Shown in pieces: positions 1-36,367 of a stretch of DNA of 36,367 nucleotides (positions within the stretch are counted from its first letter, which is position 1; each line of letters opens with the position of its first letter). Location of the stretch: sequence record DRR723986_9819, one strand, 5' to 3'. Both the position numbers and the translations under genes were made by a program. The notes below the pieces were generated by a model. It ran no database searches and was not told where the DNA came from. It saw only the letters and a program-made list of their open reading frames with translations.

Positions 1-205
1 AGCAATTGTTAGTTACCGAATTTTACGCCTTACCCACTAGTTCGATGTGTTAGTTGCCTTGCAGAAGTACGGGTGGGTGAAAAGCCTTCGCCCGTCGGCT
101 CGATGTCTGCTTGTATGCACAGGTGCTTCAAGGTCTAACCGGCTCCGCTTTGCGCTTATTGCCGACTGGTCAAATGGCTCACGATTCGCCGTAGAGTTAA
201 CAAAA

Positions 206-413
206 GTGCCGTTGGCTCGAAATGGCTTGCGTGTAAATGCAAAGCGGAAGTAATATGTAGAAGGGGAGTTTTTGGTATCCCCAAGACTTAAAGCCTGGTC
301 GATACCAGAATCACGGTAAAGTTAGAAACAGTGCCGTTGGCTCGAAATGGCTTGCGTGAAAATGCAAACCGGATGTAAAATGTAGAAGGGGAATTGTTGG
401 TATCCCCAAGACT
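206..413. repeat. Direct repeat, 2 x 83 bp (206-288 and 331-413), 125-bp period, with conserved hairpins
   Basis: Manual alignment gives 77/83 identical positions; weaker similarity extends ~20 bp upstream of each copy. Each copy has TTGCGT-GWAA-ATGCAA and GGGGA-N10-TCCCC hairpins. Confidence 0.9.
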
Positions 414-546
414 CATTGATAGTGCGGAAAAATGCTATGTCAAAAGTCAGTAGCTGCGGCGGTCTCTACCTGAATAAAATGCAAGACTGGTCAACTGTTA
501 ATTTCTGTGAGTTATCCGCAATACACCCGACTTGAGCCAAACTCCA

Positions 547-2466
547 TTAAGCAATGAATCGCTCGTGCCACATTGCCAGCTTAAGCAGTGAATACAGCGA
601 CTTGCCGCCACGCAGCTGGCCGGCGCGGTGTGCAGTGAAGAATGACTCCAGCTTGCTGCGCTTAAACAGGCCTGTCTCCATCAGCGAGCCATTCAGCAGG
701 CGGTCCTGTACCAGCTTAACAAACGGCCCGCGCATCCACTCGTCGATTGGCGCTGCAAAACCCTGCTTCTTGCGGTAAATGATGTCCTTCGGCAAAATCG
801 ACTCTACCGCCTGTTTTAACAGAACCTTCGCCTGGCGGTTATCCGGCGTTTTGAGTCGCGCCGGCAGGGACATGCTGAATTCAACCAGCCGGTGATCCAA
901 AAACGGGACACGTGCCTCCAGCGAATTTGCCATCGTCATCTTGTCCACACGCATCAGCAGAATCTCGGGCAGCCGGTGACTTAACTCATAAAACAGGATC
1001 TGCTGTAGAATGTCCGCGTCGGGATTCTGGCGTAACCCATCCTGGTGGATCGCCGCCACAGAGTCGCTCGGGACATTTAAGAGGTCAAATTTGTCTTTGT
1101 TTAACAGCTGCCTGAGATGGCTTGGCGTCAGGTCTACGCCGCCGCCCCAGTAAGTGCTGCCTTCGCCGCTTGCACGGCGCAGATAGTCCAGGGCCAGGTA
1201 TTGCTTGCGCCAATTAAACACTGGGCTCAGTCCGCCAAAGATCAATTTGCGCACAAAACCGGGTAACATGCGGAAAGTCTTGAGCGGGCCATTCATAAAA
1301 CGCACATCGCGTAACATCCACTCATAACCGGCAAACTGTTCGTCGCTGCCTTCCCCCACCTGAATCACGGTTGTGCCGGATGCACGTGTTAATTTTGAAA
1401 CATGGTACAGCGGAATATTTACTGGGTCGCCATTGGGCTCATCCTGGTGCCAGGTGATGTCCTCCAGCGCTTCCAGTGCTTCCTCATGCCCAATCAATAC
1501 TTCGTGGTATGAGGACTTAAACAGGTCGGCGACGCGTTTGGCGTACTCTAACTCATTGTACTGCTGCAATTCGCGGTAGCCGACTGTGAAGGTGTCCACC
1601 GGCTGCGTCATTAACTCAGACATCAGCGCTACATTTGTGCTCGAATCTATGCCGCCGCTCAGGAACACGCCAAAAGGCACGTCACTCACCATGCGGTCGG
1701 CTACGGCTTCGCGCAGCAGGCGCATGATTTCTTCCTGCGCTTCCTGTGCATCAATGTCGCGTCTCTGAGTGTTCTGGTTATACGGTGTCCAGTATGCGCG
1801 TGTCGTCACACTCCCATCGCTGGTGAGTGTCATGCTGTGGCCGGGGCGCAACTTGTTAATGCCCTTAAACAAAGTCTCGTCGCGACCGGACATTGAGAGT
1901 GCCAGCACGTGTGTGACCTGCTGCTCATTCATTTGGCAGCTTATCGCAGGATGGCGGATTATCGCTTTAATCTCAGAGGCAAACAAAAAGCGGCCGTTCT
2001 CAAGAGAAAAGTAAAAGGGTTTAATTCCAATGCGGTCACGTGCGCAGAACAGTTCCTTTTTGAGGTCGTCCCAAATTGCCAGGCCCCACATGCCACGCAT
2101 GCGTTCCAGAATATCGGCGCCGTATTCCTGAAAGCCGTAGAGAATCGCCTCCGTGTCGGTGCGTCCGCGGAAGCTGTAGCCACGCTGCTCCAGGTCACGG
2201 CGTAATTCCAGGTGATTGTAAACCTCGCCGTTAAACACAATCGTAAATCGCCCGTCGGCCGTGCACATCGGTTGGTGGCCGGCCGAACTGAGATCAATAA
2301 TCGAGAGGCGTCTGAATGCAAAACCAAGACGCTGATTTGGTGAGATCCACGTGCCCTCGTCATCCGGCCCACGATGCTGAATTGCGGAACTCATGCGTAA
2401 CAGGACGTCCTCGGAAACTTGTCCCGAGCGCGTCTGCATCTCAAAAATGCCCGCAATTCCACACAT
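547..2466 (-). CDS. asnB: Asparagine synthase (glutamine-hydrolysing) family amidotransferase
   Basis: N-terminal MCGIAG (Cys2 nucleophile), HRGPDD, RLSIID, FNGEVYN, ARDRIGIKP, LSGGIDSS, GEGSDE, RVDKMTMANSLEARVPFLDH; 639 aa. Confidence 0.95.
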   Translation of the reverse strand: MCGIAGIFEMQTRSGQVSEDVLLRMSSAIQHRGPDDEGTWISPNQRLGFAFRRLSIIDLSSAGHQPMCTADGRFTIVFNGEVYNHLELRRDLEQRGYSFRGRTDTEAILYGFQEYGADILERMRGMWGLAIWDDLKKELFCARDRIGIKPFYFSLENGRFLFASEIKAIIRHPAISCQMNEQQVTHVLALSMSGRDETLFKGINKLRPGHSMTLTSDGSVTTRAYWTPYNQNTQRRDIDAQEAQEEIMRLLREAVADRMVSDVPFGVFLSGGIDSSTNVALMSELMTQPVDTFTVGYRELQQYNELEYAKRVADLFKSSYHEVLIGHEEALEALEDITWHQDEPNGDPVNIPLYHVSKLTRASGTTVIQVGEGSDEQFAGYEWMLRDVRFMNGPLKTFRMLPGFVRKLIFGGLSPVFNWRKQYLALDYLRRASGEGSTYWGGGVDLTPSHLRQLLNKDKFDLLNVPSDSVAAIHQDGLRQNPDADILQQILFYELSHRLPEILLMRVDKMTMANSLEARVPFLDHRLVEFSMSLPARLKTPDNRQAKVLLKQAVESILPKDIIYRKKQGFAAPIDEWMRGPFVKLVQDRLLNGSLMETGLFKRSKLESFFTAHRAGQLRGGKSLYSLLKLAMWHERFIA

Positions 2467-2553
2467 GTAGCGCTACTCCAGAGTCGAATGTTCCGCCGTC
2501 TTTGTTTAACTCCCCCTGTCTGGGTTTATGCCGTTCACGGGGGAGTGCAAGAC

Positions 2554-3723
2554 TTATGACTTTCCGAGGAACTCAGCAATTGAGTTAACAACGTACTGAA
2601 TTTGTTCGTTGTTAAGTTCCGGATAAATCGGGAGTGCTAAAACGTGCGCGGCGCAGTTGTCTGATACCGGGTAGGCATCACTGCTGGACGGCAAATTCTT
2701 AAAACACTCCTGCCTGTGGAACGGAATAGGGTAATATACACCGGAGCCGATATTGCGTTCACGCAGGAATGCCATTAACGCATCGCGCTGTTCAACGCGG
2801 ATGACGTATTGGTGGTATACATGGAAGTGGCGCAGATCCGTATCGCGGTACATCGCGGCCGGCAGTAAAACGCGGTTGTTTGTGTTGTAGGTCGTGTGCC
2901 CTTCACCTTCTGCCAGACCCGCTTGTTTAAACAAGCTCGTGTACAAATCTGCAATTTCAATATTGCGATCGGTCCACTGGTCCAGGCGTCGTAGTTTAAT
3001 TCGCAGCACGGCCGCCTGCAAAGCATCCATACGGAAGTTGCCGCCCACTACGCGGTGAATATAACGTTGTTCGCCACCATGCACACGCATGATTTTCATC
3101 ATGTGGAAGAGCTCGTCGTCATCGCAGGTTATCAGCCCGGCATCACCAAACGCACCCAGGTTTTTCGTGGGGTAAAATGAGAAACAGGCTACGCGACCCA
3201 GGCCGCCCGCATGACGACCATTTTTATACACAGCTGCGATCGATTGAGCGGCATCTTCGACAACCTGAATGTTATGCTCGGCAGCGATTGCGTTGATTTC
3301 GTCCATGGCTGCGCACTGTCCGTAGAGGTGCACAGGTATGATGACTTTGGTTTTGTCGCTGATTTTAGCGCGCACCTGCTCTGGGTCAATACAGAACGAT
3401 ACGGGGTCGATATCCACAAAAACCGGAACGGCATTTAAGCGCGATACTACACCGGCGGTGGCAAAGAAGGAGAAGGTCGGGACGATAACTTCGTCGCCGG
3501 GGCCAACGCCCAGCGCCATCAGCGCCAACAGCAGAGCGTCGGTACCGCTGGTAACGCCAAGGGCATGTTTAACGCCCAGGTATTCGGCCATTTCCTGTTC
3601 AAAGGCTTCCACTTCGGGGCCCAGCGCCAGAATCTGAGAGTCGGCTACGCGCAGCATTGCGGCTTCGATTTCAGGCTTGAGCGCTGCGTACTGTGTTTTC
3701 AGGTCGAGAATCGGGACATTCAT
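2554..3723 (-). CDS. DegT/DnrJ/EryC1/StrS family PLP-dependent sugar aminotransferase
   Basis: SGTDALLLAL, PVHLYGQ, EDAAQS, SFYPTKNLGAFGDAG (PLP Lys), NFRMDALQAA, LALPIYPEL. Confidence 0.95.
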   Translation of the reverse strand: MNVPILDLKTQYAALKPEIEAAMLRVADSQILALGPEVEAFEQEMAEYLGVKHALGVTSGTDALLLALMALGVGPGDEVIVPTFSFFATAGVVSRLNAVPVFVDIDPVSFCIDPEQVRAKISDKTKVIIPVHLYGQCAAMDEINAIAAEHNIQVVEDAAQSIAAVYKNGRHAGGLGRVACFSFYPTKNLGAFGDAGLITCDDDELFHMMKIMRVHGGEQRYIHRVVGGNFRMDALQAAVLRIKLRRLDQWTDRNIEIADLYTSLFKQAGLAEGEGHTTYNTNNRVLLPAAMYRDTDLRHFHVYHQYVIRVEQRDALMAFLRERNIGSGVYYPIPFHRQECFKNLPSSSDAYPVSDNCAAHVLALPIYPELNNEQIQYVVNSIAEFLGKS

Positions 3724-3788
3724 AAACGACAGATTTCCAGATTGAATACCGGGCTGCGCAGTTCGTGTTGCGCGGCTCCAAACATTGG

Positions 3789-4925
3789 TCAGACAAATTT
3801 TTCGCCGAAGCGTGCGCGCATCTCTTTGACTATTTTTTTGACGTCCTGCAGGCGTGAGCGCGGGCAGAGCAGGATGCCGTCATCGGTCGTTACAAGTACA
3901 ACATCTTCCATGCCGATAGCAGCCACGGCCATAGGGCGTTGTTCGCTACCGGCATTGATGACCAGGCTGTTTTGTACGTCGAGCAAGACCACATCACCCT
4001 GGGTGACGTTGCCGTCGTCGTCGGCCGGATGCGCGCGTTCAATCGCATCCAATGATCCGACATCATCCCAGGCAAATTGTGCCGGAATGACGGCAACACT
4101 CGAAGCTTTTTCCATCAGGCCGTAATCGATCGAGATATCCGGGAAAGCGTCAAACACTTCGCGGATGGCGGCATGTGCACCTTCCACGGTCTCGCCGGTC
4201 GTGTTTTTGAGGCCGCTGCGTAAATCATCGACTTTGCCGCCGATTTGCGGCAGGCAGCTATTGAGTTCTTCGTGCAGGACGTCGTAGCGCCAGAAGAACA
4301 TGCCTGAATTCCAGAGGAAATTGCCTGCATCCACATATCCACGTGCACGCGCTTCATCTGGTTTTTCGTGGAAACTGCTGACGGGCAAAGCCGGGAAGTC
4401 ACCCGTCTGCGATGCCGCTGCATCGTATTCGATGTAACCGTAACCCGTGGCAGGTCGCGTGGGCCGTACGCCCAGCGTCACCAGATCGCGGCTTGTAGCT
4501 GCGTGTTCCAGAGCGGCGTCGATCGTACTGCAGAACAGCTCCGGGTTGCCGATTGCGTGGTCGGCCGTCAGAACTGCAATCGTCAGCGGGTCGTCTTCCG
4601 CCAGAGCATCGACGTTGAGGCGTTCAGCGATAAAGGCTGCGCCCAGCGCAATGCATCCGGCCGTGTTGCGCTTGGAAGGCTCGGCTACCACGTTCGCCGC
4701 CGGCACATGTTTGATTTCTGCGCGGATCACCGACTGCAGAATCTCGCTGGTAATAATGAAGACATTCTCGGGCGGGATGACCGGCGCGATGCGATCAATG
4801 GCTTCCTGCAGCATCGAAGCGTCAGGATTCGTCAACTTAAGGAGCTGTTTTGGACGGCGTTTGCGGCTCAGGGGCCAGAAGCGTTCGCCGGCGCCACCGG
4901 CCATGATAATTGCTGTTTTTGGCAT
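3789..4925 (-). CDS. manC: Mannose-1-phosphate guanylyltransferase
   Basis: IMAGGAGERFWPLSR..PKQ, EPSKRNTA, ADH, TGYGYI, FHEKPD, WNSGMF, ISIDYGLME, WDDVGS; no C-terminal PMI cupin. Confidence 0.92.
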   Translation of the reverse strand: MPKTAIIMAGGAGERFWPLSRKRRPKQLLKLTNPDASMLQEAIDRIAPVIPPENVFIITSEILQSVIRAEIKHVPAANVVAEPSKRNTAGCIALGAAFIAERLNVDALAEDDPLTIAVLTADHAIGNPELFCSTIDAALEHAATSRDLVTLGVRPTRPATGYGYIEYDAAASQTGDFPALPVSSFHEKPDEARARGYVDAGNFLWNSGMFFWRYDVLHEELNSCLPQIGGKVDDLRSGLKNTTGETVEGAHAAIREVFDAFPDISIDYGLMEKASSVAVIPAQFAWDDVGSLDAIERAHPADDDGNVTQGDVVLLDVQNSLVINAGSEQRPMAVAAIGMEDVVLVTTDDGILLCPRSRLQDVKKIVKEMRARFGEKFV

Positions 4926-5025
4926 TCAGGCTTTGCTGTGTTTTCTTCCGGAAATCATTCCGTTTTGGATTGTCTGTTGTGACGTGCGGAAGCACCTTCC
5001 GCATGCAAATTTGTACTGCACACTC

Positions 5026-6057
5026 TTACCACTTCTGTGGCGCCGTAAACGCCGGCATGCCCTGTTGCAGCAGTTCCTGAGCTATCTGGACGGCATTCGT
5101 GGCCGCGCCTTTGCGCACATTGTCGGCTACAACCCACATGTGCAGGCCGTTTGGATGTGAGTTGTCGGGCCGAATGCGCCCCACAAACACCTCGTTTTTG
5201 CCCTCGGCTTTTACGCAGGTTGGATAGACGTTTTTCTGTGGTTTGTCCTGAACAACTATCCCCGGAGTATTGCTGAGCAATTCGCGGACTTCCGCAATAT
5301 TTACAGGCACCGCCAGCTCAACCTGGACTGCTTCACCGTGGCCGCCCAGGACCGGAACGCGCACGCAGGTAGCCGTAATCGGAAGCTCCGGACGCAGCAG
5401 AATTTTGCGCGTTTCATTGATCATCTTGAGTTCTTCTTCGCTGTAACCGTCCTGTTCCGCGATGTCATGGAACAGTGTATTAAAAGCCACGCGATGTGGG
5501 AAAGGCGATTTGCCGCCGGCTCGTTTGGCCAATTCGTCGTGCAGCTGCTGCACACCTTTTTCACCGGCACCGCTGGGCGACTGATACGTCGAAACGTTGA
5601 CCCGTTTTATGCCGAAGGCATTTTCCAGTGGCTCCAGCGCCACCAGCATTTGAATCGTCGAGCAATTCGGATTTGCAATGATGCCGCAGTGTTCGCGTAG
5701 CGCCGTCGGATTTACTTCCGGCACTACCAGCGGTACCTGCGGATGCATGCGCCAGGCGCTTGAATTGTCAATCACTACCGCGCCGGCCGCTACCGCAATC
5801 GGTGCAAACTCCCTGCTGATGTCCCCGCCGGCCGAAAACAAGGCGATGTCAACATCCTTAAACGAGTCAGGCGTCAGCTGCCGAACCGTATGCACGTGCT
5901 CACGCATCTTTATCTGCCTGCCTACCGAACGTGCGGATGCCAGCAGGCGGATGTCGGAATGCGGGAATTGCGTTTCGTGCAGAACCTGCAGCATCGTCCG
6001 GCCTACAAGACCGGTAGCGCCAACTATGGCGATCGAGGGGGAGTTTGGGATGGACAT
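5026..6057 (-). CDS. asd: Aspartate-semialdehyde dehydrogenase
   Basis: VGATGLVG, IDNSSAWRM, PLVVPEVN, ANPNCSTIQ (catalytic Cys), TYQSPSGAG, ADNVRKGAATNAVQIA; start placed at ATG 6057. Confidence 0.96.
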   Translation of the reverse strand: MSIPNSPSIAIVGATGLVGRTMLQVLHETQFPHSDIRLLASARSVGRQIKMREHVHTVRQLTPDSFKDVDIALFSAGGDISREFAPIAVAAGAVVIDNSSAWRMHPQVPLVVPEVNPTALREHCGIIANPNCSTIQMLVALEPLENAFGIKRVNVSTYQSPSGAGEKGVQQLHDELAKRAGGKSPFPHRVAFNTLFHDIAEQDGYSEEELKMINETRKILLRPELPITATCVRVPVLGGHGEAVQVELAVPVNIAEVRELLSNTPGIVVQDKPQKNVYPTCVKAEGKNEVFVGRIRPDNSHPNGLHMWVVADNVRKGAATNAVQIAQELLQQGMPAFTAPQKW

Positions 6058-6093
6058 AAGTGACAAATATACGAATTTCGCCACGGTCAAAGC

Positions 6094-7542
6094 TCAAGAA
6101 GGCGTGCTCTGCGTCGATTTGCCGGCCGTTGGCAGGTACCGCAAGTAAACTGATTGTATGGTGCGCCGGTCTTTGGCCGCCACCGTCAGCTCATAATCTG
6201 CAAATTGACGCGTTTCATGCAGGTCGGGGATTTTCTCAAACAGGACATTCACAAAACCGCCAACAGTGTCATACTGCTCACCTTCCGGCAGTGGCGTTGG
6301 AAGCAGGCGGTTGGCATCAGCAATTGCCGCGGCAGCATTTACGGTGAATTCGCCCGCCGCAGTCTCCTGTACCATCGGCTCTTCTTTGTCAAACTCATCC
6401 TGAATCTCGCCGACGAGTTCTTCAATGATGTCTTCCATTGTCACCAGCCCGGCGGTGCCTCCGAACTCATCAATTACAATCGCCAAGTGCAGGCGCTGCT
6501 GCTGGAATTCGCGCAGCAGTTCACTGATGCCTTTGTGCTCCGCCACAAAAAAGGGCGGACGCATCAAATCCTGCAGGATGATCAGATTGTTGTGCTCAAC
6601 CATACTCAGCAAATCCTTGGCGTACACAACTCCCAGAATATTATCGAGCGAACCTTCGTAAACCGGCACGCGTGAATATCCCTCTTCGATACATTTGCGC
6701 ATGATTTCCGACGTGGAAGATGTCACCTCCAGCGCAGCAATCTGCGGCCGCGCCACCATAATCTGTTTGACGGTTCTGTGCCTGAAGGCAAACACTTTTG
6801 TGATCAGTTCATGTGAGGTCGGGTCAATTTCACCGCTGCGCCTGCTCTGTTCCACGATATTGAGCAGGTCACTGGTACTGTGGCGTTCGCCGTGCTGAAT
6901 GCGCCGCATGCCAAAGAGCCGCAAGAGTAAATCCGCCAGAAAATCTACCAGCCGCACAGCCGGCCAGGCGATCAATGCAAACAGACGCAGCGGACCGGCG
7001 CTCAACTTCAATGCCAGTGCCGGACGGTGATATGCAAGAGTCTTTGGGATAATCTCAGCAAAGAGTGAATGCAGTAGCGTCAATCCACCAAAAATCACCA
7101 GAAAAATCAGGAGCTGGACCAGGCTGCCGTCACGCAGCATGGCACCCAACTGGGACTCATTCGCAAAATATTGCCCAAGTGTGACCAGCAGGTCCGCCGC
7201 TATCCAGCCGATTGCCAGGCTCGAAGCCGTAATGCCCAGCTGCGTTGCGGCCAGGAATGCCGTGGGATCTTTGACAATTGGAGCGGTCAGGCGCTCCATC
7301 AAACCAGCTGCTTGTTTCTCAGCGCTGTTCAGGTTTGTGCTCTCAACTGCCGGGTGATCAGCGCCCTGTTCCGCCAGACCATTGGCTTTCAGGCTGTTGG
7401 CTTTTTGGCCATTAGAATCCGACGGTGGCTGGGAGTCTCCCGTTCCACCGGTTTTTCGCAGACGCGCCACTGCAAACTCGGCTACAACAAAGAAGCCGTT
7501 TAATGCGATCAGCAAAGTCAGCACAATCAGAATAGCCAGCAT
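6094..7542 (-). CDS. Hemolysin-family CNNM(DUF21)/CBS/CorC-HlyC transporter-associated protein
   Basis: LNGFFVVAEFA, TQLGITASSLAIGW, EIIPKTLA, GYSRVPVY, IVIDEFGGTAGLVTMEDIIEELVGEIQDEFD, YDTVGG. Confidence 0.93.
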   Translation of the reverse strand: MLAILIVLTLLIALNGFFVVAEFAVARLRKTGGTGDSQPPSDSNGQKANSLKANGLAEQGADHPAVESTNLNSAEKQAAGLMERLTAPIVKDPTAFLAATQLGITASSLAIGWIAADLLVTLGQYFANESQLGAMLRDGSLVQLLIFLVIFGGLTLLHSLFAEIIPKTLAYHRPALALKLSAGPLRLFALIAWPAVRLVDFLADLLLRLFGMRRIQHGERHSTSDLLNIVEQSRRSGEIDPTSHELITKVFAFRHRTVKQIMVARPQIAALEVTSSTSEIMRKCIEEGYSRVPVYEGSLDNILGVVYAKDLLSMVEHNNLIILQDLMRPPFFVAEHKGISELLREFQQQRLHLAIVIDEFGGTAGLVTMEDIIEELVGEIQDEFDKEEPMVQETAAGEFTVNAAAAIADANRLLPTPLPEGEQYDTVGGFVNVLFEKIPDLHETRQFADYELTVAAKDRRTIQSVYLRYLPTAGKSTQSTPS

Positions 7543-7626
7543 GGGAACAAGTACCTGCGTGTCGGAGAGCGTTTAACTAGTGAGCTGCTAGGCCTCAGGT
7601 ACGTTTCAGTCCTGCAGCCTGCACGC

Positions 7627-8403
7627 TTAGGCGGCGTCGCTCATCGCCGCTAAAAATTGATCCGTGCGCCAATTGACGGGTTTTTCCAGGTGATGCACAA
7701 AGTAACGCGAAAACATCTCGCGCAGCTCCTGCCAGGTCGCCAGCTCACAGGCTGCATCAAAGTCATTAATATCCTGGCATCGGGCCATGGACTGTAAATA
7801 CTGCAGCGAAGCGGGGCGCAGCTTCAGCGATCCTCCGCCCGGATATGATCCAAGGTGCGGCGCCAGCGGCGCTCCGTCAGCAAGCGACATTGTAAATGTA
7901 GCGCTGCTCCGCGGGTCAACGGCTTCTGAGCTGCGCGGACACAAGAGCGGATTCATTGCGATGCCCAGGAAATCCGTCAGCCCAAGGTAAAAATAGAGCA
8001 GCACACCTTTACAGCCATTCTGCGCAGCATTGAGCGAACGCATACAATCTTTTAGGAAGTCGTAGAGTTCCGGGTGCGGGTCGTCGTTTAGCTGCGTGTT
8101 GCCGATCACTTCCGCCATCGTCAGGCCCAGCGTCAATTTGTCAAATGAATCGGTGATTTCGCGGAACGCACTTGCCGTTTCCGCTTTGGCTGCCGTATGC
8201 AAATCTGCGTTGCGCCGTTTGTAGAACGAAATCTGGCTGCAGGCCAGTGGTTCCAGCGGCGAACCGAGGGCGCTTTTAGTGCGTCGTGAGCCTTTGGCTA
8301 CCAGCGAACATTTGCCGTAGTCGCGCGTGTAGACGCTCACCAGTTTACTGCTCTCGCGGTACTTGCGTGTTTTAAGTATTATCGCTTCAGTTGAGACAAT
8401 CAC
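7627..8403 (-). CDS. recO: DNA repair protein RecO
   Basis: N-terminal OB fold TEAIILKTRKYRESSKLVSVYTRDYGKCSLVAKGSRR..S.LGSPLEPL; 258 aa; GTG start. Confidence 0.9.
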   Translation of the reverse strand: MIVSTEAIILKTRKYRESSKLVSVYTRDYGKCSLVAKGSRRTKSALGSPLEPLACSQISFYKRRNADLHTAAKAETASAFREITDSFDKLTLGLTMAEVIGNTQLNDDPHPELYDFLKDCMRSLNAAQNGCKGVLLYFYLGLTDFLGIAMNPLLCPRSSEAVDPRSSATFTMSLADGAPLAPHLGSYPGGGSLKLRPASLQYLQSMARCQDINDFDAACELATWQELREMFSRYFVHHLEKPVNWRTDQFLAAMSDAA

Positions 8404-8637
8404 AATCTGTTAACTCCGCTGGGATGACCGCGAAAGACACGCACGCCCGGCTGATTTGTTGTTTGCATCAATAGCAGCAGCTGCACCTTGGCCTGTATCT
8501 ACATGTGTGATAGTAATGATTAAGGCCGGAACGCAGCTCTGATAGCTGAACGGCCACCAGCCGGGAGACTGTTCCGCAAAGCCAAAGTCTGGCAGTTTAT
8601 CCGCCGCATGTATTGACCTGCAGTACAGCCCGGTGCC

Positions 8638-8673
8638 AAAAAAAATGCCGGCCGGTGTGGTGTACCGGCCGGC
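8638..8673 (-). terminator. Rho-independent terminator (minus strand)
   Basis: Perfect 10-bp stem GCCGGCCGGT/ACCGGCCGGC (8647-8656/8664-8673) with 7-nt loop; A8 at 8638-8645 is the U-tract on the minus strand. Confidence 0.85.
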
Positions 8674-9095
8674 CAGAGGGAAATCGGGTCTATATCCTTA
8701 AAAGCGATTGCGGCATAAACACGGGATCAATTCCGATGTCGATCTGCCTACGGGTTGCGGCGGCGAACCCCGTAGAATCGAAATCGTACAATAACAACCT
8801 CCGTCCGCTGCGATGTCTCCGCGTGAAAGGTACATTCCGGGATCTTACGTAATGAACTTTCTGGTGCGGCCTCTGCTCCTGCGACTTATCATGGTCGTCA
8901 TATGGTTTGCGCGGGAGCTTACAGCGCTATGTAATTGAATTCTGAATCTGAAACCTTTCCGTCCTGTGTATGCTGAGGTCCGTGGTGGACCCTAGTCCGC
9001 AATAAGTGTCTTTTAATGTCATCGTCTCATAATGAGATGCTGACAAAGGCCGATATCCGCCTTTTGTGTTGAGGTAGATGGTTCGTCTCTCACAC
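8638..9095 (-). ncRNA. Candidate ~460-nt structured small RNA, GGA-rich (Csr/Rsm-like hypothesis)
   Basis: Bounded by the promoter at 9102-9130 and the terminator at 8638-8673; no convincing ORF; many hairpins; 12 GGA on the minus strand vs 4 on the plus strand (hand count), several in hairpin loops. Confidence 0.6.
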
Positions 9096-9101
9096 AGATG
9101 C

Positions 9102-9130
9102 AAACTACACATTGCCGCCGCAGCTATCAA
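9102..9130 (-). promoter_or_regulatory. Promoter TTGATA-N17-TAGTTT (minus strand)
   Basis: -35-like TTGATA at 9130-9125 and -10/-7-like TAGTTT at 9107-9102; same geometry as 18443-18471. Confidence 0.7.
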
Positions 9131-9214
9131 TCGGAAAAGGTCTGATTTTTAGCTAGGGTTTTGCCTGATTTGTCACTAAGAGTTTTCCCGATAAACTACT
9201 AGGGGTTTTTCTTA
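9131..9214. promoter_or_regulatory. Array of four 15-bp inverted-repeat operator boxes, 23-bp period
   Basis: TCGGAAAAGGTCTGA (9131), TAGGGTTTTGCCTGA (9154), TAAGAGTTTTCCCGA (9177), TAGGGGTTTTTCTTA (9200); all fit TMRG-N7-CYKA. Confidence 0.8.
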
Positions 9215-9262
9215 GTAAACCGTTCAAACGTGATCAATACTTAAGCCATGCCACAAAACAGA

Positions 9263-9293
9263 CACTGCGCAGTCAAATTCTGGCTGCGCAGTG
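9263..9293 (-). terminator. Probable terminator hairpin of the response regulator gene
   Basis: CACTGCGCAGTCA-N5-TGGCTGCGCAGTG 13-bp near-perfect stem ~50 nt past the stop at 9345, followed by TCTGTTTTG on the minus strand. Confidence 0.6.
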
Positions 9294-9344
9294 GAAATGT
9301 GCCTCTTGGCGTGTATTACGTTTGAGAATGAATCAATGCCAAAA

Positions 9345-9974
9345 TCAATCCACAAGGCGGTGCTTCATCGCATATCGAATCAATTCCGAATTGCTTTTAA
9401 GCTGCATTTTCTCCAGAATGTTACGCCGATGTGTATCCACCGTCTTTGGACTCAAATTCAGGTCATCTGCAATCTTCGTTGGTGTGCGGCCATTAGCCAG
9501 CAATCGGAAAATCTCGTATTCGCGATCCGAAAGCCGCTCATGCGGTGAATTGCCATCCCCAAATACTTCGCCTGCCAATCTCTCTGCCAGCTGTGCCGAA
9601 ACATACTTCCGGCCCGCCGTCACAGTTTGTATGGCAATAATCAATTCCTTGACGTCCAGATCAATGCTCAAACATCCGGCCGCACCGGCTTTGAAGGCGC
9701 GCATCGCATAGTCGTGTTCCGGGGTGACCGACAGCATTAATACTGGTAGTGACGGGAATTTCTGGCGAATTTGTTTCAAAGTTTGTAGGCCGCCACTATT
9801 GGGTAGGGCGACGTCCAGAATAACGACGTGAACTTCATTATTCTCCAGATAACGAAATGTTTCGTCATCGGTCTCTACCGTGCCAACCTGCATATCCTCA
9901 AGACTATAGTTGAGGTATAGTTTCAGGCCAACACGCAGAAAAGAATGTCCATCTGCAACCAAAACATGTGTCAT
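9345..9974 (-). CDS. NarL/FixJ (UvrY/GacA-like) response regulator, REC + LuxR HTH, with atypical receiver
   Basis: REC segment VVILDVALPNSGGLQTLKQIR..PVLMLS; HTH LSDREYEIFRLLANG..IADDLNLSPKTVDTHRRNILEKM; 209 aa; no kinase gene adjacent. Confidence 0.93.
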   Translation of the reverse strand: MTHVLVADGHSFLRVGLKLYLNYSLEDMQVGTVETDDETFRYLENNEVHVVILDVALPNSGGLQTLKQIRQKFPSLPVLMLSVTPEHDYAMRAFKAGAAGCLSIDLDVKELIIAIQTVTAGRKYVSAQLAERLAGEVFGDGNSPHERLSDREYEIFRLLANGRTPTKIADDLNLSPKTVDTHRRNILEKMQLKSNSELIRYAMKHRLVD

Positions 9975-10681
9975 AGTGCTTTTGTCCGAACGGCTCAGGG
10001 AGTCTGAAATCGTGCGGCGGAAAAAAGAGTCGGAGCGGGAATGCAGCGCTCCCTAATGTACAAAAAAATTAAATTACGGGCCGTAAACGTTTCTCGGTAT
10101 GTACCACCTTTTAATTAAGAGATGTTTCCCGATAGTAATCTGTGTGTCATAAGTCCATAAAAAACGGAAAATACGTACGCTAATTCGTGATATATCTAAA
10201 CCCTTAACACACAAAAAGGACTCATCTGCAGCGGTAGAGTCGCTAAATTCCCTGAATCCGTCAATAGAAATGTGATTCGCACTCGTTGCAAACAGGCCCA
10301 CGTTTCTATTGGGTGAATTAGTTGTTGCTAATACCTTTCGATTCATTGACTATTCGATCACTGCTATTGCATGTAACCGGGACGGGCCGACTGGTGAGAA
10401 CAACCTTCCTGCCGCAGGTGAGCACCCCAAAATGTAGCGCTCAGTGGGAAGATACACAAGTGTTGTCTCGGCGAAGCTGCCAAGGCTTTAACTTTGTTTG
10501 CAGCGTCAAATCCATTGGAATGCGCCCTTTTACAGTAGCCTTGTTCAAAAGGTGCTGATATTTTAATGCAATGTGGCAATTCGTTACCGTTCAATCAAAA
10601 AAATTTAATTTTTGGGCCTTCTCATTATGGGCTTTGGCATATCGCTTGCCCAATCTTTTCGGCACCAATCGTTTGATAGAC

Positions 10682-10712
10682 TTTGCAATCAGCACCCGGC
10701 GGGCTAGTTTTG
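10682..10712 (+). promoter_or_regulatory. Bacteroidota-type promoter TTTG-N19-TAGTTTTG upstream of the DUF885 gene
   Basis: Matches the -33 TTTG / -7 TAnnTTTG consensus, 46 bp before ATG 10759. Confidence 0.6.
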
Positions 10713-10758
10713 CAGCAGGAAAATATAAAGATATCAACTGCTACGTAACAGGTGTTGC

Positions 10759-12570
10759 ATGACGTATTCGCGTATGGCATTACTATTAGCTCTCCCGCTG
10801 GCCGTTCTCTGCCTGGCTTGCTCCGCTCCGGAAAACACAGACGCGCCCGAAGATACCACCGTCAACAGCCAGACGGCAGACGCCGCCGCCGCCGAGCTGC
10901 AAACTATTTTTGACGACTATCACGAATACGTCCTGCGAACCAGTCCCGAAACTGCCGACTACGAGGGTGACCATCGTTATTCTGACCGCCTGTCCGACTA
11001 TTCGGCCAGTGCCGCCGCCGCTGCATTTGACTCCCTGCGCATCTACCGCTCGCGGCTCCTGGCGATTGACCGCAGTCTGCTAAGCGACGCTGACCAGATC
11101 AACTACGACATGTTTGAAACCAGCGCTACCGAGCAGCTCTCCTTTGAGGAATTTAATAACCACCTCATGCCGCTCACGCAGCAAAGTGGCCTGCACATCA
11201 GCTTCCCTCAGATAATCGAATATCAACCCTTTGACAGCCTCCCCGACTTTCAGCGCTACTTCATGCGCCTGCGTGCTTTTCCCGGCGCCGTATCCCAGGT
11301 GATTGCCAATATGCGCCAGGGGATCGCAAGTGGCATCGTCCAGCCGCGTTTTGTGGTTGAGCAAATCATCGCCCAAACCGAGAACATCGGCGAAATGGAT
11401 CCCAACGACACTCCTTTTATGGTGCCGCTCCTGCGCGATGACCTAAACCTTAGCGAAGAACAAAAAATCGCTCTCTCCGCCGAATTGATCTCATTCATTG
11501 GTGTGACCGTTCAGCCCGCTTACAAACGCCTCACCGACTTCCTCAAAACCGAATATTTGCCGGCTTCACGCACAGAGCCCGGCGTCTGGTCGTTACCCGA
11601 TGGTGAGAAGCGCTACAATCGCATGATCGCATATCACACAACTACCAAAATGACTGCCGATGAAATTTTTGCCAAGGGCCAGTCCGAAGTTGCTCGCATC
11701 CGTGCCGAAATGGAACGCCTCGTGCGTGAGGAAATCAAATTCGAAGGTGACCTCACCGCATTTATGAAGTACGTGCGCACAGACCCTCAGTTTTACTACA
11801 CGGAAAAAGACTCCCTCATGGCCGGCTACCGTCGCATCCTCAAGGAAATGGATGCCAAACTGCCGCAAATTTTTGGCGTACTGCCCAAAGCCCCGTATGA
11901 GCTCAAGGAAATGGAAGCATTCCGCGCACGTTCGGCACCCCAGGCGTATTACTATTCTGCTCCGGAAGACCGTTCACGACCTGGATACTTTTACGTTAAC
12001 ACCTATGATTTGCCCTCACGTCCATCATACACAATGACGGCTCTGGCGCTGCACGAGGCTGTTCCTGGCCACCACCTGCAAATCGCAATTGCGCAGGAAT
12101 TGGAAGACCTCCCCTGGTTCCGCCGTCAGCTTGGTTTTACCGCCTACGTGGAAGGCTGGGGGCTCTACGCCGAATATCTTGGTTATGAAACGGATATGTA
12201 CACGGACAACTATCAGCATTTTGGTGCATTAACATTTGAAATGTGGCGCGCCTGCCGCCTGGTGGTTGATTGCGGTTTACACTTTAAACAATGGGATCGC
12301 GAGCAGGCCGTGCAATTTATGCTTGACAATACTCCCAACTCCGAACTCGATCTTCGCTCCGAAGTAGACCGTTATATCGTTTGGCCCGGTCAAGCTCTTG
12401 CATACAAAATTGGCGAACTTAAACTCAAGGAACTGCGCGAACGCGCTGAATCCACCCTGGGTGACAAGTTTGATGTGCGTGCCTTCCACGATGCGGTTCT
12501 CGGTGCCGGCGCCCTTCCACTTACGATTCTCGAAAAACGCATCGACGCATGGATTAAAAGCCAGTCTTAA
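10759..12570 (+). CDS. DUF885 family lipoprotein (HExxPGHH, putative metallopeptidase)
   Basis: Signal peptide with lipobox CLAC; HEAVPGHHLQ, AYVEGWGLYAE, WRACRLVVDCGLH, EVDRYIVWPGQALAYKIG, FDVRAFHD. Confidence 0.93.
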   Translation: MTYSRMALLLALPLAVLCLACSAPENTDAPEDTTVNSQTADAAAAELQTIFDDYHEYVLRTSPETADYEGDHRYSDRLSDYSASAAAAAFDSLRIYRSRLLAIDRSLLSDADQINYDMFETSATEQLSFEEFNNHLMPLTQQSGLHISFPQIIEYQPFDSLPDFQRYFMRLRAFPGAVSQVIANMRQGIASGIVQPRFVVEQIIAQTENIGEMDPNDTPFMVPLLRDDLNLSEEQKIALSAELISFIGVTVQPAYKRLTDFLKTEYLPASRTEPGVWSLPDGEKRYNRMIAYHTTTKMTADEIFAKGQSEVARIRAEMERLVREEIKFEGDLTAFMKYVRTDPQFYYTEKDSLMAGYRRILKEMDAKLPQIFGVLPKAPYELKEMEAFRARSAPQAYYYSAPEDRSRPGYFYVNTYDLPSRPSYTMTALALHEAVPGHHLQIAIAQELEDLPWFRRQLGFTAYVEGWGLYAEYLGYETDMYTDNYQHFGALTFEMWRACRLVVDCGLHFKQWDREQAVQFMLDNTPNSELDLRSEVDRYIVWPGQALAYKIGELKLKELRERAESTLGDKFDVRAFHDAVLGAGALPLTILEKRIDAWIKSQS

Positions 12571-12614
12571 AAAAGGTAAGGATTAGTCAAGGTTCCTTGG
12601 TGTTAAATTATTTG

Positions 12615-12658
12615 GCCGCTGTTGAAACAGGTTCTATTCTGTTAACAGCGGCTTTTTT
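12615..12658 (+). terminator. Rho-independent terminator after the DUF885 gene
   Basis: GCCGCTGTT...AACAGCGGC stem followed by T6. Confidence 0.8.
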
Positions 12659-13114
12659 ATGCGCATGGGCCTGTGCCGGATTGATATCATCTTCCATGTT
12701 AACAATGCTCAGGTGCTTCCCTCAGTCGGCATAGGCATTACTCCATATTGACTAATTAGCTCTTGGCATTTATATTCAATTCTTTGCCGTCTTGATCGCC
12801 GTCTTGATCGCTTTGAGGCCTTTCACTTCGTTCGGTCCTCAGGCTTTTTGAGTTTCTTGTTTGGCCCGCTGCGCTTTGATTCTGCATTGAAATCCTCGTC
12901 AAAACAGCGTCAAGTCATGTAGTCGCAAACGCTGTCCGGAAGGTCCGGGTTTGTTGTTGCAACAACGCAAAAATTAATTCGGGAAATGTGGAGGGCTCTG
13001 ATGCTGCTGCGTTCAAATTCATTAACTAACAAAAAGAAAAAGCCAGCCACTGAACTTTGTGAAGGGGGCGCAGCGCTCAAGTCTCTGAAGGCTGTTAAAA
13101 GGAAATCCAGATTG

Positions 13115-13753
13115 TCAATTGGCATTTTTAACGGGTCGTGGCGAAACCTTGCGTGTCCAGTAAATGATGAATGCCGTGCCAATCACCGAAGGTGCCAGCC
13201 AGCCGATAAGTCCGCTATAGAAAAACTGATTAACAACCACAAATGCGGTTGTAGCTGCAATGTAGCCCGCCGTCATTTTTGTTAAATGCATCACCAGCCA
13301 CTTTTTGCGCAATGTTGTTTTGTTGCGAAAGTTGCGAATGTCTGTAATGGCAAACACTAAACCAATTGTGCCAAAAACCGCTAAAACGATGTTAATGCCG
13401 GCCCCGAAAACAACTGGACCAAGTAACATGCCAATGCCGGTCAGGCCCATGGTTACACTAAGTGCGAAGTCGAATGTTAGTCTGACATATTTGGATTTAA
13501 AGCGCAGAGCGCGAAAGCCGGATGCGACCAAATACGCACTGAAAACGCCGATGCTAAACAGAAATGGATTGATGTGGCCGGGTAAACAGGCGACTAAGGC
13601 GCCCAGCAGAGCCGAGCAAAGCATCGACCAGAAAAACACGCGTCCTGCCTGAACATGAACCCTGCCGCCTTTTTTAACAATCAAAGCCAGGAGGCCGGAG
13701 CCGAGTGCCAGGCCGCCGAGACAAGCATGCAAAAGTACTAAGTTGTGTGCCAT
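13115..13753 (-). CDS. DUF2306-like multi-pass membrane protein
   Basis: LH..LGGLALGSG.LAL..KKGGRVHVQAGRVF and WLVMHLTKMTAGYIAATTAFVV motifs; about 6 TM segments; start placed at ATG 13753. Confidence 0.75.
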   Translation of the reverse strand: MAHNLVLLHACLGGLALGSGLLALIVKKGGRVHVQAGRVFFWSMLCSALLGALVACLPGHINPFLFSIGVFSAYLVASGFRALRFKSKYVRLTFDFALSVTMGLTGIGMLLGPVVFGAGINIVLAVFGTIGLVFAITDIRNFRNKTTLRKKWLVMHLTKMTAGYIAATTAFVVVNQFFYSGLIGWLAPSVIGTAFIIYWTRKVSPRPVKNAN

Positions 13754-13912
13754 GTTCTGTGCCGGTGATTGTGCGTTTGATTTAACAAGCAGAGTGCCAA
13801 AGTGTAGGCCACATTGCGGATCAACAGTCACAAACCTTAATGTGTGACTGATAACAATCAGGCAAGCCACGGATTAAACAAATGTGAAGTCTGCACCGCC
13901 GAAACTTAACAT

Positions 13913-15391
13913 TTATGGAGCTGCAACCAATGGCCGCTGCTCGATAAAGTCGTACATCGTAATCCACCGCAGCCGATAGAAAGCCGTCCAGTACGCGCCC
14001 AGTGCCTGAATGAATCCCTGCGTTGCGCCGTCGCGTTCGGCTTGTGCCTGAAACAAATCCGTGATTGCAATTTTGCCGATAAGGTAACGATTTTTAGCAA
14101 CTTCGAAGCGTTTACGTGCAATTGTGTCCGACTTGGCGGCGATGGTGATTTGGCGTTGCGCGTTAGAAAACTGCATTGCCGCCATGAAGACACGCTGTTC
14201 AAATTCGATACGTTCTTCTGTGATATTTTCGAGCGCCTGTTCACGTTGTGCCAGGGCAATTTGCTGTTGCGCTGAATTACCGCCCCAGTCCAGCAAAGGC
14301 ATGCTAAAAGAGACGCTGAAGCGCTGGGCGTCAAGCAGGTCCTGATAGGCTGTTTCAAAGTCCGAACTGGTTTGGTTAAAACCGAGCGATGCTGAAATTG
14401 TCGCATTAAATCCGGCATCGGCTTCACTGCGCTCAACGTCGCGCTGTGTTTCTACATCCTGCAGTTCAAATCCAAGGATTTCACTGCGATGTTTAAGTGC
14501 CATTTTAACGGCTTCATCTGGTGCCAGAGTAATTGTACGTGCCAGTGGTGGAGGGCTTACGTCAAGTCTCATGTCAGGTGCAAAACCAAGTGCGCGCGCA
14601 AAACCACGTTGTGCAATCTGATGGTTTAACTCGGCGTCACTAAGGCGAATTTCGGCATTCATGTATGCCAGCTCACTCTGCAGCAGGTCGTTCTCAGCAA
14701 TTGAGCCAACGCGGAAGCGACCTTGTGACAGCCTGAAGATAGTGTCATTAATCGACATGTTAAACTGCGCACTTTCCAGGTTCATGCGCGAAATATAGAG
14801 CGAGAAGAATTGTTCGCTGATATCGACGGCAATTCGTTCCATTTCTTCAACATAATTGCGTTCGGCCAGATTGCGGCGCATAGGTTGAATTTTGCGGTCC
14901 CAGCTCATATCATTGAAGCTGAAGAGCGGTTGTGTTAAGCTGATACTAAATGGGTTTGTGCGCCATTGTGTGTTGTCATCAGTTAAGCTGGACGTATTGC
15001 TGAGGCCGGAACTGATGCGCAGGTCAGCGCCTGTGAGCGGAATGCGCTGTGTGATTCCAATGTCAGCTGAGGAAAAGGCCTGACTGACCTCTGAAAACTG
15101 TTCGCCTTCGGCATTGCGGAACGCTGTGATAGATCGTGTTAAGCCGGGGATGTCGCCATTTAAACTAAGCTGCGGTAGATAGGATGCATTAAAGCTTTGA
15201 TTCTGCCACAGGGCAATATCATAGGTTCGCCGCAGTGCACGCGCGCGCGGACTGTTTTTCTGCGCCAGTTCGATGCTTTCGTTTAAACTGTAGGCGCGCT
15301 GATCGCCCGTTTGTGCATTGCCTGCCTGGCTGACCAGTAGCAGGCCCGCCAGGCTCAGGGTAAATGCGAGGATGTTAAAGATGTATCTCAT
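13913..15391 (-). CDS. TolC family outer-membrane efflux protein
   Basis: Signal peptide; SLNESIELAQKNSP, YLPQLSLNG, LTQPLF, RFRVGSIAENDLLQSEL, RYLIGKIAITDLFQAQ repeats. Confidence 0.92.
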   Translation of the reverse strand: MRYIFNILAFTLSLAGLLLVSQAGNAQTGDQRAYSLNESIELAQKNSPRARALRRTYDIALWQNQSFNASYLPQLSLNGDIPGLTRSITAFRNAEGEQFSEVSQAFSSADIGITQRIPLTGADLRISSGLSNTSSLTDDNTQWRTNPFSISLTQPLFSFNDMSWDRKIQPMRRNLAERNYVEEMERIAVDISEQFFSLYISRMNLESAQFNMSINDTIFRLSQGRFRVGSIAENDLLQSELAYMNAEIRLSDAELNHQIAQRGFARALGFAPDMRLDVSPPPLARTITLAPDEAVKMALKHRSEILGFELQDVETQRDVERSEADAGFNATISASLGFNQTSSDFETAYQDLLDAQRFSVSFSMPLLDWGGNSAQQQIALAQREQALENITEERIEFEQRVFMAAMQFSNAQRQITIAAKSDTIARKRFEVAKNRYLIGKIAITDLFQAQAERDGATQGFIQALGAYWTAFYRLRWITMYDFIEQRPLVAAP

Positions 15392-15444
15392 TCTATGGCT
15401 TGTTGACTATTGGTCACTGTAAAGATGCCGGCGGCCAAATGTTG

Positions 15445-16791
15445 TTAATCATGTCGTAGCGATTCGACCGGGTTTTGTGATGCTGCGCGGCGCGCGGGCA
15501 CGATACCAAAAATCAGTCCGATTGACATCGCAACGCCAAAGGACAGGAGTACTGACGAAGCCGTCACGATTGTATCGATTTCAGCCGCCTTGGCAATTAT
15601 GAGGCTGAGGCCAATGCCGAGCATCACACCGACGACACCTCCTGCCACACTAATGGCCGTTGCTTCGCTCAGAAATTGCAGATTGATGTCAGTCGGCGTG
15701 GCTCCCAGAGAGAGCCGAATGCCAATTTCTTTAATGCGTTCCATCACGTTGGCAAGCATGATATTCATGATGCCAATTCCACCCACGATGAGTGAGATAG
15801 AAGCGATTGCTCCCAGGACGTAGTTAAACAGGCGTGTTGTTTCACGCTGCTGTTCCAGTACAACTTCCGGGATTGTAATTTCAAAATCGACGACTTCATT
15901 GTGTCGGCGTGTTAACATTCGGCTGATTACCTCGGCGGCACTGCGACTGTACGCGTTGTCGCTTAAGCGTATCACAACCCGATCGAGCTGATGATAGTCA
16001 CTGTTAACACCAAATGAAGCTCCACCACTTTCACGGCCACGGCCGCCGGGTGCCAGATCATCTGAACTAACCGTGGAGCGATCGCGATAGCGCAGCAGCA
16101 TGGTTGGCAGCGGTGTGTAAACATCCAGGTTGGGATTGCGCAGGCCAAGTTGTTCCAGTTGTTCCTTGGCAACACTTTGATCTTGCAGTACGCCGACGAC
16201 GCGCAGCCAGATGGGGCCGGCTTTGATGCTTTTGCCGATAGGATCAACACCGGCAAAGAAGCGTGTGCGAATTTCATGGCCAATGACGCAGACTGGGGCG
16301 TGAGTCTCAAAATGCAGCGTTGAGAATGACGTGCCGAGGACAAATTTGGCGTCATTGCTCTTAAAATGTTGCTGTGAGACTCCAACTATAACAGTGTTAC
16401 GCACAACACCTTCGCGCGCCAATTCTACCGGCAGGACCATTTCGGGGTAGACAGCTTCTACCTGGGGCAATGTAGACTTAATACTTTCTGCGTCGGCTAG
16501 CGTGAGTCCCGGAGAGTAGCGCCGAATTTGCATTTCGCTGCTTTGATCTTCATCCTCCTCTTCACCTTCATCGTCGCCCTCCTGAATTCGCGGCGTAACA
16601 ATCAAGTTGTCGGCACCGAGCAGGTCCAATTGTTGCAAGATTTTCTCTTGGGCGCCACGCCCGATTGCCAACATTGCAATGACGCTGGCAACGCCAAACA
16701 CGATTCCGAGCGAGGTGAGCAGGGCTCGCAGCTTATTCTGCGCCATGGATTCAGCGGCGATTAAAACGTTGTGCAGAATGCGTCGGATCAT
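15445..16791 (-). CDS. MacB/FtsX-type ABC transporter permease (no ATPase domain)
   Basis: NKLRALLTSLGIVFGVASVIAMLAIG, ISLIVGGIGIMNIMLANVMERIKEIGIRLSLGA, PARRAASQNPVESLRHD. Confidence 0.93.
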   Translation of the reverse strand: MIRRILHNVLIAAESMAQNKLRALLTSLGIVFGVASVIAMLAIGRGAQEKILQQLDLLGADNLIVTPRIQEGDDEGEEEDEDQSSEMQIRRYSPGLTLADAESIKSTLPQVEAVYPEMVLPVELAREGVVRNTVIVGVSQQHFKSNDAKFVLGTSFSTLHFETHAPVCVIGHEIRTRFFAGVDPIGKSIKAGPIWLRVVGVLQDQSVAKEQLEQLGLRNPNLDVYTPLPTMLLRYRDRSTVSSDDLAPGGRGRESGGASFGVNSDYHQLDRVVIRLSDNAYSRSAAEVISRMLTRRHNEVVDFEITIPEVVLEQQRETTRLFNYVLGAIASISLIVGGIGIMNIMLANVMERIKEIGIRLSLGATPTDINLQFLSEATAISVAGGVVGVMLGIGLSLIIAKAAEIDTIVTASSVLLSFGVAMSIGLIFGIVPARRAASQNPVESLRHD

Positions 16792-16881
16792 TGTATGGGT
16801 ACCTTAGTCGCAGCGATGTTTCGTAAAGAAACGTGGTTTATGGTCGGAAACAAGCATTGTCATTTTTTGATACGCTGCAAG

Positions 16882-18138
16882 CTATTCGTTAGAGGCTGTG
16901 GGTTCGGATGCTGGGGTTTCGACGTCTTCCGGCTGGCTCAAATATATCTCATCATCGAGCGACAGACCACTTTCAATCACCACGTGTGTGCCATTCATCA
17001 GCCCGAGGGTGACGGCTTGTCGTTTTGGGCCGTCAGCGGTCTCCTTATACACAAAGACCAGTGAGTCCTGGGCGTGAATGGTCTCAAGCGGTACAAACAA
17101 GGCCTCATCCAGGCGCGATACCAGAATTTCGTTGCTGGTAGTCATAGAAGGGCGCAGGGTTGTATCCACGTCTTCGACTTCGATAAGGACTTCGAAGACT
17201 TTGGAGTCGGAGTTGCGTTGTTTCTCACCGACGTTGGCGACTTCGCGCACGGTGCCTTTCAGGACTTTTTCGGGGAGGGCGTAGAGTTTGATGGTGACGT
17301 CCTGGCCCTGCTGGACGTTGCGGATGTCGATTTCGTTAACAAAAGTTAGGGACTCCATATTACTCAGGTCGGGCAGCTCGGCGACGACGGGGTTCCATGC
17401 GGAGACGACGGAGCCAACGGCTTTTTTGCCGCCGCGACTTTCACGCGAGTAGATGACCATGCCATCTGAAGGTGCCAGAACGGTGAATTCCTGCAGCGTT
17501 TCTACGTAGCTATCGTGTGTGCGTTGATGTGAGCGCAGTTCAGCGCCGACTTCGCGCATTTTAGCGACGGCCTGCTGGACTTGGACTTCGTAGTTGTTTT
17601 CGGCCTGCTTGAGTGCGCGTTCGGAGCGTTCATAGTCGATCTGCGCCTGGCGAACGACGGACGGTGCCTCGTAGACTGACTGCTCATTTCGGATATTCGC
17701 TTCTTCGAGTGCAAAGCGTAAATTCACGAGATTATCGCGTGCTTGTGACAAGCTAAGAGCCGTATCGAGGCGTGCCTGTTCGTATTGAGACTCGGCTTTT
17801 TGAATGTTGATCAAAAGGTCTTTGATTTTACCTGACAAATCCGATTTATCCAGCTGCGCCACAAAATCGCCCTTTTTAACAAGCGTTCCTTCGGGCACCA
17901 TATCAGAGATATTTATCTGATAGATGCCGGTGGACTGGACGTTGCGCGGTCCGCGGATTTTGATGGAGTTTTTGGCGCGGAGCTCACCGGTGGTAGTAAC
18001 GGCGACTTCAAACGGACCTGACTCAGGCTTAACCAGAATTTGGGTCTGATTTTGGGCGGGCTCTGCAAGCGCCAGCCAGGCTGCCGCGACGAGTCCGATT
18101 CCGATTAGGGAATATATGATGTTGCGAAGAATCTTCAT
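16882..18138 (-). CDS. Efflux periplasmic adaptor (HlyD/MacA family membrane fusion protein)
   Basis: N-terminal TM; VPEGTLVKKGDFVAQLD, coiled coil, APSDGMVIY, VNEIDI..VQQGQ.V.I, LRPSMT. Confidence 0.92.
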   Translation of the reverse strand: MKILRNIIYSLIGIGLVAAAWLALAEPAQNQTQILVKPESGPFEVAVTTTGELRAKNSIKIRGPRNVQSTGIYQINISDMVPEGTLVKKGDFVAQLDKSDLSGKIKDLLINIQKAESQYEQARLDTALSLSQARDNLVNLRFALEEANIRNEQSVYEAPSVVRQAQIDYERSERALKQAENNYEVQVQQAVAKMREVGAELRSHQRTHDSYVETLQEFTVLAPSDGMVIYSRESRGGKKAVGSVVSAWNPVVAELPDLSNMESLTFVNEIDIRNVQQGQDVTIKLYALPEKVLKGTVREVANVGEKQRNSDSKVFEVLIEVEDVDTTLRPSMTTSNEILVSRLDEALFVPLETIHAQDSLVFVYKETADGPKRQAVTLGLMNGTHVVIESGLSLDDEIYLSQPEDVETPASEPTASNE

Positions 18139-18358
18139 GATCGCTTATATCGTTTGCTGTAATGAAAGTTTCGGCAAATTATACCATTATCTCAAGTGGA
18201 AAACTACTGGCATAAGTGTTATGTTCAGCTCAAATATAGTCGCTACAGACAAATGAGGCTATTTGAATGAGCTAAGCGAGCAAAAAATCTCCGTAAAATT
18301 TTTTAGAATCGGCGGAGAAATATGACTTATGTTTTTGAGCACGCATGGGCGCTGATTT

Positions 18359-18442
18359 TAAGGGTTTTTCTTATGCTAATCTCAGAAAAACCCTTAGAAC
18401 AAATTAGGGCAAACACTTAGGGTAAAATAAGGGTTATGCTTA
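18359..18442. promoter_or_regulatory. Second array of four 15-bp operator boxes, 23-bp period
   Basis: TAAGGGTTTTTCTTA (18359), TCAGAAAAACCCTTA (18382), TAGGGCAAACACTTA (18405), TAAGGGTTATGCTTA (18428); all fit TMRG-N7-CYKA. Confidence 0.82.
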
Positions 18443-18473
18443 TTGCTTCACGCGCTGTAAAGAACTAGTTTTG
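18443..18473 (+). promoter_or_regulatory. Promoter TTGCTT-N17-TAGTTT(TG) facing the PKS cassette
   Basis: TTG starts immediately after the last box; TAGTTTTG (TAnnTTTG) at 18466-18473. Confidence 0.72.
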
Positions 18474-19276
18474 CATGCGACTTACGGAACGGTTTAAGAA
18501 CGCGATAGTGGAAGTCATTATCGACGGGAAAGAAACCAACAACTAAAGCAAGATCGTTCCACATAACTTTTGACATTTAGAGAAAGTTTGCTTGTTTTCC
18601 TCGTTGAGACATCACTGCCGATCAAAACGAGAAAAACGCTCTGGGGAGAGTTGCCACTGCCAATGCGCTACCTCTCCAGTTCGAACACCAGCCCTTCGTT
18701 CACATACTTTCTTGAATTTGATTTTTTGCGTACACTGAAGAGAGCCGGAAATAAATCGGAATCCACCAGGTGGGGAAGTTGCACTCCAGCAGTGACTTTA
18801 CCACGGACCGAACAAAGCAGCACACTCATGTAAGTTTACCTTGATGTGAATTTGCGACTGCTATTTCTTCTGGTTAATTCTCGTGTTATACCCTGGTTGA
18901 TCATTATCATGTGCCATTGTGTTTAATTAAACACAATAGCCATACACACGATCCCGGATTACTTGCCTGCGCACTTCGACGGAAGCAGCGTGCGGAGGCA
19001 GGGTGGAAGGGGTGCGTGCCGAACTAAGGCGGAAAGGGCTGCGTCACAAAGCCAAGGAACTACTGTTCCTGGCCGACGATCACACTATATATTACTGTTT
19101 AACTTTTGGTGAGATTACAGTGATCACGTTAGAGTGTGAGCCGCATTAAGTCGTTGTAATGCGCTAGACATTGACGATAGACTGTAACAGATATATCTCT
19201 AAACCCATGCGTATACAAGGCATACGGGCCATTGCCGCGTGCGCTCACTTTTGACCCCGTATCGACAAAGGGAGTT

Positions 19277-21151
19277 ATGAAACAAGCTAAATCTTCTGTA
19301 CCAATAGTGGCGATGATCGTCCTTCTGCTGACGGGATCCTGGATTCTGCGTCCCGTTGAAGCAGAGCTACCTGACCTTGGGATTACATTTACGGAAGTTG
19401 CTGAAGAGGCTAACTGTTTAAATCAACATACTAAAGTTGAGTTGGCTTCGCGCTTTGAAAACATTATGCCCTGGCTCTCCTCAGTTGGAGCAGCCGTGGC
19501 AACTGGAGATTTTGACGGCGATGGATTTGTGGATTACTACGCCACAAACTGCGGCCGTGACTCACATAACCGTTTATACCGCAACCGTGGCAATGGAACG
19601 TTTGAAGATGTTGCAACTGCCTGGGGCGTAGCCGACTACAATGGCGTCGGCGCTTCTATGGATGCCGTTTTTCTGGATTTTGACAATGACGGTGACGAGG
19701 ACTTGTATCTGGTCAAATGGGCCGCCACAAATGTTCTGTTTGAGAATGTTGGCGATCGCTTTGTTGACCGTACAACCTCCGCCGGCGTTGGATTCTGGGG
19801 CTACGCTAATTCCGTGGTAACACTGGATTACGACCGTGACGGCCTGCTGGACATTCTGGTTGGAAATTATTTTGCTGAAGAAGTTCAGGATGAAAATACC
19901 GGACAGCTTGTCCGCAGTGATCTTTGGGATCCCGTATCGTCAAAAGTCATGCACGCCACATTTACGCACGCCACGAATGGTGGCCGCAATGTACTCTACA
20001 AAAACAACGGCAACGGAACCTTCCGTGACGTGACGATGGAGACGGGCATTGGGCACACCGGCTGGACGCTGGATATCGGCGTTGGCGATCTTAACAACGA
20101 TGGCTGGACGGATTTGTACGTATCGAATGACTTTGGTGCTGACGAAATCTACTTTAACACCGGTGCTACATCCGAGACGACAACATTCACGATTCATATC
20201 GATCCGGACGGACATCCGGGTGCCGGTAATGACTGGTGGAAAGGCATGAACTGTGATATCGGCGATGTTAACAATGATGGCCGTCAAGACGTGTACGTCA
20301 CAAACATCCTGGCACATCGCTATAAAACCGATGAGGGTAACATGCTGTGGTTAAACACAGCACAGGATGATATGGAAGGCGGAGTTAAATTCAGCAATAT
20401 TGGCAAAGAAGTAGATGTACACGATGGTGGCTGGGGTTGGGGCGGTCGCTTCTGCGATATGAACAACGACGGCCTGATGGACATCTTTGCACTTAACGGT
20501 TTCGCCACTGGTAAAGACCGTGACAACACTTATTGGTTTGCGTTGCAGGAAATGGTAACACAAACCAAAAACAACGCTTCTGATACAGAAGTATGGCCCG
20601 ATATGGGTGATCGTGATTTGTCTGGACATGAACCAAGTCGCTTGTTCATTCAACGTCCTACCAGCGAAAGCCAACCCGAGTTTATTGAGTATGCAGAGCT
20701 GGCGGGAATTACCGACCTGTACAACGGTCGTGGAATCGGTCTTGCAGACTATGACAATGATGGAGACCTGGACATGTATATCGCCAACCAGGGTGCGCCA
20801 AGTTGTTTGTACCGCAATGAAACCGGCAACACATCCGGCTCCTGGCTGGGACTCAAGCTGGTCGGACGTCCTGACGCACCAAAGCAGATTGATGGTCGCA
20901 TGTACGCTACCACCATGAATGCTGCAGGCGCACGCGTAGAGGTTTGGGCCGGTGGTCAGTACCATGTTAACGAACAGAACGAAGTCAATGGTTTTGCCGG
21001 TCAGGGAGACCGCCGCCTGCACTTTGGTCTGGGACAGGTTAACGAAATCGAACGGATCGTAATCTCGTGGCCAAGTGGGCGCACTACCACGATGGAAGGT
21101 GGCGATGTATTAGCCATTAATTCCTACCACGAGATTGTAGAGACGATCTGA
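19277..21151 (+). CDS. unbV: Enediyne cassette protein E4/UnbV (CRTAC1 family: FG-GAP/VCBS repeats + ASPIC/UnbV domain)
   Basis: Repeated DFDGDG/DFDNDGD/DYDRDG/DLNNDG/DVNNDG motifs; GWGWGGRFCDMNNDG; DLSGHE; C-terminal GFAGQGDRRLHFGLG..ISWPSG; N-terminal signal/anchor; SD GGGAG before ATG 19277. Confidence 0.88.
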   Translation: MKQAKSSVPIVAMIVLLLTGSWILRPVEAELPDLGITFTEVAEEANCLNQHTKVELASRFENIMPWLSSVGAAVATGDFDGDGFVDYYATNCGRDSHNRLYRNRGNGTFEDVATAWGVADYNGVGASMDAVFLDFDNDGDEDLYLVKWAATNVLFENVGDRFVDRTTSAGVGFWGYANSVVTLDYDRDGLLDILVGNYFAEEVQDENTGQLVRSDLWDPVSSKVMHATFTHATNGGRNVLYKNNGNGTFRDVTMETGIGHTGWTLDIGVGDLNNDGWTDLYVSNDFGADEIYFNTGATSETTTFTIHIDPDGHPGAGNDWWKGMNCDIGDVNNDGRQDVYVTNILAHRYKTDEGNMLWLNTAQDDMEGGVKFSNIGKEVDVHDGGWGWGGRFCDMNNDGLMDIFALNGFATGKDRDNTYWFALQEMVTQTKNNASDTEVWPDMGDRDLSGHEPSRLFIQRPTSESQPEFIEYAELAGITDLYNGRGIGLADYDNDGDLDMYIANQGAPSCLYRNETGNTSGSWLGLKLVGRPDAPKQIDGRMYATTMNAAGARVEVWAGGQYHVNEQNEVNGFAGQGDRRLHFGLGQVNEIERIVISWPSGRTTTMEGGDVLAINSYHEIVETI

Positions 21152-21281
21152 CAACCACACTATGACATATAGATGCCTGCCGTGCAGTGTGTTGCGCGAA
21201 AAAGAAACAAGCACACGGCGGCAGGCGATTTTATCTCACAAGCTTCGCATTTCAACAACGCTATTGAACGGAGATACTACC

Positions 21282-22295
21282 GTGAAATTCAAAATTATCG
21301 GCGTCGTCGCAACTATCGTCGTAGTTGTCCTTGCCATCTTTGCCTACCAACGTGCCGGCATTCTGGACCTTCCCGAAGTACCACAGGACTTAACAGCCGA
21401 CATGGTTGGTCTTGGAGGAATTGATACGCTGCGTTTTTCGCAGAACAAACTTGATTCTGGATCTTACTTCGGCGGTGTCAATGATAAAGGCACGGCAGTT
21501 ATGGCTATGGGCGCAGAACAGTTCCGCAAGGGAACATATGAGCGCGGACTGGAAGTGATGCGCATGGGCTTTAACTTTGACCCGAATAACCTGGCCCTGG
21601 GTAATGCCTTCCGTCTGTGTGTACTGGAAGCTCAGCGTGACTATTTGCGCAAGGCGGCCAAGGCGCGTCAACAGAAAGTGCGTCTGCCAATTTGGTTAAA
21701 CAATGAACCACGCCGGACCTTTGACAGCCGCTATAGAATTTACCGCTCGCGTGAGCTGAAATTCCAAAACGCGATGGCACTTGTAGACAAGATGCTTTTA
21801 TATCCCGCGCTAGAAATCAAGGCGCCTGCCAGCGTTGAAGCCGTAGAGTTATTGACGGAGATACTCGAAGAAAATAATGGAGAGAACAAATACTACGTTC
21901 CGGCGCTGTTTGCCCGTGGGCTGAACTATTTGTACCGGCCGGCAAATCTGGAATGGCCGGAAACGATTAAATCCTCCCCTACAGCTGCCAGTGATGATTT
22001 GGCGATGTGTGTGGCAATTGGTCAGGTCGTAGGTGTGGGTTCTGATGAACTTAAAGCACGCCTCTCGATGACGCTGGGTGACGCACATGTTAAGGAAGGT
22101 AACATCTCAAAAGGACGCTCATGGTGGCAAATCGCATACAACCTTAACAAAAGTGATAAGGCGTTTGCAGCTGAGATTAACGAGCGTACATCCTGGAAAG
22201 ATGATGAAGCAGGTGACAAGCTTGAGCGCCTGCTCGAACAACAAATGAATAATATTGCAAAACCGCTTACCGATATGAGGTTCATGTGGAAATGA
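21282..22295 (+). CDS. Membrane-anchored helical/TPR-like hypothetical protein inside the cassette
   Basis: GTG start after GGAGA; N-terminal TM; TPR-like segments (..GLEVMRMGFNFDPNN.., LGDAHVKEGNISKGRSWWQIA); ATGA overlap with the next gene. Confidence 0.7.
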   Translation: MKFKIIGVVATIVVVVLAIFAYQRAGILDLPEVPQDLTADMVGLGGIDTLRFSQNKLDSGSYFGGVNDKGTAVMAMGAEQFRKGTYERGLEVMRMGFNFDPNNLALGNAFRLCVLEAQRDYLRKAAKARQQKVRLPIWLNNEPRRTFDSRYRIYRSRELKFQNAMALVDKMLLYPALEIKAPASVEAVELLTEILEENNGENKYYVPALFARGLNYLYRPANLEWPETIKSSPTAASDDLAMCVAIGQVVGVGSDELKARLSMTLGDAHVKEGNISKGRSWWQIAYNLNKSDKAFAAEINERTSWKDDEAGDKLERLLEQQMNNIAKPLTDMRFMWK

Positions 22296-23203
22296 ACGCC
22301 ACAGCCCCAGCGGCTCAAAAAACATCACCGGCGCCAATGAAATTTGTGTTGCCAAAATTGCGAGACCCACGCGTGACGCTGCTGTGTATCCTTGGAACAT
22401 ACACGGCACTGGGGCAGTTCGTCTTCTACTTCAACGTAAGTATGGAGCAGCTGCTGTTGACAATTGGTGTGACAGGAGGTTTGGACTTCCTGATTACCCT
22501 GTTTAAGCGTCGCCGCATAGAAATACCACTCAGCGGAATCATTACAGGCCTTAGCCTGGGCCTGCTGCTTGAGTCATACAGCAGCGTCATCTTTGTTGTT
22601 GCTGCCGTATGGTCAATTGCTTCAAAGTACTTGATCAAGTACAAAGGCGTGCAGGTGTTTAACCCGTCAAACTTCGGTATCGTAGCAGCGTTGTTGCTGA
22701 TGCATGGAACTGTAACGGTCGCTCCCGGCTCACAATGGGGTAGTGAAATTTTATACTCCGTCATCGTGCTTTCTTTTGGCCTGATGATGAGCTGGCGTGT
22801 TAACAGGCTGCCGCTTGTATTGGGTTGGGCAGGTGGATTTGTATTGATGGGACTGGTGCGCATGTCGCTCGGGCAAGGTGGATTAATATTCGTGCTTGGG
22901 CCAATGACGGGCGCTGAGTTTATGCTCTTTACGATTTCGATGGTACCTGATCCCAAGGCTTCACCTAAACACGTTGTGACGCAGGTAGTTTGGGGACTTT
23001 CGATTGCGCTGATTGATGGAGTGATGCGCTTCAGTGAGATGCGTTTCTCAATGTTCTACGCTCTGTTTATCCTTTGTGCAATTCGCCCATGGTTTGAAAG
23101 TGCCGTTGAACGGATATTTAACCTGGCCGAAGACCAGCGTGCTTGGACAGGTGGTAACGCCCGCCAGCCTGCCGCAGTTTTGAAGGATAAGGCCGCCGCC
23201 TGA
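22292..23203 (+). CDS. unbU: Enediyne cassette protein E5/UnbU-like membrane protein (RnfD/NqrB-like)
   Basis: Multi-TM; ITGLSLGLLL, SIASKYLIK...QVFNPSNFGI, FTISMVPDPKASP; located in the PKSE cassette. Confidence 0.8.
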   Translation: MNATAPAAQKTSPAPMKFVLPKLRDPRVTLLCILGTYTALGQFVFYFNVSMEQLLLTIGVTGGLDFLITLFKRRRIEIPLSGIITGLSLGLLLESYSSVIFVVAAVWSIASKYLIKYKGVQVFNPSNFGIVAALLLMHGTVTVAPGSQWGSEILYSVIVLSFGLMMSWRVNRLPLVLGWAGGFVLMGLVRMSLGQGGLIFVLGPMTGAEFMLFTISMVPDPKASPKHVVTQVVWGLSIALIDGVMRFSEMRFSMFYALFILCAIRPWFESAVERIFNLAEDQRAWTGGNARQPAAVLKDKAAA

Positions 23204-23289
23204 TTTCCACCTGAAATCATGCAGACAAAAATGTACACCAAGAATGTGCGGCAGCTCAGCAACGGCTGCCGCCGAAAGGAAACACTACT

Positions 23290-24252
23290 ATGATCGGTTC
23301 AGTGATGGCCTGGTGGATCGGACGCCTGATAGATAATATGCGTTTTCCCAACCAGGGTCCGGGAGGAGAAGAAACAACACGGCAGGTAATGCAGTCCTTC
23401 GGTGCTGGTGCTAAACTGGGACTGCGCAACAAGTCTTTGGAACAAGTGCGTGCCTATTCAGATAACCTGCCGTGGAGCCACCGTGCGTTTTACCACGAAG
23501 GTCATGCAATGGGTGTTGCTGCGCGATGTGCTATGCGTCTTAAGTCCGGCACTCCGGAAGCAATGTTTGACTATGAAGAATACCGCCTGATGCGCTATGT
23601 CGGTTACGGTTTTTGGAACGGAGCAACCACAAAGTATCCCGCGCCAAAAATGGATGAGACAAGTGCACTCTGGGGCGATGAGGAGACCTGGCAGAAGTAC
23701 CGTCTGCTGATGCCCAACGGCTTTGGTTTCTCTACAGTGATGTTTCGCGGTGTTTTTGATGACTCTGCAATTGCAAGCATCGAACAACTCGGTGACGAGG
23801 AATCGCGCGAAGCAGCATACCATGGCGTCGGTCGTGTTTTGTGGTTTCTCTACATGCACAACTATGATGAGTTAAACAGGATTCTGAATCAACAAGTCTG
23901 GCGCAGTGAGCCGCTTGCAATCGGTTTGGGTTTGGCAATGGGGTTTACCCAGGTCGCTATGCCGGATGCCGTTATGCGCGCCGTTGACCAGATTGACGAA
24001 CGCCACCGTGAAAACGTTCTGCGCGGAGTTGGAATCGCCCTGGAAACACATGCCAGCAATAGCCCGGAGGGGCGCATTCAGGTTGAGCGATCAGTATACG
24101 GTGAGTTGCGTCTCCGTTATGACATCGCCCTGGAAGCGACTGCTTCAGGAACGGGAGAAAACTGGTACCGCCTCTATCACGAAAACACGCGCCGGAAATC
24201 TCGCGCGGAATTTGCGCAGGCCATGTCAAATGGCGCGGCCGTACGACGTTAA
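23290..24252 (+). CDS. unbL: Enediyne cassette protein E3/UnbL (DUF1702 family)
   Basis: AFYHEGHAMG, YVGYGF, NGFGF, GVGRVLWF, GLGLAMGF, GVGIA motifs; 320 aa; directly upstream of pksE. Confidence 0.8.
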   Translation: MIGSVMAWWIGRLIDNMRFPNQGPGGEETTRQVMQSFGAGAKLGLRNKSLEQVRAYSDNLPWSHRAFYHEGHAMGVAARCAMRLKSGTPEAMFDYEEYRLMRYVGYGFWNGATTKYPAPKMDETSALWGDEETWQKYRLLMPNGFGFSTVMFRGVFDDSAIASIEQLGDEESREAAYHGVGRVLWFLYMHNYDELNRILNQQVWRSEPLAIGLGLAMGFTQVAMPDAVMRAVDQIDERHRENVLRGVGIALETHASNSPEGRIQVERSVYGELRLRYDIALEATASGTGENWYRLYHENTRRKSRAEFAQAMSNGAAVRR

Positions 24253-24294
24253 ACATCAAACCTCACTCGGTCGGATCTCTCAAGGAACACAGAA

Positions 24295-27200
24295 ATGACA
24301 ACATACAACGATCACGACATTGCAATTGTCGGAATGGGCTGCCGCTATCCAGATGCGGAGTCACCGGAAGATTTACTTAACAATACCCTCGCGCATCGTC
24401 GTGCCTTTCGTCGGTTTCCCGATGAGCGCCTGCGCCTGGAAGACTATCATTCAATGGATCGCAGCTTAGCCGATAAAACCTATGCTACGGAAGCCGCCGT
24501 CCTGGAAGGATTTGAATTTGACCGGATTCGCTATCGTGTGGCCGGCAAGACATTCCGTTCGGCCGACATGGCACACTGGCTGGCATTGGATGTAGCTACG
24601 CGTGCGCTCTACGATGCGGGTTTCCCGGACGCGGAAGGCTTGCCACGCAAACGCACCGGCGTAATCATCGGCAACACCTTAACCGGTGAATTTTCGCGTG
24701 CCAATATCACACGACTGCGCTGGCCGTATGTACGCCGCGTTATGGAGTCCGGTCTTCGTGAAGAAGGCTGGTCTGGCGAAGAGATTGGAATGTTTCTGGC
24801 GCGCATGGAAAAACGCTTTAAGAAACCCTTTCCCGAAATTGCCGAAGAATCACTGGCAGGTGGCTTGTCAAATACCATTGCCGGGCGCATCTGTAATTAC
24901 TACGATTTGCATGGCGGCGGATATACTGTAGACGGTGCCTGTGCTTCCTCACTTCTGGCAGTCGTAACCGCCTGTAATTCACTTGCTGCCGGCGACATAG
25001 ATGTAGCCATGGCCGGTGGTGTTGACCTTAGTCTTGATCCATTTGAAATTGTTGGATTCGCTAAAACAGGCGCGCTTGCAGCAAATGACATGCGCGTGTT
25101 TGAAGAGCGCTCAGCTGGATTTTGGCCCGGTGAAGGTTGCGGTTTTGTAGTGCTGATGCGCTACGCAGATGCCGTCAAGGGCGGTCATCGTATTTACTCT
25201 GCCATTCGCGGCTGGGGCATTTCTTCTGACGGCTCTGGTGGTATCACTCGACCCGAAGTTGAAGGCCAACTGCAAGCTGTTAATGCCGCCTATGATAAAG
25301 CCGGATACACTGCCGATAGCGTAACGTTCTTTGAAGGGCATGGCACCGGAACTGCGCTTGGTGATGATACCGAACTTAAAACTTTAACGCGTGCGGTTCG
25401 TGAAGCGGGCGCGGCTTATGGTCGCAGCTACATTGCTTCTACCAAAGCAAATATTGGACATACTAAAGCTGCTGCAGGCGTGGCCGGTTTAATTAAGGCA
25501 ACAATGGCCTTAAACAAACAAGTGATTCCGCCACTGACAAACTTGGAGCGCTCTCACCCGGTAATCGCCGATGCCGATGGTATGTTGCAGACTGTTAACA
25601 AAGGAATCTCCTGGCCGGAAGACCGGCCGCTGCGCGCAGGTGTCAGCGCAATGGGGTTTGGTGGAATTAACACACACTTAACGCTCGAGAATCCAGCGGA
25701 AGATCGCCGTAGTGGATTTACGGATTCCGAACAATCTGTTTTGCGTTCTGCGCAAGACTGTGAGCTATTTGTATTCGGTGGAGCTGATCGGGACGAACTG
25801 CGCACAAAAGTGAATCAAGTTGCCGACTATGCCGAAAAACTTTCGCGAGCACAACTTGCCGATCTGGCGCACACCCTGTTTAACGAACTGGACGCTGATG
25901 CGCCCTTCCGTGCGGCCGTAGTGGCAAACCTGCCATCCGAATTGGACACGCGCCTGCACAAAGTTCTTGAGCTGATGGACTCGGGCGTAACAGAGCAGAT
26001 TGATGTTGGTGATGGAATTATGCTGGGCAGCTCGGATCAGGTTCCACGTATTGGCTTCCTGTTTCCTGGTCAGGGGGCACCGGCGAATCTGGATGGTGGA
26101 ATTTTCCGCCGTCGCTTTGATTTCATCGATGAGCTGTATGACCGTGCGAATTTGCCAACAGGTGTAGATGGTGTTGCCACCGACGTAGCGCAGCCGGCGA
26201 TTGTAACCGCCTCCCTGGCTGGAATGCAGCTACTGCAGCAGCTGGGAATTGAGGCCGACTGTGGTGTTGGGCATTCGCTGGGAGAAATCAGCGCACTTGG
26301 CTGGGCCGGCGCGGCAGACGAAGAAACTTTAATGCGGGTTGCACGTGCACGCGGTCGGGCTATGGCCGATCTTGGCAGCCCTACAGGTGCCATGGCCAGC
26401 CTTGGTGCTGGTCGCCAGCGTGTTGAGCGCTTGTTAAACGGACACGACACTGTAATCGCAGGCTTAAACTCCTCACGTCAAACCGTTATTTCCGGTGAAC
26501 GTGAGCTGGTGCATGAAATAGTTAAACGCGCCAAAGCCGCCGGAATCAGTGCCGTACCGCTGCAGGTATCACATGCTTTTCACTCACCGTTGGTAGCTGC
26601 CGCCGTTCCCGTACTTCAGGATTACATTAACACTGAGTCATTCAAGAATCTGGAACGGACGGTGTATTCAACAGTTAGTGGTAGCGAGCTGGAAAAAGAT
26701 GCCGACATTGTTGATCTGCTTGGCCGCCAGGTGACGCATGCCGTGCGATTCGTTGAAGCGGCAGGTAAAGCGATGAACGATGTCGATTTGGCAATCGAAG
26801 TCGGTCCAGGGAAAATCTTGAGTGGCCTCGTTAGCGACTACGACATTCCAACGATTTCACTTAACGTTGGCGGCTCTTCGTTGCGCGGTTTGCTGCACGC
26901 CGCCGGCGCTGCGTTTGTATTGGGCGCCAAGCCAAACTTAAACACGCTGTTTGACGATCGTTTTGTACGGCCTTTTGTTCTTGACTGGCAGCCGAGCTTC
27001 CTTGTTAACAATTGTGAGTTGGCGCCACTATCACATGGTCTTCCGGCACATTTTCAATTGGAAGAAGAGTCCGCCGATACAACGGATCTCAACGGTGTTA
27101 CTGATGGACCGGCCAATGGCGCCGCGACTGATGCTTCGCCGCTAGATACAATTCGGCGGCTGGTGGCTGAACGGGCTGAATTACCTTCCGAAGCGATTAA

Positions 27201-30126
27201 TGATGGCGACCGCATGTTAACAGACTTGCACCTGAACTCAATTGCCGTGAGTCAACTGGTAATTGAGTCCGCCAGAGAACTGCAGGTCGATCCGCCCGCC
27301 AACCCAACGAATTATGCCGATGCTACCGTGCAAGAAATTGCCGATGCTTTGAGTGAACTGGGGCAGGGCGGTGAGACACAACACAAGGTTGTTCCCAAAA
27401 TCCCCAATGGCGTAGACACCTGGGTACAGTCCTTTGCGGTTACGCAATTTGAAGAAACAGCGCCGCCTGCGCCACAAAACGCAGAGGCGGCCGAATGGAA
27501 ACTAAGCACCCCTGCCGGGTACACGTTGGAGGAAGCGTTACGCACGCGGCTCGATCGCGCTTCGGGTACTGGCGGCAGCATCGTCTGTTTGCCGACGAAT
27601 CCGGATGAAGTTGCTGTGGAACGCCTTCTGAGCGCCATGCGTGAATTCCTGCATTCAAGGCAAACCGCGACTTTCGTCTTGGTGCAACACGGTGGGGGAG
27701 CTGCTTCTATGATTCGGACGCTTCAACTTGAAGCGCCTGAAGTTAATACTGTAGTTGTAGATGTTCCCCTGGATGCGCCTGCGGCGGCGGATTGGATTGT
27801 CCATGAAGCCGTAACAGCTGACGGACACCGCGAAGTTAACTATGATAGTTCAGGGCGCCGCACAGTACCGCGTTTAACTTTGTACCAGGGTGCTGAACCA
27901 GTTGACGAAAAACCACTGAGTTCTGAGGACGTTTTGTTGGTGACCGGTGGCGGCAAAGGTATTACGGCCGAATGTGCCCTGATCATCGCCCAGGAGTCCG
28001 GCGCTAAACTCGCTTTGCTGGGGCGCTCGCGTCCGGATAGCGATACAGAACTCAAAGAGAATCTGGAACGAATGCAGGCTGCGGGTTGCAATCTGCGATA
28101 CTACTCAACAGACATCACGGATTCTGACAAGCTGGTTGCCACATTGGATAATATCCAGTCTGAGCTGGGTGCCATAACAGCCATTCTGCATGGTGCCGGT
28201 GCCAACAAGCCCAAACTTATCCAGGCGCTGGAAATGGAAGACTTCCGCCGCACTCTTGGACCAAAAGTATACGGGCTGCGCTACATTCTTAAACATCTTG
28301 ATGCTCAAAACATCAAAATGTTAATCTCCTTCTCATCCATCATTGCCCGTTCCGGCATGCACGGTGAAGCTGATTACGCGCTGGCCAACGAGTGGTTAAC
28401 ACGGATGACTGAACAGTATGCCACTGATAACCCACACGTTCGAGCCCTCTCAATCGAATGGTCGGTCTGGTCCGGCGTCGGAATGGGGGAACGCCTCGGT
28501 GCTGTTGAAGCCCTGATGCAAAAAGGCATTACGCCAATTTCCCCGGATGCAGGTATTGCCATAATGCGCGATTTAATCTGCGCACGCGGCAGTGATGTTG
28601 CACTGGTTGTCTCTGGACGATTTGGCGATTCGCCGACGCTCGTTTTTGACCGTCCCGAATTACCTTTCCGCCGCTTCCTTGAAAACACGCGTTTCCATGT
28701 GCCCGGCGTAGAGCTGATTGTAGACAGTGAGCTTTCGCTGGAAAATGATCCCTACTTAAACGAACACGTCTTCCGCGGTGAGCGGCTGTTGCCTGCCGTT
28801 GTAGGAATGGAAGCCATGGCGCAGACAGCCATGGCGCTGCGTGCCACCGAACAGCAACCATGGTTTGAAAATGCTCAGTTTCATCGCCCGGTTGTTGTTT
28901 CCGAACGCAATCCTCAGCAAATACGAGTGGCTGCGATCGCAAGAAGCGCTGACGTAGTTGACGTTGTACTGCGTTCTGCCGAAAGTAATTTTCAGGTTGA
29001 TGTGTTCAGCGTTCGTTGCCGTTTTGATGCACGACCCGAACTCTCACCAGTCGATGAAAACTTTGTTGAAAGTGCACCTGCAGAAATGACACATGTGCAG
29101 ATTGATCCGGCCACAGATTTATATGGTGGGATTTTCTTTCACACCGGGCGCTTCCAGCGTGTACGCTCATACCGCTCACTGCATGCCACGCGTGCCGTTG
29201 CGGAAATTGACACGACTCCAGCCGGCAAGTGGTTTGGGCGCTATCTGCCGCAAACACTGGTGCTGGGTGATGCAGCCGTGCGCGATGCCGTAATCCATTC
29301 GATACTTGCATGTCTGCCGCACGCAACCTTGTTGCCAATTGGTGTTGACGCATTGCTCCCGGCTATGCAGCCGCATGAGGGACCCGTGTTTATCCATGCG
29401 AACGAACGTTTGCGCGAAGACAAACTGTTTATCTACGACGTGCGCGTTACCGATGAACAGGGCCGTATTCTGGAGCGCTGGGATGGCTTGCGCCTGCAAA
29501 TGATCGCGGAGAATCCTCCAAGTGATGCATGGGTTGAAGCTCTGCTGGGGCCATACATGGAACGCCGGGTTGGCGAACTTGTAGAAGGTGCCAACTGCAG
29601 GGCTGTTGTCCAGCGCGACACCAGTGATGATCGCCACACAAATAGCAATGCGGCAATTCAACGCGCCCTTGGATCCGAAGTGTCCATCATGCGACGCCCA
29701 GATGGGAAACCGGAGTTGCTCAATGATGCTCGTGAAGTCTCAGCGGCACACTCTTCCGGTTTAACATTTGCTGTGGCAGGCGAAGGTCCGCTTGGATGTG
29801 ACCTGGAGCCGGTTGTTGCACGACCAGCACAATTGTGGCGGGACCTGCTCGGTGCCGAACGTTATCAGCTTGCAGAGTTACTGGCACGTGAACTGAATGA
29901 GGATGCCGACCTTTCCGCCACACGCGTGTGGGAAGCCGGTGAGTGTTTAACAAAGGCGGGAGCTCTTCCTAATGCTCCGCTGGTGTATCACTCTTCAACA
30001 GTTGACGGATGGGTTCTCTTTGCATCCGGTTCTCTTGTAGCCGCCACCTATGTTGGGCCGCTGCGAAATTCAAAAGGTTTAACAGCATTGGCTATTCTGG
30101 TCAGGAGGATGAATGAAAGCGTTTGA
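24295..30126 (+). CDS. pksE: Enediyne-type iterative type I polyketide synthase (KS-AT-ACP-KR-DH-PPTase)
   Basis: 1943 aa; KS DGACASSL/EGHGTGT/NIGHTKAAAG with GEFSRAN..RLRWPYVRR; AT GHSLGE and HAFH; internal ACP DLHLNSI; KR TGGGKGIT..YALAN; DH HVFRGERLLP; C-terminal PPTase GCDLEPV..RVWEAGECLTKAG. Confidence 0.96.
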   Translation: MTTYNDHDIAIVGMGCRYPDAESPEDLLNNTLAHRRAFRRFPDERLRLEDYHSMDRSLADKTYATEAAVLEGFEFDRIRYRVAGKTFRSADMAHWLALDVATRALYDAGFPDAEGLPRKRTGVIIGNTLTGEFSRANITRLRWPYVRRVMESGLREEGWSGEEIGMFLARMEKRFKKPFPEIAEESLAGGLSNTIAGRICNYYDLHGGGYTVDGACASSLLAVVTACNSLAAGDIDVAMAGGVDLSLDPFEIVGFAKTGALAANDMRVFEERSAGFWPGEGCGFVVLMRYADAVKGGHRIYSAIRGWGISSDGSGGITRPEVEGQLQAVNAAYDKAGYTADSVTFFEGHGTGTALGDDTELKTLTRAVREAGAAYGRSYIASTKANIGHTKAAAGVAGLIKATMALNKQVIPPLTNLERSHPVIADADGMLQTVNKGISWPEDRPLRAGVSAMGFGGINTHLTLENPAEDRRSGFTDSEQSVLRSAQDCELFVFGGADRDELRTKVNQVADYAEKLSRAQLADLAHTLFNELDADAPFRAAVVANLPSELDTRLHKVLELMDSGVTEQIDVGDGIMLGSSDQVPRIGFLFPGQGAPANLDGGIFRRRFDFIDELYDRANLPTGVDGVATDVAQPAIVTASLAGMQLLQQLGIEADCGVGHSLGEISALGWAGAADEETLMRVARARGRAMADLGSPTGAMASLGAGRQRVERLLNGHDTVIAGLNSSRQTVISGERELVHEIVKRAKAAGISAVPLQVSHAFHSPLVAAAVPVLQDYINTESFKNLERTVYSTVSGSELEKDADIVDLLGRQVTHAVRFVEAAGKAMNDVDLAIEVGPGKILSGLVSDYDIPTISLNVGGSSLRGLLHAAGAAFVLGAKPNLNTLFDDRFVRPFVLDWQPSFLVNNCELAPLSHGLPAHFQLEEESADTTDLNGVTDGPANGAATDASPLDTIRRLVAERAELPSEAINDGDRMLTDLHLNSIAVSQLVIESARELQVDPPANPTNYADATVQEIADALSELGQGGETQHKVVPKIPNGVDTWVQSFAVTQFEETAPPAPQNAEAAEWKLSTPAGYTLEEALRTRLDRASGTGGSIVCLPTNPDEVAVERLLSAMREFLHSRQTATFVLVQHGGGAASMIRTLQLEAPEVNTVVVDVPLDAPAAADWIVHEAVTADGHREVNYDSSGRRTVPRLTLYQGAEPVDEKPLSSEDVLLVTGGGKGITAECALIIAQESGAKLALLGRSRPDSDTELKENLERMQAAGCNLRYYSTDITDSDKLVATLDNIQSELGAITAILHGAGANKPKLIQALEMEDFRRTLGPKVYGLRYILKHLDAQNIKMLISFSSIIARSGMHGEADYALANEWLTRMTEQYATDNPHVRALSIEWSVWSGVGMGERLGAVEALMQKGITPISPDAGIAIMRDLICARGSDVALVVSGRFGDSPTLVFDRPELPFRRFLENTRFHVPGVELIVDSELSLENDPYLNEHVFRGERLLPAVVGMEAMAQTAMALRATEQQPWFENAQFHRPVVVSERNPQQIRVAAIARSADVVDVVLRSAESNFQVDVFSVRCRFDARPELSPVDENFVESAPAEMTHVQIDPATDLYGGIFFHTGRFQRVRSYRSLHATRAVAEIDTTPAGKWFGRYLPQTLVLGDAAVRDAVIHSILACLPHATLLPIGVDALLPAMQPHEGPVFIHANERLREDKLFIYDVRVTDEQGRILERWDGLRLQMIAENPPSDAWVEALLGPYMERRVGELVEGANCRAVVQRDTSDDRHTNSNAAIQRALGSEVSIMRRPDGKPELLNDAREVSAAHSSGLTFAVAGEGPLGCDLEPVVARPAQLWRDLLGAERYQLAELLARELNEDADLSATRVWEAGECLTKAGALPNAPLVYHSSTVDGWVLFASGSLVAATYVGPLRNSKGLTALAILVRRMNESV

Positions 30127-30553
30127 ACATAAACATGTAGTTGGTTTTGAAGAAACCAACGTAGTCGGCAATGTATACTTTGCCAACTATCTGGTCTGGC
30201 AGGGCAAAGCCCGCGAAATGTTTTTACGTGCCCATTGTCCTTCGGTGCTGGCATTAATTGCTGACGGCTTGTCACTTGTGACGCTGCGCACCAATTGTGA
30301 GTACTTCGCTGAGCTGGAAGCTTTTGATGAAGTGCTGATCCGAATGACACTTGAAGATATTCGCCAGAACCGAGTGACCATGAAGTTCGATTATTTCAAA
30401 GTTACACCGCGCGGCAACGAACTTGCTGCCAGCGGTGAGCAATCCATCGCCTGCATGCAGCGTGACGGCACGGAAATGGTTCCGACACCGGTACCAACCG
30501 AAATGCGTGACGCTCTGCGGACCTATCAAAACTCAGCCCTGGGTGTAGTTTGA
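30113..30553 (+). CDS. Enediyne core thioesterase E10/TEBC (hotdog fold; SgcE10/CalE7/DynE7 family)
   Basis: VGFEETNVVGNVYFANYLVWQGKAREMFL, CEYFAEL, GEQSIACM; overlaps the pksE stop by 14 bp. Confidence 0.93.
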   Translation: MKAFEHKHVVGFEETNVVGNVYFANYLVWQGKAREMFLRAHCPSVLALIADGLSLVTLRTNCEYFAELEAFDEVLIRMTLEDIRQNRVTMKFDYFKVTPRGNELAASGEQSIACMQRDGTEMVPTPVPTEMRDALRTYQNSALGVV

Positions 30554-30618
30554 TGTATTGTTTTTGCAATCTCAGAAATCAAGAAGTTAACACAAGCCGC
30601 AAATGCACTTTTGCACTG

Positions 30619-32286
30619 ATGGCAGTGCAGAAAATGTTTATAGCGGTGCTAACATGCCTGTTCTTTTCGTCAGGCGCTTTCGCCGGAGATGCATGGTCAG
30701 AACGTGAAGTTCGCACAAATGTACTGGCGCTGGCACTTAACGGATTCGGCAGCTCAACTGCCGTAGCGTATGGCTACTTTGAAGTCGACTATATGAACGA
30801 GAATCCGGAGCAGCCGGTGGATCTCATGATGAGTGACTTTGATTTAGGTGCGCGCTTCCCGCTGTTTAACGGCGTTCATATTTATCTCAACGATCGAATT
30901 GAGTCCTATGGGCACATTCGTCCGGCCTGGGCGTATTACGATAGCGTTTCAGTTGGAGATGGCTCATTTTTTCCAGCTGTTAATGACAATGTCTTTTTCC
31001 TGGAATTACGCATTGAGCAAATGAACTCAACGTGTAAAAGCCGTGGCCCGGTCACTTTGATTGCCGATATCAACGAGTGGCCTCCGCCCCCCGGAACTAT
31101 CTACGATGTTGAAGAAAAAGTAAACTTCAAATCTGTAGACTCTACAGGTCAGTATCAGGCCCTGGGTTTAACTGTTCACCTGGATACCAATCTGCGGGCA
31201 TGGTTCTACGAAAAAGGGGCCGTGGACGTGACATTACGTCAGGCCAAACGCGATGGACCCAAGATGCGGGTTGAAGGCACGATCCGCTCCAATACCGACA
31301 GCCTGTTCGCACATGGATGGACCTTCTATTCAGGCGGCAAGCTGATCGAGATGGAGACACCGCATGCCGATACATTGGCAGCACAGTATGGTGAATTTGC
31401 CGGACACGATACACTTTGGGCCGTCGGTGAAGAACATACAAAATACGTTGACTTTACGATGCGCCGCCCTGGCGTTGAACGCATATACCTCTTGGTATCT
31501 GGCCGTGAAGTCGCATTCGTTGGCGATAAAAAGTTCATTGAAATACGGCAGCCCGATCGCGGCCTGGAAGTGGACGATATTGACAATTGGCGTGTTGAGC
31601 GTGGGAGCAAGAGCGAAATTCAAATTCACGGAAAAGATTTCCGCGAGCCCCTGGAGCTTGAGTTTAGTGGCGAAGGAATTTCAGTTGCTTCAATTAAACT
31701 GGAGTCGCCCAACAAAATTCACGCTACGCTGGATATAGCCGCAGCGGCCTATGCCACGGACCGCGATCTTACGGTGTTAAGTGACGGCCGCAGTTTTACC
31801 GTGGTGGATGGACTGCGAGTCAAAAGGCTTAAACATGTAGTTACCAGCGTTGACATTGATACCGTTATTACTGGTCAGGAATTTGCCATGACCATTTCTG
31901 GTGAAAGATTCCCGGAACGTGTTTACGTGAACCTGGGAGACAGTGTTGTGTTAAAAGACATGGTGCGTAAATCTGAGACAGAAATTTTGGTCAAAGGTGT
32001 GCTGCCTAACTACTACGAATCAGTTGCGATGAATGTCGTCGTAGCTGGTGCCTTACACTCGGCTGTTTTACCAAACGCAGTGTACATAGAAGACGGAAAC
32101 CCCAGCATGCTGGCGAGTCTGTTCCCAATGCTTTGGTATCTGGTCGGTGGCCTTTTAGTACTCTGCAGTGGCGTGTTCTACTTTTTGCGAACAAAGAACC
32201 GCATGCGTTCTACTGTGGCTGAGCAAAGTGGAAATAACCATGCTACTGTAACAGAGACTCAACCGCACAGACAAGTGCCGGTATGA
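30619..32286 (+). CDS. Secreted, C-terminally membrane-anchored hypothetical protein with an N-terminal beta-rich domain and Ig/IPT-like domains
   Basis: Signal ..LFFSSGAFA; FFPA..WPPPPG domain; IQIHGKDF..FSGEGISV and MTISGERF IPT/TIG-like segments; C-terminal TM followed by a basic tail; start uncertain (30550-30634). Confidence 0.7.
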   Translation: MAVQKMFIAVLTCLFFSSGAFAGDAWSEREVRTNVLALALNGFGSSTAVAYGYFEVDYMNENPEQPVDLMMSDFDLGARFPLFNGVHIYLNDRIESYGHIRPAWAYYDSVSVGDGSFFPAVNDNVFFLELRIEQMNSTCKSRGPVTLIADINEWPPPPGTIYDVEEKVNFKSVDSTGQYQALGLTVHLDTNLRAWFYEKGAVDVTLRQAKRDGPKMRVEGTIRSNTDSLFAHGWTFYSGGKLIEMETPHADTLAAQYGEFAGHDTLWAVGEEHTKYVDFTMRRPGVERIYLLVSGREVAFVGDKKFIEIRQPDRGLEVDDIDNWRVERGSKSEIQIHGKDFREPLELEFSGEGISVASIKLESPNKIHATLDIAAAAYATDRDLTVLSDGRSFTVVDGLRVKRLKHVVTSVDIDTVITGQEFAMTISGERFPERVYVNLGDSVVLKDMVRKSETEILVKGVLPNYYESVAMNVVVAGALHSAVLPNAVYIEDGNPSMLASLFPMLWYLVGGLLVLCSGVFYFLRTKNRMRSTVAEQSGNNHATVTETQPHRQVPV

Positions 32287-32356
32287 ACAAATTTCATAAT
32301 TGCGTGGCATGCCACAACAGCCTAATAACTCGTGGCATGTTTCTGAATGGGTTAAC

Positions 32357-33412
32357 ATGAAGACTCTACTTCAGGCTATAGTGAAACGTCCGATTCTCAG
32401 TGGTGCCCTTGCCGTATGGACGATGTGGCTCATACTGATGATTGATGGAAATCACTGGTCCGTATTTTCGGAAAAGTGGTATATGACGATCACCATGGTA
32501 TTTGGCTCATTTATTGCCGGTGCAACCAGTGAAGGTGGTGGAGCTGTAGCGTTCCCCGTCATGACACTGTTGTTTAAAATTGATCCGGCTGTAGCGCGTG
32601 ACTTTTCATTGATGATTCAGGCCGTTGGCATGATGGCCGCTGCATTCACAATTGTGTGTATGCGCGTTCCAATTATTGCACAGGCCGTCGTTTTTGCAGG
32701 GTTGGGAGGCGTGGTGGGAATAACGTTTGGGCTGGATGTTGTTTCCCCTCTCCTTCCGCCTGCTTTTACCAAAGTATTGTTTACAAGCGTATGGCTGAGT
32801 TTTGCCGTCGCTTTATTCTGGATAAATCGCAAACGCAGCCGTCAGGTGTATCAGCGTTTGCCAAAATTTGGACCGTCTCAAGCCGTGGTGCTGATTGCGG
32901 TTGGTTTGATTGGCGGAGTTATTAGCGGTGTTACCGGAAGTGGTCTGGACATCCTGACATTCTCCGTTCTTGTGCTCGGCTTAAAAATTGACGAGCGCGT
33001 TGCGACCCCCACGTCGGTAATTTTGATGGGGATGAACGCCCTGTTTGGTTTCATCTGGAAAGGTGGCCTTGGAGCAGGTATGCCATTGGATGCATGGAAC
33101 TATTGGTACGCCTGTGTTCCCGTAGTTGTGATCGGTGCGCCACTTGGTGCCTGGTTCATTTCCAAGCGTTCACGAACGCTAGTTGTTAACTTCTTGTACG
33201 TCTCAATTTTCGTGCAATACGTAGCAGCTTTACTGATATTACCGCAGACCGTAAACCTCTTATTGTTTAGCGCTGCCATCATTTTAGGCGGAGTTTTATC
33301 CTTCCGTTTGATGACAATGTATGGCGATCGTTTCAATTTGAGAATTTCTAAAGAATTTAAACAAAAAGCGGCGGAAAAAACTTCGCCAATTCAAAATATT
33401 GTTGTAGATTGA
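32357..33412 (+). CDS. TauE/SafE (sulfite exporter) family membrane transporter
   Basis: TMVFGSFIAGATSEGGGAVAFPVMTL, ARDFSLMIQAVGM, GSGLDI, VATPTSVILM, PVVVIGAPLGA. Confidence 0.88.
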   Translation: MKTLLQAIVKRPILSGALAVWTMWLILMIDGNHWSVFSEKWYMTITMVFGSFIAGATSEGGGAVAFPVMTLLFKIDPAVARDFSLMIQAVGMMAAAFTIVCMRVPIIAQAVVFAGLGGVVGITFGLDVVSPLLPPAFTKVLFTSVWLSFAVALFWINRKRSRQVYQRLPKFGPSQAVVLIAVGLIGGVISGVTGSGLDILTFSVLVLGLKIDERVATPTSVILMGMNALFGFIWKGGLGAGMPLDAWNYWYACVPVVVIGAPLGAWFISKRSRTLVVNFLYVSIFVQYVAALLILPQTVNLLLFSAAIILGGVLSFRLMTMYGDRFNLRISKEFKQKAAEKTSPIQNIVVD

Positions 33413-33616
33413 GGTTATGGAGTTTACGAAATAGTCTCTACGATAACAGTGGCCACACGACCATTCCTACCAGCCCCGGAAGTGTTCCATAAAGCGCCCA
33501 ACTGTTATACCTACATTCAATCCAATAGCTTGCGATCTCTACGAACCAGCCCTCACCGAGATCCACGCACGATAACCAATACTGTCATTTGAAATACAGC
33601 AAATGTTGAGATGCGA

Positions 33617-33660
33617 AAAACGCCGTGCGCCGGCAGCGCTCGTCGGTTGTACGGTGTTTT
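33617..33660 (+). terminator. Long hairpin with T-tail, possible terminator of the cassette operon
   Basis: AAAACGCCGTGC..GCCGGC..GTCGGT..GTACGGTGTTTT; the mismatches are G-U pairs on the + strand. Confidence 0.5.
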
Positions 33661-34085
33661 ATGACGTGACCGCTCTGTAAAAACAGGACTGTCCTGTCTC
33701 GCCTCAACAAGATTGCATAGAGACCACAAGTGTCCGTGATTTTCTTCGGCGAACCACTACTGCCATTGCCAGGAAGAAAGCGGTCAAGCCTTGTCGATTC
33801 TCAACCCATGATCTGTTCATGCGCTGGAGTGATCCTCGCGATCATTTCAATGCCATAAATATGGCATTAACAATTAGCCTATTTCTACTTAGCTACTGAA
33901 AACCATTCAGCAGTTGAACGGAAGTGGGGTGAGTATACAGTGTATTTGATGATTTTCTAGGTTGATTGACACCGGTAGAGCGAACTGTGTTAAGTCGCAC
34001 ACTTTGATTCCAGGCCCGATGATACGTTTACATCGGTCAGCATGCAAAAGCCCGCACAAATAACCCAGGGCAAAAAACAAATACA

Positions 34086-34182
34086 ACGATAGGTCGATCC
34101 TGCGCGGGGGCGACTGATACATGGCCTGCCACGGCATGCCGCCTGATTGCATTCATTACTACAGCTTCTCGCTCATCTCAAC
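34086..34182 (+). promoter_or_regulatory. Conserved structured leader element, copy 1
   Basis: ACGATRGGTCGATCCTGCGCGGGGGCGAC (34086-34114) and CTCGCTCATCTCAAC (34168-34182) are shared with 35301-35372. Confidence 0.65.
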
Positions 34183-34244
34183 CTTAACAGGTTTTTTCCA
34201 ACTTATTTTCATCCAACTCATTCTCATTCCACAGGAATACTCTC

Positions 34245-35231
34245 ATGAAATTGTTTAAGTCACTTGCTACAACACTGGTTGTCGGCGCAATGAGCACTGC
34301 TTCGGTTTTCGCTTTTGACTGTGTCGGTAATACCCAATGTAACTTCCAGATTAACAACGACACACCTCAAAGTTGCATCGAAGCCATTGAGGTTTTTACT
34401 GGTCCTTTGAATGGAACCGGCTCTGTACAAATCGCATATGTTAACTACAAGACCCTCGCTGGTACATGTTTTACCATGACAACTGGTGGACATCCCGGAA
34501 CAGTTCAATTGATACAGACAAACACGGGAAGTGGATATCAGTTTGAGTACAGTGCCCCTTCTGCTCAAGTTACGGTCCCTGGCTACTCGGGAACATTCTA
34601 TAGCACCAACGGCTTGCACCTGCGATCCAACAGTCTGTATCCAAATCCACTGGGTCAGAATAACGGTGCGATTGCATACACTGTAACAGCTGATGTCGAA
34701 CTTGTTAACGGCGCGAATACCATGACCTTGTTTGAAGGTAGCTCAGTGCTTATTTCAACCAAAAAACCAAAAGTTATCTGTAAACTTCAGAGCAGTGAGT
34801 GTTACCTCCAGATCGATGGTACGGATTATGTCATTAATCCAGAGATTACTATCGAATCAGAAGAACCAAGTGACGATGACGGAACCGGAATTCGTATTGG
34901 TATTGTAACGGCAAAAGAATTGATCGACGACCTCGGACTGGAATTGGTTCTTGACTTCGGTCGTCCAGCTGACGAGTCCTACTTTGCTCTTGAGCAAATC
35001 GATCCTGACAACCAGTATCCAGCAAACGTTAAAGGCCACTTCGCAGTTCAAATTAACTATGAAGATGAAGTCTTTGTTTCGGATCAAGTTCTCTCGGTTG
35101 AGTCCACAAACCCAGTTGAAAACTGGCCACCAGAAGCCGGTAATGTCGAGTATGTCATTTCCGAGCCAATCCAGTTCATCAGCGAATCTGGACGTGAGAT
35201 TGTTATCCACGAAGGCGTCATCCGCAACTGA
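34245..35231 (+). CDS. Secreted acidic two-domain hypothetical protein, paralog 1
   Basis: Signal peptide ending SVFA; six Cys; SD CAGGA; internal repeat; paralog immediately downstream. Confidence 0.88.
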   Translation: MKLFKSLATTLVVGAMSTASVFAFDCVGNTQCNFQINNDTPQSCIEAIEVFTGPLNGTGSVQIAYVNYKTLAGTCFTMTTGGHPGTVQLIQTNTGSGYQFEYSAPSAQVTVPGYSGTFYSTNGLHLRSNSLYPNPLGQNNGAIAYTVTADVELVNGANTMTLFEGSSVLISTKKPKVICKLQSSECYLQIDGTDYVINPEITIESEEPSDDDGTGIRIGIVTAKELIDDLGLELVLDFGRPADESYFALEQIDPDNQYPANVKGHFAVQINYEDEVFVSDQVLSVESTNPVENWPPEAGNVEYVISEPIQFISESGREIVIHEGVIRN

Positions 35232-35246
35232 TAAATATAAGACTGC

Positions 35247-35284
35247 GTGAAGTGTGGCTTGCCCATGCGGCAAGCCATCTTCAC
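35247..35284 (+). terminator. Strong hairpin after paralog 1 (terminator or stabiliser; no U-tract)
   Basis: GTGAAG.GTGGCTTGCC-CATGC-GGCAAGCCAT-CTTCAC. Confidence 0.5.
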
Positions 35285-35300
35285 CGATTGAAATAATTAC

Positions 35301-35372
35301 ACGATGGGTCGATCCTGCGCGGGGGCGACACATCCCAGGTATGCAGCTGTATACCACCTCGCTCATCTCAAC
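35301..35372 (+). promoter_or_regulatory. Conserved structured leader element, copy 2
   Basis: 28/29 identical to 34086-34114 and 15/15 identical to 34168-34182, with a different hairpin (GGTATGCAGCTGTATACC) between the blocks. Confidence 0.65.
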
Positions 35373-35431
35373 ACCTTATCTAGTTTTTTCTCAAGTCATT
35401 TCAATTCTACTTATTCTACAGGAATAGTCAC

Positions 35432-36367
35432 ATGAATTTGTTTAAGTCACTTGCTACGACACTTGTTGTCGGCGCCATGAGTACCGCCTCGGTTTTCGCA
35501 TTTGAATGTACTGGTAACAGCGAATGTATCTTTGAAGTCAACGGTAACACACCTCAGTCATGTATTGAGGCAATTGAGATCATCACTGGCCCACTGACGG
35601 GTTCCGGTCCTGTTCAACTTTCGATAGTTGACTACAAGTCACTCGCAGGTACATGCTTTACTCTGGCAAGCAACCGCGAAGGTGTTAACCTGATTACTCA
35701 AACACAAACGCCTGCAGGTTACTCCTTCGTTTACTCCTCAACGTATGCTCAAGCAGAAGTTCCAGGAATTCCAGGAACTTTCACTGCACAAAACGAACTG
35801 CGTCTTGAGTCAGTTAACCTGTACCCGAACCCACTTGGCCAGAACCCAGGTCAGATCGCTTACCGCGTAACTGAAGATGTTCACTTTGTTAACGGTTCAA
35901 ATGAGCTGACTGTTTTTGAAGGTAGCTCCGTTATCGTTGAAACCAAAAAGCCTGTTATCGTGTGTGAACTGTTCTCAAACCGTTGCTATATCACTATCGA
36001 CGGTACGGACTATGAAATCGCACCAGAAATCACGATCGAATCCGAAAACCCAGAATCAGCTGGTCCTGGAATCCGTATCGGTCACGTTTTGGCTAAACAA
36101 CTGATGACTGACCTCGGTCTCGAAATGGTTATTGACTTTGACCGTCCGGCCGACGAGTCATTCTTCGCTCTCGAAGAAGTTAACCCAGGCGATGAGTTCC
36201 CAGTTAATGTTGAAGGTAACTTCGCGACTCAAATCGAATTTGAAGGCGAAACTTTCCGCTCAGACCAGGTTCTTCAGGTTAAATCCACGAACCCAGTTGA
36301 AAACTGGCCAGCAGAAGCTGGATCAGTTGAATATGTTATCACTGAGCCAGTTCAGTATATCAGCGAC
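35432..36367 (+). CDS. Secreted two-domain hypothetical protein, paralog 2 (truncated by the window end; absent from the ORF track)
   Basis: Manual translation MNLFKSLATTLVVGAMSTASVFAFECTGNSEC...STNPVENWPAEAGSVEYVITEPVQYISD gives 312 open codons, colinear with 34245-35231, with all six Cys conserved. Confidence 0.9.
   Translation, partial: MNLFKSLATTLVVGAMSTASVFAFECTGNSECIFEVNGNTPQSCIEAIEIITGPLTGSGPVQLSIVDYKSLAGTCFTLASNREGVNLITQTQTPAGYSFVYSSTYAQAEVPGIPGTFTAQNELRLESVNLYPNPLGQNPGQIAYRVTEDVHFVNGSNELTVFEGSSVIVETKKPVIVCELFSNRCYITIDGTDYEIAPEITIESENPESAGPGIRIGHVLAKQLMTDLGLEMVIDFDRPADESFFALEEVNPGDEFPVNVEGNFATQIEFEGETFRSDQVLQVKSTNPVENWPAEAGSVEYVITEPVQYISD

Follow-up and report, generated by a model that had tools for sequence, protein, structure and literature searches.

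A conserved non-coding RNA gene beside an orphan NarL/FixJ-type regulator, and a candidate operator that it shares with a polyketide synthase cluster

The regulatory RNAs that come closest to the one described here are CsrB/CsrC and RsmX/Y/Z of the BarA-UvrY and GacS-GacA circuits, RNAIII of the Staphylococcus aureus agr system, and the sRNAs OmrA/B, MgrR and Qrr. CsrB is about 370 nt in length, and the site recognized by GacA is a palindrome. RNAIII is about 0.5 kb long, lies beside the regulator gene, carries tandem direct repeats for that regulator in its promoter and is Hfq-independent, and OmrA/B, MgrR and Qrr are two-component-dependent base-pairing sRNAs, with the Qrr1 gene adjoining luxO. 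The passages of PMC7652899 that deal with CsrB give it 22 GGA motifs and about 18 bound CsrA subunits, and those that deal with fliW describe this gene as absent from Gammaproteobacteria and anti-correlated with BarA-UvrY. In Porphyromonas gingivalis, according to the part of PMC8757827 that treats it, the response regulator PG0720 directs an RNA antisense to a capsule locus.

In this study we analyse a stretch of 36,367 nt from sequence record DRR723986_9819 (the window), in which a 941-nt gap (8404–9344) separates recO (7627–8403, minus strand) from a response regulator gene (9345–9974, minus strand). An initial annotation, made from the letters alone, had placed in this gap an ORF-less, terminated and structured unit of ~460 nt and had proposed that it was a Csr/Rsm-type sRNA. 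The coordinates and the anatomy were right. We find that 8638–9095, minus strand, is a real gene for a strongly conserved non-coding RNA of ~450 bases, here called RNA1, with a predicted length of ~380–460 nt across species. It ends in an intrinsic terminator (8638–8673, minus strand), as strong as had been claimed, whose stem (8673–8647) has 10 pairs, 9 of them G-C, and a loop of 7 and is followed by AUUUUUUUU down to 8638; the terminator is conserved in sequence as well as in shape. The hairpin that had been noticed between the unit and the regulator gene is there too (9263–9293, minus strand): 10 bp followed by the U-rich run UCUGUUUUG can be read directly in the sequence, and our terminator scan missed it because its loop is 11 nt long and the scan accepts loops of 3–8 nt. 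Standing between the regulator stop codon and the RNA1 unit, it is likely to be the terminator of the regulator gene.

Relatives of the locus came from a RecO-based scan of species genomes, which returned the loci L002 and L001 (RecO 72% identical). Gene order in L002 is as in the window (regulator, gap, recO), and the L001 sequence ends 375 nt upstream, so that the regulator region is missing there. A third species (genome G021, locus L008) has an orthologue of the regulator and shares the upstream block, the 3' blocks and the terminator; its middle differs, and its downstream gene is a transglycosylase-like ORF, not recO. Because L008 has this other downstream gene, RNA1 is seen to travel with the regulator gene and not with recO, and the pair, with RNA1 immediately behind the regulator gene, is kept at all three loci where upstream DNA is present. 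Positions 8639–8862 of the window are 85.7% identical to L002 over 230 nt, RNA1 is 88.9% identical to L008 over 90 nt, and in our alignment of the 3' ~225 nt of RNA1 (A3) the two related species show 83% and 69% identity; the upstream block (9092–9212) is 80.2% identical to L002 over 121 nt, and the 230 nt between the two conserved blocks are not alignable. As a neutral yardstick, four-fold degenerate sites in the regulator gene and in recO show only 27–51% identity, which is near random, and the invariant runs in the 3' domain of RNA1 reach 19–50 nt. RNA1 is thus conserved well beyond neutral sites and therefore by more than chance; as judged from these alignments, its 3' ~200–225 nt are under strong purifying selection.

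The unit had also been credited with a promoter of its own. A sigma-70 scan finds no minus-strand promoter at 9095–9135, but two promoter-like boxes on that strand, TCCGATTG at 9135–9128 and the -7-like GTAGTTTGCA (listed as TAGTTTG) at 9107–9101, are invariant in three species and are found again, together with the repeats described below, at other loci. We take these boxes to resemble the Bacteroidota TAnnTTTG type, and we predict a start site at ~9090–9095. Within the conserved block 9092–9212 stand three tandem candidate operator units of ~23 bp (9140–9212, minus strand; consensus aGgnAaaccCTTAGnnnaAAATCAGan), with PWM scores of 12.9, 31.7 and 32.5 against a best score of 14.7 in 50 shuffles, and from the end of the last unit to the second promoter box of RNA1 there are 34 nt. 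These elements bear on the question of whether RNA1 is an independent gene at all or instead belongs to one of its neighbours, either to the regulator gene as a long 3' UTR or read-through product or to the gene downstream as a cis-acting leader or attenuator. RNA1 does lie on the same strand as both neighbours, and the L002 terminator stands only ~70 nt before recO; against this, a hairpin and U-run follow the regulator stop codon, RNA1 is set off from the regulator gene by a conserved operator with promoter boxes, L008 has a different downstream gene, and the 234-nt spacer before recO in the window is unconserved, so that such a dependent status seems very unlikely to us. With its terminator, promoter boxes, lack of a shared ORF and indels, RNA1 has the features of an independent unit expected of a regulator-dependent trans-acting sRNA, the transcript itself being a predicted one.

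The indels also bear on coding. The conserved part of RNA1 contains indels of 1–2 nt, and among the ORFs of the homologues none is conserved in start, stop or peptide (the ORFs in the three RNAs are 45, 119 and 53 aa long and differ in start, length and peptide); because of these indels and the lack of a common ORF, coding is excluded for RNA1. We also observe, at 8790–8805 (minus strand) and at the homologous sites in L002 and L008, a Shine-Dalgarno-like GGAGG, AGGAGG or GAGGAG followed after 6–8 nt by TTG, TTG or ATG, respectively; the peptides that would follow it are 35, about 34 and 19 aa long and unrelated. A translated, conserved small ORF had been named beforehand as something that might explain the unit, and a small protein starting 6–8 nt past the AGGAGG-like motif would be the form of this idea that the motif, present in all three RNAs, speaks for; since the three peptides have no common sequence, the 1–2 nt indels shift the frames and tblastx-style matches arise in all frames, we regard it as extremely improbable. 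ARAGORN finds neither tRNA nor tmRNA, in line with the absence of tmRNA signatures noted at the outset. The Infernal/Rfam search that had been suggested as a check yields no family match at gathering score over the whole window and, at E≤10 within 8300–9500, the bare terminator hairpin as the sole match. Our narrow literature searches found no description of RNA1. RNA1 founds a new family within a general kind already known, the regulator-linked regulatory RNAs.

Variation and constancy alternate along the RNA. The 5' half (8863–9095, minus strand) is not alignable across species, gives no blastn match and contains no terminator, and in one public contig (X7) 265 nt of it are swapped for 214 other letters. 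Then follow, on the same strand, the conserved block A (8806–8862), which contains the invariant CCUUUCACGCGGAGACAUC, a variable central hairpin domain (8727–8805; helices 4 and 5 of our model), and the conserved block B (8674–8726; UCCCGUGUUUAUGCCGCAAUCGCU ... UAUAGACCCGAUUUCCCUCUG), with invariant stretches of 24 and 21 nt in four sequences. Four public DNA runs contain relatives' copies of RNA1; they cover the conserved parts only, and the stretches left uncovered are no evidence. Run X2 has no differences over 8806–8857 and has 120 other letters in place of 8695–8805 (111 nt), and the central domain of L008 holds a hairpin set different from that of the window. Taken together, homologues and DNA runs thus give an RNA that begins with a variable 5' half, has blocks A and B on either side of a variable hairpin insert, and closes with a conserved terminator.

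Folding and covariation, likewise suggested beforehand as a check, agree with a structured RNA. The 457-nt RNA1 folds at -135.3 kcal/mol (z = -2.35), with none of 100 shuffles as good. An RNAalifold consensus scored on four sequences has 92.8% of cells paired. Five pairs are changed on both sides, a number reached by 7 of 500 shuffles, and they sit in the two central hairpins (four pairs, window against L002) and in the terminator, helix 9 of the model, where pairing is 100% and one pair is compensatory. These figures are inflated, since the consensus was built on the very sequences that it was scored on, only three of which are independent. The two long-range helices that join blocks A and B never vary and so offer no covariation to judge by. 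Extra differences in runs X1 and X3, placed by hand, fall in a loop or in linkers of the model, and one of the run differences, 8783 U>C, breaks one model pair.

RNA1 has a narrow distribution, among a few uncultured bacteria. A covariance model of its 3' domain (R1) matches three of the four genomes of the relatives' family; in a 151-genome sample of the order it finds these three again and one further match that is weak, at 21.4 bits. A search by blastn across the order matches 6 of the 151 genomes, of which 3 are real and the other three are 26–35-nt matches. In a metagenome scan an exact 23-mer from block B had 0 matches, and a second scan, made with the regulator alignment, returned 13 loci, none of which carries RNA1 and of which the closest is 40% identical. 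The fourth family genome (G029), a 3.4-Mb assembly that is possibly incomplete, is without RNA1, the regulator orthologue and the operator, and has csrA. As to the lineage, the initial annotation had spoken of a phylum other than that of the gammaproteobacterial systems, and this is borne out: the circuit lies outside the Gammaproteobacteria, because T9SS C-terminal sorting domains are abundant (at least 150 in each of 2 related genomes, G001 and G021, against none in 14 control genomes), Hfq was not found in any of the four family genomes, and the promoter boxes are Bacteroidota-like. The relevant part of PMC12398890 describes T9SS as specific to the FCB superphylum. The public record of L001 is labelled as an uncultured Hyphomicrobiales bacterium, and its genome (G002) belongs to the same family as G001 and G021; because these two have the T9SS domains and Hfq was found in none of the three, the label looks wrong.

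The operator is not confined to RNA1. Its pattern matches four times in the window against 0.08 expected, and in G021 the strict unit has 13 matches against 1 for a reversed control. At ≤1 mismatch in the 151 genomes of the order there are 8 matches in G021, 1 each in two others and none in G001 and G002, whose sites need 2 mismatches, beside 6 single control matches; because only G021 stands out at one mismatch, this is a partial test of the co-occurrence of operator and regulator. Adjacency and co-occurrence together lead us to predict that the adjacent regulator binds the repeats at 9140–9212. NarL-family proteins usually bind inverted repeats, whereas the repeats here are direct.

A second triple operator heads the other notable locus of the window. 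This array (18361–18433, plus strand) has PWM scores of 12.2, 21.1 and 25.3, where the highest score in 50 shuffles is 14.7. It is followed by a TAGTTTTG box at 18466–18473, the whole spanning 18361–18473; 34 nt separate the end of the third unit from the box, a spacing identical to that of the RNA1 promoter. It heads a conserved leader of ~750 nt before an FG-GAP/UnbV gene (19232), the first of a polyketide synthase (PKS) cluster, and this leader is taken as non-coding because reading frames shift between its conserved blocks; array and leader (18361–19276) occur at the syntenic place in G001 and G002 with 68% identity over ~1.05–1.1 kb. RNA1 and the PKS cluster thus have in common an operator, albeit a candidate one, as members of one regulon would. 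The tie to an enediyne PKS that had been proposed from the first reading therefore stands in an indirect form, through the shared triple operator, and the enediyne type itself was not confirmed. The cluster (19232–30126, plus strand) encodes a 1943-aa KS-AT-KR-DH PKS with UnbV_ASPIC and DUF1702 neighbours, a set that presumably fits an enediyne-type cassette; as an enediyne synthase the PKS was tried without confirmation, the only NCBIfam matches being those to generic type I PKS and PfaA models, below their cut-offs. When RNA1 was compared with the PKS leader for similarity or complementarity, the best matches were 8–10-mers, within the range of shuffles, and RNAduplex energies of the pair were no better than with shuffled leaders.

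Other operator loci were seen in the related genomes. At seven further G021 loci (L029–L034, L037) the operator lies just upstream of a promoter-like box and 350–850 nt upstream of ORFs, mostly with signal-peptide-like N-termini, among them one with an SdrD_B domain and two paralogues; because no terminator stands between operator and ORFs there, long leaders seem typical of the operator's regulon. A second operator-driven ORF-less unit, RNA2, is ~380 nt long, has its own terminator and is followed by a convergent gene; it is found at L074 (G001:C64:127700–129300, reverse strand, about 390–771 of the reversed locus), at L075 in G002 and at L030 in G021, and is not present in the window. Its terminator stem has compensatory changes between G001 and G021. 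RNA2 has 1.0–2.1 GGA per 100 nt and no similarity to RNA1, and a search of its loci against Rfam gave nothing credible.

The regulator gene (9345–9974, minus strand) encodes an orphan NarL/FixJ-type response regulator of 209 aa with a receiver and a GerE helix-turn-helix domain (Pfam Response_reg and GerE). It had been described as UvrY/GacA-like, which is right as to type, the UvrY/SirA/GacA model (NF007018) being its best NCBIfam match, and not as to orthology, since it scores 136.1 bits against a cut-off of 280 and the MctR model comes nearly equal at 130.5 bits. Compared with VraR and NarL, its receiver has Gly for the second Asp of the acidic pocket (VADGH) and Ile for the conserved Lys (LSID), and both substitutions are invariant in the 3 orthologues. 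In the window no kinase gene adjoins it. The atypical receiver and the lack of an adjoining kinase suggest that the regulator may be controlled otherwise than by ordinary phosphotransfer. Orthologues, at 92% and 80% identity, are found only in G001 and G021 (the G002 copy would fall past a contig end), and the next best match in the 151 genomes of the order has ≤44% identity. The 784-nt gap upstream of the regulator gene (9975–10758) is 66% identical to L002 over 673 nt, and no operator unit scores there.

How far, then, does this locus resemble the Csr/Rsm systems? The likeness is one of layout: the RNA has no ORF and ends in an intrinsic terminator, an activating site lies upstream of its promoter, and its presumed activator belongs to the NarL/FixJ family; there is also a link to secondary metabolism and possibly more than one RNA with the same upstream site, if RNA2 is counted. 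The differences are that RNA1 has neither GGA enrichment nor an Rfam match, that CsrA of the relatives appears to be paired with FliW and the regulator is atypical, that the RNA1 operator consists of direct 23-bp repeats which also head protein-coding genes, and that the RNA1 gene adjoins the regulator gene. On the original proposal, a GacA/UvrY-like regulator would switch on RNA1, and RNA1 would act as a sponge whose loop GGA motifs titrate CsrA. A csrA gene is present, one per genome, in all four family genomes, the top NCBIfam model of the regulator is UvrY/SirA/GacA, and three GGA/GGAG sites, some predicted to be unpaired, are kept in all homologues. The window RNA1 also has 12 GGA on the transcribed strand, as had been counted, and 5, not 4, on the opposite one.

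The modest GGA enrichment drawn from these counts did not survive, however, for 12 lies within the range of shuffles. Of 1000 dinucleotide shuffles (mean 9.4, sd 2.1), 15.3% have at least as many, as do 3.6% of the mononucleotide shuffles, and the count is not convincingly above chance; L002 and L008 have 7 each against dinucleotide-shuffle means of 6.0 and 7.4, counts reached by 39% and 69% of shuffles, and L002 has 9 GGA on the strand opposite to RNA1. Density is 1.7–2.6 per 100 nt, as compared with the 22 motifs that the cited part of PMC7652899 gives for CsrB. The three GGA loops quoted at the outset are present in the sequence, but two of them are not conserved: the first falls in the 5' half, which is not conserved, and neither L001 nor L008 retains the third. 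A look at csrA and GGA in the relatives, also proposed beforehand, thus gives csrA throughout and only three GGA sites common to all homologues, with mean unpaired probabilities at GGA sites from 0.00 to 0.80, which falls short of the many loop GGA motifs of the Csr/Rsm RNAs. Nor does RNA1 match any Rfam Csr/Rsm family, at gathering score or at E≤10. The csrA of the relatives sits behind fliW (directly so in G001), the gene that PMC7652899, in the part cited above, reports as anti-correlated with BarA-UvrY; the regulator is far under the UvrY/GacA cut-off with an atypical receiver, and G029 carries csrA without RNA1. A Csr/Rsm-type sponge is, on these grounds, a most doubtful reading of RNA1, and a modest GGA count beside a LuxR-type regulator is insufficient for calling a Csr/Rsm RNA.

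Other systems offer closer parallels in some respects. Like RNAIII, RNA1 is long, adjacent to a regulator gene and preceded by tandem direct repeats, it would act independently of Hfq, and its C/U-rich UUUCCCUCU resembles anti-Shine-Dalgarno loops; unlike RNAIII, it has a NarL/FixJ-type and not a LytTR regulator, no conserved peptide such as delta-haemolysin, a C-rich stretch that the consensus fold predicts as paired, and no targets found in the PKS leader or in three genomes. With OmrA/B, MgrR and Qrr it has in common an sRNA placed within a regulon and an operator common to it and protein-coding targets, as well as the adjacency seen for Qrr1 and luxO, but RNA1 is four to five times longer, has no Hfq to work with and carries a very long invariant 3' domain. 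The PG0720 case, so far as the cited part of PMC8757827 describes it, is alike in that a Bacteroidota-type response regulator acts through RNA and different in that its RNA is antisense to the capsule locus, whereas RNA1 is without an evident antisense partner.

Our preferred reading, to which we give about an even chance, is that RNA1 is a lineage-specific regulatory RNA that forms one arm of the regulon of the adjacent regulator. The regulator would bind the 23-bp repeats and activate transcription from about 9090–9095, and RNA1, whole or processed to its conserved 3' domain, would act in trans, post-transcriptionally and without Hfq. As a committed guess, invariant single-stranded stretches such as the C/U-rich GAUUUCCCUCUG would pair with the 5' regions of mRNAs. 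A search of G001, G002 and G021 for extended antisense sites or extra copies of the three invariant blocks gave none above controls besides the RNA1 gene itself.

Alternatively, RNA1 may serve as a platform for an RNA-binding protein or enzyme other than CsrA, which would be sequestered or guided through the invariant blocks and the terminator. The invariant stretches of 19–50 nt and the sequence-conserved terminator exceed what a pairing seed needs, and this excess length favours a role in protein binding or tertiary structure; the variable insert tolerated between blocks A and B, the absence of antisense targets in the PKS leader and the three genomes, and the absence of Hfq point the same way. 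Yet no candidate protein emerged and no repeated motif of the sponge type is present, and we hold the platform to be possible rather than probable. As mechanisms, Hfq-independent pairing appears slightly more likely than capture of an RNA-binding protein, and the two are close. A more speculative and rather unlikely elaboration is that the orphan NarL-type regulator, probably phosphorylation-independent, works largely via RNA1 and RNA2. By sequestering an RNA-binding protein, which might be the FliW-type CsrA, the two RNAs would place the enediyne-like PKS cluster and the secreted proteins under a single signal. If this sequestration were true, a Gac/Rsm-like architecture would have arisen independently outside the Gammaproteobacteria.

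FCB (Bacteroidota-like) lineages lack Hfq, and their RNA regulators are poorly charted. The locus described here offers a compact and plausible circuit made up of an orphan regulator, a 23-bp operator, one or two long RNAs and a PKS cluster with the same operator. If the link between regulator and operator is true, the operator and RNA1 could serve to activate a silent biosynthetic cluster of an uncultured organism, and the invariant 3' domain of RNA1 would point to the partner of the RNA.

Follow-up and report, generated by a model that had tools for sequence, protein, structure and literature searches.

A stretch of DNA of 36,367 nucleotides (sequence record DRR723986_9819, hereafter the window) carries two candidate promoters, one before a predicted non-coding RNA gene and one before an enediyne/polyene-type polyketide synthase (PKS) operon, and the question is whether a single regulator would control both. 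The preliminary description had placed four boxes fitting the dyad TMRG-N7-CYKA ahead of each promoter at exact 23-bp steps, with the last box touching a TTG element and TAGTTT 17 nt past the hexamer. Direct reading of the sequence bears out all eight boxes and their steps, and the layout is seen at both promoters (Table 1).

The dyad was fitted post hoc in the preliminary description and is not rare by itself, with 11 matches in the window against 5.12 ± 2.48 expected and 3 of 100 shuffles reaching 11. Eight of these matches form the two arrays, and the remaining three (14037, 17033, and 26355) lie within genes. Box-to-box spacings of up to 100 bp in the window are limited to 23 bp (six pairs), 46 bp (four), and 69 bp (two), and no 23-bp box pair occurred in 1,000 dinucleotide-preserving shuffles of the window. 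As an independent check, we used a 19-position matrix trained on 76 units from two genomes of relatives, G001 and G004, with the window and a further relative, G014, left out. At a threshold of ≥9 bits on both strands, this matrix recovered all eight boxes, scoring 15.5 to 23.0 bits in promoter orientation, and returned only two further matches in the window, at 6224-6238 (11.2 bits) and 9504-9518 (13.6 bits). G001 has both arrays at matching relative locations, and between this genome and the window the box positions are better conserved than the spacers (identity of 62/64 at outer box positions, 49/56 at inner ones, 32/48 in spacers, and 47/62 in the core promoter). The window arrays are confirmed as real rather than due to chance, and their sequence features support reading them as operator-like arrays tied to promoters.

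TABLE 1 Features of the regulator, RNA, and PKS loci (boxes in promoter orientation, scored with the relatives-trained matrix)
Feature	Position	Strand	Details
Predicted non-coding RNA, ~456 nt	8638..9095	-	Alignment with G001; BLAST matches in G001, G002, and G004
Intrinsic terminator of the RNA	8638..8673	-	10-bp stem (9 G-C pairs), 8673..8647, then A and eight U (8645..8638)
Core promoter A	9100..9130	-	TTGATA (9130..9125), 17 nt, TAGTTTGC (9107..9100; TAGTTT at 9107..9102); start predicted near 9095
Array A box 1, proximal, abuts TTG element	9131..9145	-	TCAGACCTTTTCCGA; 15.5 bits
Array A box 2	9154..9168	-	TCAGGCAAAACCCTA; 16.2 bits
Array A box 3	9177..9191	-	TCGGGAAAACTCTTA; 18.5 bits
Array A box 4, distal	9200..9214	-	TAAGAAAAACCCCTA; 20.0 bits; kept in G001
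Inverted repeat, 13-nt arms	9263..9293	-	Lies past the regulator stop codon, before array A; probable terminator of the regulator gene
Response regulator, 209 aa	9345..9974	-	Receiver and GerE/LuxR helix-turn-helix (Pfam); candidate box binder
Divergent efflux operon	13913..18138	-	HlyD-like, MacB-like, outer-membrane factor
Array B box 4, distal	18359..18373	+	TAAGGGTTTTTCTTA; 18.5 bits
Array B box 3	18382..18396	+	TCAGAAAAACCCTTA; 23.0 bits
Array B box 2	18405..18419	+	TAGGGCAAACACTTA; 16.6 bits
Array B box 1, proximal, abuts TTG element	18428..18442	+	TAAGGGTTATGCTTA; 17.9 bits
Core promoter B	18443..18473	+	TTGCTT (18443..18448), 17 nt, TAGTTTTG (TAGTTT at 18466..18471); kept in G001; start predicted near 18478
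Leader, ~800 nt, ahead of first PKS-operon gene	18478..19276	+	Patchily conserved in G001; not conserved in G004
Enediyne/polyene-type PKS operon	19277..33412	+	ORFs, Pfam
Iterative PKS, KS-AT-KR-DH	24295..30126	+	
Hot-dog thioesterase	30113..30553	+	

A generic sigma-70 scanner called neither promoter, because TAGTTT agrees with TATAAT at only three of six positions. Both core promoters fit the Bacteroidota type, with TTG-N20-TAnnTTTG falling within the TTG-N17-23-TAnnTTTG form, as judged from the parts of the Bacteroidetes and Flavobacterium consensus studies drawn on here (PMC2483708; bioRxiv 10.1101/172254). This geometry recurs among 42 arrays, in 37 of which a TAnnTT element begins past the outermost box on one flank and never on both, at a distance of 23 bp in 32 arrays and 24 bp in 5; any other offset occurs at most three times. 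A TTG immediately after the box was seen at 24 of the 84 flanks, and TTG and TAnnTT occur together in 20 of the 42 arrays; on 29 flanks, a TTG lies at offset 27-28, where it completes TAnnTT(T)G. The arrays of G014 carry TAKC in place of the TTG element, and the distance from box to TAnnTT is unchanged. The units are directional relative to the promoter: 84 of them give the consensus gnnnAAAA-TcAGaaAatcnCTTA, and the proximal boxes have a consensus of their own, ending in CCGA followed by TTG; box 1 of array A agrees with the proximal-box consensus TCAGAnTTTTTCCGA. Arrays contain two to six boxes across the collection, the uniform step of which is partly built in, since only pairs at exactly 23 bp served as seeds; extension permitted 21 to 24 bp, and 22 bp was used once.

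A genome scan for 23-bp-phased arrays had been proposed earlier as a check; applied to relatives' genomes, such a scan found many of them in four. Forward matches to the two-box pattern numbered 18 in G001, 13 in G002, 37 in G004, and 17 in G014, against 0 or 1 for the reversed-pattern control, and the other 27 of the 31 relatives gave no match. Within the order, three-box arrays were found in 4 of 151 genomes, and a phylum sample of 301 genomes yielded 1 with such arrays; the reversed-pattern controls gave 0. The initial picture of two promoters with a shared layout holds for the layout and is too narrow for the system, which is a regulon in which each genome has at least 6 to 19 promoters with arrays. 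On this genomic evidence, the two window promoters are members of a regulon restricted to a small clade of related uncultured bacteria. In the relatives, the putative regulon genes have long leaders and include type IX secretion cargo, other surface or secreted proteins, and a toxin-complex-like protein.

The transcript predicted behind promoter A had been termed an sRNA candidate, a label that does not suit an RNA of ~456 nt up to a strong terminator, which is longer than a classical sRNA. Its 5' half is variable and its 3' part (~8640-8870) highly conserved, and the terminator is kept in G001, G002, and G004. Comparison with relatives revealed no conserved reading frame in the RNA, and no Rfam family was found for it. 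Behind promoter B, no terminator-like site was found in the leader. Tight same-strand packing suggests that the genes that follow form a single operon, which encodes, in order, a UnbV/ASPIC FG-GAP protein, two unknown ORFs, a DUF1702 protein, the iterative PKS, the hot-dog thioesterase, an unknown 578-aa ORF, and a TauE-like membrane protein. The thioesterase matches the ACP-polyene thioesterase 4i4j, DynE7, and CalE7, and the AT region of the PKS matches DynE8. The divergent efflux operon, which may be part of the PKS gene cluster, has its start ~220 bp away from box 4 of array B.

The reading that we favor, with confidence a little better than even, is that both arrays are operators of one NarL/LuxR (GerE) activator, the likeliest binder being the orphan response regulator whose gene immediately precedes array A. 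The heptad T(A/C)(A/G)G(A/G)(A/G)A forms an imperfect inverted repeat in each 15-bp box, where a single head-to-head dimer would bind; arrays would thus carry two to six adjacent dimers in a fixed 23-bp register, presumably binding cooperatively. The promoter-proximal dimer would touch TTG (-33/-35) and so could contact RNA polymerase at a Bacteroidota-type promoter. Such an activator would switch on both the RNA (~9095 to 8640, minus strand) and the PKS operon (from ~18478, plus strand). For the activator proposed earlier, with its LuxR-HTH dyads, a LuxR/NarL-type protein bound as tandem dimers is the best fit, the half-site and layout matching those of the BvgA precedent. DNA symmetry alone names no protein family, and many helix-turn-helix dimers have half-sites 11 bp apart. 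With a helical repeat of 10.5 bp, each advance of 23 bp rotates a dimer ~69 degrees further round the helix, so that dimers would share one face less well than in the 22-bp register of BvgA.

The adjoining NarL-type regulator is the likely binder of the boxes. The order regulator-array-RNA is common to the window, G001, and G004, in all of which regulator and RNA lie 8 to 9.5 kb from the PKS-operon array. Orthologs are 92% identical in G001 and 80% in G004, and the copy in G002 is interrupted by a contig end; complete orthologs (E ≤ 1e-60) were found in only 2 of the 151 genomes of the order, both of them array-bearing. The preliminary description's choice of this regulator therefore stands as the best candidate, given this gene order and distribution, and is weakened by G014, which bears arrays and has a best match only 40% identical, against 43% and 42% in the array-free genomes G017 and G026. 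In G014, the binder may be a diverged relative, the assembly may lack its gene, or the boxes may be occupied by some other protein. Alignments to VraR and NarL, and to orthologs and paralogs, show that the receiver is atypical, with DD replaced by DG and the conserved Lys by Ile, and that the phospho-acceptor Asp53 is retained. The regulator may thus not need classical phosphorylation; the same replacements of Lys and one Asp count against the activation reading as far as the mode of switching on is concerned.

The boxes could also be activator sites for another protein, for example, a different LuxR/GerE-type regulator, the adjoining gene being a mere neighbor or regulon member; we regard this as possible but doubtful. 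The 13 arrays of the same geometry in G014 speak for it, as do the degenerate look of the receiver, the several NarL-type paralogs per genome (three to four matches at E ≤ 1e-20), and the G004 array that heads a gene for a TPR-GerE regulator. Against it stand the gene order kept in three genomes and the finding of close orthologs in array-bearing genomes only (2 of 151 in the order). The 44%-identical paralog group has equally close relatives (39 to 43% identical to the window regulator) in array-free genomes, and the TPR-GerE target of G004 did not resemble the one target it was compared with, C30 of G001. Tandem site arrays can serve repression through oligomerization, and a repressor or silencer might coat the upstream region of constitutive promoters that are relieved once it leaves. 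This is very unlikely: the boxes always stop exactly at -33/-35, leaving both the -10/-7 element and the predicted start uncovered, the replacement of TTG by TAKC in G014 at an unchanged box-to-TAnnTT distance is typical of activator-dependent promoters, and the same geometry is activating in the BvgA layout, as far as the cited parts of that work describe it.

It is also quite improbable that the locus forms a cascade like GacA/UvrY-RsmZ/CsrB, with the RNA a CsrA sponge and the PKS and secreted-protein genes controlled mainly post-transcriptionally through their long leaders. The RNA gene does adjoin the regulator, whose best NCBIfam match is UvrY/SirA/GacA, CsrA is present in all four array-bearing genomes, and several GGA motifs are retained in the conserved 3' domain of the RNA. 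However, that match reaches 136 bits, far under the family cut-off of 280 bits, and GGA is not clearly enriched (12 observed versus 7.3 expected in the window, P ~0.04; 7 versus 5.8 in G001; 7 versus 6.9 in G004). The csrA gene of G001, the one genome checked, lies beside fliW and motB, which is the flagellar partner-switch type, and arrays directly before protein-coding targets argue that their control is transcriptional. A mobile or repeated promoter cassette, copied without need of a dedicated regulator, could explain why one layout recurs at many genomic places and why each of three tandem paralogous genes in G004 has an array. We give this hardly any credence: box spacers, 17-nt promoter spacers, and leaders are unrelated between loci, all-against-all BLAST of the leaders matches orthologs and recent paralogs only, box number varies, G001 and G002 keep arrays at orthologous loci, and both window arrays have G001 counterparts.

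The activator reading can be compared with several known systems. With GacA/UvrY and RsmX/Y/Z or CsrB, the locus would share a NarL-type regulator that activates non-coding RNA genes from a palindrome upstream of them, with TAAG...CTTA arms, and that controls secondary metabolism. It differs in having four 15-bp boxes abutting the promoter instead of a single 18-bp box further upstream, an RNA that is not clearly GGA-rich, a CsrA of the FliW-linked type, and protein-coding targets that carry boxes directly. LuxO and qrr1 of Vibrio likewise place a response regulator gene beside the regulatory RNA gene it activates; unlike the candidate, LuxO is a sigma-54 enhancer-binding protein, and Qrr RNAs are ~100 nt long and Hfq-dependent. 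Pho boxes (PhoB/PhoP) are tandem 22-bp units, several per promoter, that replace or abut the -35 element, but these units are direct repeats, and the proteins that bind them are winged-helix members of the OmpR family, whereas the boxes here are inverted repeats. The RcsAB box, the comparison drawn earlier, is apt in that a GerE-type helix-turn-helix dimer binds a TAAGnnn...nnnCTTA-like palindrome, and RcsB is among the solved relatives of the regulator (E = 2.9e-15). It is a single 14-bp site, for which we know of no phased promoter-abutting arrays, and BvgA is the closer precedent.

In the sections of the BvgA work used here (PMC7250471), head-to-head dimers are spaced 22 bp center to center, the proximal site abuts -35, and the primary site of Pfha is TAAGAAATTTCCTA. 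Step and box are 23 and 15 bp in the window as opposed to 22 and 14 bp, and almost all boxes are near consensus, in contrast to BvgA sites, the majority of which are weak and difficult to recognize by sequence. In the window, the core promoter is of the Bacteroidota -33/-7 type, and the candidate regulator has an atypical receiver and no kinase gene in the window. The resemblances to Bordetella Pfha and Pptx, within the same sections (PMC7250471), are nonetheless extensive: a NarL/FixJ-family regulator (here a candidate) and inverted-heptad sites, three to six BvgA dimers adjacent at a fixed step with the last abutting -35, a response set by site number and quality, and one regulator over many secreted and toxin genes.

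The two operator arrays of the window were examined by direct reading of the sequence. The preliminary description had claimed a pair of four-box arrays in which the last box touches a TTG and TAGTTT follows 17 nt after the hexamer; the boxes were found at the same positions, and this arrangement was seen at both promoters. Array A lies ahead of a predicted non-coding RNA, and array B ahead of an enediyne-type polyketide synthase (PKS) operon.

Positions of the operator boxes, core promoters, candidate regulator and RNA terminator in the window
Feature	Position	Strand	Basis
Array A, boxes	starts 9131, 9154, 9177, 9200	-	sequence read directly
Array B, boxes	starts 18359, 18382, 18405, 18428	+	sequence read directly
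Core promoter A	TTGATA directly after box 9131-9145, 17 nt, TAGTTT 9107..9102	-	sequence
Core promoter B	TTGCTT 18443-18448, 17 nt, TAGTTT 18466-18471	+	sequence
Candidate regulator, 209 aa	9345-9974	-	receiver PF00072 (4.8e-21) and GerE helix-turn-helix PF00196 (4.8e-19)
RNA terminator	8673..8647	-	stem of 10 bp with 9 G-C pairs, then eight U

By itself, the 15-bp dyad TMRG-N7-CYKA is common, with 11 matches in the window versus 5.1 expected, a number reached in 3 of 100 shuffles, and a stricter box consensus with one mismatch allowed showed no overall enrichment there (16 versus 13 expected). Eight of the 11 dyad matches are the two arrays. The only box spacings of up to 100 bp in the window are 23, 46 and 69 bp, and a pair of boxes 23 bp apart occurred in none of 1,000 dinucleotide-preserving shuffles of it. 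Because the dyad had been drawn from these same eight boxes, an independent box matrix was trained on 76 units, all taken from two related genomes, with the window left out. This matrix recovers all eight window boxes at 15.5 to 23 bits in promoter orientation, and reaches at least 9 bits at two other places only, inside a CNNM gene and inside the regulator gene. The one in the regulator gene, at 9504-9518 (13.6 bits), is a lone box-like site and may be a chance match.

The consensus of 84 repeat units from the window and the array-bearing relatives G001 and G004 reads, in promoter orientation, gnnnAAAA-TcAGaaAatcnCTTA. In the matrix of these units, both box halves follow T-(A/C)-(A/G)-G-(A/G)-(A/G)-(A/T), forming an imperfect inverted heptad around one central base, an arrangement compatible with a head-to-head dimer. 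The spacer carries an A-tract immediately before the next box, and the boxes nearest the promoter have a separate consensus, TCAGAnTTTTTCCGA, followed by TTG. Given a 15-bp inverted-heptad box in a 23-bp unit, half-site distances of 11 and 12 bp alternate from one end of an array to the other. Successive boxes are 23 bp apart throughout 42 arrays (2 from the window, 8 from G001, 19 from G004 and 13 from G014), except for one step of 22 bp, a uniformity that is partly by construction because arrays were seeded on 23-bp pairs.

Both window promoters fit the Bacteroidota-type housekeeping pattern of a -33 TTG, 17 to 23 nt and a -7 TAnnTTTG, and neither was called by a generic sigma-70 scan. Promoter B reads TTG-N20-TAGTTTTG and promoter A TTG-N20-TAGTTTGC, and both -10 elements extend as TAGTTT(T)GCA; transcription from B and A would start near 18478 (plus) and 9095 (minus), respectively. 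PMC2483708 and bioRxiv 10.1101/172254 give TTG-N20-TAnnTTTG as the housekeeping promoter layout of Bacteroides and Flavobacterium.

The distance from array to core promoter was followed across the 42 arrays by measuring, on either side of each array (84 flanks), how far TAnnTT starts from where the outermost box ends. The offset is 23 in 32 arrays and 24 in a further 5 (37/42), with TAnnTT on a single flank in every case, and any other offset occurs at most three times. TTG directly follows the box on 24 of the 84 flanks, both window arrays included, and is accompanied by a -10-like element (TAnnnT) in 20 of the 42 arrays; at offsets 27 to 28, TTG is present on 29 flanks and completes TAnnTT(T)G. 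The G014 arrays, with boxes of the form TCAG...CCTA, carry TAKC in place of TTG with an unchanged distance from box to TAnnTT. A -10-like element is missing at the expected offset in five arrays (G001 C63b, G004 C119a, G004 C155, G014 C40 and the third array on G004 C108). Sites that end exactly at -33/-35, and never lie over the -10 element or the start, argue for activation rather than repression.

A protein search with the regulator returned one close relative, 92% identical, at locus L001 of an unclassified metagenome-assembled bacterium; no other match exceeded 46% identity, and the comparison genomes are the relatives reached through this locus. Both arrays were found at matching places in the genome of that bacterium, G001. 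Identity between the window and G001 is 62/64 at outer box positions, 49/56 at inner ones, 32/48 in spacers and 47/62 in core promoters, which points to the boxes as the constrained part of the arrays. Searching G001 for two boxes 23 bp apart gave 18 forward matches at 8 loci and none for the backward pattern. Four of the 31 relatives have two-box matches (G001, 18; G002, 13; G004, 37; G014, 17), with controls of 0 or 1, and no match was found in the other 27. In a sample of 151 genomes from the order, four contain a three-box pattern (controls 0), and in a phylum sample of 301 one genome does, G001; both sets are samples in which non-detection does not show absence. From this distribution, the arrays mark a putative regulon limited to a small clade.

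The candidate regulator has the NarL/FixJ domain order, receiver then GerE helix-turn-helix, and among solved structures VraR and NarL are closest to it. In NCBIfam it matches UvrY/SirA/GacA (NF007018) best, but at 136.1 bits versus a cut-off of 280. Alignments to VraR and NarL show that the receiver retains the phospho-acceptor Asp53 and the Ser, while the acidic pair DD has become DG and the conserved Lys has become Ile; the full active-site set (acidic pair, phospho-acceptor Asp, Ser/Thr, Lys) is not present. Both changes are common to the orthologues of the window, G001 and G004. Most aligned NarL-type paralogues keep both residues, and those on G001 C31 and G004 C130 also deviate. These changes, together with the lack of a kinase gene in the window, suggest that the regulator may work without classical phosphorylation. 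An inverted repeat with 13-nt arms at 9263-9293, between the regulator stop codon and array A, is probably the terminator of the regulator gene, and a 90-aa open reading frame (ORF) without family lies directly upstream of this gene on the same strand (10074-10346, minus).

The preliminary description had proposed that one activator, most simply this local regulator, serves both promoters. The genomic context favors that assignment: the window, G001 and G004 all retain the order regulator, approximately 130 to 170 bp, four-box array and RNA, and in all three the regulator/RNA pair lies 8 to 9.5 kb from the array of the PKS operon. The G004 regulator is 80% identical to that of the window, and the G002 copy of the locus is interrupted by a contig end. 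Of the 151 order genomes, two contain orthologues at E ≤ 1e-60, and both of these bear arrays. Speaking against the assignment, G014 bears arrays, yet its best regulator match is 40% identical, when array-free genomes reach 42 to 43%. A second LuxR-type candidate binder encoded inside the regulon was considered and rejected; the TPR-GerE protein that is a target in G004 has no similarity to the target on G001 C30, the one G001 target compared. We consider it probable that the local candidate regulator controls a clade-specific regulon that includes the non-coding RNA and the enediyne-type PKS operon.

No conserved reading frame was found downstream of promoter A on the minus strand. A small protein was rejected as the product: the window has a 45-aa frame, but G001 carries a 2-nt indel that interrupts it, and G004 lacks its ATG. 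The predicted RNA spans approximately 456 nt in the window, up to the strong terminator and an expected 3' end near 8640, with corresponding stretches of 412 nt (G001) and 378 nt (G004). Its 5' half is variable; over the last ~220 nt, identity is 85 to 86% to G001 and G002, and over the last 88 nt it is 89% to G004. It has no Rfam match at gathering scores, and an E-value Rfam scan of 8380-9130 gave a terminator-like PtaRNA1 match (18.1 bits versus 47), ftsZ-DE (13.9 versus 72.2) and nothing else. In a metagenome scan, a conserved 19-mer of the RNA was met at 14 loci, all unrelated outside the 19-mer. With three independent homologous sequences (window; G001 with the near-identical G002; G004), RNAalifold gave a consensus fold only. 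A role as a CsrA sponge is not supported, with GGA at best weakly enriched (12 versus 7.3 expected in the window RNA, 7 versus 5.8 in G001 and 7 versus 6.9 in G004) and csrA of G001 located beside fliW and motB. In a crude test with duplexfold, whole-length energies between the conserved domain of the RNA and the regulon leaders were equal to those with shuffled leaders. We take the promoter A product as a putative regulatory RNA.

Two observations were made alongside. The csrA gene at L065 (G001 contig C71) adjoins fliW and a motB-like gene, so the lineage appears flagellated and of the FliW-CsrA partner-switch type. A second array-driven candidate non-coding RNA of approximately 430 nt lies behind four-box arrays at L055 (G001 C21) and L087 (G004 C39). 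The ORFs there are all small and not conserved, 46 nt form a conserved stretch, and approximately 380 to 430 nt after the -10 element comes a terminator hairpin, GGAGGAATC ... GATTCCTCC, with a T-run behind it.

Downstream of promoter B, genes follow one another closely on a single strand between 19277 and 33412. The first codes for a UnbV/ASPIC FG-GAP protein; its most likely start is a conserved ATG at 19277, behind a leader of approximately 800 nt in which no terminator-like site was found; six boxes precede the orthologous gene in G004. By Pfam, the PKS (1943 aa) is KS-AT-KR-DH, and a hot-dog thioesterase of the DynE7/CalE7 type comes after it. Matches to this thioesterase are the ACP-polyene thioesterase 4i4j (2.8e-43), DynE7 (2.5e-42) and CalE7 (6.5e-36), and the AT region of the PKS matches DynE8 (1.5e-61). 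Of the accessory genes UnbL, UnbV and UnbU, the cassette has UnbV_ASPIC (2.7e-15) and DUF1702 (4.3e-16), which we take to be UnbL, and it encodes a membrane protein that would be the candidate for UnbU; Pfam listed no C-terminal phosphopantetheinyl transferase domain in the cassette. The PKS and thioesterase assignments identify the operon as a predicted enediyne/polyene-type cassette. A divergent operon (13913-18138, minus), coding for an outer-membrane factor, a MacB-like permease and an HlyD-like adaptor, starts approximately 220 bp away from the distal array B box; it may have a role in polyketide export or self-protection.

The other targets were surveyed through the first ORFs of at least 100 aa behind arrays in G001, G004 and G014 (n = 30), of which 11 have Pfam families and 19 have none. 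A type IX secretion sorting domain is present in five of the 30 proteins and below threshold in three further ones. To our knowledge, type IX secretion systems are confined to the Bacteroidota group, so these targets fit a lineage of that group. Also represented are a TonB-dependent receptor, subtilase, SdrD-like repeats, endosialidase-chaperone and YadA-like domains, a TPR plus GerE regulator and an SpvB/TcdB toxin-complex-like protein. At L111 (G014 contig C78), a two-box array precedes a toxin-complex B-like ORF, longer than 1000 aa and containing SpvB and TcdB mid-region domains. At L091 (G004 contig C108), at least two adjacent genes of approximately 375 to 382 aa, without Pfam families, each have their own four-box array, and a third array lies approximately 1.7 kb beyond them.

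Across the window, G001, G004 and G014, the distance from the -10 element to the first ORF of at least 100 aa ranges from 6 to 877 nt (median 434) and exceeds 100 nt in 33 of 35 promoters; these ORFs were called mechanically, and small genes within the leaders are possible. The regulon seems to be characterized by long 5' leaders. All-against-all BLAST of the leaders revealed no common element, the matches being between orthologues and paralogues only.

A single joint reading, which we regard as unlikely to hold in full, would bring these features together. A kinase-free regulator with a degenerate receiver would form a rigid dimer filament on phased 23-bp operators and recruit the Bacteroidota-type RNA polymerase directly, with box number (2 to 6) setting the threshold of each promoter. 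It would act as a single switch for a lineage-specific attack/secretion programme comprising the enediyne-type polyketide, type IX secretion cargo, the toxin-complex-like protein and two ~400-nt non-coding RNAs that possibly act on the long leaders of the regulon. Were this the case, a BvgA-like master switch would be described for the first time outside Proteobacteria, offering a handle to turn on the silent enediyne cluster of an uncultured bacterium.

More generally, the arrays point to one regulator gene that, expressed in a Bacteroidota host, could switch on an enediyne-type polyketide cluster together with a set of secreted proteins. The natural series of promoters with 2, 3, 4 or 6 sites would allow site number and phasing to be related to strength with a Bacteroidota-type sigma factor, and the two ~400-nt RNAs, together with the long leaders, constitute a possible second layer of control.

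A literature search found no relevant report of such arrays in Bacteroidetes or with NarL-family regulators, which is not proof of absence. By analogy, the closest precedent is BvgA of Bordetella. As described in PMC7250471, BvgA binds as head-to-head dimers whose centers are spaced by 22 bp; Pfha has three such dimers and Pptx six, the site furthest downstream lies against the -35 element, and the strong site at Pfha is TAAGAAATTTCCTA. The arrays described here share the heptads, the proximal site abutting the -35 element and a fixed center-to-center step of about two helical turns, but their boxes have one extra central base and their step is one base longer (23 versus 22 bp). With boxes this regular, sequence alone is enough to read out the whole regulon of never-cultured bacteria, which is rare because most sites in the BvgA model are too weak to predict. 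The arrays are best described, on sequence grounds, as what would be an unusually regular case of BvgA-type promoter architecture, carried by an uncultured lineage within the Bacteroidota group.

Follow-up and report, generated by a model that had tools for sequence, protein, structure and literature searches.

Few natural products damage DNA as potently as the enediynes. To our knowledge, cassettes with an enediyne-type polyketide synthase (PKSE) number in the thousands in phyla other than the Actinomycetota, none of them with a known product. The described reference is the minimal cassette of actinomycetes, represented here by locus L036 of Streptomyces globisporus, which we take to be the C-1027 sgc cluster. 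Gui et al. are said to have found in 2024 that the five-gene cassette yields polyynes by itself, the cassette products being reportedly iodinated, and the chemistry assigned below to E3, E4 and E5 reportedly goes back to that work and to general background knowledge.

Enediyne KS domains have already been linked to Bacteroidetes, Cyanobacteria, Proteobacteria, Firmicutes, Chloroflexi and Spirochaetes (passages of Singh et al. 2023, PMC10308959). The same passages name Actinobacteria and marine ascidian extracts as the only reported sources of enediynes and give no compound for any non-actinomycete PKSE cluster. An earlier note on the DNA analysed here had implied that such a locus is exceptionally rare. 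This view finds no support: an enediyne KS from Bacteroidetes is already published in those passages (PMC10308959), at least 592 stretches of species-representative genomes carry confirmed PKSE relatives (600 pattern-matched stretches listed), and 9 of 201 sampled genomes from the class of one Kapaibacteriota MAG have a PKSE match (E ≤ 1e-100). Eight of these nine PKSEs are full-length, while that of genome G002 is cut by its contig at residue 1666. That bacteria of the Bacteroidetes type possess such cassettes was published before, and the locus adds little to this; what is unusual here is the rare cassette type E4'-X-E5'-E3', with an extra conserved gene X.

Organisation of the locus and its proteins

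The window (the whole stretch of DNA analysed, 36,367 nt) contains in region 19277-30553 six intact, co-oriented and tightly packed genes on the plus strand, free of internal stops. Their order is E4-X-E5-E3-PKSE-E10 and not the usual E3-E4-E5-PKSE-E10, which is typical but not defining. The intergenic distances from E4 through E10 are +10, -10, +86, +42 and -14 nt. Matches to Pfam, the PDB and other loci, as well as the uninterrupted frames, bear out the earlier claim that all five canonical enediyne genes are present and intact in this order. The features are as follows.

13913-15391, minus strand: tripartite efflux system, OEP component (Pfam OEP, 4e-42)
15445-16791, minus strand: tripartite efflux system, MacB/FtsX permease (MacB_PCD 2e-33, FtsX 1.3e-20)
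16882-18138, minus strand: tripartite efflux system, HlyD-type adaptor (HlyD_D23 1.7e-10)
18139-19231, no strand: intergenic region of 1.1 kb between the efflux genes and E4', with lower GC (0.43); presumed divergent promoter region
19277-21151, plus strand: E4' (UnbV-like), secreted FG-GAP beta-propeller with a C-terminal UnbV_ASPIC domain (from Pfam)
21162-22295, plus strand: X, the extra gene, single-pass membrane-anchored, all-helical TPR-like protein (from topology and model)
22286-23203, plus strand: E5' (UnbU-like), polytopic membrane protein with a predicted RnfD/NqrB-type fold (from tblastn, TM segments and model)
23290-24252, plus strand: E3' (UnbL-like), divergent soluble DUF1702 protein (Pfam DUF1702, 4.3e-16)
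24295-30126, plus strand: PKSE of 1943 aa, iterative type I, enediyne-type, KS-AT-ACP-KR-DH-PPTase (Pfam KS, AT, KR, DH)
30113-30553, plus strand: E10, hot-dog thioesterase of the SgcE10/DynE7/CalE7 family (from PDB matches)
30550-32286, plus strand: o578, predicted secreted protein, anchored by a C-terminal TM segment (hydrophobic N- and C-terminal segments)
32300-33412, plus strand: TauE/SafE-family permease (Pfam TauE, 1.4e-18; many TM segments)

The start of o578 overlaps the stop of E10 by 4 nt, so that o578 is probably co-transcribed. The TauE permease begins 13 nt past o578 and is probably the final gene of the operon, which would then extend past E10 through both genes. The only Pfam match of o578 is a weak one below the cut-off, to the Ig-like Qn_am_d_aIII (6.2e-4). 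Homologues of o578 were found in none of 80 PKSE loci and in none of the X-type loci, and a homologue of the TauE permease adjoins the PKSE in 0 of the 80. The efflux genes (13913-18138) are transcribed divergently from the cassette and may encode an exporter; they are not conserved beside the PKSE elsewhere among the 80 loci, 14 of which, all labelled non-actinomycete, have an MMPL-type transporter in that place. Given this lack of conservation at other PKSE loci, the roles assigned to o578, the TauE permease and the efflux genes are guesses. Scans of the whole window detected no Rfam family and no tRNA. Between positions 17900 and 34400, a sigma-70 scan gave 15 sites, not above the shuffle mean of 16.8, and a terminator scan gave 26 sites against a shuffle mean of 19.4, which was not counted as above shuffles and is uninformative.

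The reading frame of E4' (19232-21151) opens at a TTG, but its likely start is the ATG at 19277 (Met16). The protein matches FG-GAP_3 (5.4e-41, five stretches), FG-GAP (4.2e-17) and UnbV_ASPIC (2.7e-15) and has a single N-terminal hydrophobic segment at residues 6-24. It is 52-60% identical to E4' of the X-type loci in near full-length matches, versus 25-32% to canonical E4.

Judging from its relatives, X may truly start at the GTG at 21282 (Val41). It has no Pfam or NCBIfam match and one TM segment at residues 43-61. An AlphaFold2 model (pLDDT 83.4) consists of helices throughout, and the best PDB folds found for it with Foldseek are TPR proteins, although these matches are weak and none is better than E 1e-3. 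The family is very small, with 113, 48 and 25 representatives at E ≤ 1e-3, 1e-10 and 1e-30, respectively, among 1.84 billion. The gene is located between E4' and E5' in loci L024, L033, L081-L085, L087 and L098; in L086 it is accompanied by E5' only. A predicted complex of E4' (residues 30-624) with X (residues 68-377) scored 0.00, a value that is silent on binding either way.

By tblastn, 62 of the 80 loci, S. globisporus included, have an E5' homologue directly upstream of the PKSE. E5' has several TM-like segments, and its model (pLDDT 84.6) has RnfD/NqrB chains as its 15 best PDB folds (E 5e-6 to 1.1e-3, TM 0.55-0.65), followed by urea and Rh/Amt channels as the next structural neighbours. 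Pfam PF03116 is matched at E ≤ 0.1 by 8 of 9 E5' proteins and 7 of 8 canonical E5 proteins; the copy in the window falls short of it. A PDB profile search with E5' gave E 0.069, to RnfD. A flavinylation motif in E5 was considered and dropped, the relevant segment being unaligned to RnfD in that search. Among the matches listed in a literature search, no paper joins enediynes with RnfD or NqrB.

E3' scores 59 bits on DUF1702 (cut-off 25) and has no TM segment. It is 25% identical (E 0.009) to one canonical E3, which itself scores 361 bits on DUF1702. An Atlas search returned DUF1702 or 'Enediyne biosynthesis protein family' clusters in 24 of 30 matches. Only 33 clusters of relatives were found at E ≤ 1e-5 in 5.8 billion proteins; those with names come from Bacteroidota, Ignavibacteria and Ignavibacteriae (two), in addition to a partial Acidoferrum protein. 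As E3' is strongly divergent, its functional equivalence to canonical E3 is an assumption.

All six PKSE domains have intact motifs, which do not vary among 20 PKSEs. The ACP matches that of CalE8 (2l9f, E 1.1e-18) and the AT region matches DynE8 (E 1.5e-61). The PPTase region yielded no meaningful PDB match in a sequence search and was assigned from its conserved C-terminal motifs and from the alignment to PKSEs, which reaches residue 1935. The nearest relative of the PKSE is 83% identical, the next 56%, and many homologues carry the JGI name 'enediyne polyketide synthase'. E10, whose start overlaps the PKSE stop by 14 nt and whose frame ends with the stop codon at 30553, matches the solved enzymes SgcE10 (4i4j, 2.8e-43), DynE7 (2xfl, 2.5e-42) and CalE7 (2w3x, 6.5e-36), whereas YbgC-type thioesterases match at 1e-6 only. 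E10 homologues are present in 73 of the 80 PKSE loci.

Proposed pathway and product

We read the locus as an intact chromosomal minimal enediyne-type PKS operon of an FCB-group host, with later steps located in the envelope and with a polyyne or an intermediate as the more likely product (probability roughly 0.6). By analogy with characterised actinomycete enzymes, the PKSE would phosphopantetheinylate its own ACP and iteratively build an ACP-bound conjugated polyene. This polyene would be released by E10, the product being of the heptaene type in the systems studied. The post-polyene steps would be performed at the inner membrane and in the periplasm, the likely players being soluble E3', the membrane protein E5' of predicted RnfD/NqrB fold, X as a putative TPR scaffold anchored in the membrane, and E4' as a secreted beta-propeller. 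Export could occur via the neighbouring efflux system.

When ORFs of at least 90 aa from L036 and from loci L044 and L071 (PKSE ± 10 kb) were compared with the window, only E3, E4, E5, PKSE and E10 matched. Relative to these actinomycete ORFs within 10 kb of the PKSE, the window holds no other homologues for enediyne core processing, tailoring or resistance. With such genes missing from the window, a decorated nine- or ten-membered enediyne is a less likely product than a linear polyene-derived polyyne or a cassette-level intermediate. Our best guess is the linear polyyne, and the chances that the product contains an alkyne at all appear to be even. A literature search found no paper joining enediynes with iodoheptaene, pentayne or cryptic iodination.

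It is rather unlikely, but a serious alternative, that the operon makes a linear conjugated polyene only, such as a heptaene-type hydrocarbon or lipid serving as a membrane or pigment component, and that E3', E4', E5' and X handle or transport it and form no triple bonds. Such a role would fit with the lack of any compound from non-actinomycete PKSE clusters in the passages of Singh et al. (PMC10308959). It would also be in line with homologues in the window being limited to the five actinomycete cassette genes, with the channel-like fold predicted for E5 and its urea and Rh/Amt channel neighbours, with X being modelled as a non-catalytic TPR-like scaffold, and with the lipid-type nature of the MMPL transporters found beside non-actinomycete PKSEs. 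However, homologues of E3, E4 and E5 stay with the PKSE across phyla, as they do in enediyne producers, and the five-gene cassette alone reportedly suffices for polyynes. The polyyne or intermediate remains the preferred product.

Host and lineage of the synthase

Sequence comparisons support an uncultivated Kapabacteria/Ignavibacteria-like (FCB-group) bacterium as the host. The named relatives of the flanking Asd belong to Kapabacteria, Chlorobi, Ignavibacteria, Calditrichaeota, Kryptonia and Bacteroidetes, and its identity is 58-61% to Kapaibacteriota-class genomes versus 49% to a Planctomycetaceae MAG. The host proposed in the earlier note, an FCB-group bacterium and no actinomycete, is in agreement with the Asd relatives, the position of the PKSE in trees and the relatives of E3'.

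Trees were built on KS-AT (the first 925-930 residues of the PKSE). The window and the PKSE P0001 fall into a clade of 40 rows, almost wholly non-actinomycete (100*), that is separate from 41 Actinomycetota rows. Both are sister to six Kapaibacteriota-class PKSEs, which form a clade of their own (99*); the SH-aLRT value of 94 for this sister relation lies below the star of the tool. A tree of 77 loci includes 35 rows not labelled Actinomycetota.

A chimeric contig, or a very recent transfer that would make the cassette foreign to the FCB organism encoding asd and recO, is highly improbable. It could explain the lower GC (0.43) of the intergenic region at 18-19 kb, as well as the better matches of E4', X and E5' to Planctomycetaceae MAGs (39-55%) than to canonical Kapaibacteriota-class cassettes (about 30%). 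The tetranucleotide correlation between flank and cassette is 0.913, though, which is not below the within-flank control of 0.89; for other loci it does not exceed 0.80. Furthermore, the PKSE groups with Kapaibacteriota-class PKSEs, the named E3' relatives include Bacteroidota and Ignavibacteria, and a Bacteroidota genome has the identical cassette type, beside a protein with a T9SS tail. A break at 18-19 kb had been raised as a concern; no sign of it was found, flank and cassette sharing one tetranucleotide signature, and a chimeric contig was rejected on this correlation.

The alternative that the large synthase belongs to the PUFA synthases or to some other kind of iterative type I PKS can be dismissed: NCBIfam PfaA (TIGR02813), which together with tandem ACPs would mark a PUFA synthase, reaches 545 bits in the KS region only (residues 5-595), far under its cut-off of 1010.1, while PKSE homology spans the full length, the ACP and AT match CalE8 and DynE8, and an SgcE10-type thioesterase and E3/E4/E5 adjoin the gene. 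By homology and in trees, which had no PUFA outgroup, the KS groups with PKSEs and not with PUFA synthases or other iterative PKSs, as the earlier note had expected. Taken together, we conclude that this is almost certainly a genuine PKSE cassette in an FCB-group host.

Comparison with known and related cassettes

The predicted fold of E5' is that of RnfD/NqrB from Rnf and Na+-NQR, and E5 relatives match Pfam PF03116; sequence identity is just 12-17%, and no other Rnf/Nqr subunits are encoded nearby. Testable ideas for the obscure post-polyene steps come from the modelled fold and from E4 and X being located in the envelope. The compact eight-gene operon, with its rare cassette type and extra conserved gene, lends itself to heterologous expression.

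The actinomycete minimal cassette (L036) has the same five protein families as the window and the same domain order and catalytic motifs in the PKSE. Identities between both are 47% for PKSE (residues 9-1935), 51% for E10, 27% for E4 and 31% for E5, and SgcE3 matches E3' at E 2e-6. The window differs in the extra X, in a highly divergent E3 relocated directly upstream of the PKSE, in a KS outside the Actinomycetota clade and in its diderm host. The other matches of L036, L044 and L071 in the window are wrong-strand frames inside the PKSE gene.

Canonical E4-E5-PKSE-E10 cassettes of Kapaibacteriota-class genomes (L020, L091-L095) come from the same broad host group as the window and represent the closest PKSE lineage besides P0001 (51-53% identity). 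X is present in none of these genomes, and their E4 and E5 are about 28-34% identical to those of the window.

Two loci of Planctomycetaceae MAGs (L024, L033) share E4'-X-E5' with the window. They keep a canonical E3 (356-361 bits), and their E4'-X-E5' genes are placed divergently, together with an MMPL transporter. Loci L083 and L086 contain the X-E5' pair with no PKSE within about 9 kb downstream, an E4' match being found in L083 only, and in L085 a PKSE is absent from the 2.7 kb downstream and from the 5 kb upstream. The X-E5' genes are hence not always adjacent to a PKSE.

It is conceivable, but doubtful, that E4'-X-E5'-E3' is a distinct branch centred on FCB bacteria and Planctomycetes, in which E5', X and E4' form an envelope machine that oxidises the PKSE polyene to a new polyyne or enediyne class from diderms. 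If true, the E5 proteins of all enediyne pathways would function as RnfD/NqrB-type redox or channel proteins.

The PKSEs of the X-type loci L024, L033, L081 and L098 are scattered in the tree and, at 38-54% identity, no nearer to that of the window than other non-actinomycete PKSEs; unlike the window, none of these loci has o578 or the TauE permease. The complete order E4'-X-E5'-E3'-PKSE-E10 is shared with the window by L098 (G148:C92, a Bacteroidota MAG), in which a protein carrying a T9SS sorting domain flanks the cassette, and by L081, a metagenome contig. Identities of the window to these two loci are 58-60% for E4', 43-44% for X, 51-61% for E5' and 47-49% for E3'.

Gene content and order of the cassette

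The interval 19277-30553 starts exactly at the ATG of an E4-like gene, ends exactly at the stop of a thioesterase gene and is filled by six ORFs on the + strand, with gaps of +10, -10, +86, +42 and -14 nt. The earlier note had read it as the five canonical enediyne families, intact and in the order E4-X-E5-E3-E-E10, where E is the enediyne-type polyketide synthase (PKSE) and X an extra gene. This was borne out by Pfam, PDB matches, locus comparison and a protein atlas. Variant accessory genes of the window type are primed in the following.

Features of the cassette and its surroundings
19232-21151, + strand: ORF of the E4-like gene, ATG at 19277 (Met16); five FG-GAP_3 stretches and UnbV_ASPIC (Pfam), N-terminal hydrophobic signal
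22286-23203, + strand: E5-like gene; no Pfam match of its own, homologue directly upstream of PKSE elsewhere
23290-24252, + strand: E3-like gene; DUF1702, 59 bits against a cut-off of 25
30550-32286, + strand: o578, predicted secreted protein with C-terminal TM anchor; starts at -4 nt relative to the thioesterase stop
32300-33412, + strand: TauE permease, +13 nt after o578
Beside the cassette: HlyD-MacB-OEP efflux system (Pfam domains)

Because the ORF spacing is tight and remains so for o578 and the TauE permease, these two and the cassette look like a single eight-gene operon. An E5 homologue lies directly upstream of the PKSE gene in 62 of 80 PKSE loci, including that of Streptomyces globisporus, and 24 of the 30 atlas matches of E3' are DUF1702 or 'Enediyne biosynthesis protein family' clusters. 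The thioesterase (146 aa) matched SgcE10 (E 2.8e-43), DynE7 (2.5e-42) and CalE7 (6.5e-36), compared to about 1e-6 for general YbgC thioesterases.

The PKSE has a length of 1943 aa; its KS, AT, KR and DH domains were recognised by Pfam, the AT region matched DynE8 (E 1.5e-61) and the ACP that of CalE8 (E 1.1e-18). The catalytic motifs are complete (KS Cys216/His349/His389, AT GHSLGE, ACP DLHLNS, KR GGGKGIT with Ser/Tyr/Asn, DH HxxxGxxxxP and a C-terminal PPTase) and invariant in an alignment of 20 PKSEs. Identity to the S. globisporus PKSE is 47% across residues 9-1935. The NCBIfam model PfaA reached just 545 of the 1010 bits required.

X carries a single N-terminal TM helix. Its true start may be the GTG at 21282 (Val41), since relatives begin at this position. 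The AlphaFold2 model (pLDDT 83.4) is all-helical and its nearest PDB folds are TPR proteins, with weak E values of 1e-3 or worse. Among 1.84 billion, the family has 113 representatives at E ≤ 1e-3, 48 at 1e-10 and 25 at 1e-30, and its most distant members are TPR proteins. One distant relative (P0283, 1034 aa) has FG-GAP/UnbV_ASPIC (E4-like) domains fused to TPRs, a Rosetta-stone hint that X could act together with E4.

The E5 proteins were compared with the Pfam family NQR2_RnfD_RnfE (PF03116) at E ≤ 0.1, using copies that included 22286-23203 of the window, L036:8699-9727 (S. globisporus) and L020:9018-9992. It was matched by eight of nine E5' (best 7.8e-11) and seven of eight canonical E5, S. 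globisporus among them (best 1.1e-10). The 15 best PDB matches to the window's modelled E5 (pLDDT 84.6) were all RnfD/NqrB chains (E 5e-6 to 1.1e-3, TM 0.55-0.65). Profile and model thus point to E5/UnbU in general, beyond the window's copy, being distant members of the RnfD/NqrB family. None of the literature matches listed joins enediyne with RnfD or NqrB.

On the - strand, a housekeeping block at 547-8403 encodes an asparagine synthase, a DegT-type aminotransferase, a sugar nucleotidyltransferase, asd, a CNNM/CorC transporter and recO. Next come genes for a LuxR-type response regulator at 9345-9974 and for a DUF885 protein at 10759-12570. At the other end (33413-36367), the GC content falls to 0.46 and the tetranucleotide match to the rest is weaker (0.60-0.68); the ORFs 34245-35231 and 35432-36367 in these terminal 3 kb had no Pfam match.

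Host and contiguity

The best relative of the flanking housekeeping protein Asd is 75% identical and the next ones 63-64%; named relatives belong to Kapabacteria, Chlorobi, Ignavibacteria, Calditrichaeota, Kryptonia and Bacteroidetes. Against whole genomes, Asd identities were 58-61% to five genomes in the class of a Kapaibacteriota MAG, 53% to G148, another genome of this class, and 49% to a Planctomycetaceae MAG.

Quick or FastTree trees were calculated from the KS-AT region only, without a PUFA outgroup. In the tree of 81 rows, which omits three truncated loci (L006, L027 and L038), the window and its closest PKSE relative (P0001, 83% identical) fall inside an almost wholly non-actinomycete clade of 40 rows (100*), separate from 41 Actinomycetota rows including S. 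globisporus. An IQ-TREE quick tree of 52 rows joined the pair, as sister group (SH-aLRT 94, below star), to six PKSEs of Kapaibacteriota-class genomes, which formed a clade of their own (99*).

The tetranucleotide correlation between left flank and cassette is 0.913, compared to 0.89 for a within-flank control and at most 0.80 for eleven other loci. Nothing in this comparison points to a chimeric join at 18-19 kb, which would have undermined the host assignment. Asd relatives, trees and the shared tetranucleotide signature together support the proposed non-actinomycete host, an FCB bacterium.

Distribution and the variant cassette type

A scan of species-representative genomes confirmed at least 592 stretches as PKSE relatives among the 600 matches listed. 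The 77 loci in the tree comprise 42 labelled Actinomycetota and 35 from eleven further phyla. One locus titled uncultured Bifidobacteriaceae bacterium (L021) has a PKSE that pairs (100*) with Pedosphaera (Verrucomicrobiota), remote from the other Actinomycetota rows; its contig is probably mis-binned. At E ≤ 1e-100, PKSE matches were found in 9 of 201 sampled genomes of the Kapaibacteriota MAG's class (eight full-length) and in 6 of 401 of its phylum (three over nearly the whole length). PKSEs outside actinomycetes are hence common. According to a passage in Singh et al. (PMC10308959), enediyne compounds have so far been reported solely from Actinobacteria and ascidian extracts. A PKSE in a non-actinomycete host is therefore no novelty. 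None of these hosts is known to yield a product.

An X homologue was found in just two of 80 genome loci, both of Planctomycetaceae MAGs (L024 and L033). The window's E4 is 53-55% identical to theirs, versus 25-32% to canonical cassettes, and tblastn found E3 homologues in just eight of the 80 loci (23-27% identity). At E ≤ 1e-5, the E3' subfamily amounts to just 33 clusters in a set of 5.8 billion proteins; those with a name come from a Bacteroidota bacterium, one Ignavibacteria and two Ignavibacteriae, plus a partial protein of Acidoferrum.

A metagenome scan with an X alignment yielded seven loci, with E5' after X in all and E4' before X in six. The metagenome contig L081 has the window's gene order (E4' 60%, X 44%, E5' 61%, E3' 47%, PKSE 54% and E10 55% identity), as does contig C92 of the Bacteroidota genome G148 (58, 43, 51, 49, 38 and 48%), whereas other members of G148's class have canonical E4-E5-PKSE-E10 cassettes lacking X. 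The gene directly downstream of the cassette on C92 (L098:2-4537) encodes a surface protein of 1512 aa that bears a Por_Secre_tail T9SS sorting domain; such tails are a hallmark of Bacteroidota. G148 shows one in-frame TGA in an X match (C92:18121-19143) and one TAA in an Asd match (C17:24882-25898), which may reflect errors in the assembly, pseudogenes or matches that extend beyond the gene end. The X ORF of L098 used here translated cleanly.

In the tree, the X-type loci are not united by their PKSEs in a single clade, though no starred branch forbids one. Based on this, the window combines a PKSE from the Kapaibacteriota-class lineage with accessory genes that it has in common with Planctomycetaceae and other FCB bins, which hints at modular exchange. 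Three loci speak against a strict link of X-E5' to a PKSE. In L083 and L086, of which only L083 has an E4' match, X-E5' are surrounded by unrelated genes and the next 9 kb or so downstream contain no PKSE; in L085, neither the 2.7 kb downstream nor the 5 kb upstream encode a PKSE. Among the neighbours in L083/L086 are an SNF2 helicase, a Ser/Thr kinase-TPR protein, LpxD and a glycosyltransferase. The partner PKSE of these two may be distant, or the genes may function without one.

Predicted pathway and comparison with known systems

In characterised actinomycete systems, PKSE and thioesterase yield a linear conjugated polyene, and E3, E4 and E5 are required beyond this step. Work by Gui et al. 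from 2024 is said to identify iodoheptaene, diiodotetrayne and pentaynes as cassette products. A 'minimal PKSE cassette' is described in passages of PMC9992847 and PMC10760148. As read from its ORFs, one operon in the window unites an intact PKSE, which carries its own PPTase, with a dedicated thioesterase, three accessory families and X. E3' and E10 are presumably cytoplasmic, as no TM segments were predicted in either. Further processing would take place at the envelope, with E5' in the membrane, X anchored there and E4' in the periplasm, followed by export via the adjacent HlyD-MacB-OEP system. Since a comparison with three actinomycete loci gave homologues in the window for E3, E4, E5, PKSE and E10 only, we expect a cassette-level linear compound rather than a decorated enediyne.

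Of the 80 genome loci, 14 have an MMPL/RND-like transporter adjoining the cassette, and each of these is titled as a non-actinomycete (L002, L003, L004, L013, L019, L020, L023, L024, L026, L028, L030, L033, L054 and L070). L081 also has one (5760-8054), whereas the window has the HlyD-MacB-OEP system in the same place.

Taken together, the gene set and the order of the earlier reading hold and its interpretation is supported in part, including the FCB host; a non-actinomycete host is not new, given PKSEs in eleven other phyla. The host group was already known to carry PKSE genes; the unusual element is the accessory set, and the locus adds a further example to a small and so far undescribed variant (E4'-X-E5'-E3') of a cassette that is itself well known.
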